Shown here: piece after piece, positions 1 through 64,000 of the stretch | Position numbering within the stretch: the first letter of the stretch is position 1 | Layout: each line of letters begins with the position of its first letter | Assembly (NCBI GenBank): GCA_016182485.1 | Contig: JACPGH010000003.1 | Location: forward strand, 70,331-134,330 | Direction: 5' to 3' | Source of the DNA: Candidatus Kaiserbacteria bacterium | GTDB taxonomy: Bacteria; Patescibacteriota; Minisyncoccia; Phycocordibacterales; Phycocordibacteraceae | DNA length: 64,000 bases | Notes under the pieces: model-generated | The model's input: only the letters and a program-made list of their open reading frames with translations | Database searches by the model: none | Told to the model about the DNA's origin: nothing | Position numbers and translations under genes: made by a program

Positions 1-251
1 TTAAGGAAGAAACAGGGCTAGATGTAGATGTCCTGACCCAATTGCCAGATAACACGTACATTCATAAAACAGGAAATAGAATCACGACCCACATGTACCT
101 TGTGCGATCAAAAGGAGATGACATTATTGCCGAACATCCAGAAGATAAAATCGAATGGGTCAATATGCGAGAGGTTACAGATCGATTCGCCTACGATAAT
201 CTGAAGGCTTATTTTAAAGATATTTTGCCAATTATAGAGCGAGCGGCATGA
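1..251 (+). CDS. NUDIX hydrolase, 5'-truncated by window edge
   Basis: Frame is open from window start; translation begins KEETGLDV (end of Nudix box REVxEETGL) and runs to stop at 251. Confidence 0.5.
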   Translation, partial: KEETGLDVDVLTQLPDNTYIHKTGNRITTHMYLVRSKGDDIIAEHPEDKIEWVNMREVTDRFAYDNLKAYFKDILPIIERAA

Positions 252-1047
252 GTGTCTTGTTCGTATGACGCTCGATCATTGCTGCTGAATGTTGCGCAAA
301 TACGGCCAGATGAGCCCTTGCTTTACCAGAATGGAATAATGCCGGAGCCGGATTTACGTCTATGCAAAAATATGAATGCCCACCTCGACCGACGAATATA
401 TCAGCCGAAAACACATCCAACTCAAGAAGGCGCGAGATATGTTTCAGGACTGTTTCAAGGTTACGTTCAGTAGTAAGGTTGTCATTTTTTGAATCGATAT
501 ATCCATCGACATAATAGAGTTTCTCAAGATGAAATTTCTCGAGGTCCACACTCTCTTCAACATAAAAGTCAGCCGAATCACTTCCTGACATTCTGGAATA
601 GAATTCTTCTACTATTTCTGCTCGCACAACAGTGCTGGCCTGCTTCTGACTCTTAATATATACGGGCAATCTTAGTTTCTCCAGCACTGTGTCGAGGGAT
701 TTCTCTGTTGGGATTGGCACACTCGCAGGAACCCGTACTCCTGCCGCACGTAAACGACTCTGCATTGAATACTTGGTGGTGTCGGATACCAAGAAATTCC
801 GATTGACCACCGTGGCCATGGCTGTCTGCGTAATACGGCTTATACAATTTGGTACGCTACTTGCATTGGTTAGAAAGTATACGACACATCCATTCGCTGC
901 GTGGTTAGTTATATCTGCCTCTGAGAGGACATCCTCCACATATCGAATATCGCAACCAATCCCTATAGATACACATGCTTCGTGAATTAGCATGGCCCCT
1001 TCGTAATACGGCTCAGTTCGAGAAATAATAATAAGTAGCATGTGCAT
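232..1047 (-). CDS. hypothetical protein, possibly ATP-grasp-like
   Basis: 271-aa ORF; weak resemblance to ATP-grasp ligases; no diagnostic motif verified. Confidence 0.3.
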   Translation of the reverse strand: MHMLLIIISRTEPYYEGAMLIHEACVSIGIGCDIRYVEDVLSEADITNHAANGCVVYFLTNASSVPNCISRITQTAMATVVNRNFLVSDTTKYSMQSRLRAAGVRVPASVPIPTEKSLDTVLEKLRLPVYIKSQKQASTVVRAEIVEEFYSRMSGSDSADFYVEESVDLEKFHLEKLYYVDGYIDSKNDNLTTERNLETVLKHISRLLELDVFSADIFVGRGGHSYFCIDVNPAPALFHSGKARAHLAVFAQHSAAMIERHTNKTLMPLAL

Positions 1048-1351
1048 GAGAGAATAACCAATCTTAATTAGATATCAATATCCTCGACCACAACACACCT
1101 CGCTTTCGTTGAGCTCCTTATGAACGACTAGTGGCATCTTTTCACATAGTATACTTTTAGAATGCTCACCAGGACCGAGCAGATAGGGAGCATCCTTGCC
1201 CGTCTTGAGACGTTTAAGAACGATCCGGCGTATGCGGACAAGCGATACGCGATTGAGGCGAATATCGCTTTTATCCGCCATCGGTATGGTGCATGAACAG
1301 AAAGAGGACTACGACAAAAAGTCCTCGGGCGGCTCATAGTATACTTAAGAT

Positions 1352-2938
1352 ATGAACATAGCCGCGCTGGTGCAAATCAATTTTGATTTGCTATTAGTCG
1401 GTATAGCAGTTGCAGGCATTGTTCTGCTGGGGAGCATTATTTTGCTGAATGACGCAAGAAGTGTAACAAACCGCTCGTTCTTTTATTTCGCGGTACTCAC
1501 GGCCGCATGGGGCATCTCGAATTATCTCGAGTATCGCTTCACGACAATTGAAACAACATTATGGGCTCTTCGTTTTCACCTGTTTTTTTCTACTCTGCAT
1601 GCTTTCTTCTTTTTTAGACTCGCCTATGTATTTCCGCGAAAGGAACTGACGTTTCCAAGCTGGTATTACTACGTGCTGATCCCGATCGTGGCCACCACGT
1701 GCATCCTTGTGCTCACGCCACTTGTATTTTCTGGCATAACGGCGCTCGCGCCCGCCGGACAAGTGACGAGAGGCGTTCCGGGCCCAGGTATCGCGGTGTT
1801 CATGTTCGTCGCGTTCGGCCTCTTGATATCAAGCTTAGTGATTCTGTTCCGGAGAGCGCGAAAGCAGACGGGAGTTGAGCGCCGTCAGGCGCTGGTACTT
1901 TTCTACGGGATGCTGCTCATGGCCATTCTCATTCTTACATTCAATGTGGTGTTGCCGAATGTCTTCTCGAATCGAAGTTTTATTCCGCTGGCGGCCCTGT
2001 TCATTCTTCCTTTTGTGGCGTTAACCTCATACGCTATTTATCGCCACCATCTCTTCAACCTGAAAGTCGCGACGACGGCGTTCCTCGGATTCATGGTGAC
2101 GGTTTTCACATTCGTGAACGTGCTGTATTCCACCGGCCCGAGCGCGGTGGTCCTAAATGCTACGGCGTTTCTGGTCGTCTTGTTCGGAAGTATCAAGATA
2201 GTCCAGGATACGCTAAGTCTTAAAACATTGACCGAAGAGCTCTCCGAGACGAACGAGCGGCAGGAGACCCTCATCCACTTCATCGGGCACGAGGTCAAAG
2301 GATTCCTCGCCAAAGACGAAGGCGCGTTAGCGGCGATCTCGCAGGGCGATTTCGGCGAGCCGCCGGACGGCATGAAGCCCTTCGTGGAGCATGCGCTCGC
2401 GGAATCGCGCCATGGCGCGGACTCGGTAGCGAACATCCTGAAGGCCTCCAATCTTAAGAAGGGAACCGTTACCTACACAAAGGAACCGTTTGATCTTAAA
2501 GAACTTGTCGCCGCGGCCGTCGAGCGCGAGAAGACGCGGGCGGAGGAGAAAAATCTTACACTCGATTTTAAGGCTGACGAGGACTCGTACCAGATAACCG
2601 GAGATAAGGCGCAGATAAACGACCATGTGCTCCGCAATCTTATCGATAATGCGATTAACTACACGCCCTCCGGGTCTATAGAGGTTTCTCTTCGTAACGA
2701 GAACGACAGATTGATTTTCGCCGTGAAAGACACCGGAGTCGGCATTGATGAAGAAGACAAGAGGCATCTCTTCACCGAAGGCGGGCACGGTAAGGAGTCG
2801 CAGCGGGTGAACGTCCATTCCACCGGCTACGGCCTCTACATAGCGAAGAAAATAGTTGATGCGCACGGCGGGACGATCCGGGCCGAATCCGAGGGTCCCG
2901 GCAAAGGTTCAACCTTTGTCGTTGAGTTTCCAGCGTAG
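1352..2938 (+). CDS. membrane sensor histidine kinase
   Basis: N-terminal multi-TM region; C-terminal HATPase_c motifs NLIDNAINYT, DTGVGID, GYGLYIAKKIVDAHGG. Confidence 0.75.
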   Translation: MNIAALVQINFDLLLVGIAVAGIVLLGSIILLNDARSVTNRSFFYFAVLTAAWGISNYLEYRFTTIETTLWALRFHLFFSTLHAFFFFRLAYVFPRKELTFPSWYYYVLIPIVATTCILVLTPLVFSGITALAPAGQVTRGVPGPGIAVFMFVAFGLLISSLVILFRRARKQTGVERRQALVLFYGMLLMAILILTFNVVLPNVFSNRSFIPLAALFILPFVALTSYAIYRHHLFNLKVATTAFLGFMVTVFTFVNVLYSTGPSAVVLNATAFLVVLFGSIKIVQDTLSLKTLTEELSETNERQETLIHFIGHEVKGFLAKDEGALAAISQGDFGEPPDGMKPFVEHALAESRHGADSVANILKASNLKKGTVTYTKEPFDLKELVAAAVEREKTRAEEKNLTLDFKADEDSYQITGDKAQINDHVLRNLIDNAINYTPSGSIEVSLRNENDRLIFAVKDTGVGIDEEDKRHLFTEGGHGKESQRVNVHSTGYGLYIAKKIVDAHGGTIRAESEGPGKGSTFVVEFPA

Positions 2939-2989
2939 TCTGATAGTGTTTTGGCATCGTCCGCCTTTGCCAAGGCTTCGGCGAGACAA

Positions 2990-3060
2990 GCCGGTATAGT
3001 TCAATGGTAGAACGAAGGACTCATAAGCCTTAAACAATGGTTCGATTCCATTTACCGGCA
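2990..3060 (+). tRNA. tRNA-Met (anticodon CAU, elongator-type acceptor)
   Basis: Cloverleaf: GCCGGTA acceptor, GTTC/GAAC D-stem, anticodon loop CTCATAA, T-loop TTCGATT, acceptor TACCGGC + A. Confidence 0.7.
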
Positions 3061-3118
3061 CCGCGACATTTTGATAGGATTTTGGTAGGATGAAATCGTC
3101 CGCATTAAGTTAGTACAT

Positions 3119-3190
3119 GCGGCTGTAGCTCAACGGTAGAGCGCCGCCCTGTCACGGCGGAGGTCGTGGGATCATCACCCATCAGCCGCG
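3119..3190 (+). tRNA. tRNA-Asp (anticodon GUC)
   Basis: GCGGCTG acceptor, GCTC/GAGC D-stem, anticodon stem CCGCC/GGCGG with loop CTGTCAC; unusual T-loop ATCATCA. Confidence 0.7.
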
Positions 3191-3197
3191 CAGTCAG

Positions 3198-3228
3198 CAA
3201 AATCCGGCGGTGAGCCGGATTTTGCTTT
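3198..3228 (+). terminator. rho-independent terminator after tRNA pair
   Basis: Perfect hairpin CAAAATCCGGC-ggtga-GCCGGATTTTG followed by CTTT. Confidence 0.7.
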
Positions 3229-3305
3229 AAAATCTGCGAGCGTCGGCGAGCAAATTATCCCGACCAAGCCCGTCCCTCGTACCCTGGTACTGCTATGCTA
3301 TCTCA

Positions 3306-4460
3306 ATGCGGTTAACCGATTTCCATAAGGTAGTGGCGATGAACACTCTGTCTGGAATTGGCACGGGACTCGTGGGCATTTTCATCCCCATTTACCTGCT
3401 TGAGCTGGGTTTTCCTCCCATCTCCGTCATTGCGTGGCTACTAGTTCATCACGTCTCGCTTCTCATAAGCTCGTTTCTTGTCGTATTTGCATCGAATAGG
3501 ATCGGGCTTGTGCGATGCTGGTACATTCGCATCCCGCTCGTCGCACTAGTATTTTCCGGCCTTTTATTACTGCCGACACAACCGTCTCTCTTGTTTGCAG
3601 TGGCTTTCATAAGCGGGCTGGAGGCGGCTTTTTTCTGGATTCCGTACAATATCTTTACGGTACGCACGACCGACGACAAAAGCATCGGCTCTTCTCTCGC
3701 ATTTATGTCGAATGTAGGTTCTGCCGCCGGAATCCTTGTTCCGGGAATCGCCGCTCTCCTAATCGTACTTTTAGGCTATCCGGTACTTTTTTCTGTGGCT
3801 TTCGGATTCATAGTCATTTCCGTGTTTCCTGTTTTATCGCTTAGGCAGGAAAAAACTAACTTCCAATTTTCATGGACCGCCATCAAAGGTATAGCTCGAA
3901 GATATAAACGATTTATTATTCCTGAAATTTTCGACAACCTCGGCCAAGACGCGCAGGTCATATGGTCGCTATTCATCTTCATAACAGCTCTCACCATTCT
4001 CGACATTGGCGCGCTAGGTGTTATCACAGGCATCGTCGGAATGCTCGTAACCTATCTAACAGGCATATCTATTGATACGCGGAACAAGAAGGCAATCATG
4101 CGCTTCGGCGCCGTAGCGACTTCGGTCATGTGGCTTGCCTCATACGCAGTCGCCACCATTGCTCCTGCGCCGGCATTCTTATACACGGTAACCGCACTTC
4201 GAGGTTTTGCGCTTGGGATTTTCGCAAGCGCATATGGAGCTGTCATGCTCAACCGGGCCCGCAGTTCGGACGCGCAATTCTTGGTCCTGCGGGAGATCCC
4301 GACTATCCTCGGGCGGGTCGTTGTTTTCCTACTCGCGATGTTCTTCGTCTCGATCGATCGGTTCGAGCTGACTTTTTTAGTCGTAGCCGTTCTCTCTTTC
4401 TATTTCTGGTTCAATGATACCGACCCACTTCTCGCTCCACCTGTCGAGGCCCAAACCTAA
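3306..4460 (+). CDS. MFS-type membrane transporter
   Basis: 384 aa, about 12 predicted hydrophobic helices, no soluble domain. Confidence 0.5.
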   Translation: MRLTDFHKVVAMNTLSGIGTGLVGIFIPIYLLELGFPPISVIAWLLVHHVSLLISSFLVVFASNRIGLVRCWYIRIPLVALVFSGLLLLPTQPSLLFAVAFISGLEAAFFWIPYNIFTVRTTDDKSIGSSLAFMSNVGSAAGILVPGIAALLIVLLGYPVLFSVAFGFIVISVFPVLSLRQEKTNFQFSWTAIKGIARRYKRFIIPEIFDNLGQDAQVIWSLFIFITALTILDIGALGVITGIVGMLVTYLTGISIDTRNKKAIMRFGAVATSVMWLASYAVATIAPAPAFLYTVTALRGFALGIFASAYGAVMLNRARSSDAQFLVLREIPTILGRVVVFLLAMFFVSIDRFELTFLVVAVLSFYFWFNDTDPLLAPPVEAQT

Positions 4461-4498
4461 TGACGGTTCTACCATAGTCCAATAGGCCGTACTTAGAT

Positions 4499-4930
4499 TC
4501 AGTCTGAATCAAAGTTAGTTAGATACTTCTCGATCGTGTTATGGATATTCTGCAGAACATTTTCTCGTGAAGAAGATTTGCTTCTCGCTATGCCAACGGC
4601 AAAATTATACAGGTTGTGTTGAGACATCGCGAGCCACTTATTGTTATTAGACAGAAAGACCAACAAAGTCATAATAGCTATTCTTTTGTTTCCGTTCTGG
4701 AATGGATGATTTTTGATCATCAGATAAAAAAGAATACTGGCTTTGCCTATTAATCCTCTGTAAAGATGCTTTCTGCTGAATTTCGTGAATGGAGTATTTA
4801 GGCAGCTCTCAAGAATGTTAGGGAATCGCGTTCCAAAGTCTGGAATAGGTTCACTATAGGCCATTAATTCCTTTGCCAGAGTGAAAGCTGTAAATTCAAC
4901 CTCTGCCAGTGTAATGATCTTAGTCCTCAT
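4499..4930 (-). CDS. doc: Doc/Fic-family toxin
   Basis: Motif HPFQNGNKRIA matches the Fic/Doc HxFx(D/N)GNKR core; overlaps upstream HTH gene by 4 nt. Confidence 0.75.
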   Translation of the reverse strand: MRTKIITLAEVEFTAFTLAKELMAYSEPIPDFGTRFPNILESCLNTPFTKFSRKHLYRGLIGKASILFYLMIKNHPFQNGNKRIAIMTLLVFLSNNNKWLAMSQHNLYNFAVGIARSKSSSRENVLQNIHNTIEKYLTNFDSD

Positions 4931-5181
4931 TCTTCGGCGAGTTTCTTAAAAGTCTTACCGTATTCCTTAACGGCCCTTTCAACGGCTCTCTCTATTTTTT
5001 GTTTCTTTAAGGGCCCAACTAATTGCCCCAGTGCTTCTAGAAGGGCGTTCTCGGCGATGACATAGTTCCTGCCGACCTTTTCGGCCTTTAATTTGCCCCT
5101 TTTTATCCTTCTAAACACTTCAATTCGGCTTATTTGCAGGATTTTAGCGGCTTCGATAGTGGAGTAAATTCTTTTATCCAT
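4927..5181 (-). CDS. excisionase-family HTH DNA-binding protein, putative antitoxin of Doc
   Basis: 84 aa; N-terminal HTH similar to excisionase/MerR-type; translationally coupled to doc. Confidence 0.55.
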   Translation of the reverse strand: MDKRIYSTIEAAKILQISRIEVFRRIKRGKLKAEKVGRNYVIAENALLEALGQLVGPLKKQKIERAVERAVKEYGKTFKKLAEE

Positions 5182-5187
5182 AATTTG

Positions 5188-5209
5188 TATAGTAACATAT
5201 GTTACTATA
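5188..5209. promoter_or_regulatory. perfect 22-bp palindrome, putative operator of HTH-doc operon
   Basis: TATAGTAACATATGTTACTATA lies 7 bp upstream of the HTH start codon. Confidence 0.5.
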
Positions 5210-5288
5210 CGGAAACAACAGTCTCTAGGCCATACATAATGAACCTGCTGAGCAGATTCATCTGGACCGGACTGCTACTATGTAGCAG

Positions 5289-6266
5289 ATGAATCCGAAT
5301 CACCTTGCCGTACTCCGGAAGGACTTCCGTCTCGGCGATGTCGTCTCGATTGCCGAAAGCACCGAAGGCGTTTTGAATAGAAACTATATCCTTGAAACGA
5401 GCGTAGGGAAGTTTTTCATAAAACAGGTTCGCGACAAGGCGAAAGACAGGCTCCCGGCCACGGCACTTGTCGAAGAGCTGATGCGCGAACGCGGTATTCC
5501 TGCTGTGTGCATGTGTGCGACGAAAGATGCTGAGAAGTTTGCCGTGTATGATGGTGTCGCCTATTCAGTCTATCCATTCATCGAGAGTGACCGGTCGCAT
5601 AAGTATTCTCTCGCGGATTATCGGAATATGGGCATTTTGCTTGGAGAAATTCACCGAGCCGGAAGCCAGAATATTCCAGACACGCTGACGAAGCGACGCC
5701 TCAAGGTTACACCGAAAGACGATATAGCTAAGGAGCTTGTCGAGTATAAGGCGCGGATACAGGAAATGCGGCATACGGAAAAGATCGATGAAGAATTTCT
5801 TGCGTATATCGATCTCAAGCGGGCTCTCATACCTGAAGTTGATTTGGGGACGAGTCTTGCAAACGAGACTTTGACGCACGGCGATTACCATGCGGGTAAT
5901 TTGCTCATTGACAAGAAGCGCAGAAATATTATCGAAGTATGTGATTGGGAGAAGGCTTGCATGGCGCCGCGAGCATATGAGCTTGGGAGGGCCATTCTGT
6001 ATATAAGCTTTTCAGAAGGCTACGCGGAACCGAGCGGCCGAGAATCCGCATGCGAAGTGATATCCGGATACACCTCTGTATGCCCGATGAGCAGGGATGA
6101 GATCCGCGAGGGGCTCCGAGCGCGCTTGCATCATTCGGTCTGTTCGGTTTGGCTCGAACGCCATCATTACGAATTGAAGGATCCGCGGGTCGATCACTTC
6201 GTAGCTCATGAGATCCAACTCATTCGCGATTTTATTCATGGAGATTTTGCGAGTAGATTGATTTAA
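5289..6266 (+). CDS. aminoglycoside/choline-kinase family phosphotransferase
   Basis: HGDYHAGNLLID and VCDWEKA motifs (APH-family catalytic loop and DFG-like). Confidence 0.6.
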   Translation: MNPNHLAVLRKDFRLGDVVSIAESTEGVLNRNYILETSVGKFFIKQVRDKAKDRLPATALVEELMRERGIPAVCMCATKDAEKFAVYDGVAYSVYPFIESDRSHKYSLADYRNMGILLGEIHRAGSQNIPDTLTKRRLKVTPKDDIAKELVEYKARIQEMRHTEKIDEEFLAYIDLKRALIPEVDLGTSLANETLTHGDYHAGNLLIDKKRRNIIEVCDWEKACMAPRAYELGRAILYISFSEGYAEPSGRESACEVISGYTSVCPMSRDEIREGLRARLHHSVCSVWLERHHYELKDPRVDHFVAHEIQLIRDFIHGDFASRLI

Positions 6267-6332
6267 ATGTTCGTTCTATTCCCGTGCACCGCTAAGCAAG
6301 ATTGAACAATTGTTAACACATTGATTTGAATG

Positions 6333-6348
6333 GTTAACATATGCTAAC
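6333..6348. promoter_or_regulatory. near-palindrome related to the doc-operon operator
   Basis: GTTAACATATGCTAAC shares the AACATATG core with the 5188-5209 palindrome; lies upstream of the paralogous HTH gene. Confidence 0.3.
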
Positions 6349-6357
6349 CTGTCTATA

Positions 6358-6546
6358 ATGCCTAAAAATAAGGCCGTTTTGCCAGACAAGCGCTTCTTTT
6401 CGGTGGCTGAACTTGCGCATACTCTCGGCGTGAGCCGGGTGGCGGTGTTTAGGAAAATCCGCTCCGGCGCCATTCATGCGGAAAAAGTAGGCCGCGCCTA
6501 TGTCATCCCGAGAGAGGAATTTGCGGCTGCGCTCGGCGACCAATGA
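6358..6546 (+). CDS. excisionase-family HTH protein (orphan paralog of the 4927-5181 antitoxin)
   Basis: 62 aa; FSVAELAHTLGVSRVAVFRKIRSG HTH similar to the other copy; no partner toxin ORF downstream. Confidence 0.5.
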   Translation: MPKNKAVLPDKRFFSVAELAHTLGVSRVAVFRKIRSGAIHAEKVGRAYVIPREEFAAALGDQ

Positions 6547-6713
6547 TGCTTTATACGAATTTTCCAAGGAAGTGGCTCGAAGTAACCCGGCTTTGAAACA
6601 CGCAGTCTTAAAAATGATCGAGGGTTTCATAATGAGCTCTAAAGTACGGAGATAATTCCTGTATCTCATTTTCAACTTCGGCCGCCGAACAAGGCTGGGT
6701 GCTATAATTCTTT

Positions 6714-8246
6714 ATGATCCTCGTACTCAATTTCGGGAGCCAGTTCGCCCATCTTATCGCGCGGCGTGTCAGGGATCTCGGCGTCAAGGCTGAGATTGTG
6801 CCGTTCGATACGCCGGCGCAGGAAATCGCGAAGCTCAAGCCGGCCGGCCTCATTCTTTCGGGCGGCCCCGCCTCGGTGCTGGAAAAAGGCAGCCCGCGTC
6901 CCGATAAAGAAATATTCACGCTCGGCATCCCAATCCTGGGCATTTGCTACGGGCATCAGGTCTTGGCGCAGATGCTCGGCGGCAAAGTGGAGAAGGGGAG
7001 AACGCGCGAGTTTGGGAAAGAAGCGCTCCTGCTTGGCGATAAACGCGGCCTGTTCTCGGGCCTTTCGCGGCGGCAAATTGTCTGGTTCTCGCATGGGGAT
7101 CAAGTCATAACATTGCCAAGCGGCTTCCAGAGAACGGCGGCAACCGCGTCCTGTCCGAACGCCGCTTTTGCAGATCGCAAAAGGAGTCTGTTCGGTATTC
7201 AGTTTCATCCGGAGGTTACGCATACCGCGAACGGGCCGCGAATGCTCAAGAATTTCCTATTTGCAGCCTGCAAGGCAAAGAAGAATTGGAGGATCGCCTC
7301 GGTCGCAAAAGACATCGTGGGTCAGATAAAGAGGGAAGTGGGCGATCAACATGTCGTCGTCGGCATTTCAGGCGGCGTCGATTCGCTCGTCGCCGCTACC
7401 CTTATTCATCGCGCGATCGGGAACCGCCTCCATGCCGTGTTCGTCGACACCGGTCTCTTGCGCCAAGGCGAGGTCGCGCAAGTTTCCGGATATTTAAGAA
7501 GGCACGGTTTCAAGAAGCTACATGTCGTCGATGCCAGCCGCGCGTTCCTCTCGCGCCTCAAGGGCGTAATCGATCCGGAACAAAAGAGAAAAATCATCGG
7601 CCATGCATTTATCGGGGCGTTTGAGAAAGCTATCCGCACCGAATTAAGGCGATACCCGATAGCCTATCTGGCGCAGGGAACCATTTATCCCGACCGCATC
7701 GAATCGGCCTCGACTTCGGGCGTTGCCGCGAAGATCAAGAGCCATCATAATCTCGCTCTGCCCGAGAAACTCGGCTTTCAGATCCTCGAGCCCCTCAAAG
7801 ATCTATACAAAGACGAAGTGCGCCGGGTCGGCCTCTCGCTCGGCCTGCCTCGCGAACTGCTCTTCCGCCATCCATTTCCCGGCCCCGGCCTCGCCATACG
7901 CATCGTGGGCGAGGTAACGGCGAAGCGCCTGCGCATAGCGCGCGAGGCGGATGCCGTCTTCCTCGCAGAACTGCATGCGGCGCGCGAGTATGAAAAGATC
8001 TGGATGGCATTTGCCGCGCTCTTGCCGGTAAAGACGACTGGCGTAATGGGGGACGCTCGAACGTACGAATATGCCATCGCGCTTCGCGCGGTAGATTCCG
8101 TCGACACCATGAGCGCGGATTGGCATAAAATTCCTGCGCCGCTGCTCGAGCGCATCTCGAGCGCAATAGTCAATAAAGTGCGAGGCGTTAACCGTGTTTT
8201 CTACGACATCACCCAGAAGCCGCCAGCTACGATGGAGTACGAATAG
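6714..8246 (+). CDS. guaA: GMP synthase (glutamine-hydrolysing)
   Basis: N-terminal class-I GATase (CYGHQ), ATP-PPase SGGVDS loop, conserved C-terminal dimerisation region ending ...MEYE. Confidence 0.9.
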   Translation: MILVLNFGSQFAHLIARRVRDLGVKAEIVPFDTPAQEIAKLKPAGLILSGGPASVLEKGSPRPDKEIFTLGIPILGICYGHQVLAQMLGGKVEKGRTREFGKEALLLGDKRGLFSGLSRRQIVWFSHGDQVITLPSGFQRTAATASCPNAAFADRKRSLFGIQFHPEVTHTANGPRMLKNFLFAACKAKKNWRIASVAKDIVGQIKREVGDQHVVVGISGGVDSLVAATLIHRAIGNRLHAVFVDTGLLRQGEVAQVSGYLRRHGFKKLHVVDASRAFLSRLKGVIDPEQKRKIIGHAFIGAFEKAIRTELRRYPIAYLAQGTIYPDRIESASTSGVAAKIKSHHNLALPEKLGFQILEPLKDLYKDEVRRVGLSLGLPRELLFRHPFPGPGLAIRIVGEVTAKRLRIAREADAVFLAELHAAREYEKIWMAFAALLPVKTTGVMGDARTYEYAIALRAVDSVDTMSADWHKIPAPLLERISSAIVNKVRGVNRVFYDITQKPPATMEYE

Positions 8247-8297
8247 CGGGTGGGCACGCATAACATAATTTTTCTCAGACTGAGATAAGCTGTAGCA

Positions 8298-8702
8298 ATG
8301 GAAGGCTTCAAGAAATTCATTCTGCGGGGGAATGTGGTGGATCTGGCGGTCGGCATCGCTATAGGCGCCGCCTTTAACGACATCGTGAACACGCTCGTAA
8401 AAGGCATAATCACGCCCCTTGTAGGCGCAATTTTTCAGGCTCCTGATTTTTCCACTTTTAAGGTTTCGGCGGGCGGCAGTACGTTCGCGATAGGGGATGT
8501 GATAAATGCGGCCGTTACGTTCCTTATCATTGCGCTCGTGATTTATTTCCTTATCGTACTGCCGATGAACAAGCTCACGGATATGCTGAAGCGGCGCCAG
8601 AAGCCAGCCGATCCCGCAAATAAAAAATGCCCGGAGTGCTTGAGCGAAATTCCTATCAAGGCGAAACGCTGCGCCTATTGCGGAGAGCCGCAACCGGCAT
8701 AA
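8298..8702 (+). CDS. mscL: large-conductance mechanosensitive channel with C-terminal C4 zinc ribbon
   Basis: MscL N-terminus MEGFKKFILRGNVVDLAVGIAIGAAF, two TM helices; C-terminus CPEC...CAYC. Confidence 0.8.
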   Translation: MEGFKKFILRGNVVDLAVGIAIGAAFNDIVNTLVKGIITPLVGAIFQAPDFSTFKVSAGGSTFAIGDVINAAVTFLIIALVIYFLIVLPMNKLTDMLKRRQKPADPANKKCPECLSEIPIKAKRCAYCGEPQPA

Positions 8703-8708
8703 AAAGGG

Positions 8709-8735
8709 TGAGAGCCGCGACTGGGTCGCGGCTCT
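8709..8735. terminator. GC-rich hairpin between convergent genes
   Basis: GAGAGCCGCGAC-tgg-GTCGCGGCTCTC perfect 12-bp stem. Confidence 0.5.
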
Positions 8736-8755
8736 CGGGAAGCGGAGGGGACGTG

Positions 8756-8974
8756 CTACCGAGCGAGATGGGCGATCAGGCCTTCGGGATAGTCGAGCTC
8801 GCCGAAGGCGAGCGCGGTCACCGGCACCTTCGGGCGGACGATGGGCGCCTTCTCCTCGCATGACTTGCAGCGCGTTGCGTCGGACACCGCATCGATCCTT
8901 TTCCGCGGGATCTCGATTCCGCACTCCAGGCACGTCCGAATTTCACACGCCATCTTCCATGCCTCGCTCTTCAA
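8756..8974 (-). CDS. DksA/TraR-family C4 zinc-finger protein
   Basis: CLECG...(17)...CKSC spacing typical of TraR/DksA C4 fingers; start may be the internal Met at aa 8. Confidence 0.45.
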   Translation of the reverse strand: MKSEAWKMACEIRTCLECGIEIPRKRIDAVSDATRCKSCEEKAPIVRPKVPVTALAFGELDYPEGLIAHLAR

Positions 8975-9061
8975 AGTGGGTTGCGGTTAAGCCGCGTTTC
9001 CCAAGGAACTTGGGCCGCAGGCATTCTAGCATTAATGCAAACTTAATGTAAGGCCCGTGCG

Positions 9062-9415
9062 TTATGCACGGTGATAACGGTCCGCGAGCCGTTTGATATC
9101 TTCTTCGTCGAATTCGCCGAAGGCGATTTCGAGAAGCATGATGCCGCCGGTGCCGCCGGTGACCCGGTGCGCGGTGTGACGTGGGCATGAGAAAGAATCG
9201 CCCTCGTGCGCCTCGCGCTCTGCTTCGCCGATGCGGATCGTGCCGGACCCTTTGAGCACGCGCCAAAATTCATCGCGGTTTTCGTGCGTCTGCAGGCTCC
9301 AAGCCTCCCCGGCGGCGATGGTATGTATCTTCACGGTGGTCTGCTCGTTCAGTGTGAACTGCTCGAATTCTCCCCACGGGCGCTTTACCTTTTCATGATG
9401 CGAAAGGATGTCCAT
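9062..9415 (-). CDS. cupin-domain protein
   Basis: 117 aa with cupin-like pattern (two His-containing motifs HENRDEFW...H..H). Confidence 0.5.
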   Translation of the reverse strand: MDILSHHEKVKRPWGEFEQFTLNEQTTVKIHTIAAGEAWSLQTHENRDEFWRVLKGSGTIRIGEAEREAHEGDSFSCPRHTAHRVTGGTGGIMLLEIAFGEFDEEDIKRLADRYHRA

Positions 9416-9585
9416 AAAGGAGAGTATACCTCTACTCCGAACAAAAATTGATAGAACGCGGGAATTTAGCTAGTATGCGTCTAGTGCTATTCGGGCCTGC
9501 CGCGATAAGCGTTGCTTGCACGCTTTTCTCTGGCTCGCTCGGAGAGCATAAACATGTGAGGACGCATATTTATGCTTCCTCGCTC

Positions 9586-9845
9586 GCCGAGATAGCTCAG
9601 CTGGTAGAGCAGCGCCATGGTGGGTCGCAAACCCTGCCCACGATTTTCGCAAGAAAATCGCGAATCCCGAATAACGGTCAATAGCTCCACGAGCCGAGAC
9701 CGTGGCCCGAGTCATTAGCGGGCCCGAACGACTGACAAGGGTGTCCCTTGCGGACAAAGATACAGTCTAGCCCTCTTTATGTGGTTAAAAAAAGAGGTGA
9801 AAGCGAAGGCGCAGGTCCCCGGTTCAATCCCGGGTCTCGGCTCCA
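9586..9845 (+). tRNA. tRNA-Thr (anticodon GGU) interrupted by a group I intron; encoded CCA
   Basis: 5' half GCCGAGA-TA-GCTC-AGCTGGTA-GAGC-A-GCGCC-ATGGT at 9586-9621; 3' half AA-GGCGC-AGGTC-CCCGG-TTCAATC-CCGGG-TCTCGGC-T-CCA at 9806-9845. The halves pair into a full cloverleaf only when 9622-9805 is removed. Confidence 0.6.
9622..9805 (+). ncRNA. putative group I self-splicing intron (184 nt) between anticodon positions 36 and 37
   Basis: 5' exon ends in U and the intron ends in G. Internal GACUG...AAAGAUACAGUCUAGCC resembles the group I P7/S elements (Tetrahymena AAGAUAUAGUC). No ORF inside. Confidence 0.5.
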
Positions 9846-9889
9846 AAATCAAACCCAAAGGAATTCCGCCGGCGGCAATGCAGATACAA

Positions 9890-11110
9890 CTACAATCCGA
9901 TGACCCGCATGAACTCTGCGGGAGTCGTGATGCCCTGCATCACTTTGTCTACCGCGATCTGACGCATGGCCGGATGCACTTTTGTTTTAAGCAGATCGCG
10001 CAGAGAAACAGCCGGATTGCTCTGCATCACATTCTCCTTTATCTCATCGTCGAAATGAACGACTTCGAATAGGCCGGTACGGCCGGCGTAGCCGGTACCG
10101 TGGCAAACTTCGCATCCTTTCCCGCGTTTGAGCATATATTCCCCTGCAGGCAATCCAAGAAGCTTTAGATCGCTTTCGATCGCAGGTACGTCTTCAGCGC
10201 AGGCGCTGCATATCTTGCGTACGAGCCGCGAAGAAATAACGCCGGTAAGCGCGTGCGAGACAACCGAGCGCGGGATGCCCATTTCTATCAGGCGGATGAT
10301 TATTCCGGGTATGTCAAAAGTATGGAATGTCGAGAAAACCAAACGGCCGGTCAATGCCGCCTGAAACGTCATCATTGCTGTTTCCGAATCGCGGATCTCG
10401 CCGAGCATTATGATGTCCGGATCTTGGCGCACGATTGCCCGCATGCCTTTTGCGAAACTCCACCCGATGGTCTCGTTAACTTGCATTTGGCGAAAGTCAG
10501 GAATTTGGTATTCGATCGGGTCTTCTAGTGTTATGATATTAAGCTGGGTATTATTGAGCGTTCGCAGGAATAGATACAATAGCGTCGTTTTGCCGCTCCC
10601 CATCGGCCCCGTGATGATAATAATCCCGTATGGGGAATAAATAATTTTCTTTACAGTTTCAAGCTGCTCCGGCGTAAAGCCAATGTTGTCCATAGTTTCT
10701 GCCACGCTGTTTCGATTCAACAGGCGTAGCACGACTGCCTCGCCATAAACCGTCGGAGTTGTCGACACGCGAAAGCCGACCACTTGATTGCTCTGCGGAT
10801 AGAGAAATTCGAAATGTCCGTCCTGCGGCATGCGTTTTTCGACGATATCCATCTTCGCCGAAACTTTGATAAGCGAGGTGACGGATTCGGGCGAGACTTT
10901 TTCGAACTGGCCGAGCGTGTACAGTAACCCATCGACGCGTATGCGTGCTACCATGCCGTTTGGAACCGGATCGAGATGAATGTCAGAGGCACCGAGCATC
11001 ACTGCCTGCTCTAAAATGCCTTCCAACACCGCGGAGGGATCATCGGAATGCAAGGTCATTGATTGTTCAGGTTGGGCGAGTGTAATTTCCATAGGGATAA
11101 ATGATACCAC
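9890..11110 (-). CDS. GspE/PilB-family secretion or pilus assembly ATPase
   Basis: Walker A GPMGSGKTT, Asp/His boxes, tetra-Cys motif CSAC...CEVCHGTG typical of GspE/PilB. Confidence 0.75.
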   Translation of the reverse strand: MVSFIPMEITLAQPEQSMTLHSDDPSAVLEGILEQAVMLGASDIHLDPVPNGMVARIRVDGLLYTLGQFEKVSPESVTSLIKVSAKMDIVEKRMPQDGHFEFLYPQSNQVVGFRVSTTPTVYGEAVVLRLLNRNSVAETMDNIGFTPEQLETVKKIIYSPYGIIIITGPMGSGKTTLLYLFLRTLNNTQLNIITLEDPIEYQIPDFRQMQVNETIGWSFAKGMRAIVRQDPDIIMLGEIRDSETAMMTFQAALTGRLVFSTFHTFDIPGIIIRLIEMGIPRSVVSHALTGVISSRLVRKICSACAEDVPAIESDLKLLGLPAGEYMLKRGKGCEVCHGTGYAGRTGLFEVVHFDDEIKENVMQSNPAVSLRDLLKTKVHPAMRQIAVDKVMQGITTPAEFMRVIGL

Positions 11111-11217
11111 TCAGAATAGCTGTTCCCGGTCAATCCACAGGCCTGGAATTCTGTGCAGCAATGGCCGTAATAGAAAGCACTTGCTCAATAATGATCTGTG
11201 TTATATTTTTGCAGTCC

Positions 11218-11293
11218 GCCGCCCTAGCTCAGATGGTAGAGCATCGCATTCGTAACGCGAAGGTCCGGAGTTCGATTCTCCGGGGCGGCTCCA
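11218..11293 (+). tRNA. tRNA-Thr (anticodon CGU) with encoded CCA
   Basis: GCCGCCC acceptor, GCTC/GAGC D-arm, anticodon loop TTCGTAA, T-arm CGGAG-TTCGATT-CTCCG, GGGCGGC-T-CCA. Confidence 0.7.
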
Positions 11294-11344
11294 AAATTCT
11301 ACGTATTAAAGCGAAATGCGGGCTGCAGCGGTCGAAACCGACTG

Positions 11345-11797
11345 TCAGCCCGCACTTTTGAGAGCCCGCGTGCCGCACCACCGCATCGCTTCGTCGATGA
11401 GAACTCGGTGCGGCTCGAGAACATCCTTCATGAGCCGGACAGCCTCATGTCCGAAGGTCGCGACGATGGTCGGCTGTCCGTCCTCATCACCTACGAGCGC
11501 GTGCTCGTTCAGCTTCTCTTCCGAGACGCAGGCGATGCATAGGAATGGCCGATATGCCGCTCCCCGTTGCTCCACTGAATGGAGGGTGAGTCCCGAGAGC
11601 TCAAGACCGGCTTCCTCAAGGACCTCACGGCGGGCGGCTTCGATAATGCTCTCCCCCTGAGAGACGGAGCCGCCGGGCAGCTTCCACATAGCCCCCGACC
11701 GGTGCGCTTCCTTCACGAGCAGAATGCGCGTCGGAGATAATACACAGGTCATGACTGCGCCGCGGTCGGGTCCGCGTGCGATTGCCATCTGGCTCAC
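11345..11797 (-). CDS. NUDIX hydrolase
   Basis: Nudix box GGSVSQGESIIEAARREVLEEAGL. Confidence 0.65.
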   Translation of the reverse strand: MSQMAIARGPDRGAVMTCVLSPTRILLVKEAHRSGAMWKLPGGSVSQGESIIEAARREVLEEAGLELSGLTLHSVEQRGAAYRPFLCIACVSEEKLNEHALVGDEDGQPTIVATFGHEAVRLMKDVLEPHRVLIDEAMRWCGTRALKSAG

Positions 11798-11877
11798 CTC
11801 CTCTCGATCGCACGAATGTACAGCCGATTATAATTATACTATCTGTCAATAAGATTGTCCACTATGTGCCAAAAACG

Positions 11878-11886
11878 TGGTATAAT
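11878..11886 (+). promoter_or_regulatory. extended -10 promoter element (TGgTATAAT) for prfB
   Basis: TGGTATAAT ends 8 nt upstream of the prfB ATG, implying a very short or absent leader. Confidence 0.35.
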
Positions 11887-11894
11887 CTAGGTCT

Positions 11895-12776
11895 ATGGCC
11901 AACAGGGAAGAGAGGCTCAAGGAGCTCGAAGCGATGATGGCGTCGCCCGATTTTTGGCTGGATAAAGGGACGGCACAGGCCCTCGTGCAGGAATACCAGA
12001 GCTTAAAGGCGGGTCCGCCGGCTGGCGGAGGCGACCCGCACGACAGCGGAAATGCGACTCTCGCTATCCTCGCTGGTGCCGGCGGCGACGATGCCGAGGA
12101 TTTCGCGCGGATGCTTCGGCGCATGTACGAAGGCTACGCGGGGAAGAAAGGGTGGCGGGTTCGGGAGCTACATGCCAACGAGAACGACCATGGCGGTTAT
12201 CGCAACTTGCTGCTTGAGATTTCGGGCGCCGGCGCCTACGGGCGTTTAAAGCACGAGGCGGGAGTGCATCGGCTCGTACGCCAGTCGCCATTCAATGCGA
12301 ACGCGAAGCGCCAGACTTCTTTCACGCTCGTCGAAGTGCTCCCTGAAGTGCTTCCAACAGAAAACATCCAACTACCAACAGAAGAACTTGAGATACAGTT
12401 CGCGCGCTCGGGCGGCGCGGGCGGCCAGAACGTCAATAAGCGCGAAACGGCGGTGCGCATCCTCCATAAGCCGACCAATGTCTCCGCGCATGTCTCGAGC
12501 GAGCGCAGTCAGCTCGCCAATCGCGAGAAGGCGCTTGAGCTTATCAAGGCTAAATTGTTCGCGCGCCGCGAAGCGGCGCGCGAAGCGGAGCAGAAGGGGC
12601 GCTCGGTGGCCGCGACCACAGCCAACGAGTGGGGCAGCCAGATCCGCTCCTACGTCCTCCATCCTTACAAAATGGTCAAGGACCACCGTACGGAGCACGA
12701 ATCGCACGATCCCGACTCGGTCCTCGCCGGCGATCTGGACGAATTTGTAGACGCCGCCGTGGCGGGTGCGTTATAA
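11895..12776 (+). CDS. prfB: peptide chain release factor 2 (short form, no frameshift site)
   Basis: SPF tripeptide (RF2-specific) and GGQ motif; 293 aa contiguous ORF, N-terminal domain shortened relative to E. coli RF2. Confidence 0.8.
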
Positions 12777-12832
12777 TCTAATTGCATGTTTTCTTTCCAG
12801 TCACTAGTCTCCGGCCTCTAGTTCTCTAGGGT

Positions 12833-13510
12833 ATGATCTATTTCGACAAGGTTACGAAGCGCTACGGAGACGCTATTGCGCTCGAGGACATTACTCTCTC
12901 GGTCGCCCCGAAGGAATTCGTCTCGATAGTCGGGCACTCCGGAGCGGGCAAAACAACGCTCCTGAAGCTTCTATTGGCCGAAGAACGCCCATCGGACGGC
13001 TCGGTATTTTTCGAGTCGATCAACGTGAACGACCTGCCATCGTCCGCCCTGCACCATTATCGCCGCAAGATAGGCATGGTATTTCAGGATTTCCGCCTCA
13101 TTCCGAACAAGACTGCCTACGAGAACATCGCATTCGCAATGGAGGCCATCGGTCGCACCGACGACGAGATCGCGAGCGACGTCCCGTACATCCTCGAGCT
13201 CGTCAATCTGGGCGACAAGGCCCGGCACTTCCCGGACCAGCTCTCGGGCGGCGAGAAGCAGCGCATCGCGATCGGGCGGGCCATCATCAACCAGCCGGAT
13301 CTGGTGGTGGCCGATGAGCCGACGGGCAACCTCGACCCCATCAACGCGTATGAGGTTGTGGAGATCCTGAAGAAGATAAACGAGCTCGGCACGACTATCA
13401 TCATCACTACGCACAATAAGGGCATCGTGGACGCAGTCGGCAAGCGCGTCGTCACCATGGATCGGGGGAAGGTAGTGCGCGATGATGCGAAAGGCAAGTA
13501 TGTCTTGTAG
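12833..13510 (+). CDS. ftsE: cell-division ABC ATPase FtsE
   Basis: Walker A GHSGAGKTT, ABC signature LSGGEKQR, Walker B LVVADEPTGNLD. Confidence 0.85.
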   Translation: MIYFDKVTKRYGDAIALEDITLSVAPKEFVSIVGHSGAGKTTLLKLLLAEERPSDGSVFFESINVNDLPSSALHHYRRKIGMVFQDFRLIPNKTAYENIAFAMEAIGRTDDEIASDVPYILELVNLGDKARHFPDQLSGGEKQRIAIGRAIINQPDLVVADEPTGNLDPINAYEVVEILKKINELGTTIIITTHNKGIVDAVGKRVVTMDRGKVVRDDAKGKYVL

Positions 13511-13520
13511 AATCAGCCTA

Positions 13521-13656
13521 TGCCCGGTAGGACAACATGGCATCGTATCTTCGCTCCCAGCAATTGTGGAAAGCACCAGTGGCCGGCTATTATTAGATGT
13601 AATGAGCATTGCCGAACAGTTGATACGAGGAGCAATGCCATGTTGTCCTAACCGGG
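13521..13656. repeat. long-range inverted repeat in the ftsE-ftsX spacer
   Basis: CCGGTAGGACAACATGGCAT at 13521-13541 pairs with ATGCCATGTTGTCCTAACCGG at 13634-13656 (about 20 bp stem, about 90-nt loop). Confidence 0.4.
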
Positions 13657-13657
13657 T

Positions 13658-14584
13658 ATGAACTGGATGGTGATGCGGCGCGTGCTGGGGAGCGGAGCGA
13701 AGAACTTCGCGCGCGGCGGCGCCGTCTCGGCGGCTACCGTACTAATCATGACCGTGACGCTCGGCATCATCGGTTCCCTGATCTTCCTCTCCGCCCTGCT
13801 CTCCTACACGCTAACCATCATCAAAGACAAGGTGGACGTGACTGCATATTTCATCACGACGGCGGCCGAAGGAGAGATCCTCGGAGTGAAAGAGCAGCTC
13901 GAGAAACTGCCGCAGGTGCGCAGCGTTTCTTACTCCTCCGCCGAAGAGAATCTCGCCTCCTTCCGCGCCCGGCACGCCACCGACCAGCTGACGCTCCAGG
14001 CCCTCGATGAGCTCGGCGGCAACCCGCTCTCCGCCTCGCTTGAGGTGCGCGCCAAGGATCCCTCCGAATACGAGAGCATCGTCAATTTTCTGGAAGCCTC
14101 GCCTACGCTCTCGGCGGGCGGAGCTTCGATCATCAGCCGCGTTAATTACTGGCAGAATAAGGAAGTTATCGATCGGCTCACGTTAGCTATTCGGGCGACC
14201 CGCGATATAGGATTCGCGGTGGTCACCCTCTTCGCCATAGCTTCGATCCTTATTGCCTTCGCGACCATCCGGCTCGCGATATATACCGCGCGCGATGAGA
14301 TCGCCGTCATGCGGCTCATGGGCGCCTCTAATTCCTACATTAGGGGGCCGTTCGTAGTCACAGGGGTCATCACGGGCGTAATCGCCTCAATTCTCATACT
14401 TATCATCTTCTGGCCTCTCTCCTGGTATGCCGGCGTAAAGACGTCTAACTGGTTCAACGGCTTCAATGTCGCGCAATATTACGGCAGACATTTCGTCCTC
14501 TTCTTCTCCGTGCTCGTAAGCTCGGGCATGGTACTCGGCGCGATCGCGTCGATATTTGCTATCCGCAAGTACCTGAAGGTTTGA
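13658..14584 (+). CDS. ftsX: cell-division permease-like protein FtsX
   Basis: Follows ftsE; N-terminal TM, periplasmic domain, three C-terminal TM helices. Confidence 0.7.
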   Translation: MNWMVMRRVLGSGAKNFARGGAVSAATVLIMTVTLGIIGSLIFLSALLSYTLTIIKDKVDVTAYFITTAAEGEILGVKEQLEKLPQVRSVSYSSAEENLASFRARHATDQLTLQALDELGGNPLSASLEVRAKDPSEYESIVNFLEASPTLSAGGASIISRVNYWQNKEVIDRLTLAIRATRDIGFAVVTLFAIASILIAFATIRLAIYTARDEIAVMRLMGASNSYIRGPFVVTGVITGVIASILILIIFWPLSWYAGVKTSNWFNGFNVAQYYGRHFVLFFSVLVSSGMVLGAIASIFAIRKYLKV

Positions 14585-16323
14585 GGGGTATGGCGCGCGA
14601 CGGACATAAGTACATATTCGTCTTAGGCGGGGTGATGAGCGGCGTAGGGAAGGGGGTCGCAGTCAGCTCGATCGGCCTGATTCTCGAGCAGAGCGGCCAC
14701 CCGGTAAATCTGGTGAAGATAGATCCCTATCTCAACGTAGACGCCGGCACGATGAATCCCACCGAGCACGGCGAAGTGTTCGTCTTAAAGAGCGGGCTCG
14801 AGACAGACCAGGACATGGGCAATTACGAGCGGTTTCTCGGCCGCGATCTCACGAACGACGACTACATGACGAGCGGCATGGTCTACCAGGCCGTTATCAA
14901 CCGCGAGCGCGCGCTGGGCTATGGTGGCAAATGCGTGGAGGCGATTCCGCACATCCGAGATGAGATCATCCGCCGCATCGAAGCGGCGGCTTCGTATAAC
15001 GGCAGTCGCATCTCGGTCATCGAGATCGGCGGAACGATCGGCGATTTCCAGAACGCGCTCTTTATCGAGGCGGCGCGGGTACTCAAAATGCAGCGCCCAG
15101 AGGACGTGTTGTTCGTCATGGTTTCGTATCTGCCGACCCCTGGCACTCTGGGAGAGATGAAAACGAAGCCGACGCAGACGGCCGTCCGGGATCTCAATTC
15201 CTACGGCGTACAGCCGGATTTCATTATCGCGCGCTCCAAGGAGCCGGTGGACGAGAAGCGCAAGGAGAAACTCGCGATCTGGTGCAACGTCCGCAAGGAT
15301 CATGTGATCTCGGCACCGGATATCAAGTCTATTTACGAGGCGCCGCTCAACTTCGAGAAGGACAAGATCGGCGAGATGTTACTCGAGGCGCTTCATTTAA
15401 ACAGCGCGAAGAAGCCGAATCTCTCCAAATGGAGCAAATTCGTGAAGGCGGCCATGAACAAGACTGCGCCGGAAGTCTCGATCGCGATAGTGGGAAAATA
15501 TTTTGATACGGGCGATTTCGTGCTCTCGGACGCGTACCTGTCGGTCATCGAGGCAATAAAATTCTCGGCCGCGGCGCTCGGCCAGCGAGCGAAGATAAGC
15601 TGGGTCAATTCAAAAGATATTGAAAAAGCCTGCCTGCCGGCAGGCAGGGGCGGCGCGAAGGCGCTCGCGGCACTGGCCGGCTATCACGGCATTATAGTGC
15701 CGGGCGGCTTCGGCGAGAGCGGGATAGAAGGGAAGATCAGGGCCATTCAATACGCGCGCGAGCACAAAATCCCTTACTTCGGCCTCTGCTACGGGATGCA
15801 GCTCATGGTGATCGAATATGCGCGCCATGTCCTCGGTTTGAAGCGCGCGCACACTACTGAAATCCAGAAAAATTCCGAAGATCCTATAGTAGACGTGATG
15901 CTCGAGCAGAAGAAGCATTTAGCCGATAACAAGTACGGCGGCACCATGCGGCTCGGCTCCTATCCGGCCTACCTCAAGAAGGGGACGATGGCGCGCGCGG
16001 CGTATAAGAAAGAGCTTATCGAAGAGCGACACCGCCATCGCTACGAGATCAATCCGGCCTATGTGAAAAAGCTCGAGGCGGCCGGCCTCGTCTTCTCCGG
16101 CACTTCACCGGACGGCGTACTCATGGAGATAGCGGAATTGCCGCGTGCGGAGCATCCCTTCATGCTCGGGACGCAATTCCACCCCGAGCTCCAGGCGCGC
16201 CCGCTCGCGCCGCACCCGCTCTTCACAGAATTCCTGAAAGCGGCAGTCGCGCAGAAAAAGAAAAAGCATTTGGTATCAGCAGTCGTTAGGAAAGCTGTCG
16301 GGAGACTTGCGAGAAAGAAATAA
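14581..16323 (+). CDS. pyrG: CTP synthase
   Basis: N-terminal KYIFVLGGVMSGVGKG, C-terminal GATase with GLCYGMQ; overlaps ftsX stop by 4 nt. Confidence 0.9.
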   Translation: MRGMARDGHKYIFVLGGVMSGVGKGVAVSSIGLILEQSGHPVNLVKIDPYLNVDAGTMNPTEHGEVFVLKSGLETDQDMGNYERFLGRDLTNDDYMTSGMVYQAVINRERALGYGGKCVEAIPHIRDEIIRRIEAAASYNGSRISVIEIGGTIGDFQNALFIEAARVLKMQRPEDVLFVMVSYLPTPGTLGEMKTKPTQTAVRDLNSYGVQPDFIIARSKEPVDEKRKEKLAIWCNVRKDHVISAPDIKSIYEAPLNFEKDKIGEMLLEALHLNSAKKPNLSKWSKFVKAAMNKTAPEVSIAIVGKYFDTGDFVLSDAYLSVIEAIKFSAAALGQRAKISWVNSKDIEKACLPAGRGGAKALAALAGYHGIIVPGGFGESGIEGKIRAIQYAREHKIPYFGLCYGMQLMVIEYARHVLGLKRAHTTEIQKNSEDPIVDVMLEQKKHLADNKYGGTMRLGSYPAYLKKGTMARAAYKKELIEERHRHRYEINPAYVKKLEAAGLVFSGTSPDGVLMEIAELPRAEHPFMLGTQFHPELQARPLAPHPLFTEFLKAAVAQKKKKHLVSAVVRKAVGRLARKK

Positions 16324-17272
16324 TCGTATCATGTATGATCCCTCGAAGCCCTATAAGCGCAAGATACTCCGATTGAACAAAAGTACCTGGCAAACGCCGT
16401 ACGTTTCGATACGCGCCGGCACCTACCCGGTCATTACTAAGAAATTCAAAGGTCCGGAAGTCCATCATTCCGATGGCATCGGAACAAAGGGCGTCTACCA
16501 CTGGCGCAAAAGAAGTTTCAAGAATGCGGTTATTGACGCGTTTGCAATGAACGCGAACGATATCGCGATGGCTGGAGCCATACCATACGGGCTCCAAGAC
16601 CACATTGTCGTGCCAGAGGTGGGGGAGCGGGCTATATTGGAGATTATTCGAGCGCTTACCGCACTGTGCCGCAAATATAAGGTCGCGATCACGGGCGGCG
16701 AGACATCCCATCATGACAATGTGGAGGCGCTTGATATCGGCATCGTTATGGCAAGCTTCCTTCCGAAGCCGCGAACCAATCGTTTTAAGCGCGGCGACGT
16801 TCTGATCGGTTTGGAAAGCTCCGGCCTTCATTCGAACGGCTTTACGAAAGTGCGCGGCCTATTCGGTAAGAATGAATGGCGCGCTGATTTTATCCGGCCG
16901 ACTAGCATCTATCTCGATACGATCCGCGGATTTCTCAAGAAATACGAGATACACGGCATGATGCATATCACCGGCGGGGCCTTCACGAAGCTCAAGGATT
17001 TGCTCAAAGACGCAGATGCCATTATAAGCCACCCGAGCAAACTTCAGCCCCACGCCATATTCCGCGAACTTTTCGAGCGGGGCGTTTCAGACAAGCAGAT
17101 GTACACGACCTTTAACTGTGGCATCGGTTTCGTGCTTTCAGTTCCCGAACGCGAAGCGGCAGAGATCATCATGAAAACAAGAAATGCGGCCGTGATCGGC
17201 AAGATAGTGTCAGGCAACGGCCTTGTTCGGATCCAATCGGCCTTCACGGGCAAGACAGTCATCATCTTGTGA
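16307..17272 (+). CDS. PurM-like (AIR synthase-related) protein
   Basis: DGIGTKG motif of the PurM N-domain; length 321 aa. Confidence 0.55.
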   Translation: MRERNNRIMYDPSKPYKRKILRLNKSTWQTPYVSIRAGTYPVITKKFKGPEVHHSDGIGTKGVYHWRKRSFKNAVIDAFAMNANDIAMAGAIPYGLQDHIVVPEVGERAILEIIRALTALCRKYKVAITGGETSHHDNVEALDIGIVMASFLPKPRTNRFKRGDVLIGLESSGLHSNGFTKVRGLFGKNEWRADFIRPTSIYLDTIRGFLKKYEIHGMMHITGGAFTKLKDLLKDADAIISHPSKLQPHAIFRELFERGVSDKQMYTTFNCGIGFVLSVPEREAAEIIMKTRNAAVIGKIVSGNGLVRIQSAFTGKTVIIL

Positions 17273-17294
17273 TCGCTTATAATATGATGGACTT

Positions 17295-17603
17295 ATGGCA
17301 CTCGAAGTAGAGGCAAAGTTCCTCCATATCGATCCGCAAGATATTTCGCAGAAGCTTGAGGCTAGAGGAGCAGAGTTTCTGGGGGAACAACTTTTCAGCT
17401 CGACCACGTTCGATTTTCCCGGTTTTCCGCTCGATAAAAAGGCGGCTTGGATTCGGTTGCGCAAGGAGGGCGATAGAGTGAAGCTCGCATATAAACAGCG
17501 CCTCGCGCGGCTCAAGAGCTGGGAATTGAACCGGCGAACAAGCACATCTGTTCGGCCACGCAAGTGTATGAGCTCGCCGGCATCCGCGATAAGGATTTTA
17601 TAA
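17295..17603 (+). CDS. CYTH-like domain fragment (possibly truncated)
   Basis: N-terminal LEVEAKF resembles the CYTH EXEXK start, but ORF is only 102 aa. Confidence 0.3.
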   Translation: MALEVEAKFLHIDPQDISQKLEARGAEFLGEQLFSSTTFDFPGFPLDKKAAWIRLRKEGDRVKLAYKQRLARLKSWELNRRTSTSVRPRKCMSSPASAIRIL

Positions 17604-18068
17604 AGATGACGTTCTCCGAGTGGGTTCTGCGCGAACCTTCGTAATCCTCGATACGTTCCTTACGGTGATCCAGGCGGACATCGCGCCGAAACCGGATTTG
17701 TCGATATCGAACGGCTTTACCGATCGCGAATTTTCTAAAAAGACAAGCAGACAGTATTTTTTATTCTTGAATCTCTCATAAAAACTCGAAAGACTTCTCC
17801 TCTCGAGCCCGTCTGCTTTGCCGTAAATTCTTAATATCTCTTTCACGCGCGCCGGTGTCAAGTCAGCAAATTGCAGCACTTTTTTGACCGTGCTTTTGAG
17901 AGTGATCGGTTCGCCGGAATTCTTGAAATAAACCGTATCTCCCGCTTTTATCCTATCCCACGGCGCGCAGCGCATGGCATACCACCTGGATTCTATCTTT
18001 TTCTCGCCTGATAGAATTTTTTCAGTAAGCCCCCAGGACTTACGCATGATCGCGATGTGTTTCATCAT
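17598..18068 (-). CDS. ASCH/PUA-like domain protein
   Basis: ILSGEKKIESRW motif resembles the ASCH GxKxxExR signature. Confidence 0.4.
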   Translation of the reverse strand: MMKHIAIMRKSWGLTEKILSGEKKIESRWYAMRCAPWDRIKAGDTVYFKNSGEPITLKSTVKKVLQFADLTPARVKEILRIYGKADGLERRSLSSFYERFKNKKYCLLVFLENSRSVKPFDIDKSGFGAMSAWITVRNVSRITKVRAEPTRRTSSL

Positions 18069-18104
18069 CCCTTATGATAATCTGCTTTTATAGGCGAACA
18101 TACC

Positions 18105-18650
18105 ATGGAGAAATTCAGACGAGAGTCATATATGGGGAAAAATATTGAGCCGCTCGGCGAAGGGAGGGAAAAGGAAGTGTTCGTCTCGCCGAACGATCCC
18201 GACAAGGTCGTGGGGATCATGAAAGAATCCGCAGAAAGCGCGGAAGAGGCGAAAGCGGAGTTTTATCTGACCAAGATATTGCATCTCCTGCATCCTGAGC
18301 TGGTGCCCGATATATCCGCACGAACGACGGAACCGAACGCCGTCGAGCGGGAGCGCGTGTTCGGAGGCGAGAGCACATTCAGGCAAAATGACGCCGTGAA
18401 AGACGGGCTCTTTGCGCTCGGCGTAAAGCTCGACAGTAAGCCAAGCAACTATATCGCCGAAGCGGATAAGCCGGCGCGTTACGTGGATACCGTTAAAACC
18501 TGGCTTAGGAACGGGGAGCGCAATTACGACCCGGATAAGATCAGAGAAGCTGTCGCCGCGCTTCCCGAGCCGGATAGGGCGGGCGCGCTCGCATATCTGG
18601 CAAGGCTCGAGGCCCTGCACGCCGCGCGATTTCCTGCGGATACAGTATGA
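18105..18650 (+). CDS. hypothetical protein
   Basis: 181-aa ORF with protein-like composition; overlapping minus-strand ORF is Arg-rich and judged spurious. Confidence 0.35.
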   Translation: MEKFRRESYMGKNIEPLGEGREKEVFVSPNDPDKVVGIMKESAESAEEAKAEFYLTKILHLLHPELVPDISARTTEPNAVERERVFGGESTFRQNDAVKDGLFALGVKLDSKPSNYIAEADKPARYVDTVKTWLRNGERNYDPDKIREAVAALPEPDRAGALAYLARLEALHAARFPADTV

Positions 18651-18685
18651 AAAACGGAAAAAAGAAAAGCGGATATGTTGCACAG

Positions 18686-18730
18686 ACATATCAAAGATAA
18701 TAGACGACCGTCGCGTATCTTTGATATGCA
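18686..18730. repeat. palindromic motif copy A (CATATCAAAGATA...TATCTTTGATATG)
   Basis: Perfect 13-bp inverted repeat around a GACGACCGTCG core; a related copy occurs at 53430-53476. Confidence 0.45.
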
Positions 18731-18771
18731 GTTTCCGGAAGTGGGGACTTAAAATATCCGTAAATTTGAAC

Positions 18772-18794
18772 CGCCCGCGCCGGAGGCGCGGGCG
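18772..18794. terminator. GC hairpin between convergent genes
   Basis: CGCCCGCGCC-gga-GGCGCGGGCG. Confidence 0.4.
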
Positions 18795-18808
18795 AGTGAA
18801 TCGGCCGG

Positions 18809-19225
18809 TCAGATCTTGTGCGGGCCGCCGAACGGCTGCGGCTGGTAATGCATCCCGAGCAACGGCAGAAGCACTTGCCGCCACTGGTCGATCGTGCCGT
18901 TCACGCCGTTGATCTCGAGCTTGTCCGTCGGCCGTCCGGTCGGGTCCGCGTCGGGTCGGATCTCGAGCTTCGCGATGCAGCAGCCGCATCTGATGGTGAT
19001 GCGCGGCGCGACGATACGACGCTGGCCTGTACGACGCGCCTTACGCCGCGTTACGCGCAACGCGGGTGCGTCGCTCAGGTGGTGGTCTTGGATCTTCTCG
19101 ACCCGCGGCTGCTTCTGACGCGCGGCCTTCTCATTGATCTCGTGTGCCCACTCAGACGCCCGGCGCACGATCTCTTCTCGAGACGGCTCCGGCAGCGGTC
19201 CCATTACAAACGGGTTGCAGGGCAT
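18809..19225 (-). CDS. hypothetical protein
   Basis: Protein-like ORF antisense to a spurious Arg-rich plus-strand ORF; no motif recognised. Confidence 0.25.
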   Translation of the reverse strand: MPCNPFVMGPLPEPSREEIVRRASEWAHEINEKAARQKQPRVEKIQDHHLSDAPALRVTRRKARRTGQRRIVAPRITIRCGCCIAKLEIRPDADPTGRPTDKLEINGVNGTIDQWRQVLLPLLGMHYQPQPFGGPHKI

Positions 19226-19334
19226 ATTGTGGCCTTTTTTCAACTTGAAACCTCCTTTCAGGATGACTTCTGGCCGCAACATACTACAGTATGTGGCTGG
19301 CGGCAACGTCCTGACAGCTTGCTATACTTTACCT

Positions 19335-20402
19335 ATGCAGAGCGAACGGCTCCGGCCCTACTTCTTTCTCTCCCTACTTATCGGAGCGATTGCCTTGACC
19401 GCTCTCATATTCAGGCCGTTTCTCGAGCCTTTAGCGCTCGCGGCGGTTTTTGCCGTCGTTTTGCGGGAGCCCTGCAAAAGAATTTCCAAGCTGCTCGGCG
19501 ATTGGCCGAGCGTTGCCGCGCTCATTACGGTAGTAGCGAGCGTCCTCGTCATCCTTCTGCCGCTCGCGCTCATCGGCGCGCTCGTTGCCAACGAGGCGCG
19601 CGATCTGTTCGTCTCGCTTGAGTCGCAGAGCGGGAGAAACGCCATCGCCGAGTTCTTTCTCCGGCTGAATGCGACTTATGGCGATCTCGTGCCAGGATTC
19701 GAGGACTTCTCTCGCACTGTGTCCGCGAATATCGATACGTACGCGAGAACGGCGCTCGAGTGGCTCGTGGAGCATGCGGGAGCGATATTCTCGGGAATTT
19801 CCGGATTCCTCCTTTCGCTCTTTATCTTCTTTATCGCGCTGTACTATCTTCTTAGAGACGGAACGCGGGTGCGCGAAGCTCTCGTCAAACTTTCGCCGCT
19901 CACGGACAGCGAGGACGAAGCGATCCTCGAGCATCTCTCTCGCGCGGTCAATTCGGTCGTCAAAGGCAGTTTGATGATAGCGCTTATTCAGGGCGCGCTC
20001 GCCGGGGTCGGTTTCGCTCTTTTCGGCGTGCCGCACGCCGCGCTTTGGGGGACAGTGACGGCGGTCGCCGCGCTTGTTCCCGGCATAGGGACCGCTCTCG
20101 TCTTCTTGCCCGCCGTCGCCTTCCTTTTCATTACCGGTTCGACCATTCCTGCGGTCGGACTGCTTGTCTGGGGGACGTTCGCAGTCGGACTTATTGATAA
20201 CCTGCTCGGCCCGAGGCTCATCGGGCGAGGGATGCGGCTGCACCCGCTCCTCATCCTGCTCGCGGTCCTGGGCGGCATACTTTTCTTCGGCCCGGTCGGC
20301 GTCTTGCTCGGCCCTCTGTCGCTCAGCCTTCTTTTCGCTCTTCTCACTATCTATGCCGGCGATTCGAAGGAGGATTCCGGATCCGTTTCGAATAGCGGTT
20401 GA
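19335..20402 (+). CDS. AI-2E family (PerM/UPF0118) transporter
   Basis: Multi-TM protein with conserved C-terminal block GTVTAVAALVPGIGTALVFLPAV; start chosen at Met preceding first TM. Confidence 0.6.
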   Translation: MQSERLRPYFFLSLLIGAIALTALIFRPFLEPLALAAVFAVVLREPCKRISKLLGDWPSVAALITVVASVLVILLPLALIGALVANEARDLFVSLESQSGRNAIAEFFLRLNATYGDLVPGFEDFSRTVSANIDTYARTALEWLVEHAGAIFSGISGFLLSLFIFFIALYYLLRDGTRVREALVKLSPLTDSEDEAILEHLSRAVNSVVKGSLMIALIQGALAGVGFALFGVPHAALWGTVTAVAALVPGIGTALVFLPAVAFLFITGSTIPAVGLLVWGTFAVGLIDNLLGPRLIGRGMRLHPLLILLAVLGGILFFGPVGVLLGPLSLSLLFALLTIYAGDSKEDSGSVSNSG

Positions 20403-20461
20403 TTGCGCGCTTGTCGGCTGTTTCAAGCGATATACTGAAGTAATAACAGCGCTATTATTAT

Positions 20462-20683
20462 ATGGACAAAAAATCACTGCTCATCCTAGCCGCCGCGCTC
20501 GTGCTAGTGCTGGTCGTCGCGGGCGCCTGGTATTTCTTCAGAACGCCGGAGACGCCGCCAGAGACGGCGGCGACACCGCCAGTTCAGTATGGAACGGAAA
20601 ACCCGCTTGAGAAGGCGCCGGACGTGAGCCCGACCGCCAAGACGAATCCTTTTACCAAAGTGAAGACTAATCCGTTCGAATAA
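20462..20683 (+). CDS. small secreted/membrane-anchored Pro-rich protein
   Basis: N-terminal TM/signal followed by Pro/Thr-rich tail. Confidence 0.4.
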   Translation: MDKKSLLILAAALVLVLVVAGAWYFFRTPETPPETAATPPVQYGTENPLEKAPDVSPTAKTNPFTKVKTNPFE

Positions 20684-20692
20684 TCCTCCGCC

Positions 20693-22342
20693 ATGACTAC
20701 CAAATATCTGAATACCGCGCTGGTTCTCGGCGCTTTCGTGTTCGCGCTTTCCGGGCTTGCCGCAAGAGCGCAGGTCAACGAAGCTGCCATTCAGTTTCCC
20801 GTCGCGGAGCTCGGCGGTTGCGGCAGCAAGGAGGAATGCAAGACCTATTGCGACGAGCCGGCGAACATGGAAGCCTGCATCGCGTTCGCCGAGAAGAATA
20901 ATCTGATGCCGCAAGAGGAGGTCCAGATGGCCAAAAAATTCATCGCCGCGGGCGCGAAGGGGCCGGGCGGCTGTACGGGCAAGGATTCCTGCGAATCGTA
21001 TTGCAACGATACGAGCCACATCGACGCCTGCATCTCTTTTGCAGAAGAAGCGGGCATGATGGCTCCGGACGAGCTCGCCGAGGCGAAGAAGGTGCAGGCC
21101 GCGATCAGGAACGGAGTCACGCCGCCGCCCTGCGGCGGGAAGAAAGCCTGCGATTCGTACTGCAGGGAGCCTCAGAACATGCCGGTGTGCATCACATTCG
21201 CCAAACAGGCGGGGCTCATGAGCGAGGAAGAGGCCGCGAACGCGGATAAAATGCTTGTGGCGATAAAGAACGGGGCGAAGCCGCCCGCCTGCGGCGGCAA
21301 AGAAGAGTGCGACGCGTACTGCTCTCAAGAAGAAAACTTCAATGAGTGCGTGGAGTTCGGCAGAGCGGCGGGCTTCATGTCTGAAAAAGATTACGAGATG
21401 GCCAAGAAAACGGGCGGGAAGGGACCGGGCGGCTGTCGCAGAGAAGAATGCGAGACTTTTTGTGAGAATCCGGAAAATCAAGAAATCTGCTTCAGCTTCG
21501 CCAAAGAGCACGGGCTCATATCAGAGGAAGATATGAAGAGAATGGAAGAGGGAGACAAAGGATTTCGCGAGAGCATTTCTAACGCGCCGCCCGAGGTAGC
21601 CGCGTGTCTTAAAGAAAAGCTCGGAGAAGAAAAGGCATCGCAGATCATGAGCGGCTCGGTGCGGCCGTCGCAGGAGATCGGCGAAACGATGAAAGCCTGC
21701 TTCGAACAAGTCATGAGCCAGCGACCGCAAGGCGAGCAGGGGATGCAAAGAGGCCCCGAGGGGCAGATGCCGCCGCAAGGATCCGGCGAAGACAGACCAA
21801 TGCCGCCCGAAGGTTATCAGGGACAAATGCCTCCGGAGGGATACCGAGGCCAAATGCCGCCCGAGGGGTATCAGAGACCTCCGGAAGGCACAATGCCCCC
21901 CGAAGGGTATCGGCCGCCGGAAGGAATGACTGGGCCGATGCCGTACGATGGCCAGCGTCCGCCGGAAGGCTATCAAGGCCAAATGCCGCCAGAGGGATAC
22001 CAAGGTCAAATGCCGCCAGAGGGCTACCAGATGCCTCCGCAAGAGGGTACGATGCCTCCGCCGACAACTGAATCCAGCTCGTCTGGCGGCGGCGAATCAA
22101 GTGGCGCGACAGCTCCCGCGCTTCCGGCCTCCGAGGCCGGAACCCCGACCGATAGCGGAGGGGCCGCACCTGCGCCGGCACTTCCGGCCTCCGAGGCCGG
22201 AACCCCGACCGATAGCGGAGGGGCTGCTCCGGCCCCCGCCCCGACCGATAGCGGAGGGGCCGCCCCAGAAACAAGCCTCCTCTCGCCGAGCTCTCTCATG
22301 GCCGCGGCCATCAACTTCTTCCGCCCCCTTTTCGTGAGATAA
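20693..22342 (+). CDS. secreted protein with six 4-Cys repeat modules and low-complexity PPEGYQGQM and APALPASEAGTPTDSGGAAP tail
   Basis: Signal peptide; six repeats of C-x4-C-x3-C-x(7-8)-C-I-x-F-(A/G)-x3-G-(L/M/F)-M each about 58 aa; degenerate Pro/Gly/Gln repeats. Confidence 0.6.
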   Translation: MTTKYLNTALVLGAFVFALSGLAARAQVNEAAIQFPVAELGGCGSKEECKTYCDEPANMEACIAFAEKNNLMPQEEVQMAKKFIAAGAKGPGGCTGKDSCESYCNDTSHIDACISFAEEAGMMAPDELAEAKKVQAAIRNGVTPPPCGGKKACDSYCREPQNMPVCITFAKQAGLMSEEEAANADKMLVAIKNGAKPPACGGKEECDAYCSQEENFNECVEFGRAAGFMSEKDYEMAKKTGGKGPGGCRREECETFCENPENQEICFSFAKEHGLISEEDMKRMEEGDKGFRESISNAPPEVAACLKEKLGEEKASQIMSGSVRPSQEIGETMKACFEQVMSQRPQGEQGMQRGPEGQMPPQGSGEDRPMPPEGYQGQMPPEGYRGQMPPEGYQRPPEGTMPPEGYRPPEGMTGPMPYDGQRPPEGYQGQMPPEGYQGQMPPEGYQMPPQEGTMPPPTTESSSSGGGESSGATAPALPASEAGTPTDSGGAAPAPALPASEAGTPTDSGGAAPAPAPTDSGGAAPETSLLSPSSLMAAAINFFRPLFVR

Positions 22343-22395
22343 ATCGAGCGCTCCGGCATTGAATTAACGCGCCCGATGGCGTATTCTCTGCCTAT

Positions 22396-22466
22396 TGCCG
22401 GCTCGTCTAAAGGTAGGACACATTCCTCTGGAGAATGTTATTGGGGTTCGAATCCCTGGCCGGCAG
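22396..22466 (+). tRNA. tRNA-Gln (anticodon CUG)
   Basis: U1:A72 pair and G73 discriminator (Gln hallmarks), D-stem GTCT/GGAC, anticodon loop CTCTGGA, T-loop TTCGAAT. Confidence 0.7.
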
Positions 22467-22678
22467 CAAGGAGCGAAGCGACGCAGTCCTGAGGAGTCTT
22501 CGACGAAGGGCATAGTGAGCGAAGCGACGCAGTCCTGAGGAGTCTTCGACGAAGGGCATAGTGAGCGAAGCGGACGAAGGGCATAGTGAGCGAAGCGACG
22601 CAGTCCTGAGGAGTCTTCGACGAAGGGCATAGTGAGCGAAGCGACGCAGTCCTGAGGAGTCTTCGACGAAGGGCGAGT
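22467..22678. repeat. 46-bp tandem repeat, about 4.5 copies, abutting tRNA-Gln 3' end
   Basis: Unit GAGCGAAGCGACGCAGTCCTGAGGAGTCTTCGACGAAGGGCATAGT repeated head-to-tail, one copy with internal deletion. Confidence 0.85.
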
Positions 22679-22715
22679 CTGAGCGTAGGTTAGAATAACC
22701 GAAGCCAAAGGGCGT

Positions 22716-22958
22716 ATGTATTTTGTCTATATCCTTGAATGCAAGAATGGTTCGTTGTACACGGGAATAACTACCGATGTCGCGAGGCGTTTTAAAGAGC
22801 ATTCCTCGGGCAGCGGCGGGCACTACACTAAATCACAGGAAGTCTCGCAGATAATCTACACCGAACAGCATCCGGATCGATCTTCAGCTTTAAAACGCGA
22901 AGCACAAATCAAGGGCTGGCGCCGCGAAAAGAAGCTGGCTCTGATAAAATCTAGCTAA
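22716..22958 (+). CDS. GIY-YIG nuclease-domain protein (YhbQ-like)
   Basis: N-terminus MYFVYILECKNGSLYTGITTDVARRFKEH matches GIY-YIG. Confidence 0.7.
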   Translation: MYFVYILECKNGSLYTGITTDVARRFKEHSSGSGGHYTKSQEVSQIIYTEQHPDRSSALKREAQIKGWRREKKLALIKSS

Positions 22959-22964
22959 AAAGCC

Positions 22965-23282
22965 ATGAACGATATACAGGAATTGACGAAGAAATGCAGG
23001 CAGGTAATGGACAAATATCAGATAGATTTTCCCGATGTAAAAATTGATCGAGATTACTTGCCATTCAAAATAGCAGAGGAGTTTGGAGAGCTGACGCAAA
23101 CGTATCTAATGCTCACCGATCGCGGACGGCAGAAGGGCAAGTCCAAAGAACAAATACAAGAAATGATGCGGGATGAATTCGCGGACATGTTCGCATATCT
23201 TCTGCTTTTTGCGGAGGATGAAGGAATCGATCCGGCAGAAGCGCTGGAAAAGAAGTGGTTTAAATATATCGAGAAAGCGTGA
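22965..23282 (+). CDS. MazG-like nucleotide pyrophosphohydrolase (small form)
   Basis: EEFGELTQ...DEFADMFAYL pattern of MazG/HisE all-alpha NTP-PPase. Confidence 0.55.
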   Translation: MNDIQELTKKCRQVMDKYQIDFPDVKIDRDYLPFKIAEEFGELTQTYLMLTDRGRQKGKSKEQIQEMMRDEFADMFAYLLLFAEDEGIDPAEALEKKWFKYIEKA

Positions 23283-23336
23283 TTCATATGAATGAAGTTA
23301 TCGTAGTGAACGAAAAAGACGAGGTCACAATAAACT

Positions 23337-23951
23337 ATGGAAAATATACTAATTAGGACAGAAACCCCACGAGAATACCGGGAAACGGAAAACGTGGTGC
23401 GGGAGGCCTTCTGGGATGTATACAAGCCCGGCTGTGATGAGCATTTGATCATTCATAAGCTCAGGCAATCTCCCGATTTTATTGCGGAGCTGGACTTTGT
23501 CGCTTGCGACGGAGACGACATTGTAGGAGTGGCGATCTGTCCGAAGGCGAAGATAATAAGCGACCAGGGTCAGGAATTCACTGTCTTGTCCATGCTCGTC
23601 GGCGTACTGCCATCCCATCAGAAGAAGGGAATCGGCTCAATGCTTATTAACCGGGTCATAGAAGCGGCGCGGTCTCTGGGACACAAGGGAATCGTCATAT
23701 TCGGCGACCCGAAGTACTATCCGCGGTTCGGATTCAGGAACGCGATGGACTACGGCATACAGACCTCCGACGGGCAAAACCTCGATCCGTTCATGGCTTT
23801 GGAGCTTGGAGAAAACAGTTTGGACGGCATCCGGGGCAGATTCCACGAGGCTCCAGCCTTCCAGCCGATACGCGATAGCGCCGAGCTCGCGGCGTTCGAC
23901 ATGCAGTTTCCGCCTAAAGAAAAGCACGTTACCGATACGCAATTGAAATAG
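23337..23951 (+). CDS. GNAT-family N-acetyltransferase (YhbS-like)
   Basis: Acetyl-CoA binding segment QKKGIGSMLINRVIEAARSLG. Confidence 0.6.
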   Translation: MENILIRTETPREYRETENVVREAFWDVYKPGCDEHLIIHKLRQSPDFIAELDFVACDGDDIVGVAICPKAKIISDQGQEFTVLSMLVGVLPSHQKKGIGSMLINRVIEAARSLGHKGIVIFGDPKYYPRFGFRNAMDYGIQTSDGQNLDPFMALELGENSLDGIRGRFHEAPAFQPIRDSAELAAFDMQFPPKEKHVTDTQLK

Positions 23952-23960
23952 TCAACTAGG

Positions 23961-24359
23961 TCAACAATACAGCGAATAATCCGGGTAGTTATCCCGGACT
24001 TCGCCTTTCCACCAATCGGTCTCCCGTGAACCGCTCACATCTCCTTTGCCGTAGACGAGCAGGACACGCACGAGTTTCTTGTCCTTATGGACCGCGATGA
24101 TGCACCGATTGCCGGAGCCGTGCCGGGATTCTTTCGTGCCGGCGACGCGGAACTCGGTCTTGCAAATCAAAATATTTTTTCTGTCCACGATCGTCTCGAC
24201 GTAGTTATTGATGCCGATAAGCGTTTCGATGCGTTTCAGCTCCTCCTCTACAGCGCGCCAGGTAATGTCCCACGCTCCTTTATATTTCTTACGGAAAGAG
24301 GAGATGAAATGGCGCTCGGCATATTTGGACACCTCGACGCCATAAGGGTCAGTAGACAT
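23961..24359 (-). CDS. putative toxin, RelE/ParE-superfamily-like
   Basis: C-terminal NRCIIAVHKDKKLVRVLLVYGKGD resembles the RelE/ParE YRLIYRV...VYILRVGHRKDVY core; downstream of and overlapping the HTH-Panacea gene. Confidence 0.35.
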   Translation of the reverse strand: MSTDPYGVEVSKYAERHFISSFRKKYKGAWDITWRAVEEELKRIETLIGINNYVETIVDRKNILICKTEFRVAGTKESRHGSGNRCIIAVHKDKKLVRVLLVYGKGDVSGSRETDWWKGEVRDNYPDYSLYC

Positions 24360-25116
24360 ACTCCGGATCTTGCTGGGTGATGAGCTCGTAGGGAATCACC
24401 TCGTCCGGAGCGCACAGTTTGTAAGGCAGCTGCTCGTGCGTGAAGTTCACGATTTCCTGCGTTCTCTTGCGCTTCCACTTCGTGCCGATTTTTTGGATAA
24501 GCTCCTTTTCGCCAGGTTCAAGCAGGCCCAATTTTTCTTGCTCTGCGCCTTCGCTTATCTGCACGAGAATCGCATCGCCTTTGTGATCGAGCGTTATTTT
24601 GCCGTCTTCTTCCAGTTCAGCAACGGCGCGAAAGTACGGATCGGGTACCGGCCCGTATGCGCGGCGAAGATACTGCATGCCGCTCATACTTTCCAAATTT
24701 TCGTAATACCACGCGAAGTCAGCGAGGTAGAGCAGTTTCGCGAGCTTCGTTTTCGGAATTTTCCCGTCGTCCGCCGAAGATTTCGCGGTACGCAGGAATG
24801 CAAGCACCATCTGCTTATACTTTTCGTAATTCGGAATAATCGCATTCGAAAACTCCTCAATTGAAATGCCAAGCAAAGAGCAGAGTCTTTTCGCTTCCGG
24901 CAGGGTCATGTCACGGGCGCCTCTCTCCACCGCCATATACGACTGGCGGGAAAGTCCGATTTTTTCGGCCGCTTCCGACTGCGACAGGCCGCGCTCAAGG
25001 CGCAGCGCCTTGATTAACGACCCGTATTTGGTGCTCATATCTCTATTGTGCATAAACTGTGTATAAAATGCAAACAGGATATGTTGATAATATAGACATA
25101 CGCATGATATAATCAT
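24349..25116 (-). CDS. XRE-HTH + Panacea (DUF4065) domain antitoxin-like protein
   Basis: N-terminal HTH_3 (LRLERGLSQSEAAEKIGLSRQSYMAVERG); C-terminal KLAKLLYLADF...YGPV matches the DUF4065/GepA signature. Confidence 0.65.
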   Translation of the reverse strand: MIISCVCLYYQHILFAFYTQFMHNRDMSTKYGSLIKALRLERGLSQSEAAEKIGLSRQSYMAVERGARDMTLPEAKRLCSLLGISIEEFSNAIIPNYEKYKQMVLAFLRTAKSSADDGKIPKTKLAKLLYLADFAWYYENLESMSGMQYLRRAYGPVPDPYFRAVAELEEDGKITLDHKGDAILVQISEGAEQEKLGLLEPGEKELIQKIGTKWKRKRTQEIVNFTHEQLPYKLCAPDEVIPYELITQQDPEYVY

Positions 25117-25278
25117 GAAACAGATTTAAGAAATAGGTAATAGCACGAGGCCGTAGGGCCGTTCAATAAATGTGAAGAAAGTGTTAAAGTGATGCTTTTC
25201 TCCACCCTTATTTTTCGCGGGGGATTCTTTTTGAAATGGAATGGGCGGAAAACGGGGCTCGGTCGGGCTATGTGCATT

Positions 25279-25315
25279 ATATTACACGATTGTAATATGT
25301 TGCAAGTTGCAATAT
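25279..25315. promoter_or_regulatory. clustered short palindromes in divergent promoter region (candidate operator)
   Basis: ATTACA-cga-TTGTAAT followed by TTGCAA-g-TTGCAA, 13 bp upstream of the XRE start. Confidence 0.3.
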
Positions 25316-25327
25316 ACTGCATAGCAT

Positions 25328-25531
25328 ATGGCGTCAGGAAAAAAATTAGGAGAAAATCTAAGAAAGCTCCGGCTGCGAAGGAAAATGTCGCAAGGAGACC
25401 TTGCGGCCGCCTTGAATGTGGATAGAGCATATATAAGCAATATTGAAAACGGTCGAATGAACCCCACGCTTTCAACCTTGGAAAAAATAGCTGGGGCCTT
25501 AGGAATTTCTAGTAGTGAATTGCTAAAATGA
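25328..25531 (+). CDS. small XRE-family HTH regulator (controller C-protein-like)
   Basis: 67 aa HTH_3; stop codon 1 nt before the start of the 1603-aa gene. Confidence 0.6.
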   Translation: MASGKKLGENLRKLRLRRKMSQGDLAAALNVDRAYISNIENGRMNPTLSTLEKIAGALGISSSELLK

Positions 25532-25532
25532 C

Positions 25533-28500
25533 ATGGCAAGATATCGCACACGATTTGACGCAAAAGCGTATTGGGCAACCAAACCTTGGTGCACAGTCTG
25601 CAAGAAGCACAAAGTTAAAGATGGTGCGGTGTGCTCTGAGTGTAAAAAAGAAGCTATGAAGCAACAACGCGAAATTAATAGAAATAAAGAATCAATCGCG
25701 GACATTCCAGCTGCAGTGGAAGTTCAGGTTTCAGAACCACGAAAAAAGCGCATTTCTAATCTTTCTGCTGAGGCGCAGAATAAAGTCATTCGACTCTTTA
25801 CATACTTGGAAAAAGCTCTCGCCATCGATGATTCCATCGTTCGAGATTTTCGTACTACTTCAGCAGCACCCTCACCATGGTGGCTCGCTGATTATCCAAC
25901 GGATCTTGAGAACCTGACCATCCGGCCTTTTGATACTGAAAAAACTCCTGAAGGAGTACAAGCAACTTCGTGGCTCAAGGTAGAAAAGAAAAACATCAAA
26001 GCTGCACCTGAATTGCCGGACCAACTTAAAGAATGGATTGATGACGTAAATCCACTGCAGGAACCGACTGTTAAAGAAAAGATTGATCGCAAAGTCCTAT
26101 TTACAGATTACAAGGATCGGGAGAAAGAATTCAGAAATTTCCGAAAAGATTATAGGCAAGGAGATGGTGTGCCTGAGAGCTTGAAAGATTGGGTGACGAT
26201 TTTGCCAAATAAGTTACCCGAAATTATCAGTGTGAGATATGAGCCCGATTATTGGGTAGGCCACACAGAACTTACAGAGTTACTTGATGGATACACCAAA
26301 AACGATTGGAAGCCATGGGCAGAGCAGGTGAAGAAAGTTTATAAAGCAAATCTTCTCTACGATCAGCTATACGCCCTCCGTCTTCTTTTGAAAAACGAGG
26401 GAGATAACTATGAATTACTCTTAGGCCAAGGCATCTTGACTTGGCAGCATCAGGGAGTGGGTACAATCTACACCCCAATTTTTCTTAGTCCTCTTACACT
26501 CGATTTTGACGCTTCAAAAAGAACGATTAAGATCAACCCCGACCCCATGTTCAGGAATTTCGTAGAGACATCAGCACTTTACGAGACAGACAATCCAGCT
26601 GAAATGGATCTCGTCACATGGGGAGACACAATCAACGCCAACCCTTTTGATTTTTGGCATCTTGAGACACTCAAAGGTCAGGCACGAACACTCATTAACT
26701 ATGTCTCTCCGTATGGCGAAGATAAGTTCACCGATCAAATTATCTCAGCTCCTACCGCGTCACAGAATCCGAGTATCTGGAATGCACCAGTGATATTTGC
26801 TCGAAAGCGAACAAACGATATGTGGTCAAAGTATGCGGCCACTATTCGCAAAGACATCGAACAGTACGGGATTGAAGCGACTGAGTTCATCACTGATCTT
26901 GTCGGCGAATATGACGAGGTTTCCGTTAAGCTTAACGGCGGATCTGGAGAGAAAATGGAAAGTGACAGCATATCTATCCCAGAATCAGAGCTCCATTTTC
27001 CATTGCCTTGGAATGATGAGCAGAAAAGGATCGCAGAAAGGCTAGATGCAAACTATGGTGTCGTAGTAAAGGGGCCGCCGGGAACTGGAAAAAGTCATAC
27101 CATCGCAAACTTAATTGCCCGCTTCTTAGCAGAAGGCAAGAGCGTTTTAGTCACATCTCAAACAAGTAAGGCTTTGGAGGTATTGCGTGACAAGCTACCC
27201 GAAAACATCAGAAGTCTTGCCGTATCTCAGTTACAACAATCTGCGAAGCGAGACGACATACTCCAACAGTCAATTGGTGAAATTAGTTCTAATCTTGGCG
27301 AACGTGACACTAAATTTAGTGAAGCTCGAGCGGAAAATATTCGTAGAGAACTAAAGAGAGTAAGAGAAGAAAAAGCTGCTCTCGCGGCAAAGATACGACA
27401 GTACATCCTAACCGATTCATCGGAAAAGTTGATTATTGAGGGAGAAGAGATTAAACCTATCGATGCTGCAAAGTTTGTCGATAAGAACAAAAACCATAAG
27501 GCAATCGCCTGGTTTACTGATAAGGTCCCATTCGACGCCGATCCTAAATTTACTGAGGAAGATTTGCAGGAGCTATATGATATCGCTCGAGCTGTAGAGG
27601 CCGTAGATCGTACTCTCTATAAGGAAGACTTACCTGATCCATCGATCCTTCCAAATGAGGACGTGGTACTTAGCGCCTTTGCCTCGTATCGCGATTTCAG
27701 CGCGAAATCAAAATATTCAACAAATGGAGCGTTCAGCGAAGCGAAGATTGATCAAGAAAAACTTGGTCAACTGTGGGAACTTCTACATAAAGCCAAAAAG
27801 GTGTTGATGTCGATCAATAAAAATTACGAACAGGAAATATTTAACGCGTGTGCAATTAGTCAGAATGAGCGTGAGAAGTGGTCGTCTATCCTCTCAAAAA
27901 TCTCAGAGAAAATTCGGATCACTGCTAAAGGAAAAAACAGCACGATTGGTCACGTCATCTCTGGTCAGTCAAACCTTTCCATACATGATCTGCGGGAGGC
28001 GGCAGAAGCTTTGTATGCAAAAACATCAAAGGGCCAGCTGGGAACGTTCAGTAGAATGCTCCTATCTGGAAACGCAAAACGAATCCTTGAGACCTATAAA
28101 GTTGATGGGGTTGAACCTGATAACCCAGAGAGGGCAGAAATTCTGCGAAATTCTATACTTGTTGAAGAAGCAGAACGTGATATTAAGATTCTTCTCGAAC
28201 AGGGCCTTTCAACTATCAAGAACCAGCCTGAAATCGATGTCGATCATCTCGATATGATTCAGCTCGAAGTATTTGTTTCAGGTCTTCAGAGATTGGTAAA
28301 TTACCACGCCGACTTTTCAGCTATTGATTCTTGCTTTAATGAAGTGAAGGAACTTTCCGACTTCTCATTCACGAAGAAAGAAGAGATTGAAACTGCTATT
28401 GAACTAACTGCATCACATGCGGCTTCTTTCGAGCTCAAGAACCTAGAGAAGTCATTCACTGAATGGGAAGACTCAATCCGATCATCTGTGAATTTCCGTA

Positions 28501-30344
28501 TACAGCATGCTATCGTTGATGATCTTACTCAGGCAATCGCAAAACGTAACTCTACGGGATGGAAAAACTGTGTCGAGGAGCTTGATTTGCTTGTCGCGAA
28601 GAAAGAAAAGGCAATCAGACTTAGTGAGTTGTGCGATAAGCTTAGAAAGCAAGTACCTCGGCTTTGTGAGGAGATTATTGAGCTTGCCGATCAGAAACAG
28701 AGATTTGATTGCCCGGAAAATCTACTCGTTGCATGGAAAGTTGCTCGACTTGAATCGTGGCTCGACAGCATTCATGACCATGACGACATTGATACTTTGC
28801 AGGACCAGCTTGAACGTCTAAGCAAAAAGGAATTCGAGCTTAATTCCGAGCTTGTAACTGTGCTTGCTTGGCAGCGTCAAATCGACAAAGTTACCAAACG
28901 CCAACGCGATGCTTTGATGGCTTGGTCTGACGCAATGAAAAAGTACGGTAAGGGACTCGGAAAATACGCGAACAAATGGCTCAACTCGGCTCAACAGTCC
29001 CTCAAGGAAGCAAAAAATGCAGTTCCAGTTTGGATCATGCCCTTGCACCGGGCAGCTCAGATGTTCTCGGATCCTACTCCGGGTATGTTCGACGTAGTGA
29101 TTTTCGACGAGGCGAGTCAGTGTGATATTCGTGGTCTAACTATCGGATATCTCGGTAAGAAATTACTCGTTGTGGGCGATGATGATCAAATTAGTCCAGC
29201 TGGAATCTTTCAGGATCTAGAAAAGACATTCGAGCTCATTTCTCGATTCCTCTTCGATATTCCTCATAAAGACAATTTTTCAATTACCTCAAGTCTATTT
29301 GATCTCGCAAAAATCCGCATGCCGAACCTGATTCAACTAAATGAGCATTTCAGATGTGTTCCGGACATCATTGGTTTTAGTAATCACTATATTCCAGGAT
29401 ATAACCACAAAATTCAGCCGCTCCGTCATCCTAATCCAAAAGGTCTTCTTAAGCCTGCGCTTGTGCCAAAATTAGTAGAAGGTGGGTATCAAAACACCAA
29501 TAACAAAGTAAACGAACCTGAAGCAAAGGCGATTGTCGAGAAGCTTGTAGAGCTTCTTGAAGATCCGAATTACCAGAAGCGGCCGGATGGCCGTCTCTGC
29601 ACCTTTGGGATTATTTCTTTGCTTGCAGAGGACCAAGCAAAATACATCAAAGATTTAATTTTGAAGCATCCGAAGATCGGAGAGAAGATAATCGAAGAGA
29701 GAAAGATTATCTGTGGAGATGCATATGCCTTCCAAGGCGATGAGCGTGACGTAATGCTTTTGTCTATGGTAAGAGCGCTTGACCCGAACAATCTGAATGA
29801 TACAGTTGCACCTCTTATCGACAAAGGGGCAGCACAGCGCTTCAATGTGGCAGCTACTCGCGCACGCGATCAAGTATTTCTCTTTCATTCCATTCCTTTG
29901 GAACAATTCCGAAATCAAAACGATTGGCGCTTCAAGCTCCTCAATTGGTACTACGATCCAAAGAAAGAAGAAATTAAAGCGGGTCGTGAAGCGCTCAAGA
30001 GAGAATTCGATTCAGGTAGAGCGTCACAATTCTCGTACGAAGTCGGGAATCTTATCCTGGATAAAGGCTATCGGGTCTTGCCTGAGTATCCGCTGATTGG
30101 TTACCGTATTGATCTTGTTGTGCAGGGTGCCGAAGCTCGTCTTGCGGTCGAATGTGACGGGGATCAATATCACACGCTCGAAAATTGGGAAGAGGATCAA
30201 ACACGTGAACGTCAGCTACGTCGTGCTGGTTGGGAATTCTGGCGCGTAACCGGCAGTTCCTTCTATCGCCATAAAGAAAAAGCACTCTATAGTCTTTGGA
30301 AAAAGCTCGATGAACTTGGGATCAAGCCGATAATTGATTCTTAA
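25533..30344 (+). CDS. DUF4011 + superfamily-1 (Upf1-like) helicase + C-terminal DUF559/Vsr-like endonuclease, Hhe-like defence protein
   Basis: N-terminal Cys4 ribbon CTVCKK...CSECKK; DUF4011-like LLLGQGILTW block; Walker A GPPGTGKSHT; Walker B VIFDEASQ; C-terminal GYRIDLVV...ECDGDQYH DUF559 motif. Confidence 0.8.
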   Translation: MARYRTRFDAKAYWATKPWCTVCKKHKVKDGAVCSECKKEAMKQQREINRNKESIADIPAAVEVQVSEPRKKRISNLSAEAQNKVIRLFTYLEKALAIDDSIVRDFRTTSAAPSPWWLADYPTDLENLTIRPFDTEKTPEGVQATSWLKVEKKNIKAAPELPDQLKEWIDDVNPLQEPTVKEKIDRKVLFTDYKDREKEFRNFRKDYRQGDGVPESLKDWVTILPNKLPEIISVRYEPDYWVGHTELTELLDGYTKNDWKPWAEQVKKVYKANLLYDQLYALRLLLKNEGDNYELLLGQGILTWQHQGVGTIYTPIFLSPLTLDFDASKRTIKINPDPMFRNFVETSALYETDNPAEMDLVTWGDTINANPFDFWHLETLKGQARTLINYVSPYGEDKFTDQIISAPTASQNPSIWNAPVIFARKRTNDMWSKYAATIRKDIEQYGIEATEFITDLVGEYDEVSVKLNGGSGEKMESDSISIPESELHFPLPWNDEQKRIAERLDANYGVVVKGPPGTGKSHTIANLIARFLAEGKSVLVTSQTSKALEVLRDKLPENIRSLAVSQLQQSAKRDDILQQSIGEISSNLGERDTKFSEARAENIRRELKRVREEKAALAAKIRQYILTDSSEKLIIEGEEIKPIDAAKFVDKNKNHKAIAWFTDKVPFDADPKFTEEDLQELYDIARAVEAVDRTLYKEDLPDPSILPNEDVVLSAFASYRDFSAKSKYSTNGAFSEAKIDQEKLGQLWELLHKAKKVLMSINKNYEQEIFNACAISQNEREKWSSILSKISEKIRITAKGKNSTIGHVISGQSNLSIHDLREAAEALYAKTSKGQLGTFSRMLLSGNAKRILETYKVDGVEPDNPERAEILRNSILVEEAERDIKILLEQGLSTIKNQPEIDVDHLDMIQLEVFVSGLQRLVNYHADFSAIDSCFNEVKELSDFSFTKKEEIETAIELTASHAASFELKNLEKSFTEWEDSIRSSVNFRIQHAIVDDLTQAIAKRNSTGWKNCVEELDLLVAKKEKAIRLSELCDKLRKQVPRLCEEIIELADQKQRFDCPENLLVAWKVARLESWLDSIHDHDDIDTLQDQLERLSKKEFELNSELVTVLAWQRQIDKVTKRQRDALMAWSDAMKKYGKGLGKYANKWLNSAQQSLKEAKNAVPVWIMPLHRAAQMFSDPTPGMFDVVIFDEASQCDIRGLTIGYLGKKLLVVGDDDQISPAGIFQDLEKTFELISRFLFDIPHKDNFSITSSLFDLAKIRMPNLIQLNEHFRCVPDIIGFSNHYIPGYNHKIQPLRHPNPKGLLKPALVPKLVEGGYQNTNNKVNEPEAKAIVEKLVELLEDPNYQKRPDGRLCTFGIISLLAEDQAKYIKDLILKHPKIGEKIIEERKIICGDAYAFQGDERDVMLLSMVRALDPNNLNDTVAPLIDKGAAQRFNVAATRARDQVFLFHSIPLEQFRNQNDWRFKLLNWYYDPKKEEIKAGREALKREFDSGRASQFSYEVGNLILDKGYRVLPEYPLIGYRIDLVVQGAEARLAVECDGDQYHTLENWEEDQTRERQLRRAGWEFWRVTGSSFYRHKEKALYSLWKKLDELGIKPIIDS

Positions 30345-30348
30345 GGAT

Positions 30349-31902
30349 ATGCTAATTTCGAAAACTTTTTTTCAGCACTGCTTACATTGTCCAAAAGACG
30401 CGTGGCTGAAATTACACAAACCTGAGTTACGAGGCCATTTTGTACCATCTGAATTTGAGCTACACCTGATGGAGCAAGGGAATGAAGTAGAATCGTACGC
30501 CCGCAACTTATTCCTGGGAGGTATTGAAGTCTCGACCACGGGCAAACATGCAGTCGAAGATACCGTACGGCTTATGGCAGAACATATACCAGTAATTTTC
30601 CAAGCTACTTTTATTGTTGATGGATTTATTGTTCGCAATGATGCGTTGAAATGGAACCCAGAGACTAATCTTTGGGATTTGTACGAAGTCAAGGGGACCA
30701 ACTCAATGAGACTCGACCAGAAGGAACGCGACCATGTAACCGATATTGCCTTTCAAGCTTCAGTGATGCGACACGCTCGCGTACCTCTCGGGCATTGCTA
30801 TTTAGTACATTTAAATAAAGAGTATGTTCGTGCCGGTGATCTCGATATCGAGTCTCTTTTCTCCATAGACGATGTGACCGATGCTGTGAATGTTCGTATA
30901 CCCGAAATTGAGCCGAAGATGGAGGCTGCAAAGGAATATTTAAATCGAGTGACTGAACCGCCCGGAGGCTGTGAGTGCGTATATTCCACTCGACGTAATC
31001 ACTGCACCACGTTTCAGTATTCAAACGGGCACGTTCCAGAATACTCCGTCCACGACATTTCCCGCATTCACAAGACCAAGCTCGCTAATTTGATCGAGCA
31101 AAATATTTTTGCCCTTGATGGTGTTGATCCAGAATTGCATCAACTCTCAGAGAAGCAGGGCAACCAAGTGCGTGCCCATCAAACGCAGAAGCCCGTCATT
31201 GATGCAGATGAGATATCTCAGTTTCTCGAATCTTTACAATTTCCACTCTATTTTTTCGACTACGAAGCGTATGCGCCAGCTATACCCGCGTTCAATGGGT
31301 ATAGCCCTTACAAATTTATTCCGTTTCAATTCTCTCTACATATCCTTCGTGAGCCTGGTGGCGAACTCGAGCATGTAGAATTCCTACATGAGGAATTTTC
31401 AGATCCATCAGAGGCCGTTGCTTTAAAGTTGAGAGAAATCTATTCCGAAGGCTCAGTTATCGTTTGGCACGAGACGTTTGAAAAGACGTTTATAAATGCG
31501 AATATAGCTCAACGACTGCCACATCATGCTGAGTTCTTCGAGAAGTTTAACGGTGCTATGGCTGATTTAGAGAAACTCTTTGTTGCTCAGCATTACATTC
31601 ATCATGGGTTTCGGGGGAGAACCTCAATCAAAAATGTCTTGCCCGTGCTTGCGCCAGGATTCTCATATGCCGAACTGGAAATCCATGAAGGTGGTCAAGC
31701 CTCGAATGAATGGTGGCGCATGATAGCACCGATAACTTCGCTGGAGGAGAAAAAGGAAATTGCAAAAAACCTTAAGGAATATTGCGGCTTAGATACTAAG
31801 GCCATGTATGCTATTTGGAAGCACTTGTTTGCTCTGGTGAATCAGATTGTTGAGATGCCAAGCGGAGCTAGCACAGAGTTGTCAAAATCGTCAAAGGTGT
31901 AA
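30349..31902 (+). CDS. DUF2779-like protein (predicted PD-(D/E)xK nuclease fold)
   Basis: N-terminus LISKTFFQHCLHCPKDAWLKLH resembles DUF2779 start; SD AAGGA 6 nt upstream; start 4 nt after helicase stop. Confidence 0.55.
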   Translation: MLISKTFFQHCLHCPKDAWLKLHKPELRGHFVPSEFELHLMEQGNEVESYARNLFLGGIEVSTTGKHAVEDTVRLMAEHIPVIFQATFIVDGFIVRNDALKWNPETNLWDLYEVKGTNSMRLDQKERDHVTDIAFQASVMRHARVPLGHCYLVHLNKEYVRAGDLDIESLFSIDDVTDAVNVRIPEIEPKMEAAKEYLNRVTEPPGGCECVYSTRRNHCTTFQYSNGHVPEYSVHDISRIHKTKLANLIEQNIFALDGVDPELHQLSEKQGNQVRAHQTQKPVIDADEISQFLESLQFPLYFFDYEAYAPAIPAFNGYSPYKFIPFQFSLHILREPGGELEHVEFLHEEFSDPSEAVALKLREIYSEGSVIVWHETFEKTFINANIAQRLPHHAEFFEKFNGAMADLEKLFVAQHYIHHGFRGRTSIKNVLPVLAPGFSYAELEIHEGGQASNEWWRMIAPITSLEEKKEIAKNLKEYCGLDTKAMYAIWKHLFALVNQIVEMPSGASTELSKSSKV

Positions 31903-31983
31903 ACCTATTTACAACTTTGACATGGATCATTGTAGTGGCGCGCTGCCGTTTGAAAAATGAAGATTTTATGAGATTATTGAATT

Positions 31984-34900
31984 ATGTCCAGGAAGGCAGT
32001 TGAAACCTACATTTCCAGCGTTGACGAGAAATTAAAGACAGGGCAAGCTCGCGAACATGCCTATCGCCCGTGTTTTGAAGCTTTAATTCATGCACTTGAT
32101 CCAAAACTCAAAATCGTAAACGATCCCTCGCGTAGCGAGCACGGCAACCCCGATTTTGTCTTTTTACGCGGAGATATCACAGCAGGGTATGCGGAGACGA
32201 AGGATCTCAACGATGATCTTGATAAAACTGAGAAATCGGAACAAATGAAACGCTACCTCGGCTACTCGAATCTCATTTTGACCGATTATCTCGAATTTCG
32301 GTTTTTCAGAAACGGCTCACGCTACGGCGAGCCGATTCGTATCGCAACTGTATCCGGCGGAAAACTCGAAGAGAGGACAGAAACATACGACGAACTTGCA
32401 ACTGCGCTCGCCGACTTTCTCGCTGGTACTCCCGAGCCGATCAAGAACGGAAAGCGTCTTGCCGAGATCATGGGCGGTAAAGCGCGGCGCATTCGTGACA
32501 ATGTACATCGTTTTCTCACAGATAAAGCCGACAGCGATACTGACCTTCTACGAATATATGAGTCGATCAAGAAAATGCTCGTCCACGACCTCCCGCTTGA
32601 GGCGTTTGCCGATATGTACGCGCAAACGCTCGTCTACGGTCTTTTTGTCGCACGCTATCACGACGACTCCGTCGATACATTCTCTCGCTCCGAGGCACGC
32701 GACCTCGTGCCGGAATCGAATCCTTTTTTGCGTCAATTCTTCAACCACATTGCTGGACCGGACTTCAACAAACGCCTGCGCTATATCGTGGACGAATTGT
32801 GCGTGGTGTTCGCCACGGCGAATGTGCGTGAATTGATGGAGCAATATTTCAAGCTGGATTTATGGGGAAAGGAACATGGGGGGCCAGATCCAGTTATTCA
32901 TTTCTACGAGGATTTCCTCAAAGAGTACGACGCGGAGCTGCGCAAGAAAATGGGCGCGTACTACACACCACTCCCGGTTGTGCGCTTTATCGTTCGCGCT
33001 ATAGATCATGTGCTCAAGACGGATTTCGGACTTGGGGATGGCCTCGCCGATACAACCAAACTCTCCGATGGAAGGCACAAGGTGCAAGTGCTCGATCCGG
33101 CCGTCGGCACCGGCACGTTCATCAGCGCTGTCATTCGCAACATCTACGAGCGATTTGTGAAGCAGGGTCAAAAGGGCCGATGGCCGACCTATGTCCACTA
33201 CGACCTCCTGCCGCGCATCCACGGCTTCGAGCTAATGATGACCGCCTACACCATCGCGCACTTGAAGCTCTCCATCGCGTTCAAACAAACAGGCTTCACC
33301 ATTTTTAACAAGCGGCTTGGCATCTATCTCACTAACTCGCTCGAAGAAGCGGGACCGCAAACCGACATGTTCTCACTCGGCTTCGCGCAGAGCATCGCGG
33401 AGGAAGCAAAGCAGGCGGCGGTTATTAAGAACGAGACTCCAATCATGGTTGTCCTCGGTAACCCGCCGTATTCAGGAGAATCGAGTAACGCATTTTACAA
33501 GGAACACGATGCTTACAAGATCGAGCCCACGGGCGGCAAGCTCAAGGAGCGCAACAGTAAATGGATCAATGATGATTATGTAAAATTCATTCGGCTTGCA
33601 GAAAGTTTGGTAGAGAAGAACGGCGAGGGTGTGGTCGCAATGATAACAGCACACGGCTATCTCGATAATCCTACATTCCGCGGAATGCGTTGGCATCTAA
33701 TGCAGACGTTCGAGAAAATTTACGTACTCGATTTGCACGGAAACGCAAACAAAAAGGAAAAGGCCCCTGATGGAAGCGAAGACAAGAATGTCTTTGACAT
33801 TATGACTGGTGTCTCTATTTTGATCGGAGTAAAGCACAAGAAATCCGCGGATAATCTTGCAACTGTCTTTCGCGCCGATTGTTTTGGCGCTCGAAAATTA
33901 AAGATAGATTTTTTGGAATCAAATTCGCTCGATACAATTTCTTGGCAAAAACTCAGACCATCCGCTCCCAATTATGAATGGGCAGCAAATGACGGCGAAG
34001 TAAGTGACGAGTATAAAAGAGGATTCTCTGTAACTGAACTCTTCACAGTTTCTAGTGTCGGTATCGTCACGTCGCGAGACGATTTTGTCATAGATATGGA
34101 CAAGCATACCCTCAGCAGACGAATTGAGGGATTTTTACAATCTGCAACGACCCAAGAAGCTCTCTCGAAATATGGTCTTAAAGAAAACCTGAAGTGGAAG
34201 GCAGTACAGGCTCTCAAACATAAGTACGACGAAGCACGCGTTATTCCAGTGAGTTACCGTCCCTTTGATTCTCGCTTCATCTACTACCATGACGATTTCA
34301 TTGAGAGACCGCGCGGAGAGGTAATGCAGTATTTTGTCGGTCACGAAAACATAGGTCTTGTCACAAACAAACGCATTGAAGGACCTCGCAAGTTTGCAGA
34401 TGCATTTTTATCCGATTGCGTTACTGATGCACGACGCGTTTCTTTAAAAGAGACGAACTATATTTTCCCACTTTATCTCTATGCAGAGGACGGTACGCGG
34501 GTATCAAATTTGAGCCAGGGCATCATGACACAGATCGCGAATTCGCTTGGTAGCGAACCGTCTCCGGAGAATATCTTTTATTATGTTTACGCAGGCCTTC
34601 ACTCACCGTCGTATCGAGAGAAACACAACGATTTTTTGAAAGCCACTTTCCCGCGCGTTCCTTATCCTAAAGACAAAAATCAATTTATGGGGCTGGCAGC
34701 GTTGGGCAAGGAATTACGCGAGCTTCACTTGCTCGAATCGCAGAAGGTGCGCAAGTACATAACATCATATCCTGAAAGCGGCTCGAATGTCGTCGAAAAG
34801 ATTGCTCGCAAGGGCGACGGAGTATATATCAACGAAACGCAACACTTCGGCGGTGTGCCGGATATTGCATGGAACTTCTATATTGGCAGCTACCAGCCTG

Positions 34901-35028
34901 CTCAGAAATGGCTCAAAGACCGCAAAGGTCGCACGCTCACGAACGAGAACATCGAGCACTACCAAAAAATCATCGTCGCCCTTGTCGAGACAGATCGAAT
35001 AATGAAAGAAATAGACAAAGCAGTATGA
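31984..35028 (+). CDS. MmeI-like Type IIG/IIL restriction-modification enzyme (nuclease + N6-adenine MTase + TRD)
   Basis: N-terminal PD...E-x-K (GNPDFVF...GYAETKD); MTase motif I DPAVGTGTF; motif IV NPPY (VVLGNPPYSG); about 350-aa C-terminal region. Confidence 0.7.
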   Translation: MSRKAVETYISSVDEKLKTGQAREHAYRPCFEALIHALDPKLKIVNDPSRSEHGNPDFVFLRGDITAGYAETKDLNDDLDKTEKSEQMKRYLGYSNLILTDYLEFRFFRNGSRYGEPIRIATVSGGKLEERTETYDELATALADFLAGTPEPIKNGKRLAEIMGGKARRIRDNVHRFLTDKADSDTDLLRIYESIKKMLVHDLPLEAFADMYAQTLVYGLFVARYHDDSVDTFSRSEARDLVPESNPFLRQFFNHIAGPDFNKRLRYIVDELCVVFATANVRELMEQYFKLDLWGKEHGGPDPVIHFYEDFLKEYDAELRKKMGAYYTPLPVVRFIVRAIDHVLKTDFGLGDGLADTTKLSDGRHKVQVLDPAVGTGTFISAVIRNIYERFVKQGQKGRWPTYVHYDLLPRIHGFELMMTAYTIAHLKLSIAFKQTGFTIFNKRLGIYLTNSLEEAGPQTDMFSLGFAQSIAEEAKQAAVIKNETPIMVVLGNPPYSGESSNAFYKEHDAYKIEPTGGKLKERNSKWINDDYVKFIRLAESLVEKNGEGVVAMITAHGYLDNPTFRGMRWHLMQTFEKIYVLDLHGNANKKEKAPDGSEDKNVFDIMTGVSILIGVKHKKSADNLATVFRADCFGARKLKIDFLESNSLDTISWQKLRPSAPNYEWAANDGEVSDEYKRGFSVTELFTVSSVGIVTSRDDFVIDMDKHTLSRRIEGFLQSATTQEALSKYGLKENLKWKAVQALKHKYDEARVIPVSYRPFDSRFIYYHDDFIERPRGEVMQYFVGHENIGLVTNKRIEGPRKFADAFLSDCVTDARRVSLKETNYIFPLYLYAEDGTRVSNLSQGIMTQIANSLGSEPSPENIFYYVYAGLHSPSYREKHNDFLKATFPRVPYPKDKNQFMGLAALGKELRELHLLESQKVRKYITSYPESGSNVVEKIARKGDGVYINETQHFGGVPDIAWNFYIGSYQPAQKWLKDRKGRTLTNENIEHYQKIIVALVETDRIMKEIDKAV

Positions 35029-35474
35029 TTGATTACGCACTTATCATAGGTGTCGTCTCAACAGGAGCGGCTGCGGTGGCCGCCTATTATGCCTACAAAG
35101 CGTACATAACAAACAATAGTCCGAAGCTAGTGGTCGAGGCACCATTCAATAGCTCGCTTCAACTCCGCAATGTGGGAACTGATGCTGCGAAAAACATCAA
35201 GGAACCGACCGGTATGTTTCGAGATATGCCGAGTGAGATATGGAATTTTACCGGCCCGATTGATTATTTGAGAGTTAAAAGTCCAGGTATTTCCCGGCAA
35301 ATAGATTTTCACGATGAGAAAAGAATCAAGCCATCGGACTCATCGATTGTTCGATTTGAATACGAAAATTCGGACGGAACCAGATTCTTTTCTGAAATCA
35401 AAGTCGAGCGAGGGCCTGCAACACAGCAGCTTTGGTTTGCAACACCAGTCCTAGTGAATTGGGGTAAATGCTAG
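35025..35474 (+). CDS. small membrane-anchored protein, last gene of cassette
   Basis: ATGA start/stop overlap with the MTase gene; single N-terminal TM helix (IIGVVSTGAAAVAAYYAY). Confidence 0.4.
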   Translation: MIDYALIIGVVSTGAAAVAAYYAYKAYITNNSPKLVVEAPFNSSLQLRNVGTDAAKNIKEPTGMFRDMPSEIWNFTGPIDYLRVKSPGISRQIDFHDEKRIKPSDSSIVRFEYENSDGTRFFSEIKVERGPATQQLWFATPVLVNWGKC

Positions 35475-35754
35475 GAGTCTACGCGTCCCCTTTGCCTTTA
35501 TTGGCGGGATGTGCGCGCACGGGCTGGGGCAAGCACATATGGATTTGAGGCCTCGGGCATTTCCGCGACGGGATCTGGCCCACTGGTGAGCGCCGCCGCT
35601 CTCTTGCAAGTCTAAAAGCGCGTTTTTATACACTTTCGTGATTGCATTGCACGAAGAATCTTGTTACTTTATATGCACAATGCAACGGAGGAACTTTAGA
35701 TAGCCGCCGCGAAGCCTGCTCGCAAGAGTGGGTATTCGTGGCGGCTTTTCTATT

Positions 35755-35825
35755 GCCTCCTTAGCTCAATGGTAGAGCACGCCTCTGAAAAGGGCGAGAA
35801 AGAGGTCCGATTCCTCTCGGAGGCA
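35755..35825 (+). tRNA. tRNA-Phe (anticodon GAA)
   Basis: GCTC/GAGC D-arm, anticodon stem CGCCT/GGGCG, loop CTGAAAA; one mismatch at acceptor 7:66. Confidence 0.7.
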
Positions 35826-35828
35826 CCC

Positions 35829-35900
35829 GCCCTCGTAAGCTAATGGATAAACTGTCGGGCTTCTATCCCGATCTTGGAGGTTCGAATCCTCCCGAGGGCA
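35829..35900 (+). tRNA. tRNA-Arg (anticodon UCU)
   Basis: GCCCTCG/CGAGGGC acceptor, anticodon stem TCGGG/CCCGA, loop CTTCTAT, T-arm GGAGG-TTCGAAT-CCTCC. Confidence 0.7.
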
Positions 35901-35956
35901 CAGTCCCATCGCAAACGAATTAGGACAGAAACCACATGACTACATGAAAGTCAGTC

Positions 35957-36035
35957 CCCTCTAATCTCTAATTCGCGCGCCGTGCCCGCCGAAGCTTATG
36001 CGGAGGCGGGAATAGTAGAATAGTTTGCTGGCAGC
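35957..36035 (+). repeat. intergenic repeat element copy 1 (about 75 bp, GC hairpin + AATAGTAGAATAGTT)
   Basis: TCTCTAATTCGCGCGCCGTGCCCGCCGAAGCTTATGCGGAGGCGGGAATAGTAGAATAGTT. Confidence 0.6.
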
Positions 36036-36141
36036 AGCCGGGGAGGCGGATTTGGTACAATTGATGCAGGATGCTCGATTCGAAACATAAGAAATTGCTC
36101 GTTGCGGTTATCGGACTAGCCTTATCGGCGGTGCGTTTTTC

Positions 36142-36489
36142 GTGCTCAAGTCGGATTCCGGTGACAAAGAACGAGAGGGCGGCATAACGGGCGTCGCAAT
36201 GCTCGGGCCCACGTGTCCGGTAATGCAAGATCCGCCCGATCCGCAGTGCGCCGACAAACCATACAAGACAGCGCTCGTGATAACTACCGACGACGAAGCG
36301 CGCGTGCTCAAGACTATCTATACCGACGTGAATGGCGCGTTCCGCGCCGAATTGCCGCCCGGTACCTATGCCATTCGCTCCGCCGCGGCGGCGAACATCC
36401 TGCCATACTGCTCGACCCAAGGTCCTGTGACGGTCGCGGCGGGAGCATTTTCCAACGTCGCGGTTTCCTGCGACACCGGAATCCGCTAA
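36142..36489 (+). CDS. hypothetical small protein (GTG start)
   Basis: 115-aa ORF downstream of repeat copy 1; no recognised domain. Confidence 0.3.
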   Translation: MLKSDSGDKEREGGITGVAMLGPTCPVMQDPPDPQCADKPYKTALVITTDDEARVLKTIYTDVNGAFRAELPPGTYAIRSAAAANILPYCSTQGPVTVAAGAFSNVAVSCDTGIR

Positions 36490-36497
36490 CCATCCCG

Positions 36498-36576
36498 CTA
36501 TCTTCTCTAATTCGCATGCCGCGCCCGTCCGTAGCTGAAAGCGAAGGAGGGAATGGTAGAATAGTTGGCTCGCAGC
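36498..36576 (+). repeat. intergenic repeat element copy 2
   Basis: CTATCTTCTCTAATTCGCATGCCGCGCCCGTCCGTAGCTGAAAGCGAAGGAGGGAATGGTAGAATAGTT. Confidence 0.6.
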
Positions 36577-36605
36577 CTCGTGATTATTTGCTGCAGTAGT
36601 CCCGT

Positions 36606-36680
36606 GTATCTTCTCTAATTCGCACGTCGTGCCCGTCCGTAGCTTCAAGCGAAGGAGGGAATAGGCGAATAGTTGCAGAG
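36606..36680 (+). repeat. intergenic repeat element copy 3
   Basis: GTATCTTCTCTAATTCGCACGTCGTGCCCGTCCGTAGCTTCAAGCGAAGGAGGGAATAGGCGAATAGTT. Confidence 0.6.
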
Positions 36681-36706
36681 AAAATGCGAGGCATGGTGGT
36701 AGAATA

Positions 36707-37342
36707 TTGTTAATGAAAGCCGTCGCTTTTATTGATGCTTCGAATCTGTCATATGGCGGCCAGAAGTCGTTAGGGTGGAGTATTGACTATGCGAAGCTCA
36801 GGGAGTATCTGACTGAAAAATATGGGATTGAGAAGGCATATTACTTCGGAGGAATTGAAATTCATGGACACCCGTTCGATTATTTGAAGTATGATTCTGT
36901 GCCAATAAGCCAAATCGAGAGATATCTTTCTGATTTGATAACGCGTGCCGGGCCAAAAATGACTGAAGCACAATTGGTTCTCGCCGACAGGCATCTCAAA
37001 AGAGTTCGCTTCTATAGGAAGCTAGCGGAATTTGGATATCGTCTGGTGTTAAAACCAGTAAAGTCTTATGAAGACGATGATGGGAACAGGCGCCGGAAAG
37101 CAAATTGCGATGTGGATATGGCTTTCTACATGATGAAAGAAATTGACTCTTATAATAGAGCCGTTGTTTTATCAGGCGATGGAGATTTTTTGCCAGTACT
37201 AAAACACCTGAGATCAATCGGTAAAGAAGTAATCATTCTCGCTCGAAGTCCCCGGACTGCGAAAGAAATAAAGCAATTTGCGGGAGCCGATTTTAGGGAT
37301 TTTGAATATTTAAGGGAACGTATCAAGCAGAAAGACGTGTAA
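36707..37342 (+). CDS. NYN/LabA-like (PIN-related) domain protein
   Basis: AFIDASNL N-terminus, NCDVDMAF and VLSGDGDF acidic motifs characteristic of LabA/NYN. Confidence 0.65.
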   Translation: MLMKAVAFIDASNLSYGGQKSLGWSIDYAKLREYLTEKYGIEKAYYFGGIEIHGHPFDYLKYDSVPISQIERYLSDLITRAGPKMTEAQLVLADRHLKRVRFYRKLAEFGYRLVLKPVKSYEDDDGNRRRKANCDVDMAFYMMKEIDSYNRAVVLSGDGDFLPVLKHLRSIGKEVIILARSPRTAKEIKQFAGADFRDFEYLRERIKQKDV

Positions 37343-37510
37343 ACAGCGAGCGGCACCCGTTTAGGATGCCGCTCAAGTCTGGTGTGCCTATTATAATCCG
37401 CTTATCGTTAATAATCAATGGTTGATGTTAATTACATTAATCATTGATTGCTGTCAAGCCCCCATCCTTTTTAGTGGGCAGGTGGAATATAAACACGTCT
37501 TCATTGAAAT

Positions 37511-37524
37511 AGTACGAACGTACT
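37511..37524. promoter_or_regulatory. putative LexA operator (AGTACG-AA-CGTACT)
   Basis: 6-2-6 inverted repeat 14 bp upstream of the lexA start codon. Confidence 0.45.
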
Positions 37525-37537
37525 ATATACTGGCGGT

Positions 37538-38107
37538 ATGAAAGACGGCCGGGCAAAGGTGCTGGAATTCTATCGGCAGAGGCGGCGCATGCCCTCCTAC
37601 CGCGAGATCATGCGGCTTATGGGCTACCGCTCGCTCGCGTCGGCGCAGTGGCTCGTGAAGAGTCTCGCAGAAGCCGGGGTGGTGGCCAAAGATAGGGCGG
37701 GCAAGCTTATCCCGAAGCATCCGTTCGGAGAAACGAAACTGCTCGGCGTTGTGGAAGCGGGGTTCCCCTCCGCGGCTGAAGAAGAATTGCTCGACACCAT
37801 CAGCTTCGACGAATATCTCACGCCGAATAAGGAAGCGAGCTACATCTTGAAAGTGAAGGGCGACTCGATGCAGGAGGCCGGCATTTGCGAAGGCGACATG
37901 GTGATCGTCGAGCGGCGTCAGACCTTCAAGCCGGGGCAGATCGTCGTCGCGTCGATTGACGACGAGTACACGATGAAATATCTGCGCAAGAATCAGCGCG
38001 GCTATTATCTCGAACCGGCGAACGCGAAGTACCAGCCGATCTATCCCAAAGACGGCGAGACGCTCGCTGTGGAAGCGGTGGTCACGGCCGTGGTGCGCAA
38101 ATATTAG
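37538..38107 (+). CDS. lexA: LexA repressor
   Basis: N-terminal wHTH, S24 peptidase motifs VKGDSM and catalytic K in IVERRQ...; 189 aa. Confidence 0.85.
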   Translation: MKDGRAKVLEFYRQRRRMPSYREIMRLMGYRSLASAQWLVKSLAEAGVVAKDRAGKLIPKHPFGETKLLGVVEAGFPSAAEEELLDTISFDEYLTPNKEASYILKVKGDSMQEAGICEGDMVIVERRQTFKPGQIVVASIDDEYTMKYLRKNQRGYYLEPANAKYQPIYPKDGETLAVEAVVTAVVRKY

Positions 38108-38109
38108 AC

Positions 38110-39417
38110 ATGGCGTGGGGCAGTGTACAGGCGTATCCCCGGGCGATCCTCCACATAGACGGAGACGCTTTCTTTGCCGCTTGCGAGGTCGCCAAGGACC
38201 CAGCGCTGCGCGGCCGGCCGGTCATCACCGGCAAGGAGCGCGGGATAGTCTCCGCCGCGACCTACGAGGCGAAGGCTCGCGGCGTCACGCGCGGCATGAC
38301 TCTCTCGGAGGTAAAGAAAGTTTGCCCGGACGCTGTCATCCTGCCCTCCGACTACGAGACGTACAGCCTATTCTCCAATCGGATGTACGCAATCGTGCGG
38401 CGCTACACGCCCGCGGTAGAGGAGTACAGCATTGACGAGTGCTTCGCTGACCTCACCGGCTTGCGCCGCTCTTTGCGCTTGTCCTACCCGCAGATGGCCG
38501 AACGGATAAAGCTCGAATTGGATAGCGAGCTCGGCATGACCTTCTCTCTCGGCCTCTCGGCGACCAAGACGCTAGCCAAGATCGGCTCGAAATGGAAGAA
38601 GCCTTCGGGCCTGACGCTTATCCCGCTCTCCGCCGCTGAGAGCTATCTCAAGCAGTTGTCGGTCGAGAAAGTCTGGGGCATCGGCCCGAACACCACGGCT
38701 TTTCTCAATAAGCACGGCGTGAGAACGGCCGCCGATTTCGCCAAGCGGGACGAAACGTGGGTACGGGGGCAGCTCTCGAAGCCGTTTTATGAGACGTGGC
38801 GGGAACTGCGCGGGGAAGTCGTCTTCGAGCTCGACGCGATCGGCCGGGAGAGCTACCAATCGATCAGTAAGACGAAGACCTTCACGCCGCCCTCGACCGA
38901 CCCGGCCTTTGTGCTCTCGCAACTATCGAAGAACATCGAGAACGCGTGCATCAAGGCGCGCCGCTGGAATCTAGTTACCTCCCAAGTGGCGTTTTTCTTA
39001 AAAACGCAGGATCTCAAATATTATGGCTATGAGCTTGCGCTCTCGCACCCGACGAACGTGCCGCAGGATGTGCTCAAGGTTGTCTCCGAATATTTCAGAA
39101 AAGTTTTTAAAAAGAATACGCAGTATCGGGCGACGGGCATCACGCTCTTGAAGCTCGCTGAGAATCAGTCGCCGCAACTCGATCTCTTCGGGGCGGTAGA
39201 GGCGACGGGCAAGATCCAGAGAGTCCTCGAGAGCGTGGACGCGATATCCGAGCGATACGGGAAGCACGCGGTCTTTCTCGGTTCCTCCTTTCAAGCAATG
39301 ACGCACACGGCTCATCTCGGCGACCGCGGCGACACGGCCAAGCGCGTCACCGATCTCTTCAAGGGCGAGACCCGCCGCCAGCGCCTCGCCATCCCCATGC
39401 TCGGCGAGGTAAAATAA
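38110..39417 (+). CDS. dinB: DNA polymerase IV (Y-family)
   Basis: ILHIDGDAFFAACE catalytic start, SIDECFAD motif; immediately follows lexA. Confidence 0.85.
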   Translation: MAWGSVQAYPRAILHIDGDAFFAACEVAKDPALRGRPVITGKERGIVSAATYEAKARGVTRGMTLSEVKKVCPDAVILPSDYETYSLFSNRMYAIVRRYTPAVEEYSIDECFADLTGLRRSLRLSYPQMAERIKLELDSELGMTFSLGLSATKTLAKIGSKWKKPSGLTLIPLSAAESYLKQLSVEKVWGIGPNTTAFLNKHGVRTAADFAKRDETWVRGQLSKPFYETWRELRGEVVFELDAIGRESYQSISKTKTFTPPSTDPAFVLSQLSKNIENACIKARRWNLVTSQVAFFLKTQDLKYYGYELALSHPTNVPQDVLKVVSEYFRKVFKKNTQYRATGITLLKLAENQSPQLDLFGAVEATGKIQRVLESVDAISERYGKHAVFLGSSFQAMTHTAHLGDRGDTAKRVTDLFKGETRRQRLAIPMLGEVK

Positions 39418-39422
39418 GTGGG

Positions 39423-40151
39423 ATGGATTCACTGACTTCATTCGACCGATTTGCCGAAGAATACGATAATGAAATGGGCGATTCGGGAGATTATTCCCAT
39501 AAGAACACTATTGATGGATGCCTTTTGGATTTAGTAGGCGATGTAAACGGCTTGGTGATTTATGATTTGGCTTGCGGCAACGGCTACATGGCCCGCCGTT
39601 TCGTAAAAGAAGGAGCTAAAGAAGTTTGGGCGTCCGATATTTCCGAAAGGCTCATTGATTTCGCTAAAAATAAATACAACGCAAGCGGAATAAAATATTT
39701 CGTTCGGAGCGCGGATGACTTTACCGATATTCCAGAAAATCATTTCGACCTGATTACCATGCATATGGCGCTGTTCTATATTGAGGACCTGGGCAAGCTC
39801 TTTCAGAATATTCACACGAGTCTCAAAACAGATGGCAGATTCGTTTTCACCTATGATCATCCCCTGCGCCTATTGGCCTATAAAGTGATGGGAATTGACG
39901 TGGATCTAGAGACAGAATATGAGGAATACTTGAACGAAGGCTTGAAAAAGAACTTCAACAATTGGACGAAGAAACAAGACGATTTATGGATCTATCGCCG
40001 TCCGCTCGGGAGCATAATAAACGCTCTCGGCCGAAATAAGTTGCTGGTAAAAGCGATGACTGAACCTAAAACAAAGACAATGTACATGGATAAACAGTTT
40101 GAAAGCGCCATTCCTTTCAAAATGGGATTTGAAGCGGTAAAAGTAACGTGA
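39423..40151 (+). CDS. class I SAM-dependent methyltransferase
   Basis: Motif I VIYDLACGNGYMARRF. Confidence 0.55.
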   Translation: MDSLTSFDRFAEEYDNEMGDSGDYSHKNTIDGCLLDLVGDVNGLVIYDLACGNGYMARRFVKEGAKEVWASDISERLIDFAKNKYNASGIKYFVRSADDFTDIPENHFDLITMHMALFYIEDLGKLFQNIHTSLKTDGRFVFTYDHPLRLLAYKVMGIDVDLETEYEEYLNEGLKKNFNNWTKKQDDLWIYRRPLGSIINALGRNKLLVKAMTEPKTKTMYMDKQFESAIPFKMGFEAVKVT

Positions 40152-40675
40152 TTTCCATGAATGTACTTAAGACAATCAGGGATACGGATGTTGGAAGTAC
40201 AGCGCCGGCACCGGAAAAGTATGTCGAACGGAGGGCCGCGCGAGCGGTCGTGCTCGATCCAGAAGGGAAGGTAGCGCTCCTGCATGCGACGAATAAGTCC
40301 TATCACAAACTGCCGGGCGGAGGCATTGAAGAAGGTGAAGATATAGAGACAGCCCTAGGGCGCGAGCTTCTTGAAGAAATAGGGTGCTCGGTCAAAAATG
40401 TCCGAGAACTGGGGGCTATAGAAGAATATCGAAACGAGTATGAAATGCACCAAATTTCATACTGCTATATTGCGGATCTGGCCGGAGAAAAGGGCGAGCC
40501 GAATCTGATGGAAGATGAACTGGCGGACGGCTTTCAGCCCGAATGGTTACGTCTTTCGGACGCCATCCAAGCGCTTGAAAACGAGTCGCATATAGAGCAT
40601 TACGAAGGGAAATTTATTCGACTGCGCGACGCGACGTTTCTTAAAGAAACGGCAAAATTTTTTGAAACGCAATGA
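40148..40675 (+). CDS. NUDIX hydrolase
   Basis: Nudix box LPGGGIEEGEDIETALGRELLEEIGC. Confidence 0.65.
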   Translation: MISMNVLKTIRDTDVGSTAPAPEKYVERRAARAVVLDPEGKVALLHATNKSYHKLPGGGIEEGEDIETALGRELLEEIGCSVKNVRELGAIEEYRNEYEMHQISYCYIADLAGEKGEPNLMEDELADGFQPEWLRLSDAIQALENESHIEHYEGKFIRLRDATFLKETAKFFETQ

Positions 40676-40800
40676 CCGGCGCACGTAAAGGAACCACGGA
40701 GAGGCTTAAGCGTATCGCGACAGAAGTACGGAAAGATTTTGAAAATAGAGTAATTGATAAAATTCAACTGCAGGAACTCTATAGCAATTATCATCCCGAG

Positions 40801-40843
40801 CGAAGGAGGGAATGGTAGAATAAGTCTATTGAAGCTAGATCGT
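40801..40843 (+). repeat. intergenic repeat element, partial copy 4 (3' half)
   Basis: CATCCCGAGCGAAGGAGGGAATGGTAGAATAAGT. Confidence 0.5.
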
Positions 40844-40986
40844 GCGCGCGACTTTTTGATGGTACTGTTGTGGGAATGGAAATCTCAATGCGAGAATTGA
40901 GGACTACGCGGTACACTGAAATAGTTCTCTACAGCGGCGAGATGCACGAAGAATCCCACGAATCGACTTCATAGTGCAGAGATAGT

Positions 40987-41727
40987 ATGAGCGACACACA
41001 ACAACAGGCGTATAGGGATGATTTTGAAAAATTTCTTTCTCACACAAACGAGAAGGAAATATTATTTGGCGAAATTATTAAAGAGGCAGAGAAAAGGAAC
41101 GCTCAATCGCTGCTGGATATTGGTGCTGGGAACGGCCTTCTCAGTATCCCGCTCGCAACCCATATGGCCCGCTATCTCGCCGTTGAACAAAAAGACAGTT
41201 TTGTAGATAAATTGCGAGCGGCCGGCCTCGACACTTTGCATGATTCATTCCCGACTCACATAGAAGAACGATTCGATATTGTGCTCTTTTCGCATTCCCT
41301 CTCGTATGGCAGGAAGACTCGGATGGATTTCGAGCCATTCATACGTGCCGCATGGGATTTAGTCGCTCCGAGCGGAGAACTGCTCATTGTTACATATAAA
41401 GGACAAGAGGATGACTGGACTCATTTGATGGAGCGCGTGGGCGAAAATCCCATTGACTCAAATCGAGTCGGTTACAATACGTTAATTATGCTTCTGAATA
41501 CTCTGGGAGAGGTTAAAGTTCATAAGGTTAAGAGTATCGTAAAGACGGGCACTCTTGAAGAAATGTTATACGCGCTTTCCTTTGTTGCGAGCGACGGGGA
41601 GCCTGTAAAGAAAGAAAAGTTCTTGGAGAAACGAGTCAGAGTGGAGAAAATATTGAATTCAGAGTACCAGGTCGCAGGCGGCATTGAGTTTCCGTTCTGG
41701 CATTATTTGATTTCCACATATAAGTAA
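40987..41727 (+). CDS. SAM-dependent methyltransferase-like protein
   Basis: Motif I LLDIGAGNGLLSIPLA. Confidence 0.45.
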   Translation: MSDTQQQAYRDDFEKFLSHTNEKEILFGEIIKEAEKRNAQSLLDIGAGNGLLSIPLATHMARYLAVEQKDSFVDKLRAAGLDTLHDSFPTHIEERFDIVLFSHSLSYGRKTRMDFEPFIRAAWDLVAPSGELLIVTYKGQEDDWTHLMERVGENPIDSNRVGYNTLIMLLNTLGEVKVHKVKSIVKTGTLEEMLYALSFVASDGEPVKKEKFLEKRVRVEKILNSEYQVAGGIEFPFWHYLISTYK

Positions 41728-41751
41728 AAAACGTTCGGCAAAGCTATAGGA

Positions 41752-41859
41752 CTTATCTTCTCTAATTCGCGCGCTGCGCCCGTCCGTAGCTTTATGCGAA
41801 GGAGGGCGGTGCCCTTCCGTAGCGTTAAGCGGTGGAGGGAATGGTGGAATATGCTCTTG
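41752..41859 (+). repeat. intergenic repeat element copy 5 with internally duplicated hairpin
   Basis: CTTATCTTCTCTAATTCGCGCGCTGCGCCCGTCCGTAGCTTTATGCGAAGGAGGG + CGGTGCCCTTCCGTAGCGTTAAGCGGTGGAGGGAATGGTGGAATATG. Confidence 0.6.
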
Positions 41860-41896
41860 TAAACAGGAGTGCTAATTCGGGTGATATTCTATTTGG

Positions 41897-42622
41897 ATGA
41901 AAGTAATCCTCTTCGATACGGAAACGACAGGGAACGGGGATGCGGACCGGCTGTGCCAACTCGCGGTTAAGGAGCGGTATGTGGACGAGCCGCTCGTAAA
42001 CGCTCTCTACAAACCGCCAGTGCCGATCTCGATCGAATCGATGGCGATACATCACATCACCGAGCGGATGGTGGTGGGGAAGCCGGCGTTCAAAGAATCG
42101 CCCGAATATGCCGGTTTGAAGGATCTTTTCGAGAGCGGGGAGACGATCGCAGTCGCGCACAATGCCGCCTTCGATGTCGCGATGCTCGCGCGCGAGGGCA
42201 TCGTCCCGAAGCAGGTCATCTGCACGCACAAGCTCGCGTATGAACTCGACCCGAACGATACGGTGCCTAATTATCGGCTCCAATATCTGCGCTACCTGCT
42301 CGATCTCGATGTCGAGGCCGAGGCGCACGACGCATGGGGAGACGTGCTCGTGCTCGAAGCGCTCTTCGAGCGGCTCGCGAAGAAGATGGTCGCGCGGCAC
42401 GGAACCGAGGAGGCCGCGCTTGCCGCGATGCTCGCGATATCGACGCGCCCGCTCCTTTTCTCGACTATCCGCTTCGGCAAATACAAAGGCACGCGGCTCG
42501 AAGAAGTGGCGCGCCTCGACAGGAAATATCTGGAATGGCTCCTCGCGCAGAAGGAGCAGGATCCATCCGGCGAAACGGACTGGATTTATTCACTGAAGCA
42601 TTATTTGGGCGCTGCGCGATGA
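41897..42622 (+). CDS. DnaQ-like 3'-5' exonuclease with ExoX-type C-terminal domain
   Basis: Exo I LFDTETTG, DEDDh layout; C-terminal FGKYKGTRLEEV...YLEWLL resembles the ExoX C-terminal domain. Confidence 0.6.
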   Translation: MKVILFDTETTGNGDADRLCQLAVKERYVDEPLVNALYKPPVPISIESMAIHHITERMVVGKPAFKESPEYAGLKDLFESGETIAVAHNAAFDVAMLAREGIVPKQVICTHKLAYELDPNDTVPNYRLQYLRYLLDLDVEAEAHDAWGDVLVLEALFERLAKKMVARHGTEEAALAAMLAISTRPLLFSTIRFGKYKGTRLEEVARLDRKYLEWLLAQKEQDPSGETDWIYSLKHYLGAAR

Positions 42623-42631
42623 TATCTTGGT

Positions 42632-43171
42632 ATGAAATCTGAAATAGAAGTGAAGGCGCGGGTGAGAGACGCGGAGGCAGTGGTCGCGAAGCTCGCGGAC
42701 CTTGGCTGTGCGCTGTCTGAACCTATTACTCAAGATGATTTTGTTTATAACAAGATCGGCGTCGACCCAAAGGACCATAGCCACGGCACGCCCGTGCTGC
42801 GCATCAGGGTACAGGGCGAACGGACGATCTTCACGCTGAAAAAGAACCGCAGCAATGAGCTCGACTGCATCGAGAAAGAGATCGATGTGAGCGACAAAGA
42901 TATCCTCGCAGATATTTTCGAGCTGCTCGGATACGAGAAAACGATCGAGGTTCACAAGATGCGGCGAAAAGGTGCCATCAATGGCTATGAAGTCTGTCTT
43001 GATGAGGTGCGAGATCTTGGGACGTTTATTGAAGTAGAAAAGATGTCTGACGAAGACGGTGCCGTTGTCCAAAAGGAACTTTTCGACTTTTTGGCGCAGT
43101 TCGGGATCCGCGAAGAAGACAGGGTTCTCATAGGGTACGATACCCAACTTTGGCTCAAACATAATCAATAG
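42632..43171 (+). CDS. CYTH-domain protein (class IV adenylyl cyclase / triphosphatase fold)
   Basis: N-terminal EIEVKARV (ExExK) and downstream acidic residues. Confidence 0.55.
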   Translation: MKSEIEVKARVRDAEAVVAKLADLGCALSEPITQDDFVYNKIGVDPKDHSHGTPVLRIRVQGERTIFTLKKNRSNELDCIEKEIDVSDKDILADIFELLGYEKTIEVHKMRRKGAINGYEVCLDEVRDLGTFIEVEKMSDEDGAVVQKELFDFLAQFGIREEDRVLIGYDTQLWLKHNQ

Positions 43172-43359
43172 ATTTCACAACTAGTCCTCTTTGCCGAGGC
43201 GGGGTAAGATAGTCAGATGAAAGAAAGAAACAAAGCGATTCCTGCGGCGTTTTGCACAGGGCAAATTTCAATCATTCGGTCGACCGGCCGATGATTTTCA
43301 CATGTGGCCAGTGAGACCGCCATAATCGGGGTGATACCCACGTATTGTAGAATAGGCGG

Positions 43360-43983
43360 ATGTCCATACGCCGCATTATTATACTGTTTGTAGGTTTAGC
43401 GGCGCTCGCACTCGGTTACTATTTCTTCTTTCAACAGGAAGAGGCGGCGATTACTAATTATCCCTCGGCAGGCGCTGACATCATCGCCTTCGGCGACAGT
43501 CTCGTATCAGGCAGCGGGGCCACGCCGGGAAAGGATTTCGTCTCTCTGCTCTCCGCACGAGTGGGCGAGTCCATCGTCAACCTCGGCGTACCAGGCGACA
43601 CGACCGCCGACGGTCTGGCCCGCATAGAAGCGCTCGACCGCTACAAGCCCAAGGTGGTCCTGCTTCTCTTAGGCGGGAACGATTATTTGCGGCGGGTGCC
43701 GCGGGAGACTATTTTTGCCAATCTTGGGAAAATTATCGAGGAGATACACGCGCGCGGAGCGGTCGTGATCCTGCTCGGAGTCAAAGGAAGCCTATTTGGC
43801 GATGCCTTTGAACAGCAATTTGAAACCTTGCGCGATCGGTACGGCACCGCTTATGTCCCCAATGTTCTCGACGGAGTTTTCGCCGACTCGCGATACATGG
43901 CCGATGCCATCCACCCGAATGATGCAGGCAATCAGATCATCGCGAACCGTATCTATCCCATTCTCGCCACGCTCTTGTACTGA
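43360..43983 (+). CDS. SGNH/GDSL hydrolase (secreted or membrane-anchored)
   Basis: Block I FGDSLVSG, block V DAIHPND; N-terminal TM/signal. Confidence 0.7.
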   Translation: MSIRRIIILFVGLAALALGYYFFFQQEEAAITNYPSAGADIIAFGDSLVSGSGATPGKDFVSLLSARVGESIVNLGVPGDTTADGLARIEALDRYKPKVVLLLLGGNDYLRRVPRETIFANLGKIIEEIHARGAVVILLGVKGSLFGDAFEQQFETLRDRYGTAYVPNVLDGVFADSRYMADAIHPNDAGNQIIANRIYPILATLLY

Positions 43984-44099
43984 TTACCGCCGGAAGTCGG
44001 AGACGGCCCAAAAAATGTAACTCATGAGAGTATCTCTGACGCAGTTCTTCATCGGTATTTCACCGCACATCGTCTTTACTGTCATGACTTTACACAGCC

Positions 44100-44897
44100 A
44101 TGAACAGAATTGGCATCGTGTGGCTTGCAGGCATTGCGATCGTAGTCATAGCGATAGCGCTCTTGGTGGGGCGCGGCTCGTTCGCAATCGATAATACCCG
44201 CGGAAGCGATCCGGCCGGCACGGTCGCGTATTACGGCAACGCGAAGGGGTATTTGGCTTTGCCCGCTACAGGAGCGGACAATGCGAAACGTCCCGCCGTC
44301 ATCCTCATTCACGAGTGGTGGGGTTTGAATGAAGATATGAAAATGCTCGCGGACCGTTTCGCCGCGCAGGGTTATGTCGCGCTCGCGGCGGACCTCTACG
44401 GCGAGGGCAAGGTGGCGGCGACGACTACCGAGGCGCAGGCGTTCGCGGGCGCGGTCCGCGACAACACTGACGAGGCTTTCAAGAACCTTGAGGCGGCGGT
44501 CGCATACCTCACGGCGAGGCTGGACGTGGACGGCGAGAGGCTCGCGTCGGTAGGATGGTGCTTCGGCGGCGGGTGGGCCTACCAAATGGCGGTCAACGAC
44601 CTTGGCACGAAGGCCTCCGTCATGTATTACGGCCAATTCGATCCCGAGGACGATTTCGAAAACATGCGCGCGCATATTCTCGGGCATTTCGGCGAGGACG
44701 ACGCCTCCATAAAGGTAGACACGGTGCGAGAATTCCGGGCGGCTCTCGCAAGAGCGAGCGGCGAGCACGAGGTATACATTTATCCGGACGCAGGCCACGG
44801 CTTCGCGAACGAGCGCGGCGGAAACAATCCGGCCTACAAAAAAGAAGCCTCAGATCTCTTGGCAAAGAACGAGCGCGTTTTTATCGGAAGTGTTTGA
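44100..44897 (+). CDS. dienelactone hydrolase-family protein
   Basis: VILIHEWWGLNEDMKMLADRFAAQGY, nucleophile elbow GWCFGG, C-terminal His in DAGHGF. Confidence 0.65.
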   Translation: MNRIGIVWLAGIAIVVIAIALLVGRGSFAIDNTRGSDPAGTVAYYGNAKGYLALPATGADNAKRPAVILIHEWWGLNEDMKMLADRFAAQGYVALAADLYGEGKVAATTTEAQAFAGAVRDNTDEAFKNLEAAVAYLTARLDVDGERLASVGWCFGGGWAYQMAVNDLGTKASVMYYGQFDPEDDFENMRAHILGHFGEDDASIKVDTVREFRAALARASGEHEVYIYPDAGHGFANERGGNNPAYKKEASDLLAKNERVFIGSV

Positions 44898-44919
44898 AAA
44901 GTAAGCGCTGTCCCGTCAG

Positions 44920-45339
44920 CTAAACCATAGCGACGACGGACATCGGCTCCATTTTCATTCCCAGCTCTTCAAGCTCGGCATTGTCCAGAAAATTTTCGGC
45001 TTGGGGTAGGATCTCGTTCTCTTCCATGAGCGCATGTGCTCCGACCGTATCCATTATCGCCATGATCCGCTCCGTACGGTCGCCGGGGAGGGCGCGCGCG
45101 GCAAGTACTTGAGCCTCAAGCTTCTTCTGCTCGGCGAGCAAACCGAGGTCGTCCTTGGCGCCCATCTTCTTACGCAGCGCCTTGTAAAAATGCTTGTCCT
45201 CCATGCGCTCGTGCCTGGCCAGCGCATCGAAGATCAGCTTTTCCATAGCCTCTCGCTTTTCCATCGGCGCCTCCTGGAATTCTTCGAACAACTCCTCTAC
45301 CGCTCTATGATCTCGCTTAATTACATCGGTGGCTTTCAT
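44920..45339 (-). CDS. hemerythrin-like (HHE cation-binding) domain protein
   Basis: IKRDHRAVEELF and HERMEDKHFY His/Glu pattern. Confidence 0.5.
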   Translation of the reverse strand: MKATDVIKRDHRAVEELFEEFQEAPMEKREAMEKLIFDALARHERMEDKHFYKALRKKMGAKDDLGLLAEQKKLEAQVLAARALPGDRTERIMAIMDTVGAHALMEENEILPQAENFLDNAELEELGMKMEPMSVVAMV

Positions 45340-45404
45340 ATGGCGCTATTCTAAGCCGACCCTGTAAATCTGCGGTTAAGGAAAGACGAGTATACTTAAT
45401 ACAT

Positions 45405-46181
45405 ATGAAACCTATGACAACGGTCATTAGCGTGCTGATCTTGCTAATCCTCATTGCGGGCGGGTGGTATTTCTGGGCAGGGCGGGGAAATCCGGGACCA
45501 GTGTCTCCGGGAGCGGATGGCGGGCAAAGCGGCGATCTCATCACGCTTGCCTTGGGTCAGAGAGGCTCGTTAAACGGCGTAACGATAACGCCGCGCGAGG
45601 TCGTCGAGGACAGCCGGTGTCCGCGCGATGTGCAGTGCATTCAGGCGGGCCGCGTGCGAGTGCGCGCGACGCTTGTGAGCGGCCTCGGAACGGCCAATCA
45701 GATATTCCTGGTCGGCGAACCGATCACGACCGAAGCTGAAGCAGTCACGCTTACGCAAGTGGAGCCCGACAAAATTTCGACTCGGACCATTAATGCAAGC
45801 GAGTACCGATTCACCTTCAAAGTCGTCAAACAGAGCGTTACATATAAGAATGCTTCGCGCGATCAAATCGAAGTGGGCACGCCATTCCCGGGCGCCGTGG
45901 TCGGCAAGACGTTCAAGGTTATGGGACAGGCGCGCGGCAATTGGTATTTCGAAGCCTCGTTCCCGGTGATCGTGCTCGACAAAGACGGCAATAGGCTCGC
46001 GGCCGTCCCCGCGCAGGCGCAGGGAGAATGGATGACTACGGAATTCGTTCCGTATATCGCCGATGTTTCGATCCAGGGAGATTACATCGGCCCTGCGACG
46101 CTCGTCTTGCAGAAGGACAACGCCTCGGGGCTCCCTGAGCACGACGCGTCCGCCTCGTATCCGATAACGATCGAGTACTAG
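45405..46181 (+). CDS. secreted hypothetical protein (possible GerMN/Ig-like C-terminal domain)
   Basis: N-terminal TM/signal; beta-rich C-terminal half. Confidence 0.35.
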   Translation: MKPMTTVISVLILLILIAGGWYFWAGRGNPGPVSPGADGGQSGDLITLALGQRGSLNGVTITPREVVEDSRCPRDVQCIQAGRVRVRATLVSGLGTANQIFLVGEPITTEAEAVTLTQVEPDKISTRTINASEYRFTFKVVKQSVTYKNASRDQIEVGTPFPGAVVGKTFKVMGQARGNWYFEASFPVIVLDKDGNRLAAVPAQAQGEWMTTEFVPYIADVSIQGDYIGPATLVLQKDNASGLPEHDASASYPITIEY

Positions 46182-46214
46182 TCTTCACATATTTGTCTGC
46201 GTCTCCCGCGTACA

Positions 46215-46586
46215 ATGTCCGCATTATTTCTAATCATGCGGACTATGGAAAAATTCTTGGTGTTGTACAAAGCGAGAGCAGCCGAAATGGAGAAAATGAT
46301 GAGAGACACGACCCCTGAAGAGCGAGAAAAGGGGATGGGAGAATGGAATACGTGGTTCGAAACGCACAAGAAAGAAGTTGCCGAGATGGGCGCGCCGCTC
46401 GGTGAAGCTAAGCGCGTGGATCCGAGCGGGACTACAGACGGCAAGAACGAGATCGGCGGCTATTCGATCGTGCAGGCCGGATCTCTGGACGCAGCGGCAA
46501 AGCTCTTTAGCAGGGAGCATCCGCACTTCAGCATGCCGAGCGCCTGGATCGAAGTCATCCAAATCATGCCGACTCCGGAGATGTAA
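46215..46586 (+). CDS. hypothetical protein
   Basis: 123-aa ORF; true start may be Met at 46249; no motif recognised. Confidence 0.3.
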   Translation: MSALFLIMRTMEKFLVLYKARAAEMEKMMRDTTPEEREKGMGEWNTWFETHKKEVAEMGAPLGEAKRVDPSGTTDGKNEIGGYSIVQAGSLDAAAKLFSREHPHFSMPSAWIEVIQIMPTPEM

Positions 46587-46630
46587 ACATTTGCTCCCAA
46601 CGTCGCTCCGTCCCGCGCTATACTTTATCT

Positions 46631-46801
46631 ATGTCCAAACATGGTGGCGGGGGCGTCGTGTACGGGCTCGGGTTTATCGGGGCGGCTATCTATTACATCC
46701 AAAATGCTGCGACTTTCTGGGACGGGGTCATTGGCATCTTGAAGGCGCTCGTCTGGCCGGCATTTCTTGTCTACCACGCGCTGGCGTATTTTCAGATATA
46801 A
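46631..46801 (+). CDS. small hydrophobic protein (56 aa, two predicted TM segments)
   Basis: ATG...TAA ORF read directly from sequence (below the 60-aa cutoff of the ORF track): MSKHGGGGVVYGLGFIGAAIYYIQNAATFWDGVIGILKALVWPAFLVYHALAYFQI. Confidence 0.3.
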   Translation: MSKHGGGGVVYGLGFIGAAIYYIQNAATFWDGVIGILKALVWPAFLVYHALAYFQI

Positions 46802-46899
46802 AGCGCGATCTCGCGAAAAGCCGCAAAATTACTCTAATCTGAATTCAAAAAAACGCGAAAACCGCCAGCAGGGCGGTTTTCGCAATTTGTCTGCCTGTT

Positions 46900-48021
46900 T
46901 TACGGCGTTACCGTTATTGCCGCTTGCGCCCTCGTCCCGGAATTTTGGCCGATGAAGATATACGTGTGGCTTCCCGGTGCCGGCACCGCCATCGACCCGG
47001 TCGAGAAGCTGCCATCGCGGTTAGTGAAGGCCGTACCGACCGATGTTTCCTCATGCATGACGGTCACGCGTTCTTCACATCCGAAGTCGTGCCCGCCGAA
47101 ATCTATGTTCGTGCCTGCGCGCACGGATGCGCCATTCTGGTCGATGTGGCCGGTGCCTGAAGGAGCGGCGGTGCAGAGATCCGGGCCGCTCATTAGGCCG
47201 CTGGTTGTCGTGCCCATCCCTCCTACTCCGCGCATCATCTGCTCCATATGCGCCATGAGCATGCTCATCTGCTGCTTAAGCAGCGCGATATCCGCCGCGA
47301 GGCGCAAGAGTTCATTTTGAAGCGACGTCATATCGGTGCTAGTGGCGGTAGTTGTTGCTACCGTGCTCGTGGCCGCCGGCTGGACGAAGAAAGTGTTCGT
47401 CGCCACGCGGCCGCTCGTGCCGCCGGTCGCCGATATAGGGATGCTGCCGCTCGCGACCGAAGGAATGAACAGGGTCGTTGAGAAACTGCCGTTCGTATCT
47501 GTGGTGATATCCGTTATCGCCCCGCTGAAGTCGATCGTTATCGGCTCCGACGGCCCGAAATTCGTCCCGACGGCGATGACTGATGCGCCCGGCATGCCGC
47601 TGAAGATAGAGAGATTAAGGAAGGCCGCTGTGCTGGTCGCTCCCGCGCTCGGCGTGCTCGAGAATGGCGCGGTCGTGAACAACTGATGGCTGGACATCGT
47701 CGTACTCCCTAAAGCATCAGTTGAAATCACAGCGAAGTGATATGTCGTGCTCGCGATTAGATCGGAAAGCGCTACCATATGGTTCGTTACCAGCCCCGAA
47801 TCGAGGGTCGTACTCGCCGTTAGATCCATAGACGTCCCGTACATGACTTGCGAAGTCGCCGGCACGTCGGTCGTCCAATTGATTATCGCGGTCGTGTCTG
47901 TCGGCGTTGCTGTGATCGACGAGAGGACCGGTTCTCGAGCGCTCGCTACTGCGCCGGCGGCCAACAGTATTGCCGCTACAACCGGGACTAGCGGAATTTT
48001 GGATTTTATATACTGTCCCAT
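46900..48021 (-). CDS. secreted protein with fibronectin-type-III-like domain and Thr/Ser-rich repeats
   Basis: Signal peptide after Met at aa 59 of the ORF; ATPTDTTAIINWTTDVPATSQVMYGTS...TYHFAVIS FN3-like block; coiled-coil segment. Confidence 0.45.
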   Translation of the reverse strand: MGQYIKSKIPLVPVVAAILLAAGAVASAREPVLSSITATPTDTTAIINWTTDVPATSQVMYGTSMDLTASTTLDSGLVTNHMVALSDLIASTTYHFAVISTDALGSTTMSSHQLFTTAPFSSTPSAGATSTAAFLNLSIFSGMPGASVIAVGTNFGPSEPITIDFSGAITDITTDTNGSFSTTLFIPSVASGSIPISATGGTSGRVATNTFFVQPAATSTVATTTATSTDMTSLQNELLRLAADIALLKQQMSMLMAHMEQMMRGVGGMGTTTSGLMSGPDLCTAAPSGTGHIDQNGASVRAGTNIDFGGHDFGCEERVTVMHEETSVGTAFTNRDGSFSTGSMAVPAPGSHTYIFIGQNSGTRAQAAITVTP

Positions 48022-48431
48022 AATTGCAAACGTTATTTGTAATGAGCCTGCCGAGCTGGTATCGCGGGTGAGATATTCGCCACGGGGCGTCACGCGCAAG
48101 AATACGCCGGAAGCCGTGAAGCAGGCGTGAACCGAAAAGAGATAGCGCCGCTCGCGAGATTCATCGGCATTTAACACGAGTAAGCATATGCTCACTTAGT
48201 GAGGGCTTATGCTTGTCACTTTCGCAACCATTCTAATCATTCTTTGGCTTCTCGGGATCGTTACGGGATACACGCTCGGGTATTTTATTCATATCCTGCT
48301 CGTGGTGGCTATTATTTTGTTCCTCATACGCATCATTCAGGGTAGGAATCCCATCGAGTAGGTTTTGACACTACGACACACGGCCGGCCACTAGTTGGTC
48401 GGCCGTGTGTCGTTCAAACCGGTCCGCGAAC

Positions 48432-49013
48432 TCATCGCACACCACGGGTAAGTGTCCAGTCGCGCACGAGCGTGGCATCGATCGTGAGCGGCTCTCCGGG
48501 CGCCACCGTACCGATGAGGCCGATAAAGTCACCCGTGGTTATTCCTGCCGGAAGGCCTGAGGGGCCGATGATATTCCCCAAGCCGGCGGGCAGGACCTGC
48601 GTCCCGGCGGACATCCTCACGGTCCACATGCCGCCCCAGCTATTTACTGTGAAGGCGGATGTGGTCGCCGTCGTTGCGGAGGACGTGGCCATCGGCATCG
48701 CGATCCCGCGCAGGAGTACGCTTCCAGTCCTGTCTATCGATACGATCATCGGCGGAAAGTTGCCTTGCGGGACGCCGGGTATGTTCTGCGACAAATTGGC
48801 TTGCGGAGCCGCAGGGACCCCGAGTGGCGAGATCGGACTCTGATTGGAAGGCGAAACATTCTGGTTCGGACCAAACGTTCCTGGGGGCATGTTCACGGAG
48901 GGGGTGCCCGGATCATACTGGGCGTACGCAAGCGAAGTCGCCGCTAACAGCGCTGCGGCTCCGAATATCGCTGAGACTACTATCGGTCGCGTAGCGGACA
49001 TTTTTGATTTCAT
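48432..49013 (-). CDS. secreted hypothetical protein
   Basis: Signal peptide MKSKMSATRPIVVSAIFGAAALLAATSLAYA followed by Pro/Gly-rich mature region. Confidence 0.4.
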   Translation of the reverse strand: MKSKMSATRPIVVSAIFGAAALLAATSLAYAQYDPGTPSVNMPPGTFGPNQNVSPSNQSPISPLGVPAAPQANLSQNIPGVPQGNFPPMIVSIDRTGSVLLRGIAMPMATSSATTATTSAFTVNSWGGMWTVRMSAGTQVLPAGLGNIIGPSGLPAGITTGDFIGLIGTVAPGEPLTIDATLVRDWTLTRGVR

Positions 49014-49110
49014 ACTGCTTGTACGTCGTTTAGTTTTGGTTCTGATAAAGCCTTACGCCCTTCGCGGCGAGGGTAACATCCGAGCTATGAATTTCGAGTT
49101 AATGGTCCAA

Positions 49111-51588
49111 TTACGGCTTCCGAATGTTCGAAAAATAAATTTTCGTTAACAGATACATGACGAGACCGCTAAGGACGCCGATGCCGACAGCGGCGAAAGC
49201 CGCCGGGCGCGAGAGGGGAGCGACGCCGAAGAAGTATTGCGCGAAGGGAATGCGCAGCGCGTAGAAAAGGCCGATCCCTGCGAGCCCGCCGATGGTCCAG
49301 AGCGCCAGCCGCCTCGCCCGCGAGAGCCCGCCGCTTGCGACTTCAGACGCGAGCGCGAAGAAGAGGAAGCCCGTAACGACGATGTGCGCGATAAGCAGAG
49401 AAGGGAGCGGGTCATTCGGGAAATAGAGCTGGCCGGATAAATACGTCGCTATAGCGCCGAGAGTCTGGATCATCGAGAGCGCCAGCGGCAGCGGCAGGAC
49501 GCGTTCGAGGAACGGCTGTACCGAAGCCGGCGTCGTGCGCTCGGGCGGAGTGATCGCCCAATATGAGATAAGCAGTCCGTAGACTCCCACGGTGAAATAG
49601 TTCAAGAAGGTTATATGGAGAGGCGAGAGCGGGAATGGGTCGCCGATGACCGCGAGGGAAAGGAAGAAGAAGAATTGCAAGAACGTGGAGTTCATGAAAA
49701 TGGCGCCGAATATCTCTATGTTCTCTATCATGCTGTCCGCAAGCCGCACGCCTGCCGGCAGCTCGACGAAACTATTTCGCATGAGCACGACTGCGGCGAT
49801 CTGGCGGGTCGCGGTCGCTCCGTCGTAAATCGCAATGCCTAGATCCGCCTTCTTGACCGAAAGAGCGTCATTGGCGCCGTCCCCGATCATGGCGGTGAAT
49901 CCGTTAAGCTTGAACGCTTCGATAAGACGCTCCTTTTGCTCGGGCTCAATACGGGCGAAAAGCGTGTACCGGGGCGCGGTATGCGCATAGTCCGCGGCAT
50001 CCCACGCTTTCATCTCCGGGCCGGTAATCAGGGCCTCGGTGTTCTTGATGCCCGCTTTAGCAGCGATGGCACGCACCGTGGAGGGATGATCGCCCGAGAG
50101 AATTCGTATCGTCACGCCCCGGTTCTGAAAGAAGTTCACCGCGTCCTGCACGCCTTCGCGGAGCTGATTCGTCAATATGAATACTCCGGCCAAAGAAAGA
50201 CCTCTCGAAAGCTCGTGCGGGACACTGGCCGCTTCAGCGCGGACCATGCAGAGAGCGCGCTTTCCGAGAGCCACCGCGCTCTCGGTGTGTTCTGTGAGCC
50301 AGGCGCGCTCAGTCTCGCTCACGTGCGGAGAAAATATCTCCGGGGCGCCGACGAGCACCGCCGTTCCTGAGCTATTGCCTGCGACGGCGATGCCGCCGTA
50401 ATGCCGCCAGGAAGAGAACGAGAGAACATCCAGCACGGCGCGCTCGGGCGCGGGGCCGATATAGGATTCGACTGCTTTGATCGTCTGCGAAGAGTCGCCG
50501 GAATGACGGACGTACAGAGCTGCCAGGTCGCGCGCTTCCGAATGGTCTCCGGCCGGGGGTACGAGGAATTGTTCGACCGCGAGCTCGTTCTCGGTAAGCG
50601 TGCCCGTCTTGTCCATGCAGAGATTTTTCACGCGGCCGAATTTCTCCGTAGCGTTTATTTCCTGCAGGAGGACGTGCCGGTTGTAGAAATGGCCGGCGCC
50701 GTACGTGAAAAGGAGAGTCGTCGCGACCACGAGCCCTTGCGGGACGAGCACGCTCGCGAGCGCCCCGATCTGCTCCACTATGCGGGCCGCCGCCTGTTCT
50801 TGAAGCACGCCTCGCGCAATGACAAATAGCGCCACGGCCAGCAGAACGAGCACGGTGTAACGGATGATAGTCTCCACCGACTGCTGTATCGGGCTCGGAT
50901 TGGCGGAATACCGCGCGAGTCCGCGCGCCATGGCGGCCATGCGGCTCTCGGCGAATGCCGTGTCGGCACGCATGACTCCGGTTCCCGCGGTAACGACGCT
51001 GCCGGCGAGCATGCCTGCTCCCTCGCCTCGGGGAAAGGAATCGGATTCGCCCGTTATCAGCCCCTCGTTCACTTCCAGACTCGTGCTTGAAACAACGATG
51101 CCGTCAGTGGGCGCTTGGTCGCCGAGCTTGAGCGCCAAAAGATCTCCCTTGCTCACGGATTCTATTGCGATCTCGCTTCTTTCGCCGTCCGCGCTGACGC
51201 GCGTGATCTTCGGCAGGGTGAGGAGCTGCAGCCGTTCAAGAAGGAGCCAGGCGCGCAGATCCTGGCCGAAGCCGAGGAGGATATTGATGAGGACGATGGT
51301 CCCGAGGAAAAGCCCCTCGCGCGTCTCTCCGAACATGATGAGCAGAAGCACGACCGCGAAGATGATCGCGTTGATCGGCAGGGCGATATGACGCAAGGCG
51401 ATTAGAACGATCTCGCGCGAAGTGCGGCGCGCGCGGATGAGAAAAGCCATGGGAATTAGTATAGCCCACATGCGAACGTTGCGGTTCGGGCTGTAGGCGT
51501 TATGGTAAAGAGCGGACAATGTTCCTGTGGTCGGAGCCTTTCCCCGAGGAGGAGGAAGACATGGAGGAAGTAGCGCATAGTGTCGCAT
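49111..51588 (-). CDS. P-type cation-transporting ATPase (P2-type)
   Basis: DKTGTLT phosphorylation site, MIGDGANDALSVKKADLGIAI hinge motif, TGES-like actuator; true start may be the internal Met (MWAILIP...). Confidence 0.85.
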   Translation of the reverse strand: MRHYALLPPCLPPPRGKAPTTGTLSALYHNAYSPNRNVRMWAILIPMAFLIRARRTSREIVLIALRHIALPINAIIFAVVLLLIMFGETREGLFLGTIVLINILLGFGQDLRAWLLLERLQLLTLPKITRVSADGERSEIAIESVSKGDLLALKLGDQAPTDGIVVSSTSLEVNEGLITGESDSFPRGEGAGMLAGSVVTAGTGVMRADTAFAESRMAAMARGLARYSANPSPIQQSVETIIRYTVLVLLAVALFVIARGVLQEQAAARIVEQIGALASVLVPQGLVVATTLLFTYGAGHFYNRHVLLQEINATEKFGRVKNLCMDKTGTLTENELAVEQFLVPPAGDHSEARDLAALYVRHSGDSSQTIKAVESYIGPAPERAVLDVLSFSSWRHYGGIAVAGNSSGTAVLVGAPEIFSPHVSETERAWLTEHTESAVALGKRALCMVRAEAASVPHELSRGLSLAGVFILTNQLREGVQDAVNFFQNRGVTIRILSGDHPSTVRAIAAKAGIKNTEALITGPEMKAWDAADYAHTAPRYTLFARIEPEQKERLIEAFKLNGFTAMIGDGANDALSVKKADLGIAIYDGATATRQIAAVVLMRNSFVELPAGVRLADSMIENIEIFGAIFMNSTFLQFFFFLSLAVIGDPFPLSPLHITFLNYFTVGVYGLLISYWAITPPERTTPASVQPFLERVLPLPLALSMIQTLGAIATYLSGQLYFPNDPLPSLLIAHIVVTGFLFFALASEVASGGLSRARRLALWTIGGLAGIGLFYALRIPFAQYFFGVAPLSRPAAFAAVGIGVLSGLVMYLLTKIYFSNIRKP

Positions 51589-52003
51589 TTCATAGGAGCG
51601 GGAATAGTGATTCTCAACTATTTCTTCGCGGCGAAAGCCCCAGGAGGGACGCTCATGACTAAGCTCCTCATTGTCCTCTTAGCGGTTGCGGCCTTGTACG
51701 CGGAGCCGTCGATTATCCTATTCCTCGGGATCCCGGCAGTTCTCGGAACAGTCCTCTGCATCGGGATCGCTGTCGTTCGTTCGCTGCTCCACTCAGGAGA
51801 TCCGTGTAACGATCTGGAGCCGGAGCGGCTCAATCGGCGGGAGATCACTCGAGTGCAATGAAAATCCGGCGGCTCGCTCTGCGAGCCGCCCTCCCCTGAG
51901 TTCGGGAATCATTCCTGAATTCGGGGTAGGGGAAAGCTCGCCTGCCTGCTCGCCTCGCTGCATTTCCGGTGAAGCGGGTAGGCAGGCGGGGTATGATAGG
52001 GCA

Positions 52004-53377
52004 ATGAACAAGGGCGCGTTGGAGAAAGAAATCGAAAAGGCTTTCGAAGCGCCCGCGCAGTTATTGGAAGAAGCGGTCGACAGGGTACGGGAGAACGAAA
52101 AGAAACTGATCAGCAAAGCGCCGTTCAAGCGGGCAGAGGAGTACTGGAACACGCTCGGCCCAGGGCTCACGACCGGCGCGGCCGACGATGACCCCTCCGG
52201 CATCGCGACGTATTCGCAGGCGGGCGCGCGCTACGGATTCCAACTGATCTGGACGTCGTTCTTCACCTTTCCGCTCATGGCGGTTGTGCAGGAGATGTGC
52301 GCGCGCATCGGGATCGTGTCCGGGCAGGGACTCGCCGCCAATATCCGGAGCCATTATCCCGCCCGCATCCTATACGCGGTAACGGCTCTGCTCTTCGCGG
52401 TGAACGCATTCACCATTGCCGCGAACTTGGGCGCTATGGCGGCCGCCACCAGGCTCCTCTTGCCAGCCGCCAGCTCGGAGATGCTCGTTATCTTCTTCGC
52501 CCTCTTCTCCCTCTTCCTGCAGATATTCACCACCTATGCGCGATACGCGAAATATCTGAAATATCTGGCGCTCGGGCTCCTTTCATACGTAGCGGTCGCC
52601 CTCTCCTTGGGACTCGATTGGGGCGACGTATTCCGGCACCTCGTCCTCCCTTCCATAACCGCTTCCAAAGAGCAGTTCTTCTTGCTCGCCGCCATTCTCG
52701 GCACCACCATTTCTCCCTATCTCTTTTTCTGGCAAACCTCGCAGGAAGTAGAGGAGCGCATCGCCCAAGGCGGGGCAACCGTCGTGTACCGCTCTGAAAT
52801 AAACAATAAGACCATGCGCCGCATGCGGATTGACGTATGGAGCGGCATGTTTTTCTCCAATCTCATCACCTTCTTTATTTTCGCGGCAACGGCCGGGACG
52901 CTGTATGCGTACGGGATACGGGATATCGTTACGGTCGAACAGGCGGCTTTAGCGCTGCGCCCCTTTGGAGAATTCGCGTTCTGGCTCTTCGCGGCCGGCA
53001 TCGTGGGGACGGGCCTGCTCTCCGTGCCGGTACTTGCGGGCTCGGCGGCGTACGCGCTCGCGGAAAGCTTCAAATGGAAGTACGGCCTTTATCTGAAATT
53101 AAAGCAAGCCCGCGCCTTTTACGGCGTCATAATCGTTTCGATGCTGCTCGGGATCGCGGCTAATTTCATCGGGCTCGATCCCATCCGCGGGCTGATATAT
53201 GCCGCAGTCGGCAACGCGCTGATCGCGCCGTTCGTTCTCTTCTTTGTCGTGCGCATAGCAGGCAGGAAGAGCATCATGGGCCGGTATGCGAGCCATCCGC
53301 TCATCTCGTTCGCCGGCTGGTTCACTATCCTCGTCATGGCGGCCTCGGGCGCGGCCGCCATATGGGCGGTGGTTTAA
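52004..53377 (+). CDS. mntH: NRAMP-family divalent metal (Mn/Fe) transporter
   Basis: GPGLTTGAADDDPSGIATYSQAGA consensus segment; 11-12 TM; start chosen at MNKGALEK. Confidence 0.8.
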   Translation: MNKGALEKEIEKAFEAPAQLLEEAVDRVRENEKKLISKAPFKRAEEYWNTLGPGLTTGAADDDPSGIATYSQAGARYGFQLIWTSFFTFPLMAVVQEMCARIGIVSGQGLAANIRSHYPARILYAVTALLFAVNAFTIAANLGAMAAATRLLLPAASSEMLVIFFALFSLFLQIFTTYARYAKYLKYLALGLLSYVAVALSLGLDWGDVFRHLVLPSITASKEQFFLLAAILGTTISPYLFFWQTSQEVEERIAQGGATVVYRSEINNKTMRRMRIDVWSGMFFSNLITFFIFAATAGTLYAYGIRDIVTVEQAALALRPFGEFAFWLFAAGIVGTGLLSVPVLAGSAAYALAESFKWKYGLYLKLKQARAFYGVIIVSMLLGIAANFIGLDPIRGLIYAAVGNALIAPFVLFFVVRIAGRKSIMGRYASHPLISFAGWFTILVMAASGAAAIWAVV

Positions 53378-53385
53378 ATGTAGCA

Positions 53386-53420
53386 AGTGTGCAACGCCAA
53401 AGTGTGCAACGCCAGGCGTT
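53386..53420. repeat. GTGTGCAACGCC direct repeat x2 plus inverted copy
   Basis: GTGTGCAACGCC-aaa-GTGTGCAACGCC-a-GGCGTTGCACA immediately after mntH stop. Confidence 0.4.
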
Positions 53421-53429
53421 GCACAAGTT

Positions 53430-53476
53430 CGCATATCAAAGATATTGGACGGTCGGCGAGAATCGTTGATATCTTT
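53430..53476. repeat. palindromic motif copy B (CATATCAAAGATAT...GATATCTTTCG)
   Basis: Shares CATATCAAAGATA and GACGGTCG core with copy A at 18686-18730. Confidence 0.45.
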
Positions 53477-53496
53477 CGTGCAAAAACAAAGCGCCC

Positions 53497-53526
53497 CGAG
53501 CCGAAGGCTCGGGGCGCAAGAATGCT
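53497..53526. terminator. GC hairpin terminator between convergent genes
   Basis: GCGCCCCGAGCC-gaa-GGCTCGGGGCGC perfect stem. Confidence 0.5.
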
Positions 53527-53663
53527 GCTACGGTTGACCTCCACCGCCAGGAGCGTTCGTTTCGCGTAGATTGTCGCAGGGCTCTGCGCTGGGTGTCCGC
53601 ACAGAACCGAAAGAGCTGCAACCGGCGCGGCGGGGAGGCGAAGCCTTCCCGCCGCGTTTCAAG

Positions 53664-53948
53664 CTAGATTTCCCGCACTTCGGCCATGGCGACGCGGATC
53701 GCGTCGCCGATGCTGCCGATGCTCCACGGCTCGGTGACGCTCCGGTCGAAATACCGGAACGCCACCAGCATCTCCTGCGCCGGCCCATAGTGGCTTAAGG
53801 CCACCACATCGAGCCGAGCGCCGCTAACAGCGCTGATCTCGACCTGCTCGTACGTCCCGATCGAGACCAGTGTTGAAGAAAGATGCTCGCGCAGCGTGGT
53901 GGTCGCAGTCTCAGGGCCGCCTTCGTTGACCATTGCCATGACGTTCAT
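53664..53948 (-). CDS. small protein, possibly YbjQ/UPF0145-like
   Basis: About 95 aa from Met MNVMAM; weak resemblance only. Confidence 0.25.
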   Translation of the reverse strand: MNVMAMVNEGGPETATTTLREHLSSTLVSIGTYEQVEISAVSGARLDVVALSHYGPAQEMLVAFRYFDRSVTEPWSIGSIGDAIRVAMAEVREI

Positions 53949-54247
53949 TCCTATCTCCTCACGCGCAGCTTCGAACGTTTCGCAGTTTGCCCCCATGGCT
54001 CGCCGCCGAACTGTTCCCATAAGGGAATTGTGTCCGCAAAGGCCTTTTTAAGGGCAATGCTCCGTTGGAGCTTGCAGTGCGGACTATGAGTCTGTCAGAG
54101 AGCCACTTGCTTGTTGCTAAGTTAGCATGTTTAGATAGATTTGTCAAGCCCCTATCGGGAAGCGTCAAAATGGCTTATAAATAAAGGGTTTTATGGACCC
54201 CATTAGAAAGCTCGCTTCGCTCGCGTTCTAACGGGGCAAGGATACGT

Positions 54248-56140
54248 ATGGAAATAAGAAATATAGCTATCATCGCGCATGTGGACCACGGGAAAACGGC
54301 CTTGACCGACGCCATTTTGAAGCAAACTGGCGCGGTCGCGCCCGGCTTCTCGATGGACACGAACGCGCTCGAACGCGAGCGCGGCATCACTATCTATTCC
54401 AAAAACGCCGCGGTCGAATATCCCTCGAAGGACTCGGGACGTCCCGTCACCAAAATCAATATCGTAGATACGCCGGGACACGCCGACTTCGGCAGCGAAG
54501 TCGAGCGTGTTTTGCGTTCCATTGATTCGGTTCTGCTCGTAGTGGATGCGGCCGAAGGGCCGATGCCGCAGACGCGCTTCGTCTTAAAGAAATCGCTCGA
54601 ACTCGGTTTGAGGCCCATAGTCGTAATTAATAAAGTGGACAAGCCGGCGGCCGATCCCGCGCGCACCGAGGAACAAGTGCTTGAGCTCTTTTTCGAGCTC
54701 GGGGCCACGGACGAGCAGTCCGATTTTCCGGTAATCTACGCGATCGGGCGCGACGGAGTCGCCGCGCGGTCACTCGACGATCTGCCGAATCGGGGCGGTT
54801 CGGTGAACGACCTCTCGCAGCTGCTCGATCTTATCCTTGAAAAGGTCCCCGCGGCCAATGAGGGACATACGATGTCCATCAATTCGGACGCGCTCATGGC
54901 GCAGCCGTTCAACCTCGCCTACGATAATTTCCTCGGTCGGCTGGCGATCGTCCGCATTTATTCGGGAATATTGCGGGCGAATCAGTCTGTATTCGTGAAG
55001 AAGCCGGGCGGCCTGCCTGCGCAGGCAGGCGAGACCCGTTCCGGGCGCACGACAAAGATCTTCACCTTCAAAGGACTCGAACGGGTCGAGGTGCTAGAAG
55101 CCTCGGCGGGCGATATCGCGCTCGTCGCGGGTCTCCCGGATATTTACATCGGGGAAACCATAACCACCGATGAGAATGCGGCGCCGCTGCCCGCGATCGC
55201 GGTCGACGAGCCGACGATCGCCCTCAACTTCCTCGTCAATAATTCTCCGTTCGCCGGCCGGGAAGGGAAGTATGTCACGGGCCGCCAGATCCGAGAGCGT
55301 CTCGAAAAAGAACTTGAGGTTAACGTGGGGCTTAAAATTGATTTCAGTAATGCCGAGGTGCTGCGAGTTTCGGGACGCGGCGAGCTGCATGTTGCCATAC
55401 TTCTCGAGAATATGCGCCGCGAAGGCTACGAACTGCAGGTATCCCAGCCGCAAGTGATCTTTCACGTAGCCGAAGGTGGCGAGCGTAGCGAGCCGTTTGA
55501 GGAATTGATCATCGACACCCCGGCAGAATTCCAAGGCGCTATCATTGAGAAGCTCGGGCCGCGCGGATTTGTGCTTTCAGATGTCCGTCTAGCTTCCAAC
55601 ACCCAACAACCAGCAACCAGCAACTTGCCCCCAGCCTCCAGTGTCCGGCTCACGCTCGAAGGCCCGACGCGCGGATTGCTTGGATACAAGAATATGTTCG
55701 TCATCGACACGCGCGGAGAGGGAATTCTGTCGTCGCGCGTACTGGGATTCCGGCCGTATGCCGGGGAAATTAAGAAACGGCAGGTCGGTTCGATGATCTC
55801 GATGGCCAGCGGCAAGGCGCTCGGCTTCTCGCTCTGGAATTTGCAGGAACGCGGCCAGCTCTATATCAAGCCTGCGACGGAAGTGTACGAAGGTATGGTG
55901 ATCGGCAACACGTCGAAGGGCGAGGAGATGATGGTGAATCCGACGAAGGGCAAGAATTTGACGAACGTTCGAGCCTCTGCGAGCGACGAAGCCATCACGC
56001 TCGTGCCGACCTTCGACCTCTCCATCGAGCGCGGGCTCGAGATTATGGCGGACGACGAATATCTCGAGATAACTCCCGCCTCAGTGCGTTTGCGCAAACA
56101 ATATCTGACTGAAAACGAGCGCGCGAAAGCACGGCGCTGA
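54248..56140 (+). CDS. typA: translational GTPase TypA/BipA
   Basis: G1 AHVDHGKT, G3 DTPGHADF, G4 NKVD; EF-G-like domain order; 630 aa. Confidence 0.85.
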
Positions 56141-56458
56141 TTCAGATAAAAGAGAAGCCCGCGTGAGTCCCGACGGTCGGGACTCACGCGGGCTTGGTTC
56201 CGCGCTTGACGGCACCGCGCGCAATCTTCTTGAAGATGGCGCGGCATTGCCGGCAGCTTCCGATGTGCGTATAGACTGATACGAACACTTCGGAGGAAAG
56301 ATGCAGGCGAGCAAACTTTGCCAGCACATGACGATCGGGATGCTGTGCCATACTACCTCCTCTTCGCAAGGATCGTTTGAGCTAACCTAGTATAACGTAA
56401 TTTAATAAATGATGAGGCCGCCTCGCCGAAGGCGGGCGGCCTGTGAATTGAGGATTGA

Positions 56459-57223
56459 TCACCTCATCGCGTAGTCCGCGATATACGCGGTGATCTCGAG
56501 GCGCAGCTTTGGATCAATCCGACCGCACTCGACGTAGAGGTCGAGCAGGTCGGCGATCGTGAAGACTGTGTGGAGCTCGCAGCCGTGCCTGGCGAGCTCT
56601 TCTCGGCCGCCCTGCTCGCGATCGACGAGCACGACGACGTCGGTGACTGCAAGGCCCGCATCCCGCAGGACCTTGATCGCTTCCAGCTTCGAATCAGCCT
56701 TGGTGATCATGTCATCTACCAACAGTGCCGTTTGCCCTACTGCCGCCAGGGCGCTCCTATGAGGTGCGATGGACCGCGTCCCGCCGTTCTCCTCCTTTGC
56801 AAGCGAGCACCACGCGGCGACGGCGAGCCCGGCGATCACCTTGGCGAATGGATCTCCCGCGCGGGGCACACCAACGACGACGTCGATGTCGAACGCGGAG
56901 TCCGAGTCCTCCATGACGAGCGAGCTCCACATGCACTCCGCCGCGTGCTCGACAAGCTCGGGTGTGAGCGGGCCGGGCGTCGGGCTGTACGGCGTGCGCA
57001 GGTTGAGGAAGAACGGCGAGAGCGGATCGGACGGATTCTTCTCATGATGCTTGAGCAGGAAGCCCCGCTCGGGACCTGTCGGCCCTTGGCGCTCGATGAC
57101 GCGCGGATGGTCGGAAGCGGAGGTCAGTACCGATCCCACATCCATGAGCGCGAGACCGAGGGACCGTAGCTTACCGTATGCGGATAACACGTTACTCCTC
57201 CTTCCTGGTTGATACCAAGGTGC
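56459..57223 (-). CDS. pyrE: orotate phosphoribosyltransferase-like (type I PRTase)
   Basis: PRPP-binding loop ALLVDDMITKADS; FFLNLRTPYS resembles the PyrE N-region; start set at Met MAPWYQ. Confidence 0.5.
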   Translation of the reverse strand, partial: APWYQPGRRSNVLSAYGKLRSLGLALMDVGSVLTSASDHPRVIERQGPTGPERGFLLKHHEKNPSDPLSPFFLNLRTPYSPTPGPLTPELVEHAAECMWSSLVMEDSDSAFDIDVVVGVPRAGDPFAKVIAGLAVAAWCSLAKEENGGTRSIAPHRSALAAVGQTALLVDDMITKADSKLEAIKVLRDAGLAVTDVVVLVDREQGGREELARHGCELHTVFTIADLLDLYVECGRIDPKLRLEITAYIADYAMR

Positions 57224-57304
57224 CATATTCGCCGGACCGTTCCGGCGATTCCGGGCGCATAGTAGCAAAAGAAACGGGCGTCGGCCATTGGCCGACGCCC
57301 GCTG

Positions 57305-57751
57305 CTATCTGCTCGCGCAGACACGCGCGATGAGGCCCGTCTTGATCTCGGCGGCGAGCTTCTGCGCCGCGGCGACGGGGTCCGGCGCCGCCGTGATACT
57401 CGCCCCGACGAGGACGTAATCCGCGCCATTGCGGATCGCTTCTCCCGCCGTCCGATCCCCAGACACGACCCGAGCGCCAGCCGAGATCCTGAGCCTGGCA
57501 GGCTCTCTTGTGTCGAGCTGGCCGCCCCAAAATTCCTTGCCGCCCAGCCGGGCGAACAGCTCGTTGATCTTGGAAAGGTTATAGGACGAGACGTCCGGAG
57601 GAATTCCGAGCGACTCCAGCATAGTGCGGATCAGTTCGGCGCCGATCTTGAATCCGCCGACATGCGGCGCGAGCAGTCTGACGAGCGCGAGCGCTCTGTC
57701 TACGGAGTCCACATCTAGAACGACGATGATCCTGTCCTTTGCCTCTCCCAT
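57305..57751 (-). CDS. pyrF: orotidine-5'-phosphate decarboxylase-like (short)
   Basis: IIVVLDV...FKIG N-terminal block and ADYVLVGASI C-terminal block; shorter than canonical PyrF. Confidence 0.4.
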   Translation of the reverse strand: MGEAKDRIIVVLDVDSVDRALALVRLLAPHVGGFKIGAELIRTMLESLGIPPDVSSYNLSKINELFARLGGKEFWGGQLDTREPARLRISAGARVVSGDRTAGEAIRNGADYVLVGASITAAPDPVAAAQKLAAEIKTGLIARVCASR

Positions 57752-57851
57752 CCGTGTAGTCTCCTTCGCTAAAGTAATGCGCATTCGCCGGACCGTTCCG
57801 ACGAGTCCGCAGGCATGCTAGCACCGGCGGATGTACGGATGCATTAACGGT

Positions 57852-58520
57852 CTACTGACTCGCCCCGTTAGAAATCAGATTTCTAACGGGGCTCACAAAA
57901 GGATTGTCTTTGATATAAAAGCGCCAGGGAAGCTCCGCGCCGTTTTTCACTCCGATACGGGTCGAAATTCCAATCGCGCTTTTCGGCATGCTGGTATGAT
58001 ATATCATACCACTTGAAGATTCGTACGGTTCGATCACTTCGAATATGCCGAAGAGCTCATTTAGAGGCAGGCCGTTCTCCTTGCCGGTGATGCCGAAGGC
58101 TTGGCAGAACTTCGCTGGACCCGAGCAGAGCGCGCGAGTAGGGAGGTTTAACCTCCCTACTCGCGTATTGCTTGTGCTGCGTAGCTTTAGCGAAGCAGTA
58201 CGGCGCCGTTGCATGTGCGCGAGTCCTTCTACGGGCTCGACGGCGCGTATCAATATCGCGCCCGCGCTCCCTTTGTTCGTCGTGACGTTGGCGCACCAAT
58301 GCATTCCGTACGTGAAATATACGTACCAATGGCCGTAAGTATCGCGCATCGCCCGGCTCCTCGGAGTGATGCGAAACGCGTGCGAGCCCGGGTCCGTCGT
58401 GTATGCTTCTGTCTCGACGATTATTCCGGCGCAGCCGTTAAACCGCACGATTTTTCCGAGCAATTTCGGCGCCAATTCAATGGCGCTGCCGGTGAACCAC
58501 GAGCCAGAGAGTCGCTTCAT
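57852..58520 (-). CDS. mpg: 3-methyladenine DNA glycosylase (Mpg/AAG family)
   Basis: IVETEAY...DPGSHA...YVYFTYGMHWCANV conserved AAG-family blocks. Confidence 0.75.
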   Translation of the reverse strand: MKRLSGSWFTGSAIELAPKLLGKIVRFNGCAGIIVETEAYTTDPGSHAFRITPRSRAMRDTYGHWYVYFTYGMHWCANVTTNKGSAGAILIRAVEPVEGLAHMQRRRTASLKLRSTSNTRVGRLNLPTRALCSGPAKFCQAFGITGKENGLPLNELFGIFEVIEPYESSSGMIYHTSMPKSAIGISTRIGVKNGAELPWRFYIKDNPFVSPVRNLISNGASQ

Positions 58521-58559
58521 GCGCTCAGGATACCTGCCATATGCAAAAATGGAATCGGT

Positions 58560-59102
58560 CTAGACCTGAACCGTATAGATCTCGACATTAGTCGCCCCCT
58601 CTTCTTCCAGGCATTTCGCTACGTCGGTTTTCTCGTCGGCATGGACGGCGACTAGTATATCGCCCGCCTCTACGCGATCCGCGTATTTCTTCGCGGCCGG
58701 CTCGCTTATTCCCCAAGAAACGAGCGCGCCGATAAGTCCTCCGGCCGCAGCGCCCGTGATCGCGCCCGCGGCGGCTGTCCCGAGCGCGCCGGCGCCTAGT
58801 CCGAGAGCGGCCGCAAGGGGCCCTGCGACGAAGATTGGGCCGATAACGGGAAGCGCCCCTGCTACCGTCGCGAGACCGATACCCGCTCCGATGGCCCCGC
58901 CCCATGCCGCTCCAGTCTTTGCGCCCTCCGCGGGCGTAGAACGGCTCACTTCTTCGGGGTCGACTTCTTTCACTTGACCATGAACATCTTTGTAAACATA
59001 AGAAATCTCGGATGTCGGAACATCGACCTCCTTATGAAGGCGGTTAACCGCCTTCTCCGCGTTTTCCCTCGTTGCGAACGTCGCGATAGTCAGCTTTTTC
59101 AT
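58560..59102 (-). CDS. Gly-zipper membrane protein (DUF1269/general stress protein-like)
   Basis: Central GxxxG-rich hydrophobic segment flanked by soluble ends. Confidence 0.4.
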   Translation of the reverse strand: MKKLTIATFATRENAEKAVNRLHKEVDVPTSEISYVYKDVHGQVKEVDPEEVSRSTPAEGAKTGAAWGGAIGAGIGLATVAGALPVIGPIFVAGPLAAALGLGAGALGTAAAGAITGAAAGGLIGALVSWGISEPAAKKYADRVEAGDILVAVHADEKTDVAKCLEEEGATNVEIYTVQV

Positions 59103-59176
59103 GATTTTCGTATGGTTACTGCCGCTCTATAGCATCACGATAGTACGAGCCCCCTTAGGTTGGGGTTAAGGAGAAT

Positions 59177-60520
59177 CTATCGGAGAATGAATTCTTCCGA
59201 ATGTATTCGATCTCTGCGGACGCCTAAGCTCTCGAACTGGGTCCGCAAAGCGGTCATGAATCCCTGCGGTCCGCACAGAAATATTTCCATATCGGATACA
59301 TCCTTATCTCCGGCCACAACATGGGCAGAAAGCCGGCCGCGCTCCTCTGAGGCATGCACGTGGAATCTGAAGCGGGACTCTTTTCTCGCCAACTCTTCGA
59401 TTTCAGGGGCGTAAGCCGCCTCTTCCCGAGTCTTGACCGAATACCATAATTCTATTTCGTATCCGTTCAGGATGCTCATATTCTGCTTGATCCATCGGAC
59501 CATGGAGACGAACGGGGTGATGCCGATCCCTCCCGCGAGCCACAGCTGCTTTTTGCCGGGAACTTTATTGAAGGAGAAGGCTCCGAAGGGGCCTTCGAGC
59601 CGGCTCGTTGTGCCCGGCTTGACGTCGCTAAGAAGAGAAGTAAAGTCTCCCAGTTTTTTCACTCCCATGGACAGCTTGGCGTCATTCGGACTGGAAGTGA
59701 GCGAGAAGGGATGCGACTGCGAAAGCGTTCCGCCGGTTTCGAATCGCAGGAAAACGAATTGGCCCGGCGAGAAGCGCATTTTCCGTCCGAGCGGAGCGAG
59801 CACGAGCTCGGCGACGTCCGCACTAACTTTCCTCACCTCTTTCACTGCGTAGCGGTATTCTCGCGCTTTATAGAGAGAGAATACTGTTCGGTACGCATAC
59901 GCGAGCCCGCCGGCAGTCGCGAGCGCGAGGAGGTAATATCTCAGGACTATATTCGCAGTAACGTCGGTCGGCATGAGAAGTACGTGTATTGTCCCGAGTA
60001 TCAGGACGACGCCGAGAAATTTGTGCGTCGCTTTCCAGTTCTCATACTTGAATTTCAAATAAAGCGTTATCACCATGAGTACGATGAAGGATGCGAGCGC
60101 GAGCTCTCCGAGCACGACCCCCGTATCAGTGAACGAGAAGAGGAATGCGAAAGCGGCGGCTGGCGAGAAGAATAGGTACTGAAGAGTAAGGAAAAGCGGA
60201 TGGAGAAGTATGAGCGAGAACGCGAGCACTCCCACCGAGTGATGCTTCACATACGCTTTGTTTAGGCCGGTAAAAATCTTGTCGAGGAAGGGGAGCCGGG
60301 CCGAGAGCACGAAATTGAGCGAGAGAAGCGCAAAACCGAGCAGTCCGGCGGCTTGCCCCGCGCTCCGGAGAGTGGTAGGCACGGAGGCGAAGCGCGGCCC
60401 GATCGGCTTGATGAAAAGCCATATGACTATCGGAATTATCGCAAGAATCGCGATCGCTATACCGTCCGCATTGCGTTTCAGAAAGGCTTTCATACCAGTT
60501 GGAGAAATGGGGCCTTTCAT
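59177..60520 (-). CDS. ferric reductase/NOX-like membrane oxidoreductase (TM heme domain + FAD/NAD(P) binding)
   Basis: Six N-terminal TM helices with paired His; HPFSLTSS FAD motif; GGIGITPF NAD(P) motif. Confidence 0.7.
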   Translation of the reverse strand: MKGPISPTGMKAFLKRNADGIAIAILAIIPIVIWLFIKPIGPRFASVPTTLRSAGQAAGLLGFALLSLNFVLSARLPFLDKIFTGLNKAYVKHHSVGVLAFSLILLHPLFLTLQYLFFSPAAAFAFLFSFTDTGVVLGELALASFIVLMVITLYLKFKYENWKATHKFLGVVLILGTIHVLLMPTDVTANIVLRYYLLALATAGGLAYAYRTVFSLYKAREYRYAVKEVRKVSADVAELVLAPLGRKMRFSPGQFVFLRFETGGTLSQSHPFSLTSSPNDAKLSMGVKKLGDFTSLLSDVKPGTTSRLEGPFGAFSFNKVPGKKQLWLAGGIGITPFVSMVRWIKQNMSILNGYEIELWYSVKTREEAAYAPEIEELARKESRFRFHVHASEERGRLSAHVVAGDKDVSDMEIFLCGPQGFMTALRTQFESLGVRRDRIHSEEFILR

Positions 60521-60753
60521 ACCAAGTGTTTATTCGCGAAAGCAAAGCCAGAACCTTGTTTCAGGTATTTTTCAAACGCGAGCGCCTTTGCTTTGTTTTT
60601 GAATGCGGAATAAAAAGTTAGCCTCATATCATCGGCATTTTTGGTTGTCTTTACACTTCTTGATTGGTGAGCACTAAATCTCGCTCTCAGGTCTTCACTG
60701 AAGCCGATATATTTTCTGCCGCCGGAGTTTGTGAGAATATAGACGTAGTACAT
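60517..60753 (-). CDS. GIY-YIG nuclease-domain protein (YhbQ-like), second copy
   Basis: MYYVYILTNSGGRKYIGFSEDLRARFSAH; lies directly 3' of ssrA; start overlaps NOX-like gene stop (ATGA). Confidence 0.7.
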   Translation of the reverse strand: MYYVYILTNSGGRKYIGFSEDLRARFSAHQSRSVKTTKNADDMRLTFYSAFKNKAKALAFEKYLKQGSGFAFANKHLV

Positions 60754-60901
60754 GCAGAAATAATACGCCCTACTTCGCTCATTTAGGACAATGAGCTTCG
60801 AAGGGCACTGCTTCGCTTAAAAACACAAAAACCACCCGCGAGAGTGGTTTTGCGTCAGTGCCGTGCACTGCGTAGCTCGGCGTAATCGACGAGCGAAGCA
60901 G

Positions 60902-61300
60902 TGGAGGTGTCGAGAGTCGAACTCGAGTCCGAATCTGATGTTGAAAGCGCTTCTACGACGCGTAGTCGGCGTTAGGTTTAAGGCAGGATGCGAGGAACGT
61001 AGACGAAACCATTCCTGCCCGATCCCTTATCTCGATGCGCCGGGCGGGAGGCCGGACATCCATTCTGCAGATAATTCCGCCCAGTCCTCCGACTGCAAAA
61101 ACTCGAGAGGATGAACGTCGCCCGGTTAGGCCGAAGCCGTAACGTGGGAGAACGCGAAATCACCCATACCGAAGTACGGAGACTTCACGCTTGCAAGAGT
61201 GTTCTTGGCAAGTTTGGTTCCCGCCGGATTTACGTGGCGAACGGGAGTGCACTGCGTCGCGCGTCTTTCAAAGTACAGACCGTCTAAGCCGGTCACCCCC
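60902..61300 (-). ncRNA. ssrA: tmRNA (ssrA)
   Basis: 5' GGGGGUGACCGGCUUAGACGG (compare E. coli GGGGCUGAUUCUGGAUUCGACGG); 3' T-arm CUCGAGUUCGACUCUCGAG + acceptor CACCUCC pairing with 5' end incl. G3:U70; smpB directly upstream; no encoded CCA. Confidence 0.75.
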
Positions 61301-61457
61301 CTAAAATGCATTGTATCAAAATGCGCTTTAGGCGATTGGCTGGCAAATGCGGCAAAGCCCTGCGGGCGGATACACTCGTTTTTCTGCTGAAAAACTGCGC
61401 TCTCTCCTCGGCGCCGTCGCTCCTGCGGCAGTCCGTCCTCGGACTCTGCCGCATTTG

Positions 61458-61901
61458 CTACTTTGTTTTCAATAGCCGGTCGCGTTCGCGAAGGGCTTCT
61501 CGCTTCTTCAGGTCCTCGCGGCGGTCGGACTTGCCTTTACCGCGCACTATCGCGATAGCCGCTTTCACGAACCGCTTATTACTATATATCTCAAGAGGCA
61601 CTATTGTCAAGCCTTTTTTCGATTCGGCGTCGGCTAATTCGGCGATTTCCTTCTTAGTGAGGAGAAGCCGGCGCGGCCGCTCGGCGTCATAACCCTTGGG
61701 CATATTGGCCGCCTGGTAGGGAGGAATGGTCATGCCGACCAGATATGCCTCCCCGCCGCGCACCAGCACCCGCGCGCCCTCGAGCGAGCCGAGCTTACTG
61801 CGCAGAGCTTTCACTTCGGGGCCCAGAAGCTCGATTCCCGCCGAAAAGCGCGCGAGCGGCGCGTACTTTATTAATGCTTTCTTATATTCGACGAGGACCA
61901 T
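61458..61901 (-). CDS. smpB: SsrA-binding protein
   Basis: 148 aa from MVLVEYKK...; conserved SmpB core and basic C-terminal tail. Confidence 0.85.
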   Translation of the reverse strand: MVLVEYKKALIKYAPLARFSAGIELLGPEVKALRSKLGSLEGARVLVRGGEAYLVGMTIPPYQAANMPKGYDAERPRRLLLTKKEIAELADAESKKGLTIVPLEIYSNKRFVKAAIAIVRGKGKSDRREDLKKREALRERDRLLKTK

Positions 61902-61922
61902 ACTAGAGAGTATAGTACGTTT

Positions 61923-63890
<1,968 letters not shown>

Positions 63891-63914
63891 ATAAGGTAGG
63901 ATTAGAAGGGCATT

Positions 63915-63987
63915 GCGCGCATAGCTCAATGGTTAGAGCTTTCGGCTTATATCCGAAAGGTTCCAGGTTCGAGTCCTGGTGCGCGCA
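63915..63987 (+). tRNA. tRNA with anticodon UAU (Ile, AUA-decoding)
   Basis: GCGCGCA acceptor, GCTC/GAGC D-arm, anticodon stem TTCGG/CCGAA, loop CTTATAT, T-arm CCAGG-TTCGAGT-CCTGG. Confidence 0.55.
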
Positions 63988-64000
63988 CAGCGGAGTTAAC

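Follow-up and report, generated by a model that had tools for sequence, protein, structure and literature searches.

MmeI-family enzymes are the prototype of the Type IIL restriction-modification (RM) enzymes, and MmeI-specific Pfam models cover their N-terminal, helical, methyltransferase (MTase), target-recognition domain (TRD) and C-terminal regions. Type ISP enzymes combine an N-terminal nuclease with an SF2 motor. This motor is a RecA-like ATPase domain that lies within the same chain as the nuclease (10.1101/2021.01.06.425610). The Type IIL enzyme DrdV of Deinococcus wulumuqiensis (PDB 7lo5/7lvv) acts alone; its mechanism has been described, and its domains follow the order nuclease, helical connector, MTase and TRD, the same order as in the protein analysed here (10.1101/2021.01.06.425610). 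Two Borrelia enzymes, BBE02 and BBQ67, have been characterised: both work alone and are bifunctional, producing single-strand m6A as well as a barrier against foreign DNA (10.1101/375352). The bbq67 gene, carried on plasmid lp56, gives single-strand m6A and a restriction barrier by itself, methylation by Borrelia homologs alters the transcriptome, and no activity of the intact paralog BBH09 could be detected in culture (10.1101/375352).

Identity and family of the RM enzyme

The window, a stretch of 64,000 nt of a Candidatus Kaiserbacteria (CPR) chromosome, contained an unbroken open reading frame on the + strand with an ATG at 31984 and a stop at 35028. Its extent and domains were assigned as follows.

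31984..35028, + strand: complete RM gene, 1014 aa (open reading frame, PADLOC, Pfam, best PDB match, identical NCBI protein)
31984..32433, + strand: N-terminal PD-(D/E)xK endonuclease domain, about aa 1-150 (invariant residues, DrdV profile and fold match)
32434..32883, + strand: helical connector between nuclease and MTase, about aa 151-300 (AF2 helices 156-290; 70% identity among homologs)
32884..33843, + strand: gamma-class N6-adenine DNA MTase domain, about aa 301-620 (Pfam; invariant motifs I and IV)
33844..35025, + strand: TRD of the Type ISP/DrdV kind with a conserved helical C-terminus, about aa 621-1014 (Type_ISP_C; LlaBIII/LlaGI alignment)

The PADLOC model REase_MTase_IIG (PDLC03610) matched the protein at 951 bits. 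Pfam matches were Type_ISP_C at aa 685-1009 (280 bits), N6_Mtase at aa 305-560 and Eco57I at aa 412-581. At least 7989 database proteins matched at E <= 1e-20, and a 100% identical protein (P0001) is already held by NCBI as "N-6 DNA methylase [Candidatus Kaiserbacteria bacterium]". The observation is far beyond chance and, judged by these sequence matches, the family is very large and already known. The open reading frame very probably encodes an autonomous, single-polypeptide Type IIG/IIL RM enzyme of the DrdV-like family, to which the Borrelia lp56 enzyme also belongs.

DrdV (7lo5) was the best PDB match, at 1.4e-48 by sequence and 1e-79 by profile, and the two proteins are of similar length (1029 aa for DrdV vs 1014 aa). 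The AF2 model matched DrdV over its full length (Foldseek E 1e-44, about 1100 columns), and the next Foldseek matches were Type ISP enzymes (1e-39), BrxX (5e-14) and BpuSI (1.7e-12). Identity to DrdV in the fold alignment was only about 20%, and the TRDs of the two enzymes differ. The similarity of the N-terminal domain to that of DrdV was barely detectable by sequence; in the profile alignment the catalytic motif was matched to the DrdV motif PD...GYWESKD at a weak 10.4 bits.

The RM gene on plasmid lp56 of Borrelia burgdorferi B31 aligned over aa 4-1014 with 33.6% identity (E 5e-150). We infer from the plasmid, rather than from the locus tag, that this gene is bbq67. It is annotated as "type ISP restriction/modification enzyme", a name that the NCBI pipeline also gives to relatives. 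The Borrelia enzyme comes from a different phylum and is plasmid-borne, whereas the gene in the window is chromosomal, and the Borrelia specificities CGRKA and GNAAYG are not transferable at such divergence of the TRD.

LlaBIII and LlaGI followed DrdV among the PDB sequence matches. Type ISP enzymes are homologous in their MTase and TRD/C-terminal half, which aligned with aa 301-980 at E 1e-40 by sequence and 5.6e-65 by profile. For LlaBIII and LlaGI, the homology begins at aa 221-301 of the Kaiserbacteria protein, corresponding to aa 588-842 of those enzymes, and runs through aa 979-980. Type ISP enzymes have 1406-1578 aa and a RecA-like ATPase motor, whereas the protein of 1014 aa has none; no ATPase or helicase domain was listed by Pfam in the 1014 aa even at E <= 10. 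It has the MTase and Type_ISP_C module of a Type ISP enzyme and lacks the ATPase motor between nuclease and MTase. Given this lack and the short chain, a translocation and collision mechanism is not expected.

The first-pass annotation had called the protein an MmeI-like single-chain enzyme. The class was right: the MmeI family shares enzyme class and domain logic with the protein, which is a Type IIG/IIL enzyme with nuclease, MTase and TRD in one chain. Membership of the MmeI family proper was not borne out by Pfam, PDB or Foldseek. MmeI_Mtase was the single MmeI-named Pfam model listed at E <= 10, a borderline match at aa 360-534 (28.2 bits vs a cut-off of 27). Neither the PDB matches by sequence and by profile nor the best 50 Foldseek matches included MmeI. 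The TRD is of the Type_ISP_C kind, unlike that of the MmeI family. Its closest relatives are DrdV, the Borrelia lp56 enzyme and the MTase-TRD half of Type ISP enzymes.

Conserved residues and proposed mechanism

The reading frame and all motifs named in the first-pass annotation were recovered in place. The stretch GNPDFVF...AETKD contains the catalytic motif, P56-D57, 13 residues and E71-T72-K73 (nt 32149-32202). Motif I, DPAVGTGTF (residues 371-379, nt 33094-33120), precedes motif IV, NPPY (residues 493-496, nt 33460-33471), which is the gamma-class order. Residues D57, E71 and K73 and motifs I and IV were invariant in an alignment of 16 homologs reaching down to 44% identity, and D57, E71 and K73 were also invariant in a second alignment of 44 homologs. 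The nuclease-domain residues E24 and R28 were likewise invariant in both alignments (A1 and A2). That the triad, E24 and R28 do not vary points to selection for cleavage. The predicted fold of the nuclease domain is alpha/beta, with strands at 58-62, 65-72, 97-100 and 104-109; the AF2 model had a pLDDT of 83 and low confidence at about residues 48-54, beside the catalytic D57.

The least conserved part of the protein among homologs was aa 621-870, with 40-47% identity vs 70-75% in the MTase and connector. This variable core presumably sets sequence specificity, and a TRD that is the most variable region fits the expectation of diversifying specificity.

The mechanism proposed here is modelled throughout on characterised relatives, with the site, single-strand methylation and cut distance assigned by homology. 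The variable TRD (about aa 621-870) would read a short asymmetric site, and the gamma-class MTase would flip one adenine out and methylate one strand with S-adenosylmethionine. This one-strand adenine methylation would serve as the mark of host DNA. Where invading DNA lacks this methylation, several enzyme molecules bound at their sites would assemble, and their N-terminal PD-ExK domains (D57, E71, K73) would cleave the two strands a fixed distance away. Cleavage would take place without ATP and without translocation, and the enzyme would not need the neighbouring helicase module.

Genes upstream of the RM gene

As the first-pass annotation had noted, a helicase-nuclease gene and a gene for a second protein with a PD-(D/E)xK domain lie directly upstream on the same strand. 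They are preceded by a small HTH gene.

25328..25531, + strand: XRE-type HTH protein, 67 aa (open reading frame; PADLOC Control_protein, 63.7 bits)
25533..30344, + strand: SF1 helicase (AAA_11/AAA_12), 1603 aa (Pfam, PADLOC, NCBIfam)
30349..31902, + strand: DUF2779 protein, 517 aa from the ATG at 30349 (Pfam DUF2779, 112.7 bits)

In the helicase, a Cys4 zinc-ribbon-like motif lies at the N-terminus and a Vsr/DUF559-like nuclease (MTES_1575) at the C-terminus. Homologs with 60-90% identity occurred across CPR lineages. Hhe, PDC-S37 and ProA likewise combine a large SF1 helicase with a C-terminal Vsr/DUF559-like nuclease, and similarity to them was distant. PDC-S37 matched at 191.8 bits over aa 497-1594 only (PADLOC). 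The equivalog cut-offs were not passed for ProA (221.6 bits, cut-off 1500; NCBIfam) or for Hhe (100.8 bits, cut-off 2000; NCBIfam), the latter scoring 92 bits in PADLOC. The upstream helicase differs from all three in its distinct N-terminal 490 aa and in having DUF2779 and a small HTH protein as its usual partners. A literature search on Hhe, PDC-S37 and MTES_1575 yielded no more than an entry listing Hhe as a DUF4011 defence gene.

The start of the DUF2779 protein was placed by alignment to seven homologs. The protein is predicted to be a Cas4-like PD-(D/E)xK nuclease fused to an RNase H-like 3'-5' exonuclease, a domain reading based on PMC13621843 and PMC3985635. Its invariant residues were D103, E118, K120, C213, C215, C224, D309, E311 and D411 (numbering from the TTG at 30334).

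The first-pass annotation had suggested from this linkage that the RM enzyme plays an accessory translocation or processing role with the helicase and second nuclease. The survey of homologous loci spoke against such a partnership. No SF1 helicase was found in any of 88 RM-homolog loci (flanks to 10 kb where the contig allows), and a Type IIL enzyme was present at none of the 11 informative helicase loci, seven of which had DUF2779. The metagenome helicase scan returned 10 loci, and several with too little downstream DNA were left out of the denominator. DUF2779 occurred in two of the 88 RM-homolog loci (L034 and L063). Linkage of helicase and RM gene was confined to one organism, being found also in two further assemblies of it (L104 and L105). 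This organism is also present in samples SRR12113422 and SRR12113424. The same small HTH gene directly preceded the helicase homolog at two loci where the RM enzyme is absent (L009 and L011). The slot after DUF2779 was filled elsewhere by a 330-360-aa unknown protein, TerB_N, a Cu-ATPase and others, and RM homologs with 42-44% identity stood alone on Acinetobacter, Pseudomonas and Thioclava plasmids. The third-position GC content (GC3) was 0.42-0.44 in the helicase and DUF2779 genes, 0.54 in the RM gene and 0.69-0.78 in core genes. The helicase and DUF2779 genes, with the HTH gene, are a separate, conserved and mobile module and not partners of the RM enzyme, which lies on the Candidatus Kaiserbacteria chromosome in a defence island that is low in GC and was acquired horizontally. 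The helicase module often adjoined serine recombinases.

Several apparent cases of shared gene order were rejected. At the closest RM homologs (L004-L008), synteny was not supported, the upstream gene of L005 being unrelated to DUF2779, and the 186-aa gene downstream of the closest homologs was unrelated to the open reading frame in the window. NYN proteins shared 28% identity over 60 aa only and are a common CPR family. Among proteins of about 330 aa that follow DUF2779 or the RM gene (L010, L011, L063 and L007), only those of L010 and L011 were related.

The four genes are co-oriented, with gaps of 1 nt between HTH and helicase (the HTH stop falling 1 nt ahead of the helicase start), 4 nt between helicase and DUF2779 and 81 nt, at 31903-31983, between DUF2779 and the RM gene. 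No convincing terminator was found among the helicase, DUF2779 and RM genes. With short gaps, a shared strand and no such terminator, the three genes may be co-transcribed in this organism. A promoter and terminator scan of 24-37 kb showed no excess over shuffled sequence (counts of 20 vs 18.6 and 15 vs 13.4). The candidate promoter TTGAAA-16-GATTAT at 31950-31977, just ahead of the RM start, therefore counts as no more than a hint.

Downstream of the RM gene, one candidate gene was noted.

35025..35474, + strand: candidate open reading frame, 149 aa (overlaps the RM stop by 4 nt, ATGA; hydrophobic N-terminal helix)

This frame was also predicted by gene callers in the two further assemblies of the organism. 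Its non-overlapping part had no homolog in the 88 RM loci and no Pfam or PADLOC match. A longer version (ORF201, 34869-35474) gave tblastn matches at many RM loci, confined to its first approximately 50 codons; since these codons read the conserved C-terminal part of the RM gene in another frame, the matches were rejected as artefactual, and the plausible start is 35025.

Alternative readings of the locus

In a composite system of this lineage, the RM enzyme would act jointly with the upstream proteins, for instance by making the first sequence-specific cut, after which the helicase and exonucleases would unwind and degrade the fragments, standing in for RecBCD-type degradation. Consistent with this are the common orientation and gaps of 1, 4 and 81 nt, the absence of a clear terminator between DUF2779 and the RM gene, the repetition of the arrangement in L104 and L105 from the same organism, and the DUF2779 genes that adjoin RM homologs in L034 and L063. 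However, the pairing was not conserved (0/88 and 0/11), other loci have unrelated genes following DUF2779, the two parts differ in GC3 (0.42-0.44 vs 0.54), and both DrdV and the Borrelia lp56/bbq67 enzyme act alone; the two DUF2779 cases fit ordinary defence-island clustering. Such a system is very unlikely. The chance is slimmer still that the enzyme was recruited, in the Kaiserbacteria lineage, to a four-gene unit with the HTH regulator, the SF1 helicase/Vsr-like nuclease and the Cas4-like/DEDD exonuclease (DUF2779). The NCBI name "N-6 DNA methylase" would also suit a protein whose main activity is that of an orphan or epigenetic N6-adenine MTase and whose nuclease is silent, and the Borrelia homologs offer precedents in a methylation-altered transcriptome and in BBH09, which lacks detectable activity (10.1101/375352). 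This is improbable given D57, E71, K73, E24 and R28, invariant in 44 and 16 homologs, and a gene position within a low-GC island among other defence-type genes.

The first-pass annotation had also raised a PglX-like methylation reader. Taken more broadly, the protein would read or write methylation in the manner of PglX/BREX or of a split Type ISP enzyme and would depend on separate ATPase partners, its motor being the upstream helicase. In BREX, PglX is encoded together with PglZ, BrxC and BrxL. Its MTase-TRD half is indeed homologous to Type ISP enzymes and, more distantly and at the fold level, to BrxX/PglX, and a helicase gene does lie upstream. That helicase, however, is an SF1 protein (AAA_11/AAA_12) with a C-terminal nuclease. 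PglX models reached only 17-20 bits against cut-offs of 400-500 (PADLOC 19.9; NCBIfam BREX-1 16.9, cut-off 500, and BREX-2 16.7, cut-off 400), and PADLOC found no BREX or other known defence-system partner in the 16 neighbouring open reading frames scanned (about 20.7-41.7 kb). The protein keeps its own invariant nuclease triad, and co-occurrence with the helicase was again 0/88 and 0/11. The PglX-like reader was accordingly dropped, and the broader version is extremely improbable. The preferred reading is still the autonomous DrdV-like enzyme.

Implications

The analysis corrects the annotation of this gene to a DrdV-like enzyme with a Type ISP-type TRD, rather than a member of the MmeI family, PglX or a true Type ISP enzyme. 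Significance beyond annotation is small, the gene being a further Type IIL enzyme among the defences of a CPR bacterium. The neighbouring uncharacterised module of HTH, helicase-nuclease and DUF2779 proteins, with 60-90% conservation across CPR lineages, is the more interesting by-product. Were the four-gene unit real, cuts by the RM enzyme would give ends for helicase and exonuclease processing, a built-in stand-in for RecBCD-type degradation after restriction. In practical terms, the enzyme is a candidate for a new recognition specificity, and its methylation motif could help to bin Kaiserbacteria DNA and link it to its host in long-read metagenomes.

Identification of the restriction-modification enzyme

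The plus-strand ORF at 31984-35028 runs uninterrupted from its ATG at 31984 to the stop at 35028 and encodes a restriction-modification (RM) protein of 1014 aa. The motifs quoted in the first-pass annotation were all present: the nuclease motif GNPDFVF...AETKD (P56-D57, 13 residues, E71-T72-K73), motif I (DPAVGTGTF, residues 371-379) and motif IV (NPPY, residues 493-496), the last two in gamma-class order. Pfam Type_ISP_C matched the C-terminal region (residues 685-1009, 280 bits), and N6_Mtase and Eco57I were also matched. The PADLOC Type IIG REase-MTase model PDLC03610 scored 951 bits and four more PADLOC Type IIG models scored 153-357 bits. An identical protein is listed at NCBI as "N-6 DNA methylase [Candidatus Kaiserbacteria bacterium]", which places the window on a CPR/Patescibacteria chromosome. 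The family has very many members: at least 7989 of 8000 candidates scored belonged to it at E ≤ 1e-20.

The top PDB sequence match was DrdV (7lo5; 1.4e-48, and 1e-79 with a family profile), followed by the Type ISP enzymes LlaBIII and LlaGI; MmeI was not found in these sequence and profile searches. An AlphaFold2 prediction from 44 homologs, with a mean pLDDT of 83.2, matched DrdV over its whole length (approximately 1100 alignment columns, E 1e-44). LlaBIII and LlaGI came next (approximately 1e-39), then BrxX/PglX (5e-14), with CamA and BpuSI (1.7e-12) lower, and MmeI was absent among the best 50 structure matches. A tblastn search of plasmids returned a full-length match to a gene on Borrelia burgdorferi B31 lp56 (aa 4-1014, 33.6% identity). 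This plasmid carries bbq67; BBE02 and BBQ67 are bifunctional, place m6A on a single strand at the motifs GNAAYG and CGRKA, and form a restriction barrier (10.1101/375352). The RM protein is a DrdV-like single-chain Type IIG/IIL enzyme, a fresh example of an already-known group that takes in the Borrelia lp56 enzyme. The earlier description as MmeI-like therefore stands for a single-chain Type IIG/IIL RM enzyme and falls for the MmeI family proper, of which the protein is not a member: DrdV was the best match and MmeI_Mtase, at 28.2 bits, barely cleared its cut-off of 27, with no further MmeI-named Pfam model listed even at E ≤ 10.

Catalytic residues and alternative roles

Across 16 homologs, the most distant at 44% identity, E24, R28, P56, D57, E71 and K73 were invariant, as were D371, P372, A373 and G375-F379 of motif I and N493-Y496 of motif IV. 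D57, E71 and K73 were also invariant in a further set of 44 homologs. Loss of these D/E/K residues, named beforehand as counting against the RM reading, was not seen. This comparison was made against DrdV, not MmeI, because the nuclease domain is unobservable in the MmeI crystal structure (10.1101/2021.01.06.425610); the profile pairs "GNPDFV...GYxETKD" with DrdV "PDGTL...GYWESKD", a segment that scores only 10.4 bits.

Identity among homologs by region of the RM protein
Nuclease region: 53%
Connector region: 70%
MTase region: 75%
TRD (aa 621-870): 40-47%
C-terminal helices: 68%

These values fit a catalytic scaffold that is conserved and a recognition domain that diversifies.

The suggestion that the protein acts as a PglX-like reader was rejected, and the protein is not a BREX PglX: PglX models, whose cut-offs are 400-500 bits, scored 17-20, the 16 neighbouring ORFs scanned included no BREX genes, and the nuclease triad is conserved. 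A role in methylation alone is unlikely, given that the nuclease residues are invariant. A split Type ISP system was also rejected. Type ISP polypeptides have a built-in RecA-like ATPase domain (10.1101/2021.01.06.425610), whereas the helicase upstream of the RM gene is a separate protein that matches SF1 families and has a C-terminal nuclease, and the RM protein still has a nuclease domain of its own. It thus differs from true Type ISP enzymes in having no motor; the MTase-TRD module is common to both, which is why the NCBI pipeline labels DrdV-like enzymes "type ISP restriction/modification enzyme".

Beyond the observed domain architecture and conserved residues, we infer the site, strandedness and cut distance of the DrdV-like enzyme by homology to DrdV (10.1101/2021.01.06.425610). 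The TRD would bind an asymmetric site, and the enzyme would methylate one adenine on one strand only. Alternatively, where several unmodified sites are occupied, it would assemble into multimers whose domain-swapped nuclease domains would cleave at a set distance and need neither ATP nor translocation.

Composition and surroundings of the island

G+C content was 0.43-0.50 in the segment lying approximately between positions 24 kb and 36 kb, lower than the 0.55-0.60 of its flanks. The low-GC genes all look horizontally acquired, and the RM gene differs in GC3 from the helicase-DUF2779 pair.

Genes of the island and their GC3, with core genes for comparison
25328-25531, plus strand: XRE-type HTH protein, 67 aa, stop 1 nt before the helicase start
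25533-30344, plus strand: SF1 helicase, GC3 0.42
30349-31902, plus strand: DUF2779 protein, GC3 0.44
31984-35028, plus strand: RM enzyme, GC3 0.54
Core genes: GC3 0.69-0.78

Housekeeping content of the window included CTP synthase and scattered tRNAs, among others. The seven tRNA genes in 64 kb (2990-3191, 11218, 22396, 35754-35901, 63915-63988) include a tRNA-Ile with anticodon TAT, and tRNA-Phe and tRNA-Arg(TCT) adjoin without a spacer. A 25-nt imperfect direct repeat (22/25 matches; 23348-23372 and 35915-35939), with 12.6 kb from one copy to the other, encloses most of the island, its second copy lying 14 nt past tRNA-Arg(TCT); roughly 0.007 such pairs are estimated by chance in this 15.5-kb region. 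The stretch between the copies contains no integrase. A tandem array of 46-nt period (22425-22674) begins within the 3' end of tRNA-Gln(CTG) (22396-22467) and continues downstream for approximately 200 nt. Another tandem repeat, of 60 nt (22105-22266), falls within the end of ORF 20693-22342. The region 35956-36675, downstream of the tRNA-Phe/tRNA-Arg pair, holds three copies of a repeat of approximately 33-69 nt (TCTCTAATTCGC...GCCCGTCCGTAGC...). The 226-aa minus-strand ORF at 35968-36648 had no family matches and may not be a gene.

A 149-aa ORF (35025-35474, plus strand) with a hydrophobic N-terminal helix overlaps the RM stop by 4 nt (ATGA) and was predicted by gene callers in two further assemblies of the organism (L104, L105). 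It had no Pfam or PADLOC match, and none of 88 RM relatives had a homolog of it alongside. An antitoxin-type HTH_3 and SocA/Panacea-domain protein is encoded at 24349-25116 (minus strand); a copy on a Saccharibacteria contig (L049, 13416-14171) shares 70% identity with it and comes immediately downstream of an RM homolog with 55% identity. No toxin partner was identified. ORF 25113-25475, which overlaps the 24349-25116 gene on the minus strand, is probably not a real gene, since it collides with the plus-strand HTH gene. An NYN-domain (LabA-like) protein at 36707-37342 (plus strand) has counterparts near RM homologs on several CPR contigs (L004, L006, L028). They share only about 28% identity with one another and probably represent a multi-copy CPR family, not an RM partner. 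At 37538-39417 (plus strand), genes for a UmuD/LexA-like S24 peptidase and a Y-family DNA polymerase (IMS), separated by 2 nt, form a UmuDC-like pair with host-like GC3 (0.78).

The helicase module and its linkage to the RM gene

The upstream genes were as the first-pass annotation described them. The helicase-nuclease is a 1603-aa protein in which SF1 helicase domains (AAA_11/AAA_12) are joined to a Vsr-like nuclease (MTES_1575) at the C-terminus, and its gene is directly followed by the DUF2779 gene. Alignment with seven homologs placed the DUF2779 start at ATG 30349, 4 nt past the helicase stop. Residues invariant in these homologs were D103...E118-x-K120, a cysteine cluster (C213, C215, C224), and D309-x-E311 with D411, in agreement with published analyses in which DUF2779 proteins combine an RNase H-like 3'-5' exonuclease with a Cas4-like PD-(D/E)xK nuclease (PMC13621843, PMC3985635). 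The description as a second PD-(D/E)xK protein was thus correct.

The module at 25328-31902 (HTH, SF1 helicase with Vsr-like nuclease, usually DUF2779) recurs at L009-L022, L106 and L107, with the HTH-then-helicase arrangement also in L009 and L011. Its proteins are 60-90% identical across very different CPR lineages; helicase homologs in this range came from Kaiser-, Levy-, Woese- and Spechtbacteria, among others. Large serine recombinases and ParB-N6_N4 methyltransferase genes frequently flank it, and it looks like mobile-element cargo. It also looks like a relative, so far uncharacterised, of the defence genes Hhe, PDC-S37 and ProA, because its model scores fall far under their equivalog cut-offs.

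Linkage was examined around both RM and helicase homologs. On the RM side, 80 GTDB species-representative loci (tblastn) and 8 others gave 88 loci. None carried a relative of the SF1 helicase (sole match, 26% identity in L084), and DUF2779 occurred at two (L034, L063). The eight comprised five CPR loci with 68-73% identical RM homologs, where neither gene was a neighbour, and three plasmid RM homologs that sit alone. In L034 (13321-18553, minus strand) a DUF2779 gene (49% identical to that of the window) follows a 1240-aa helicase of the SNF2 family where the window has the SF1 helicase. These two genes run convergent to an RM homolog of 56% identity. DUF2779 thus seems to partner different helicase families. 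On the helicase side, 11 loci had enough downstream DNA. DUF2779 followed the helicase in seven, mostly directly (two genes intervene in L014), and a Type IIL enzyme in none. The genes after DUF2779 varied: a 330-360-aa unknown protein, TerB_N, a Cu-ATPase, or DUF3800 with AbiV.

The proposed linkage was accordingly not borne out (0/88 and 0/11), and the arrangement recurs only in L104 and L105, from the same organism. The 81-nt gap before the RM gene contains no convincing terminator, a promoter scan gave no signal above that of shuffled sequence, and the gene may be co-transcribed with the upstream genes in this organism. Lineage-specific functional coupling of the RM enzyme with the helicase and exonuclease module is very improbable. 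The genes are best read as two defence-type units that are independent of each other and adjoin in one island.
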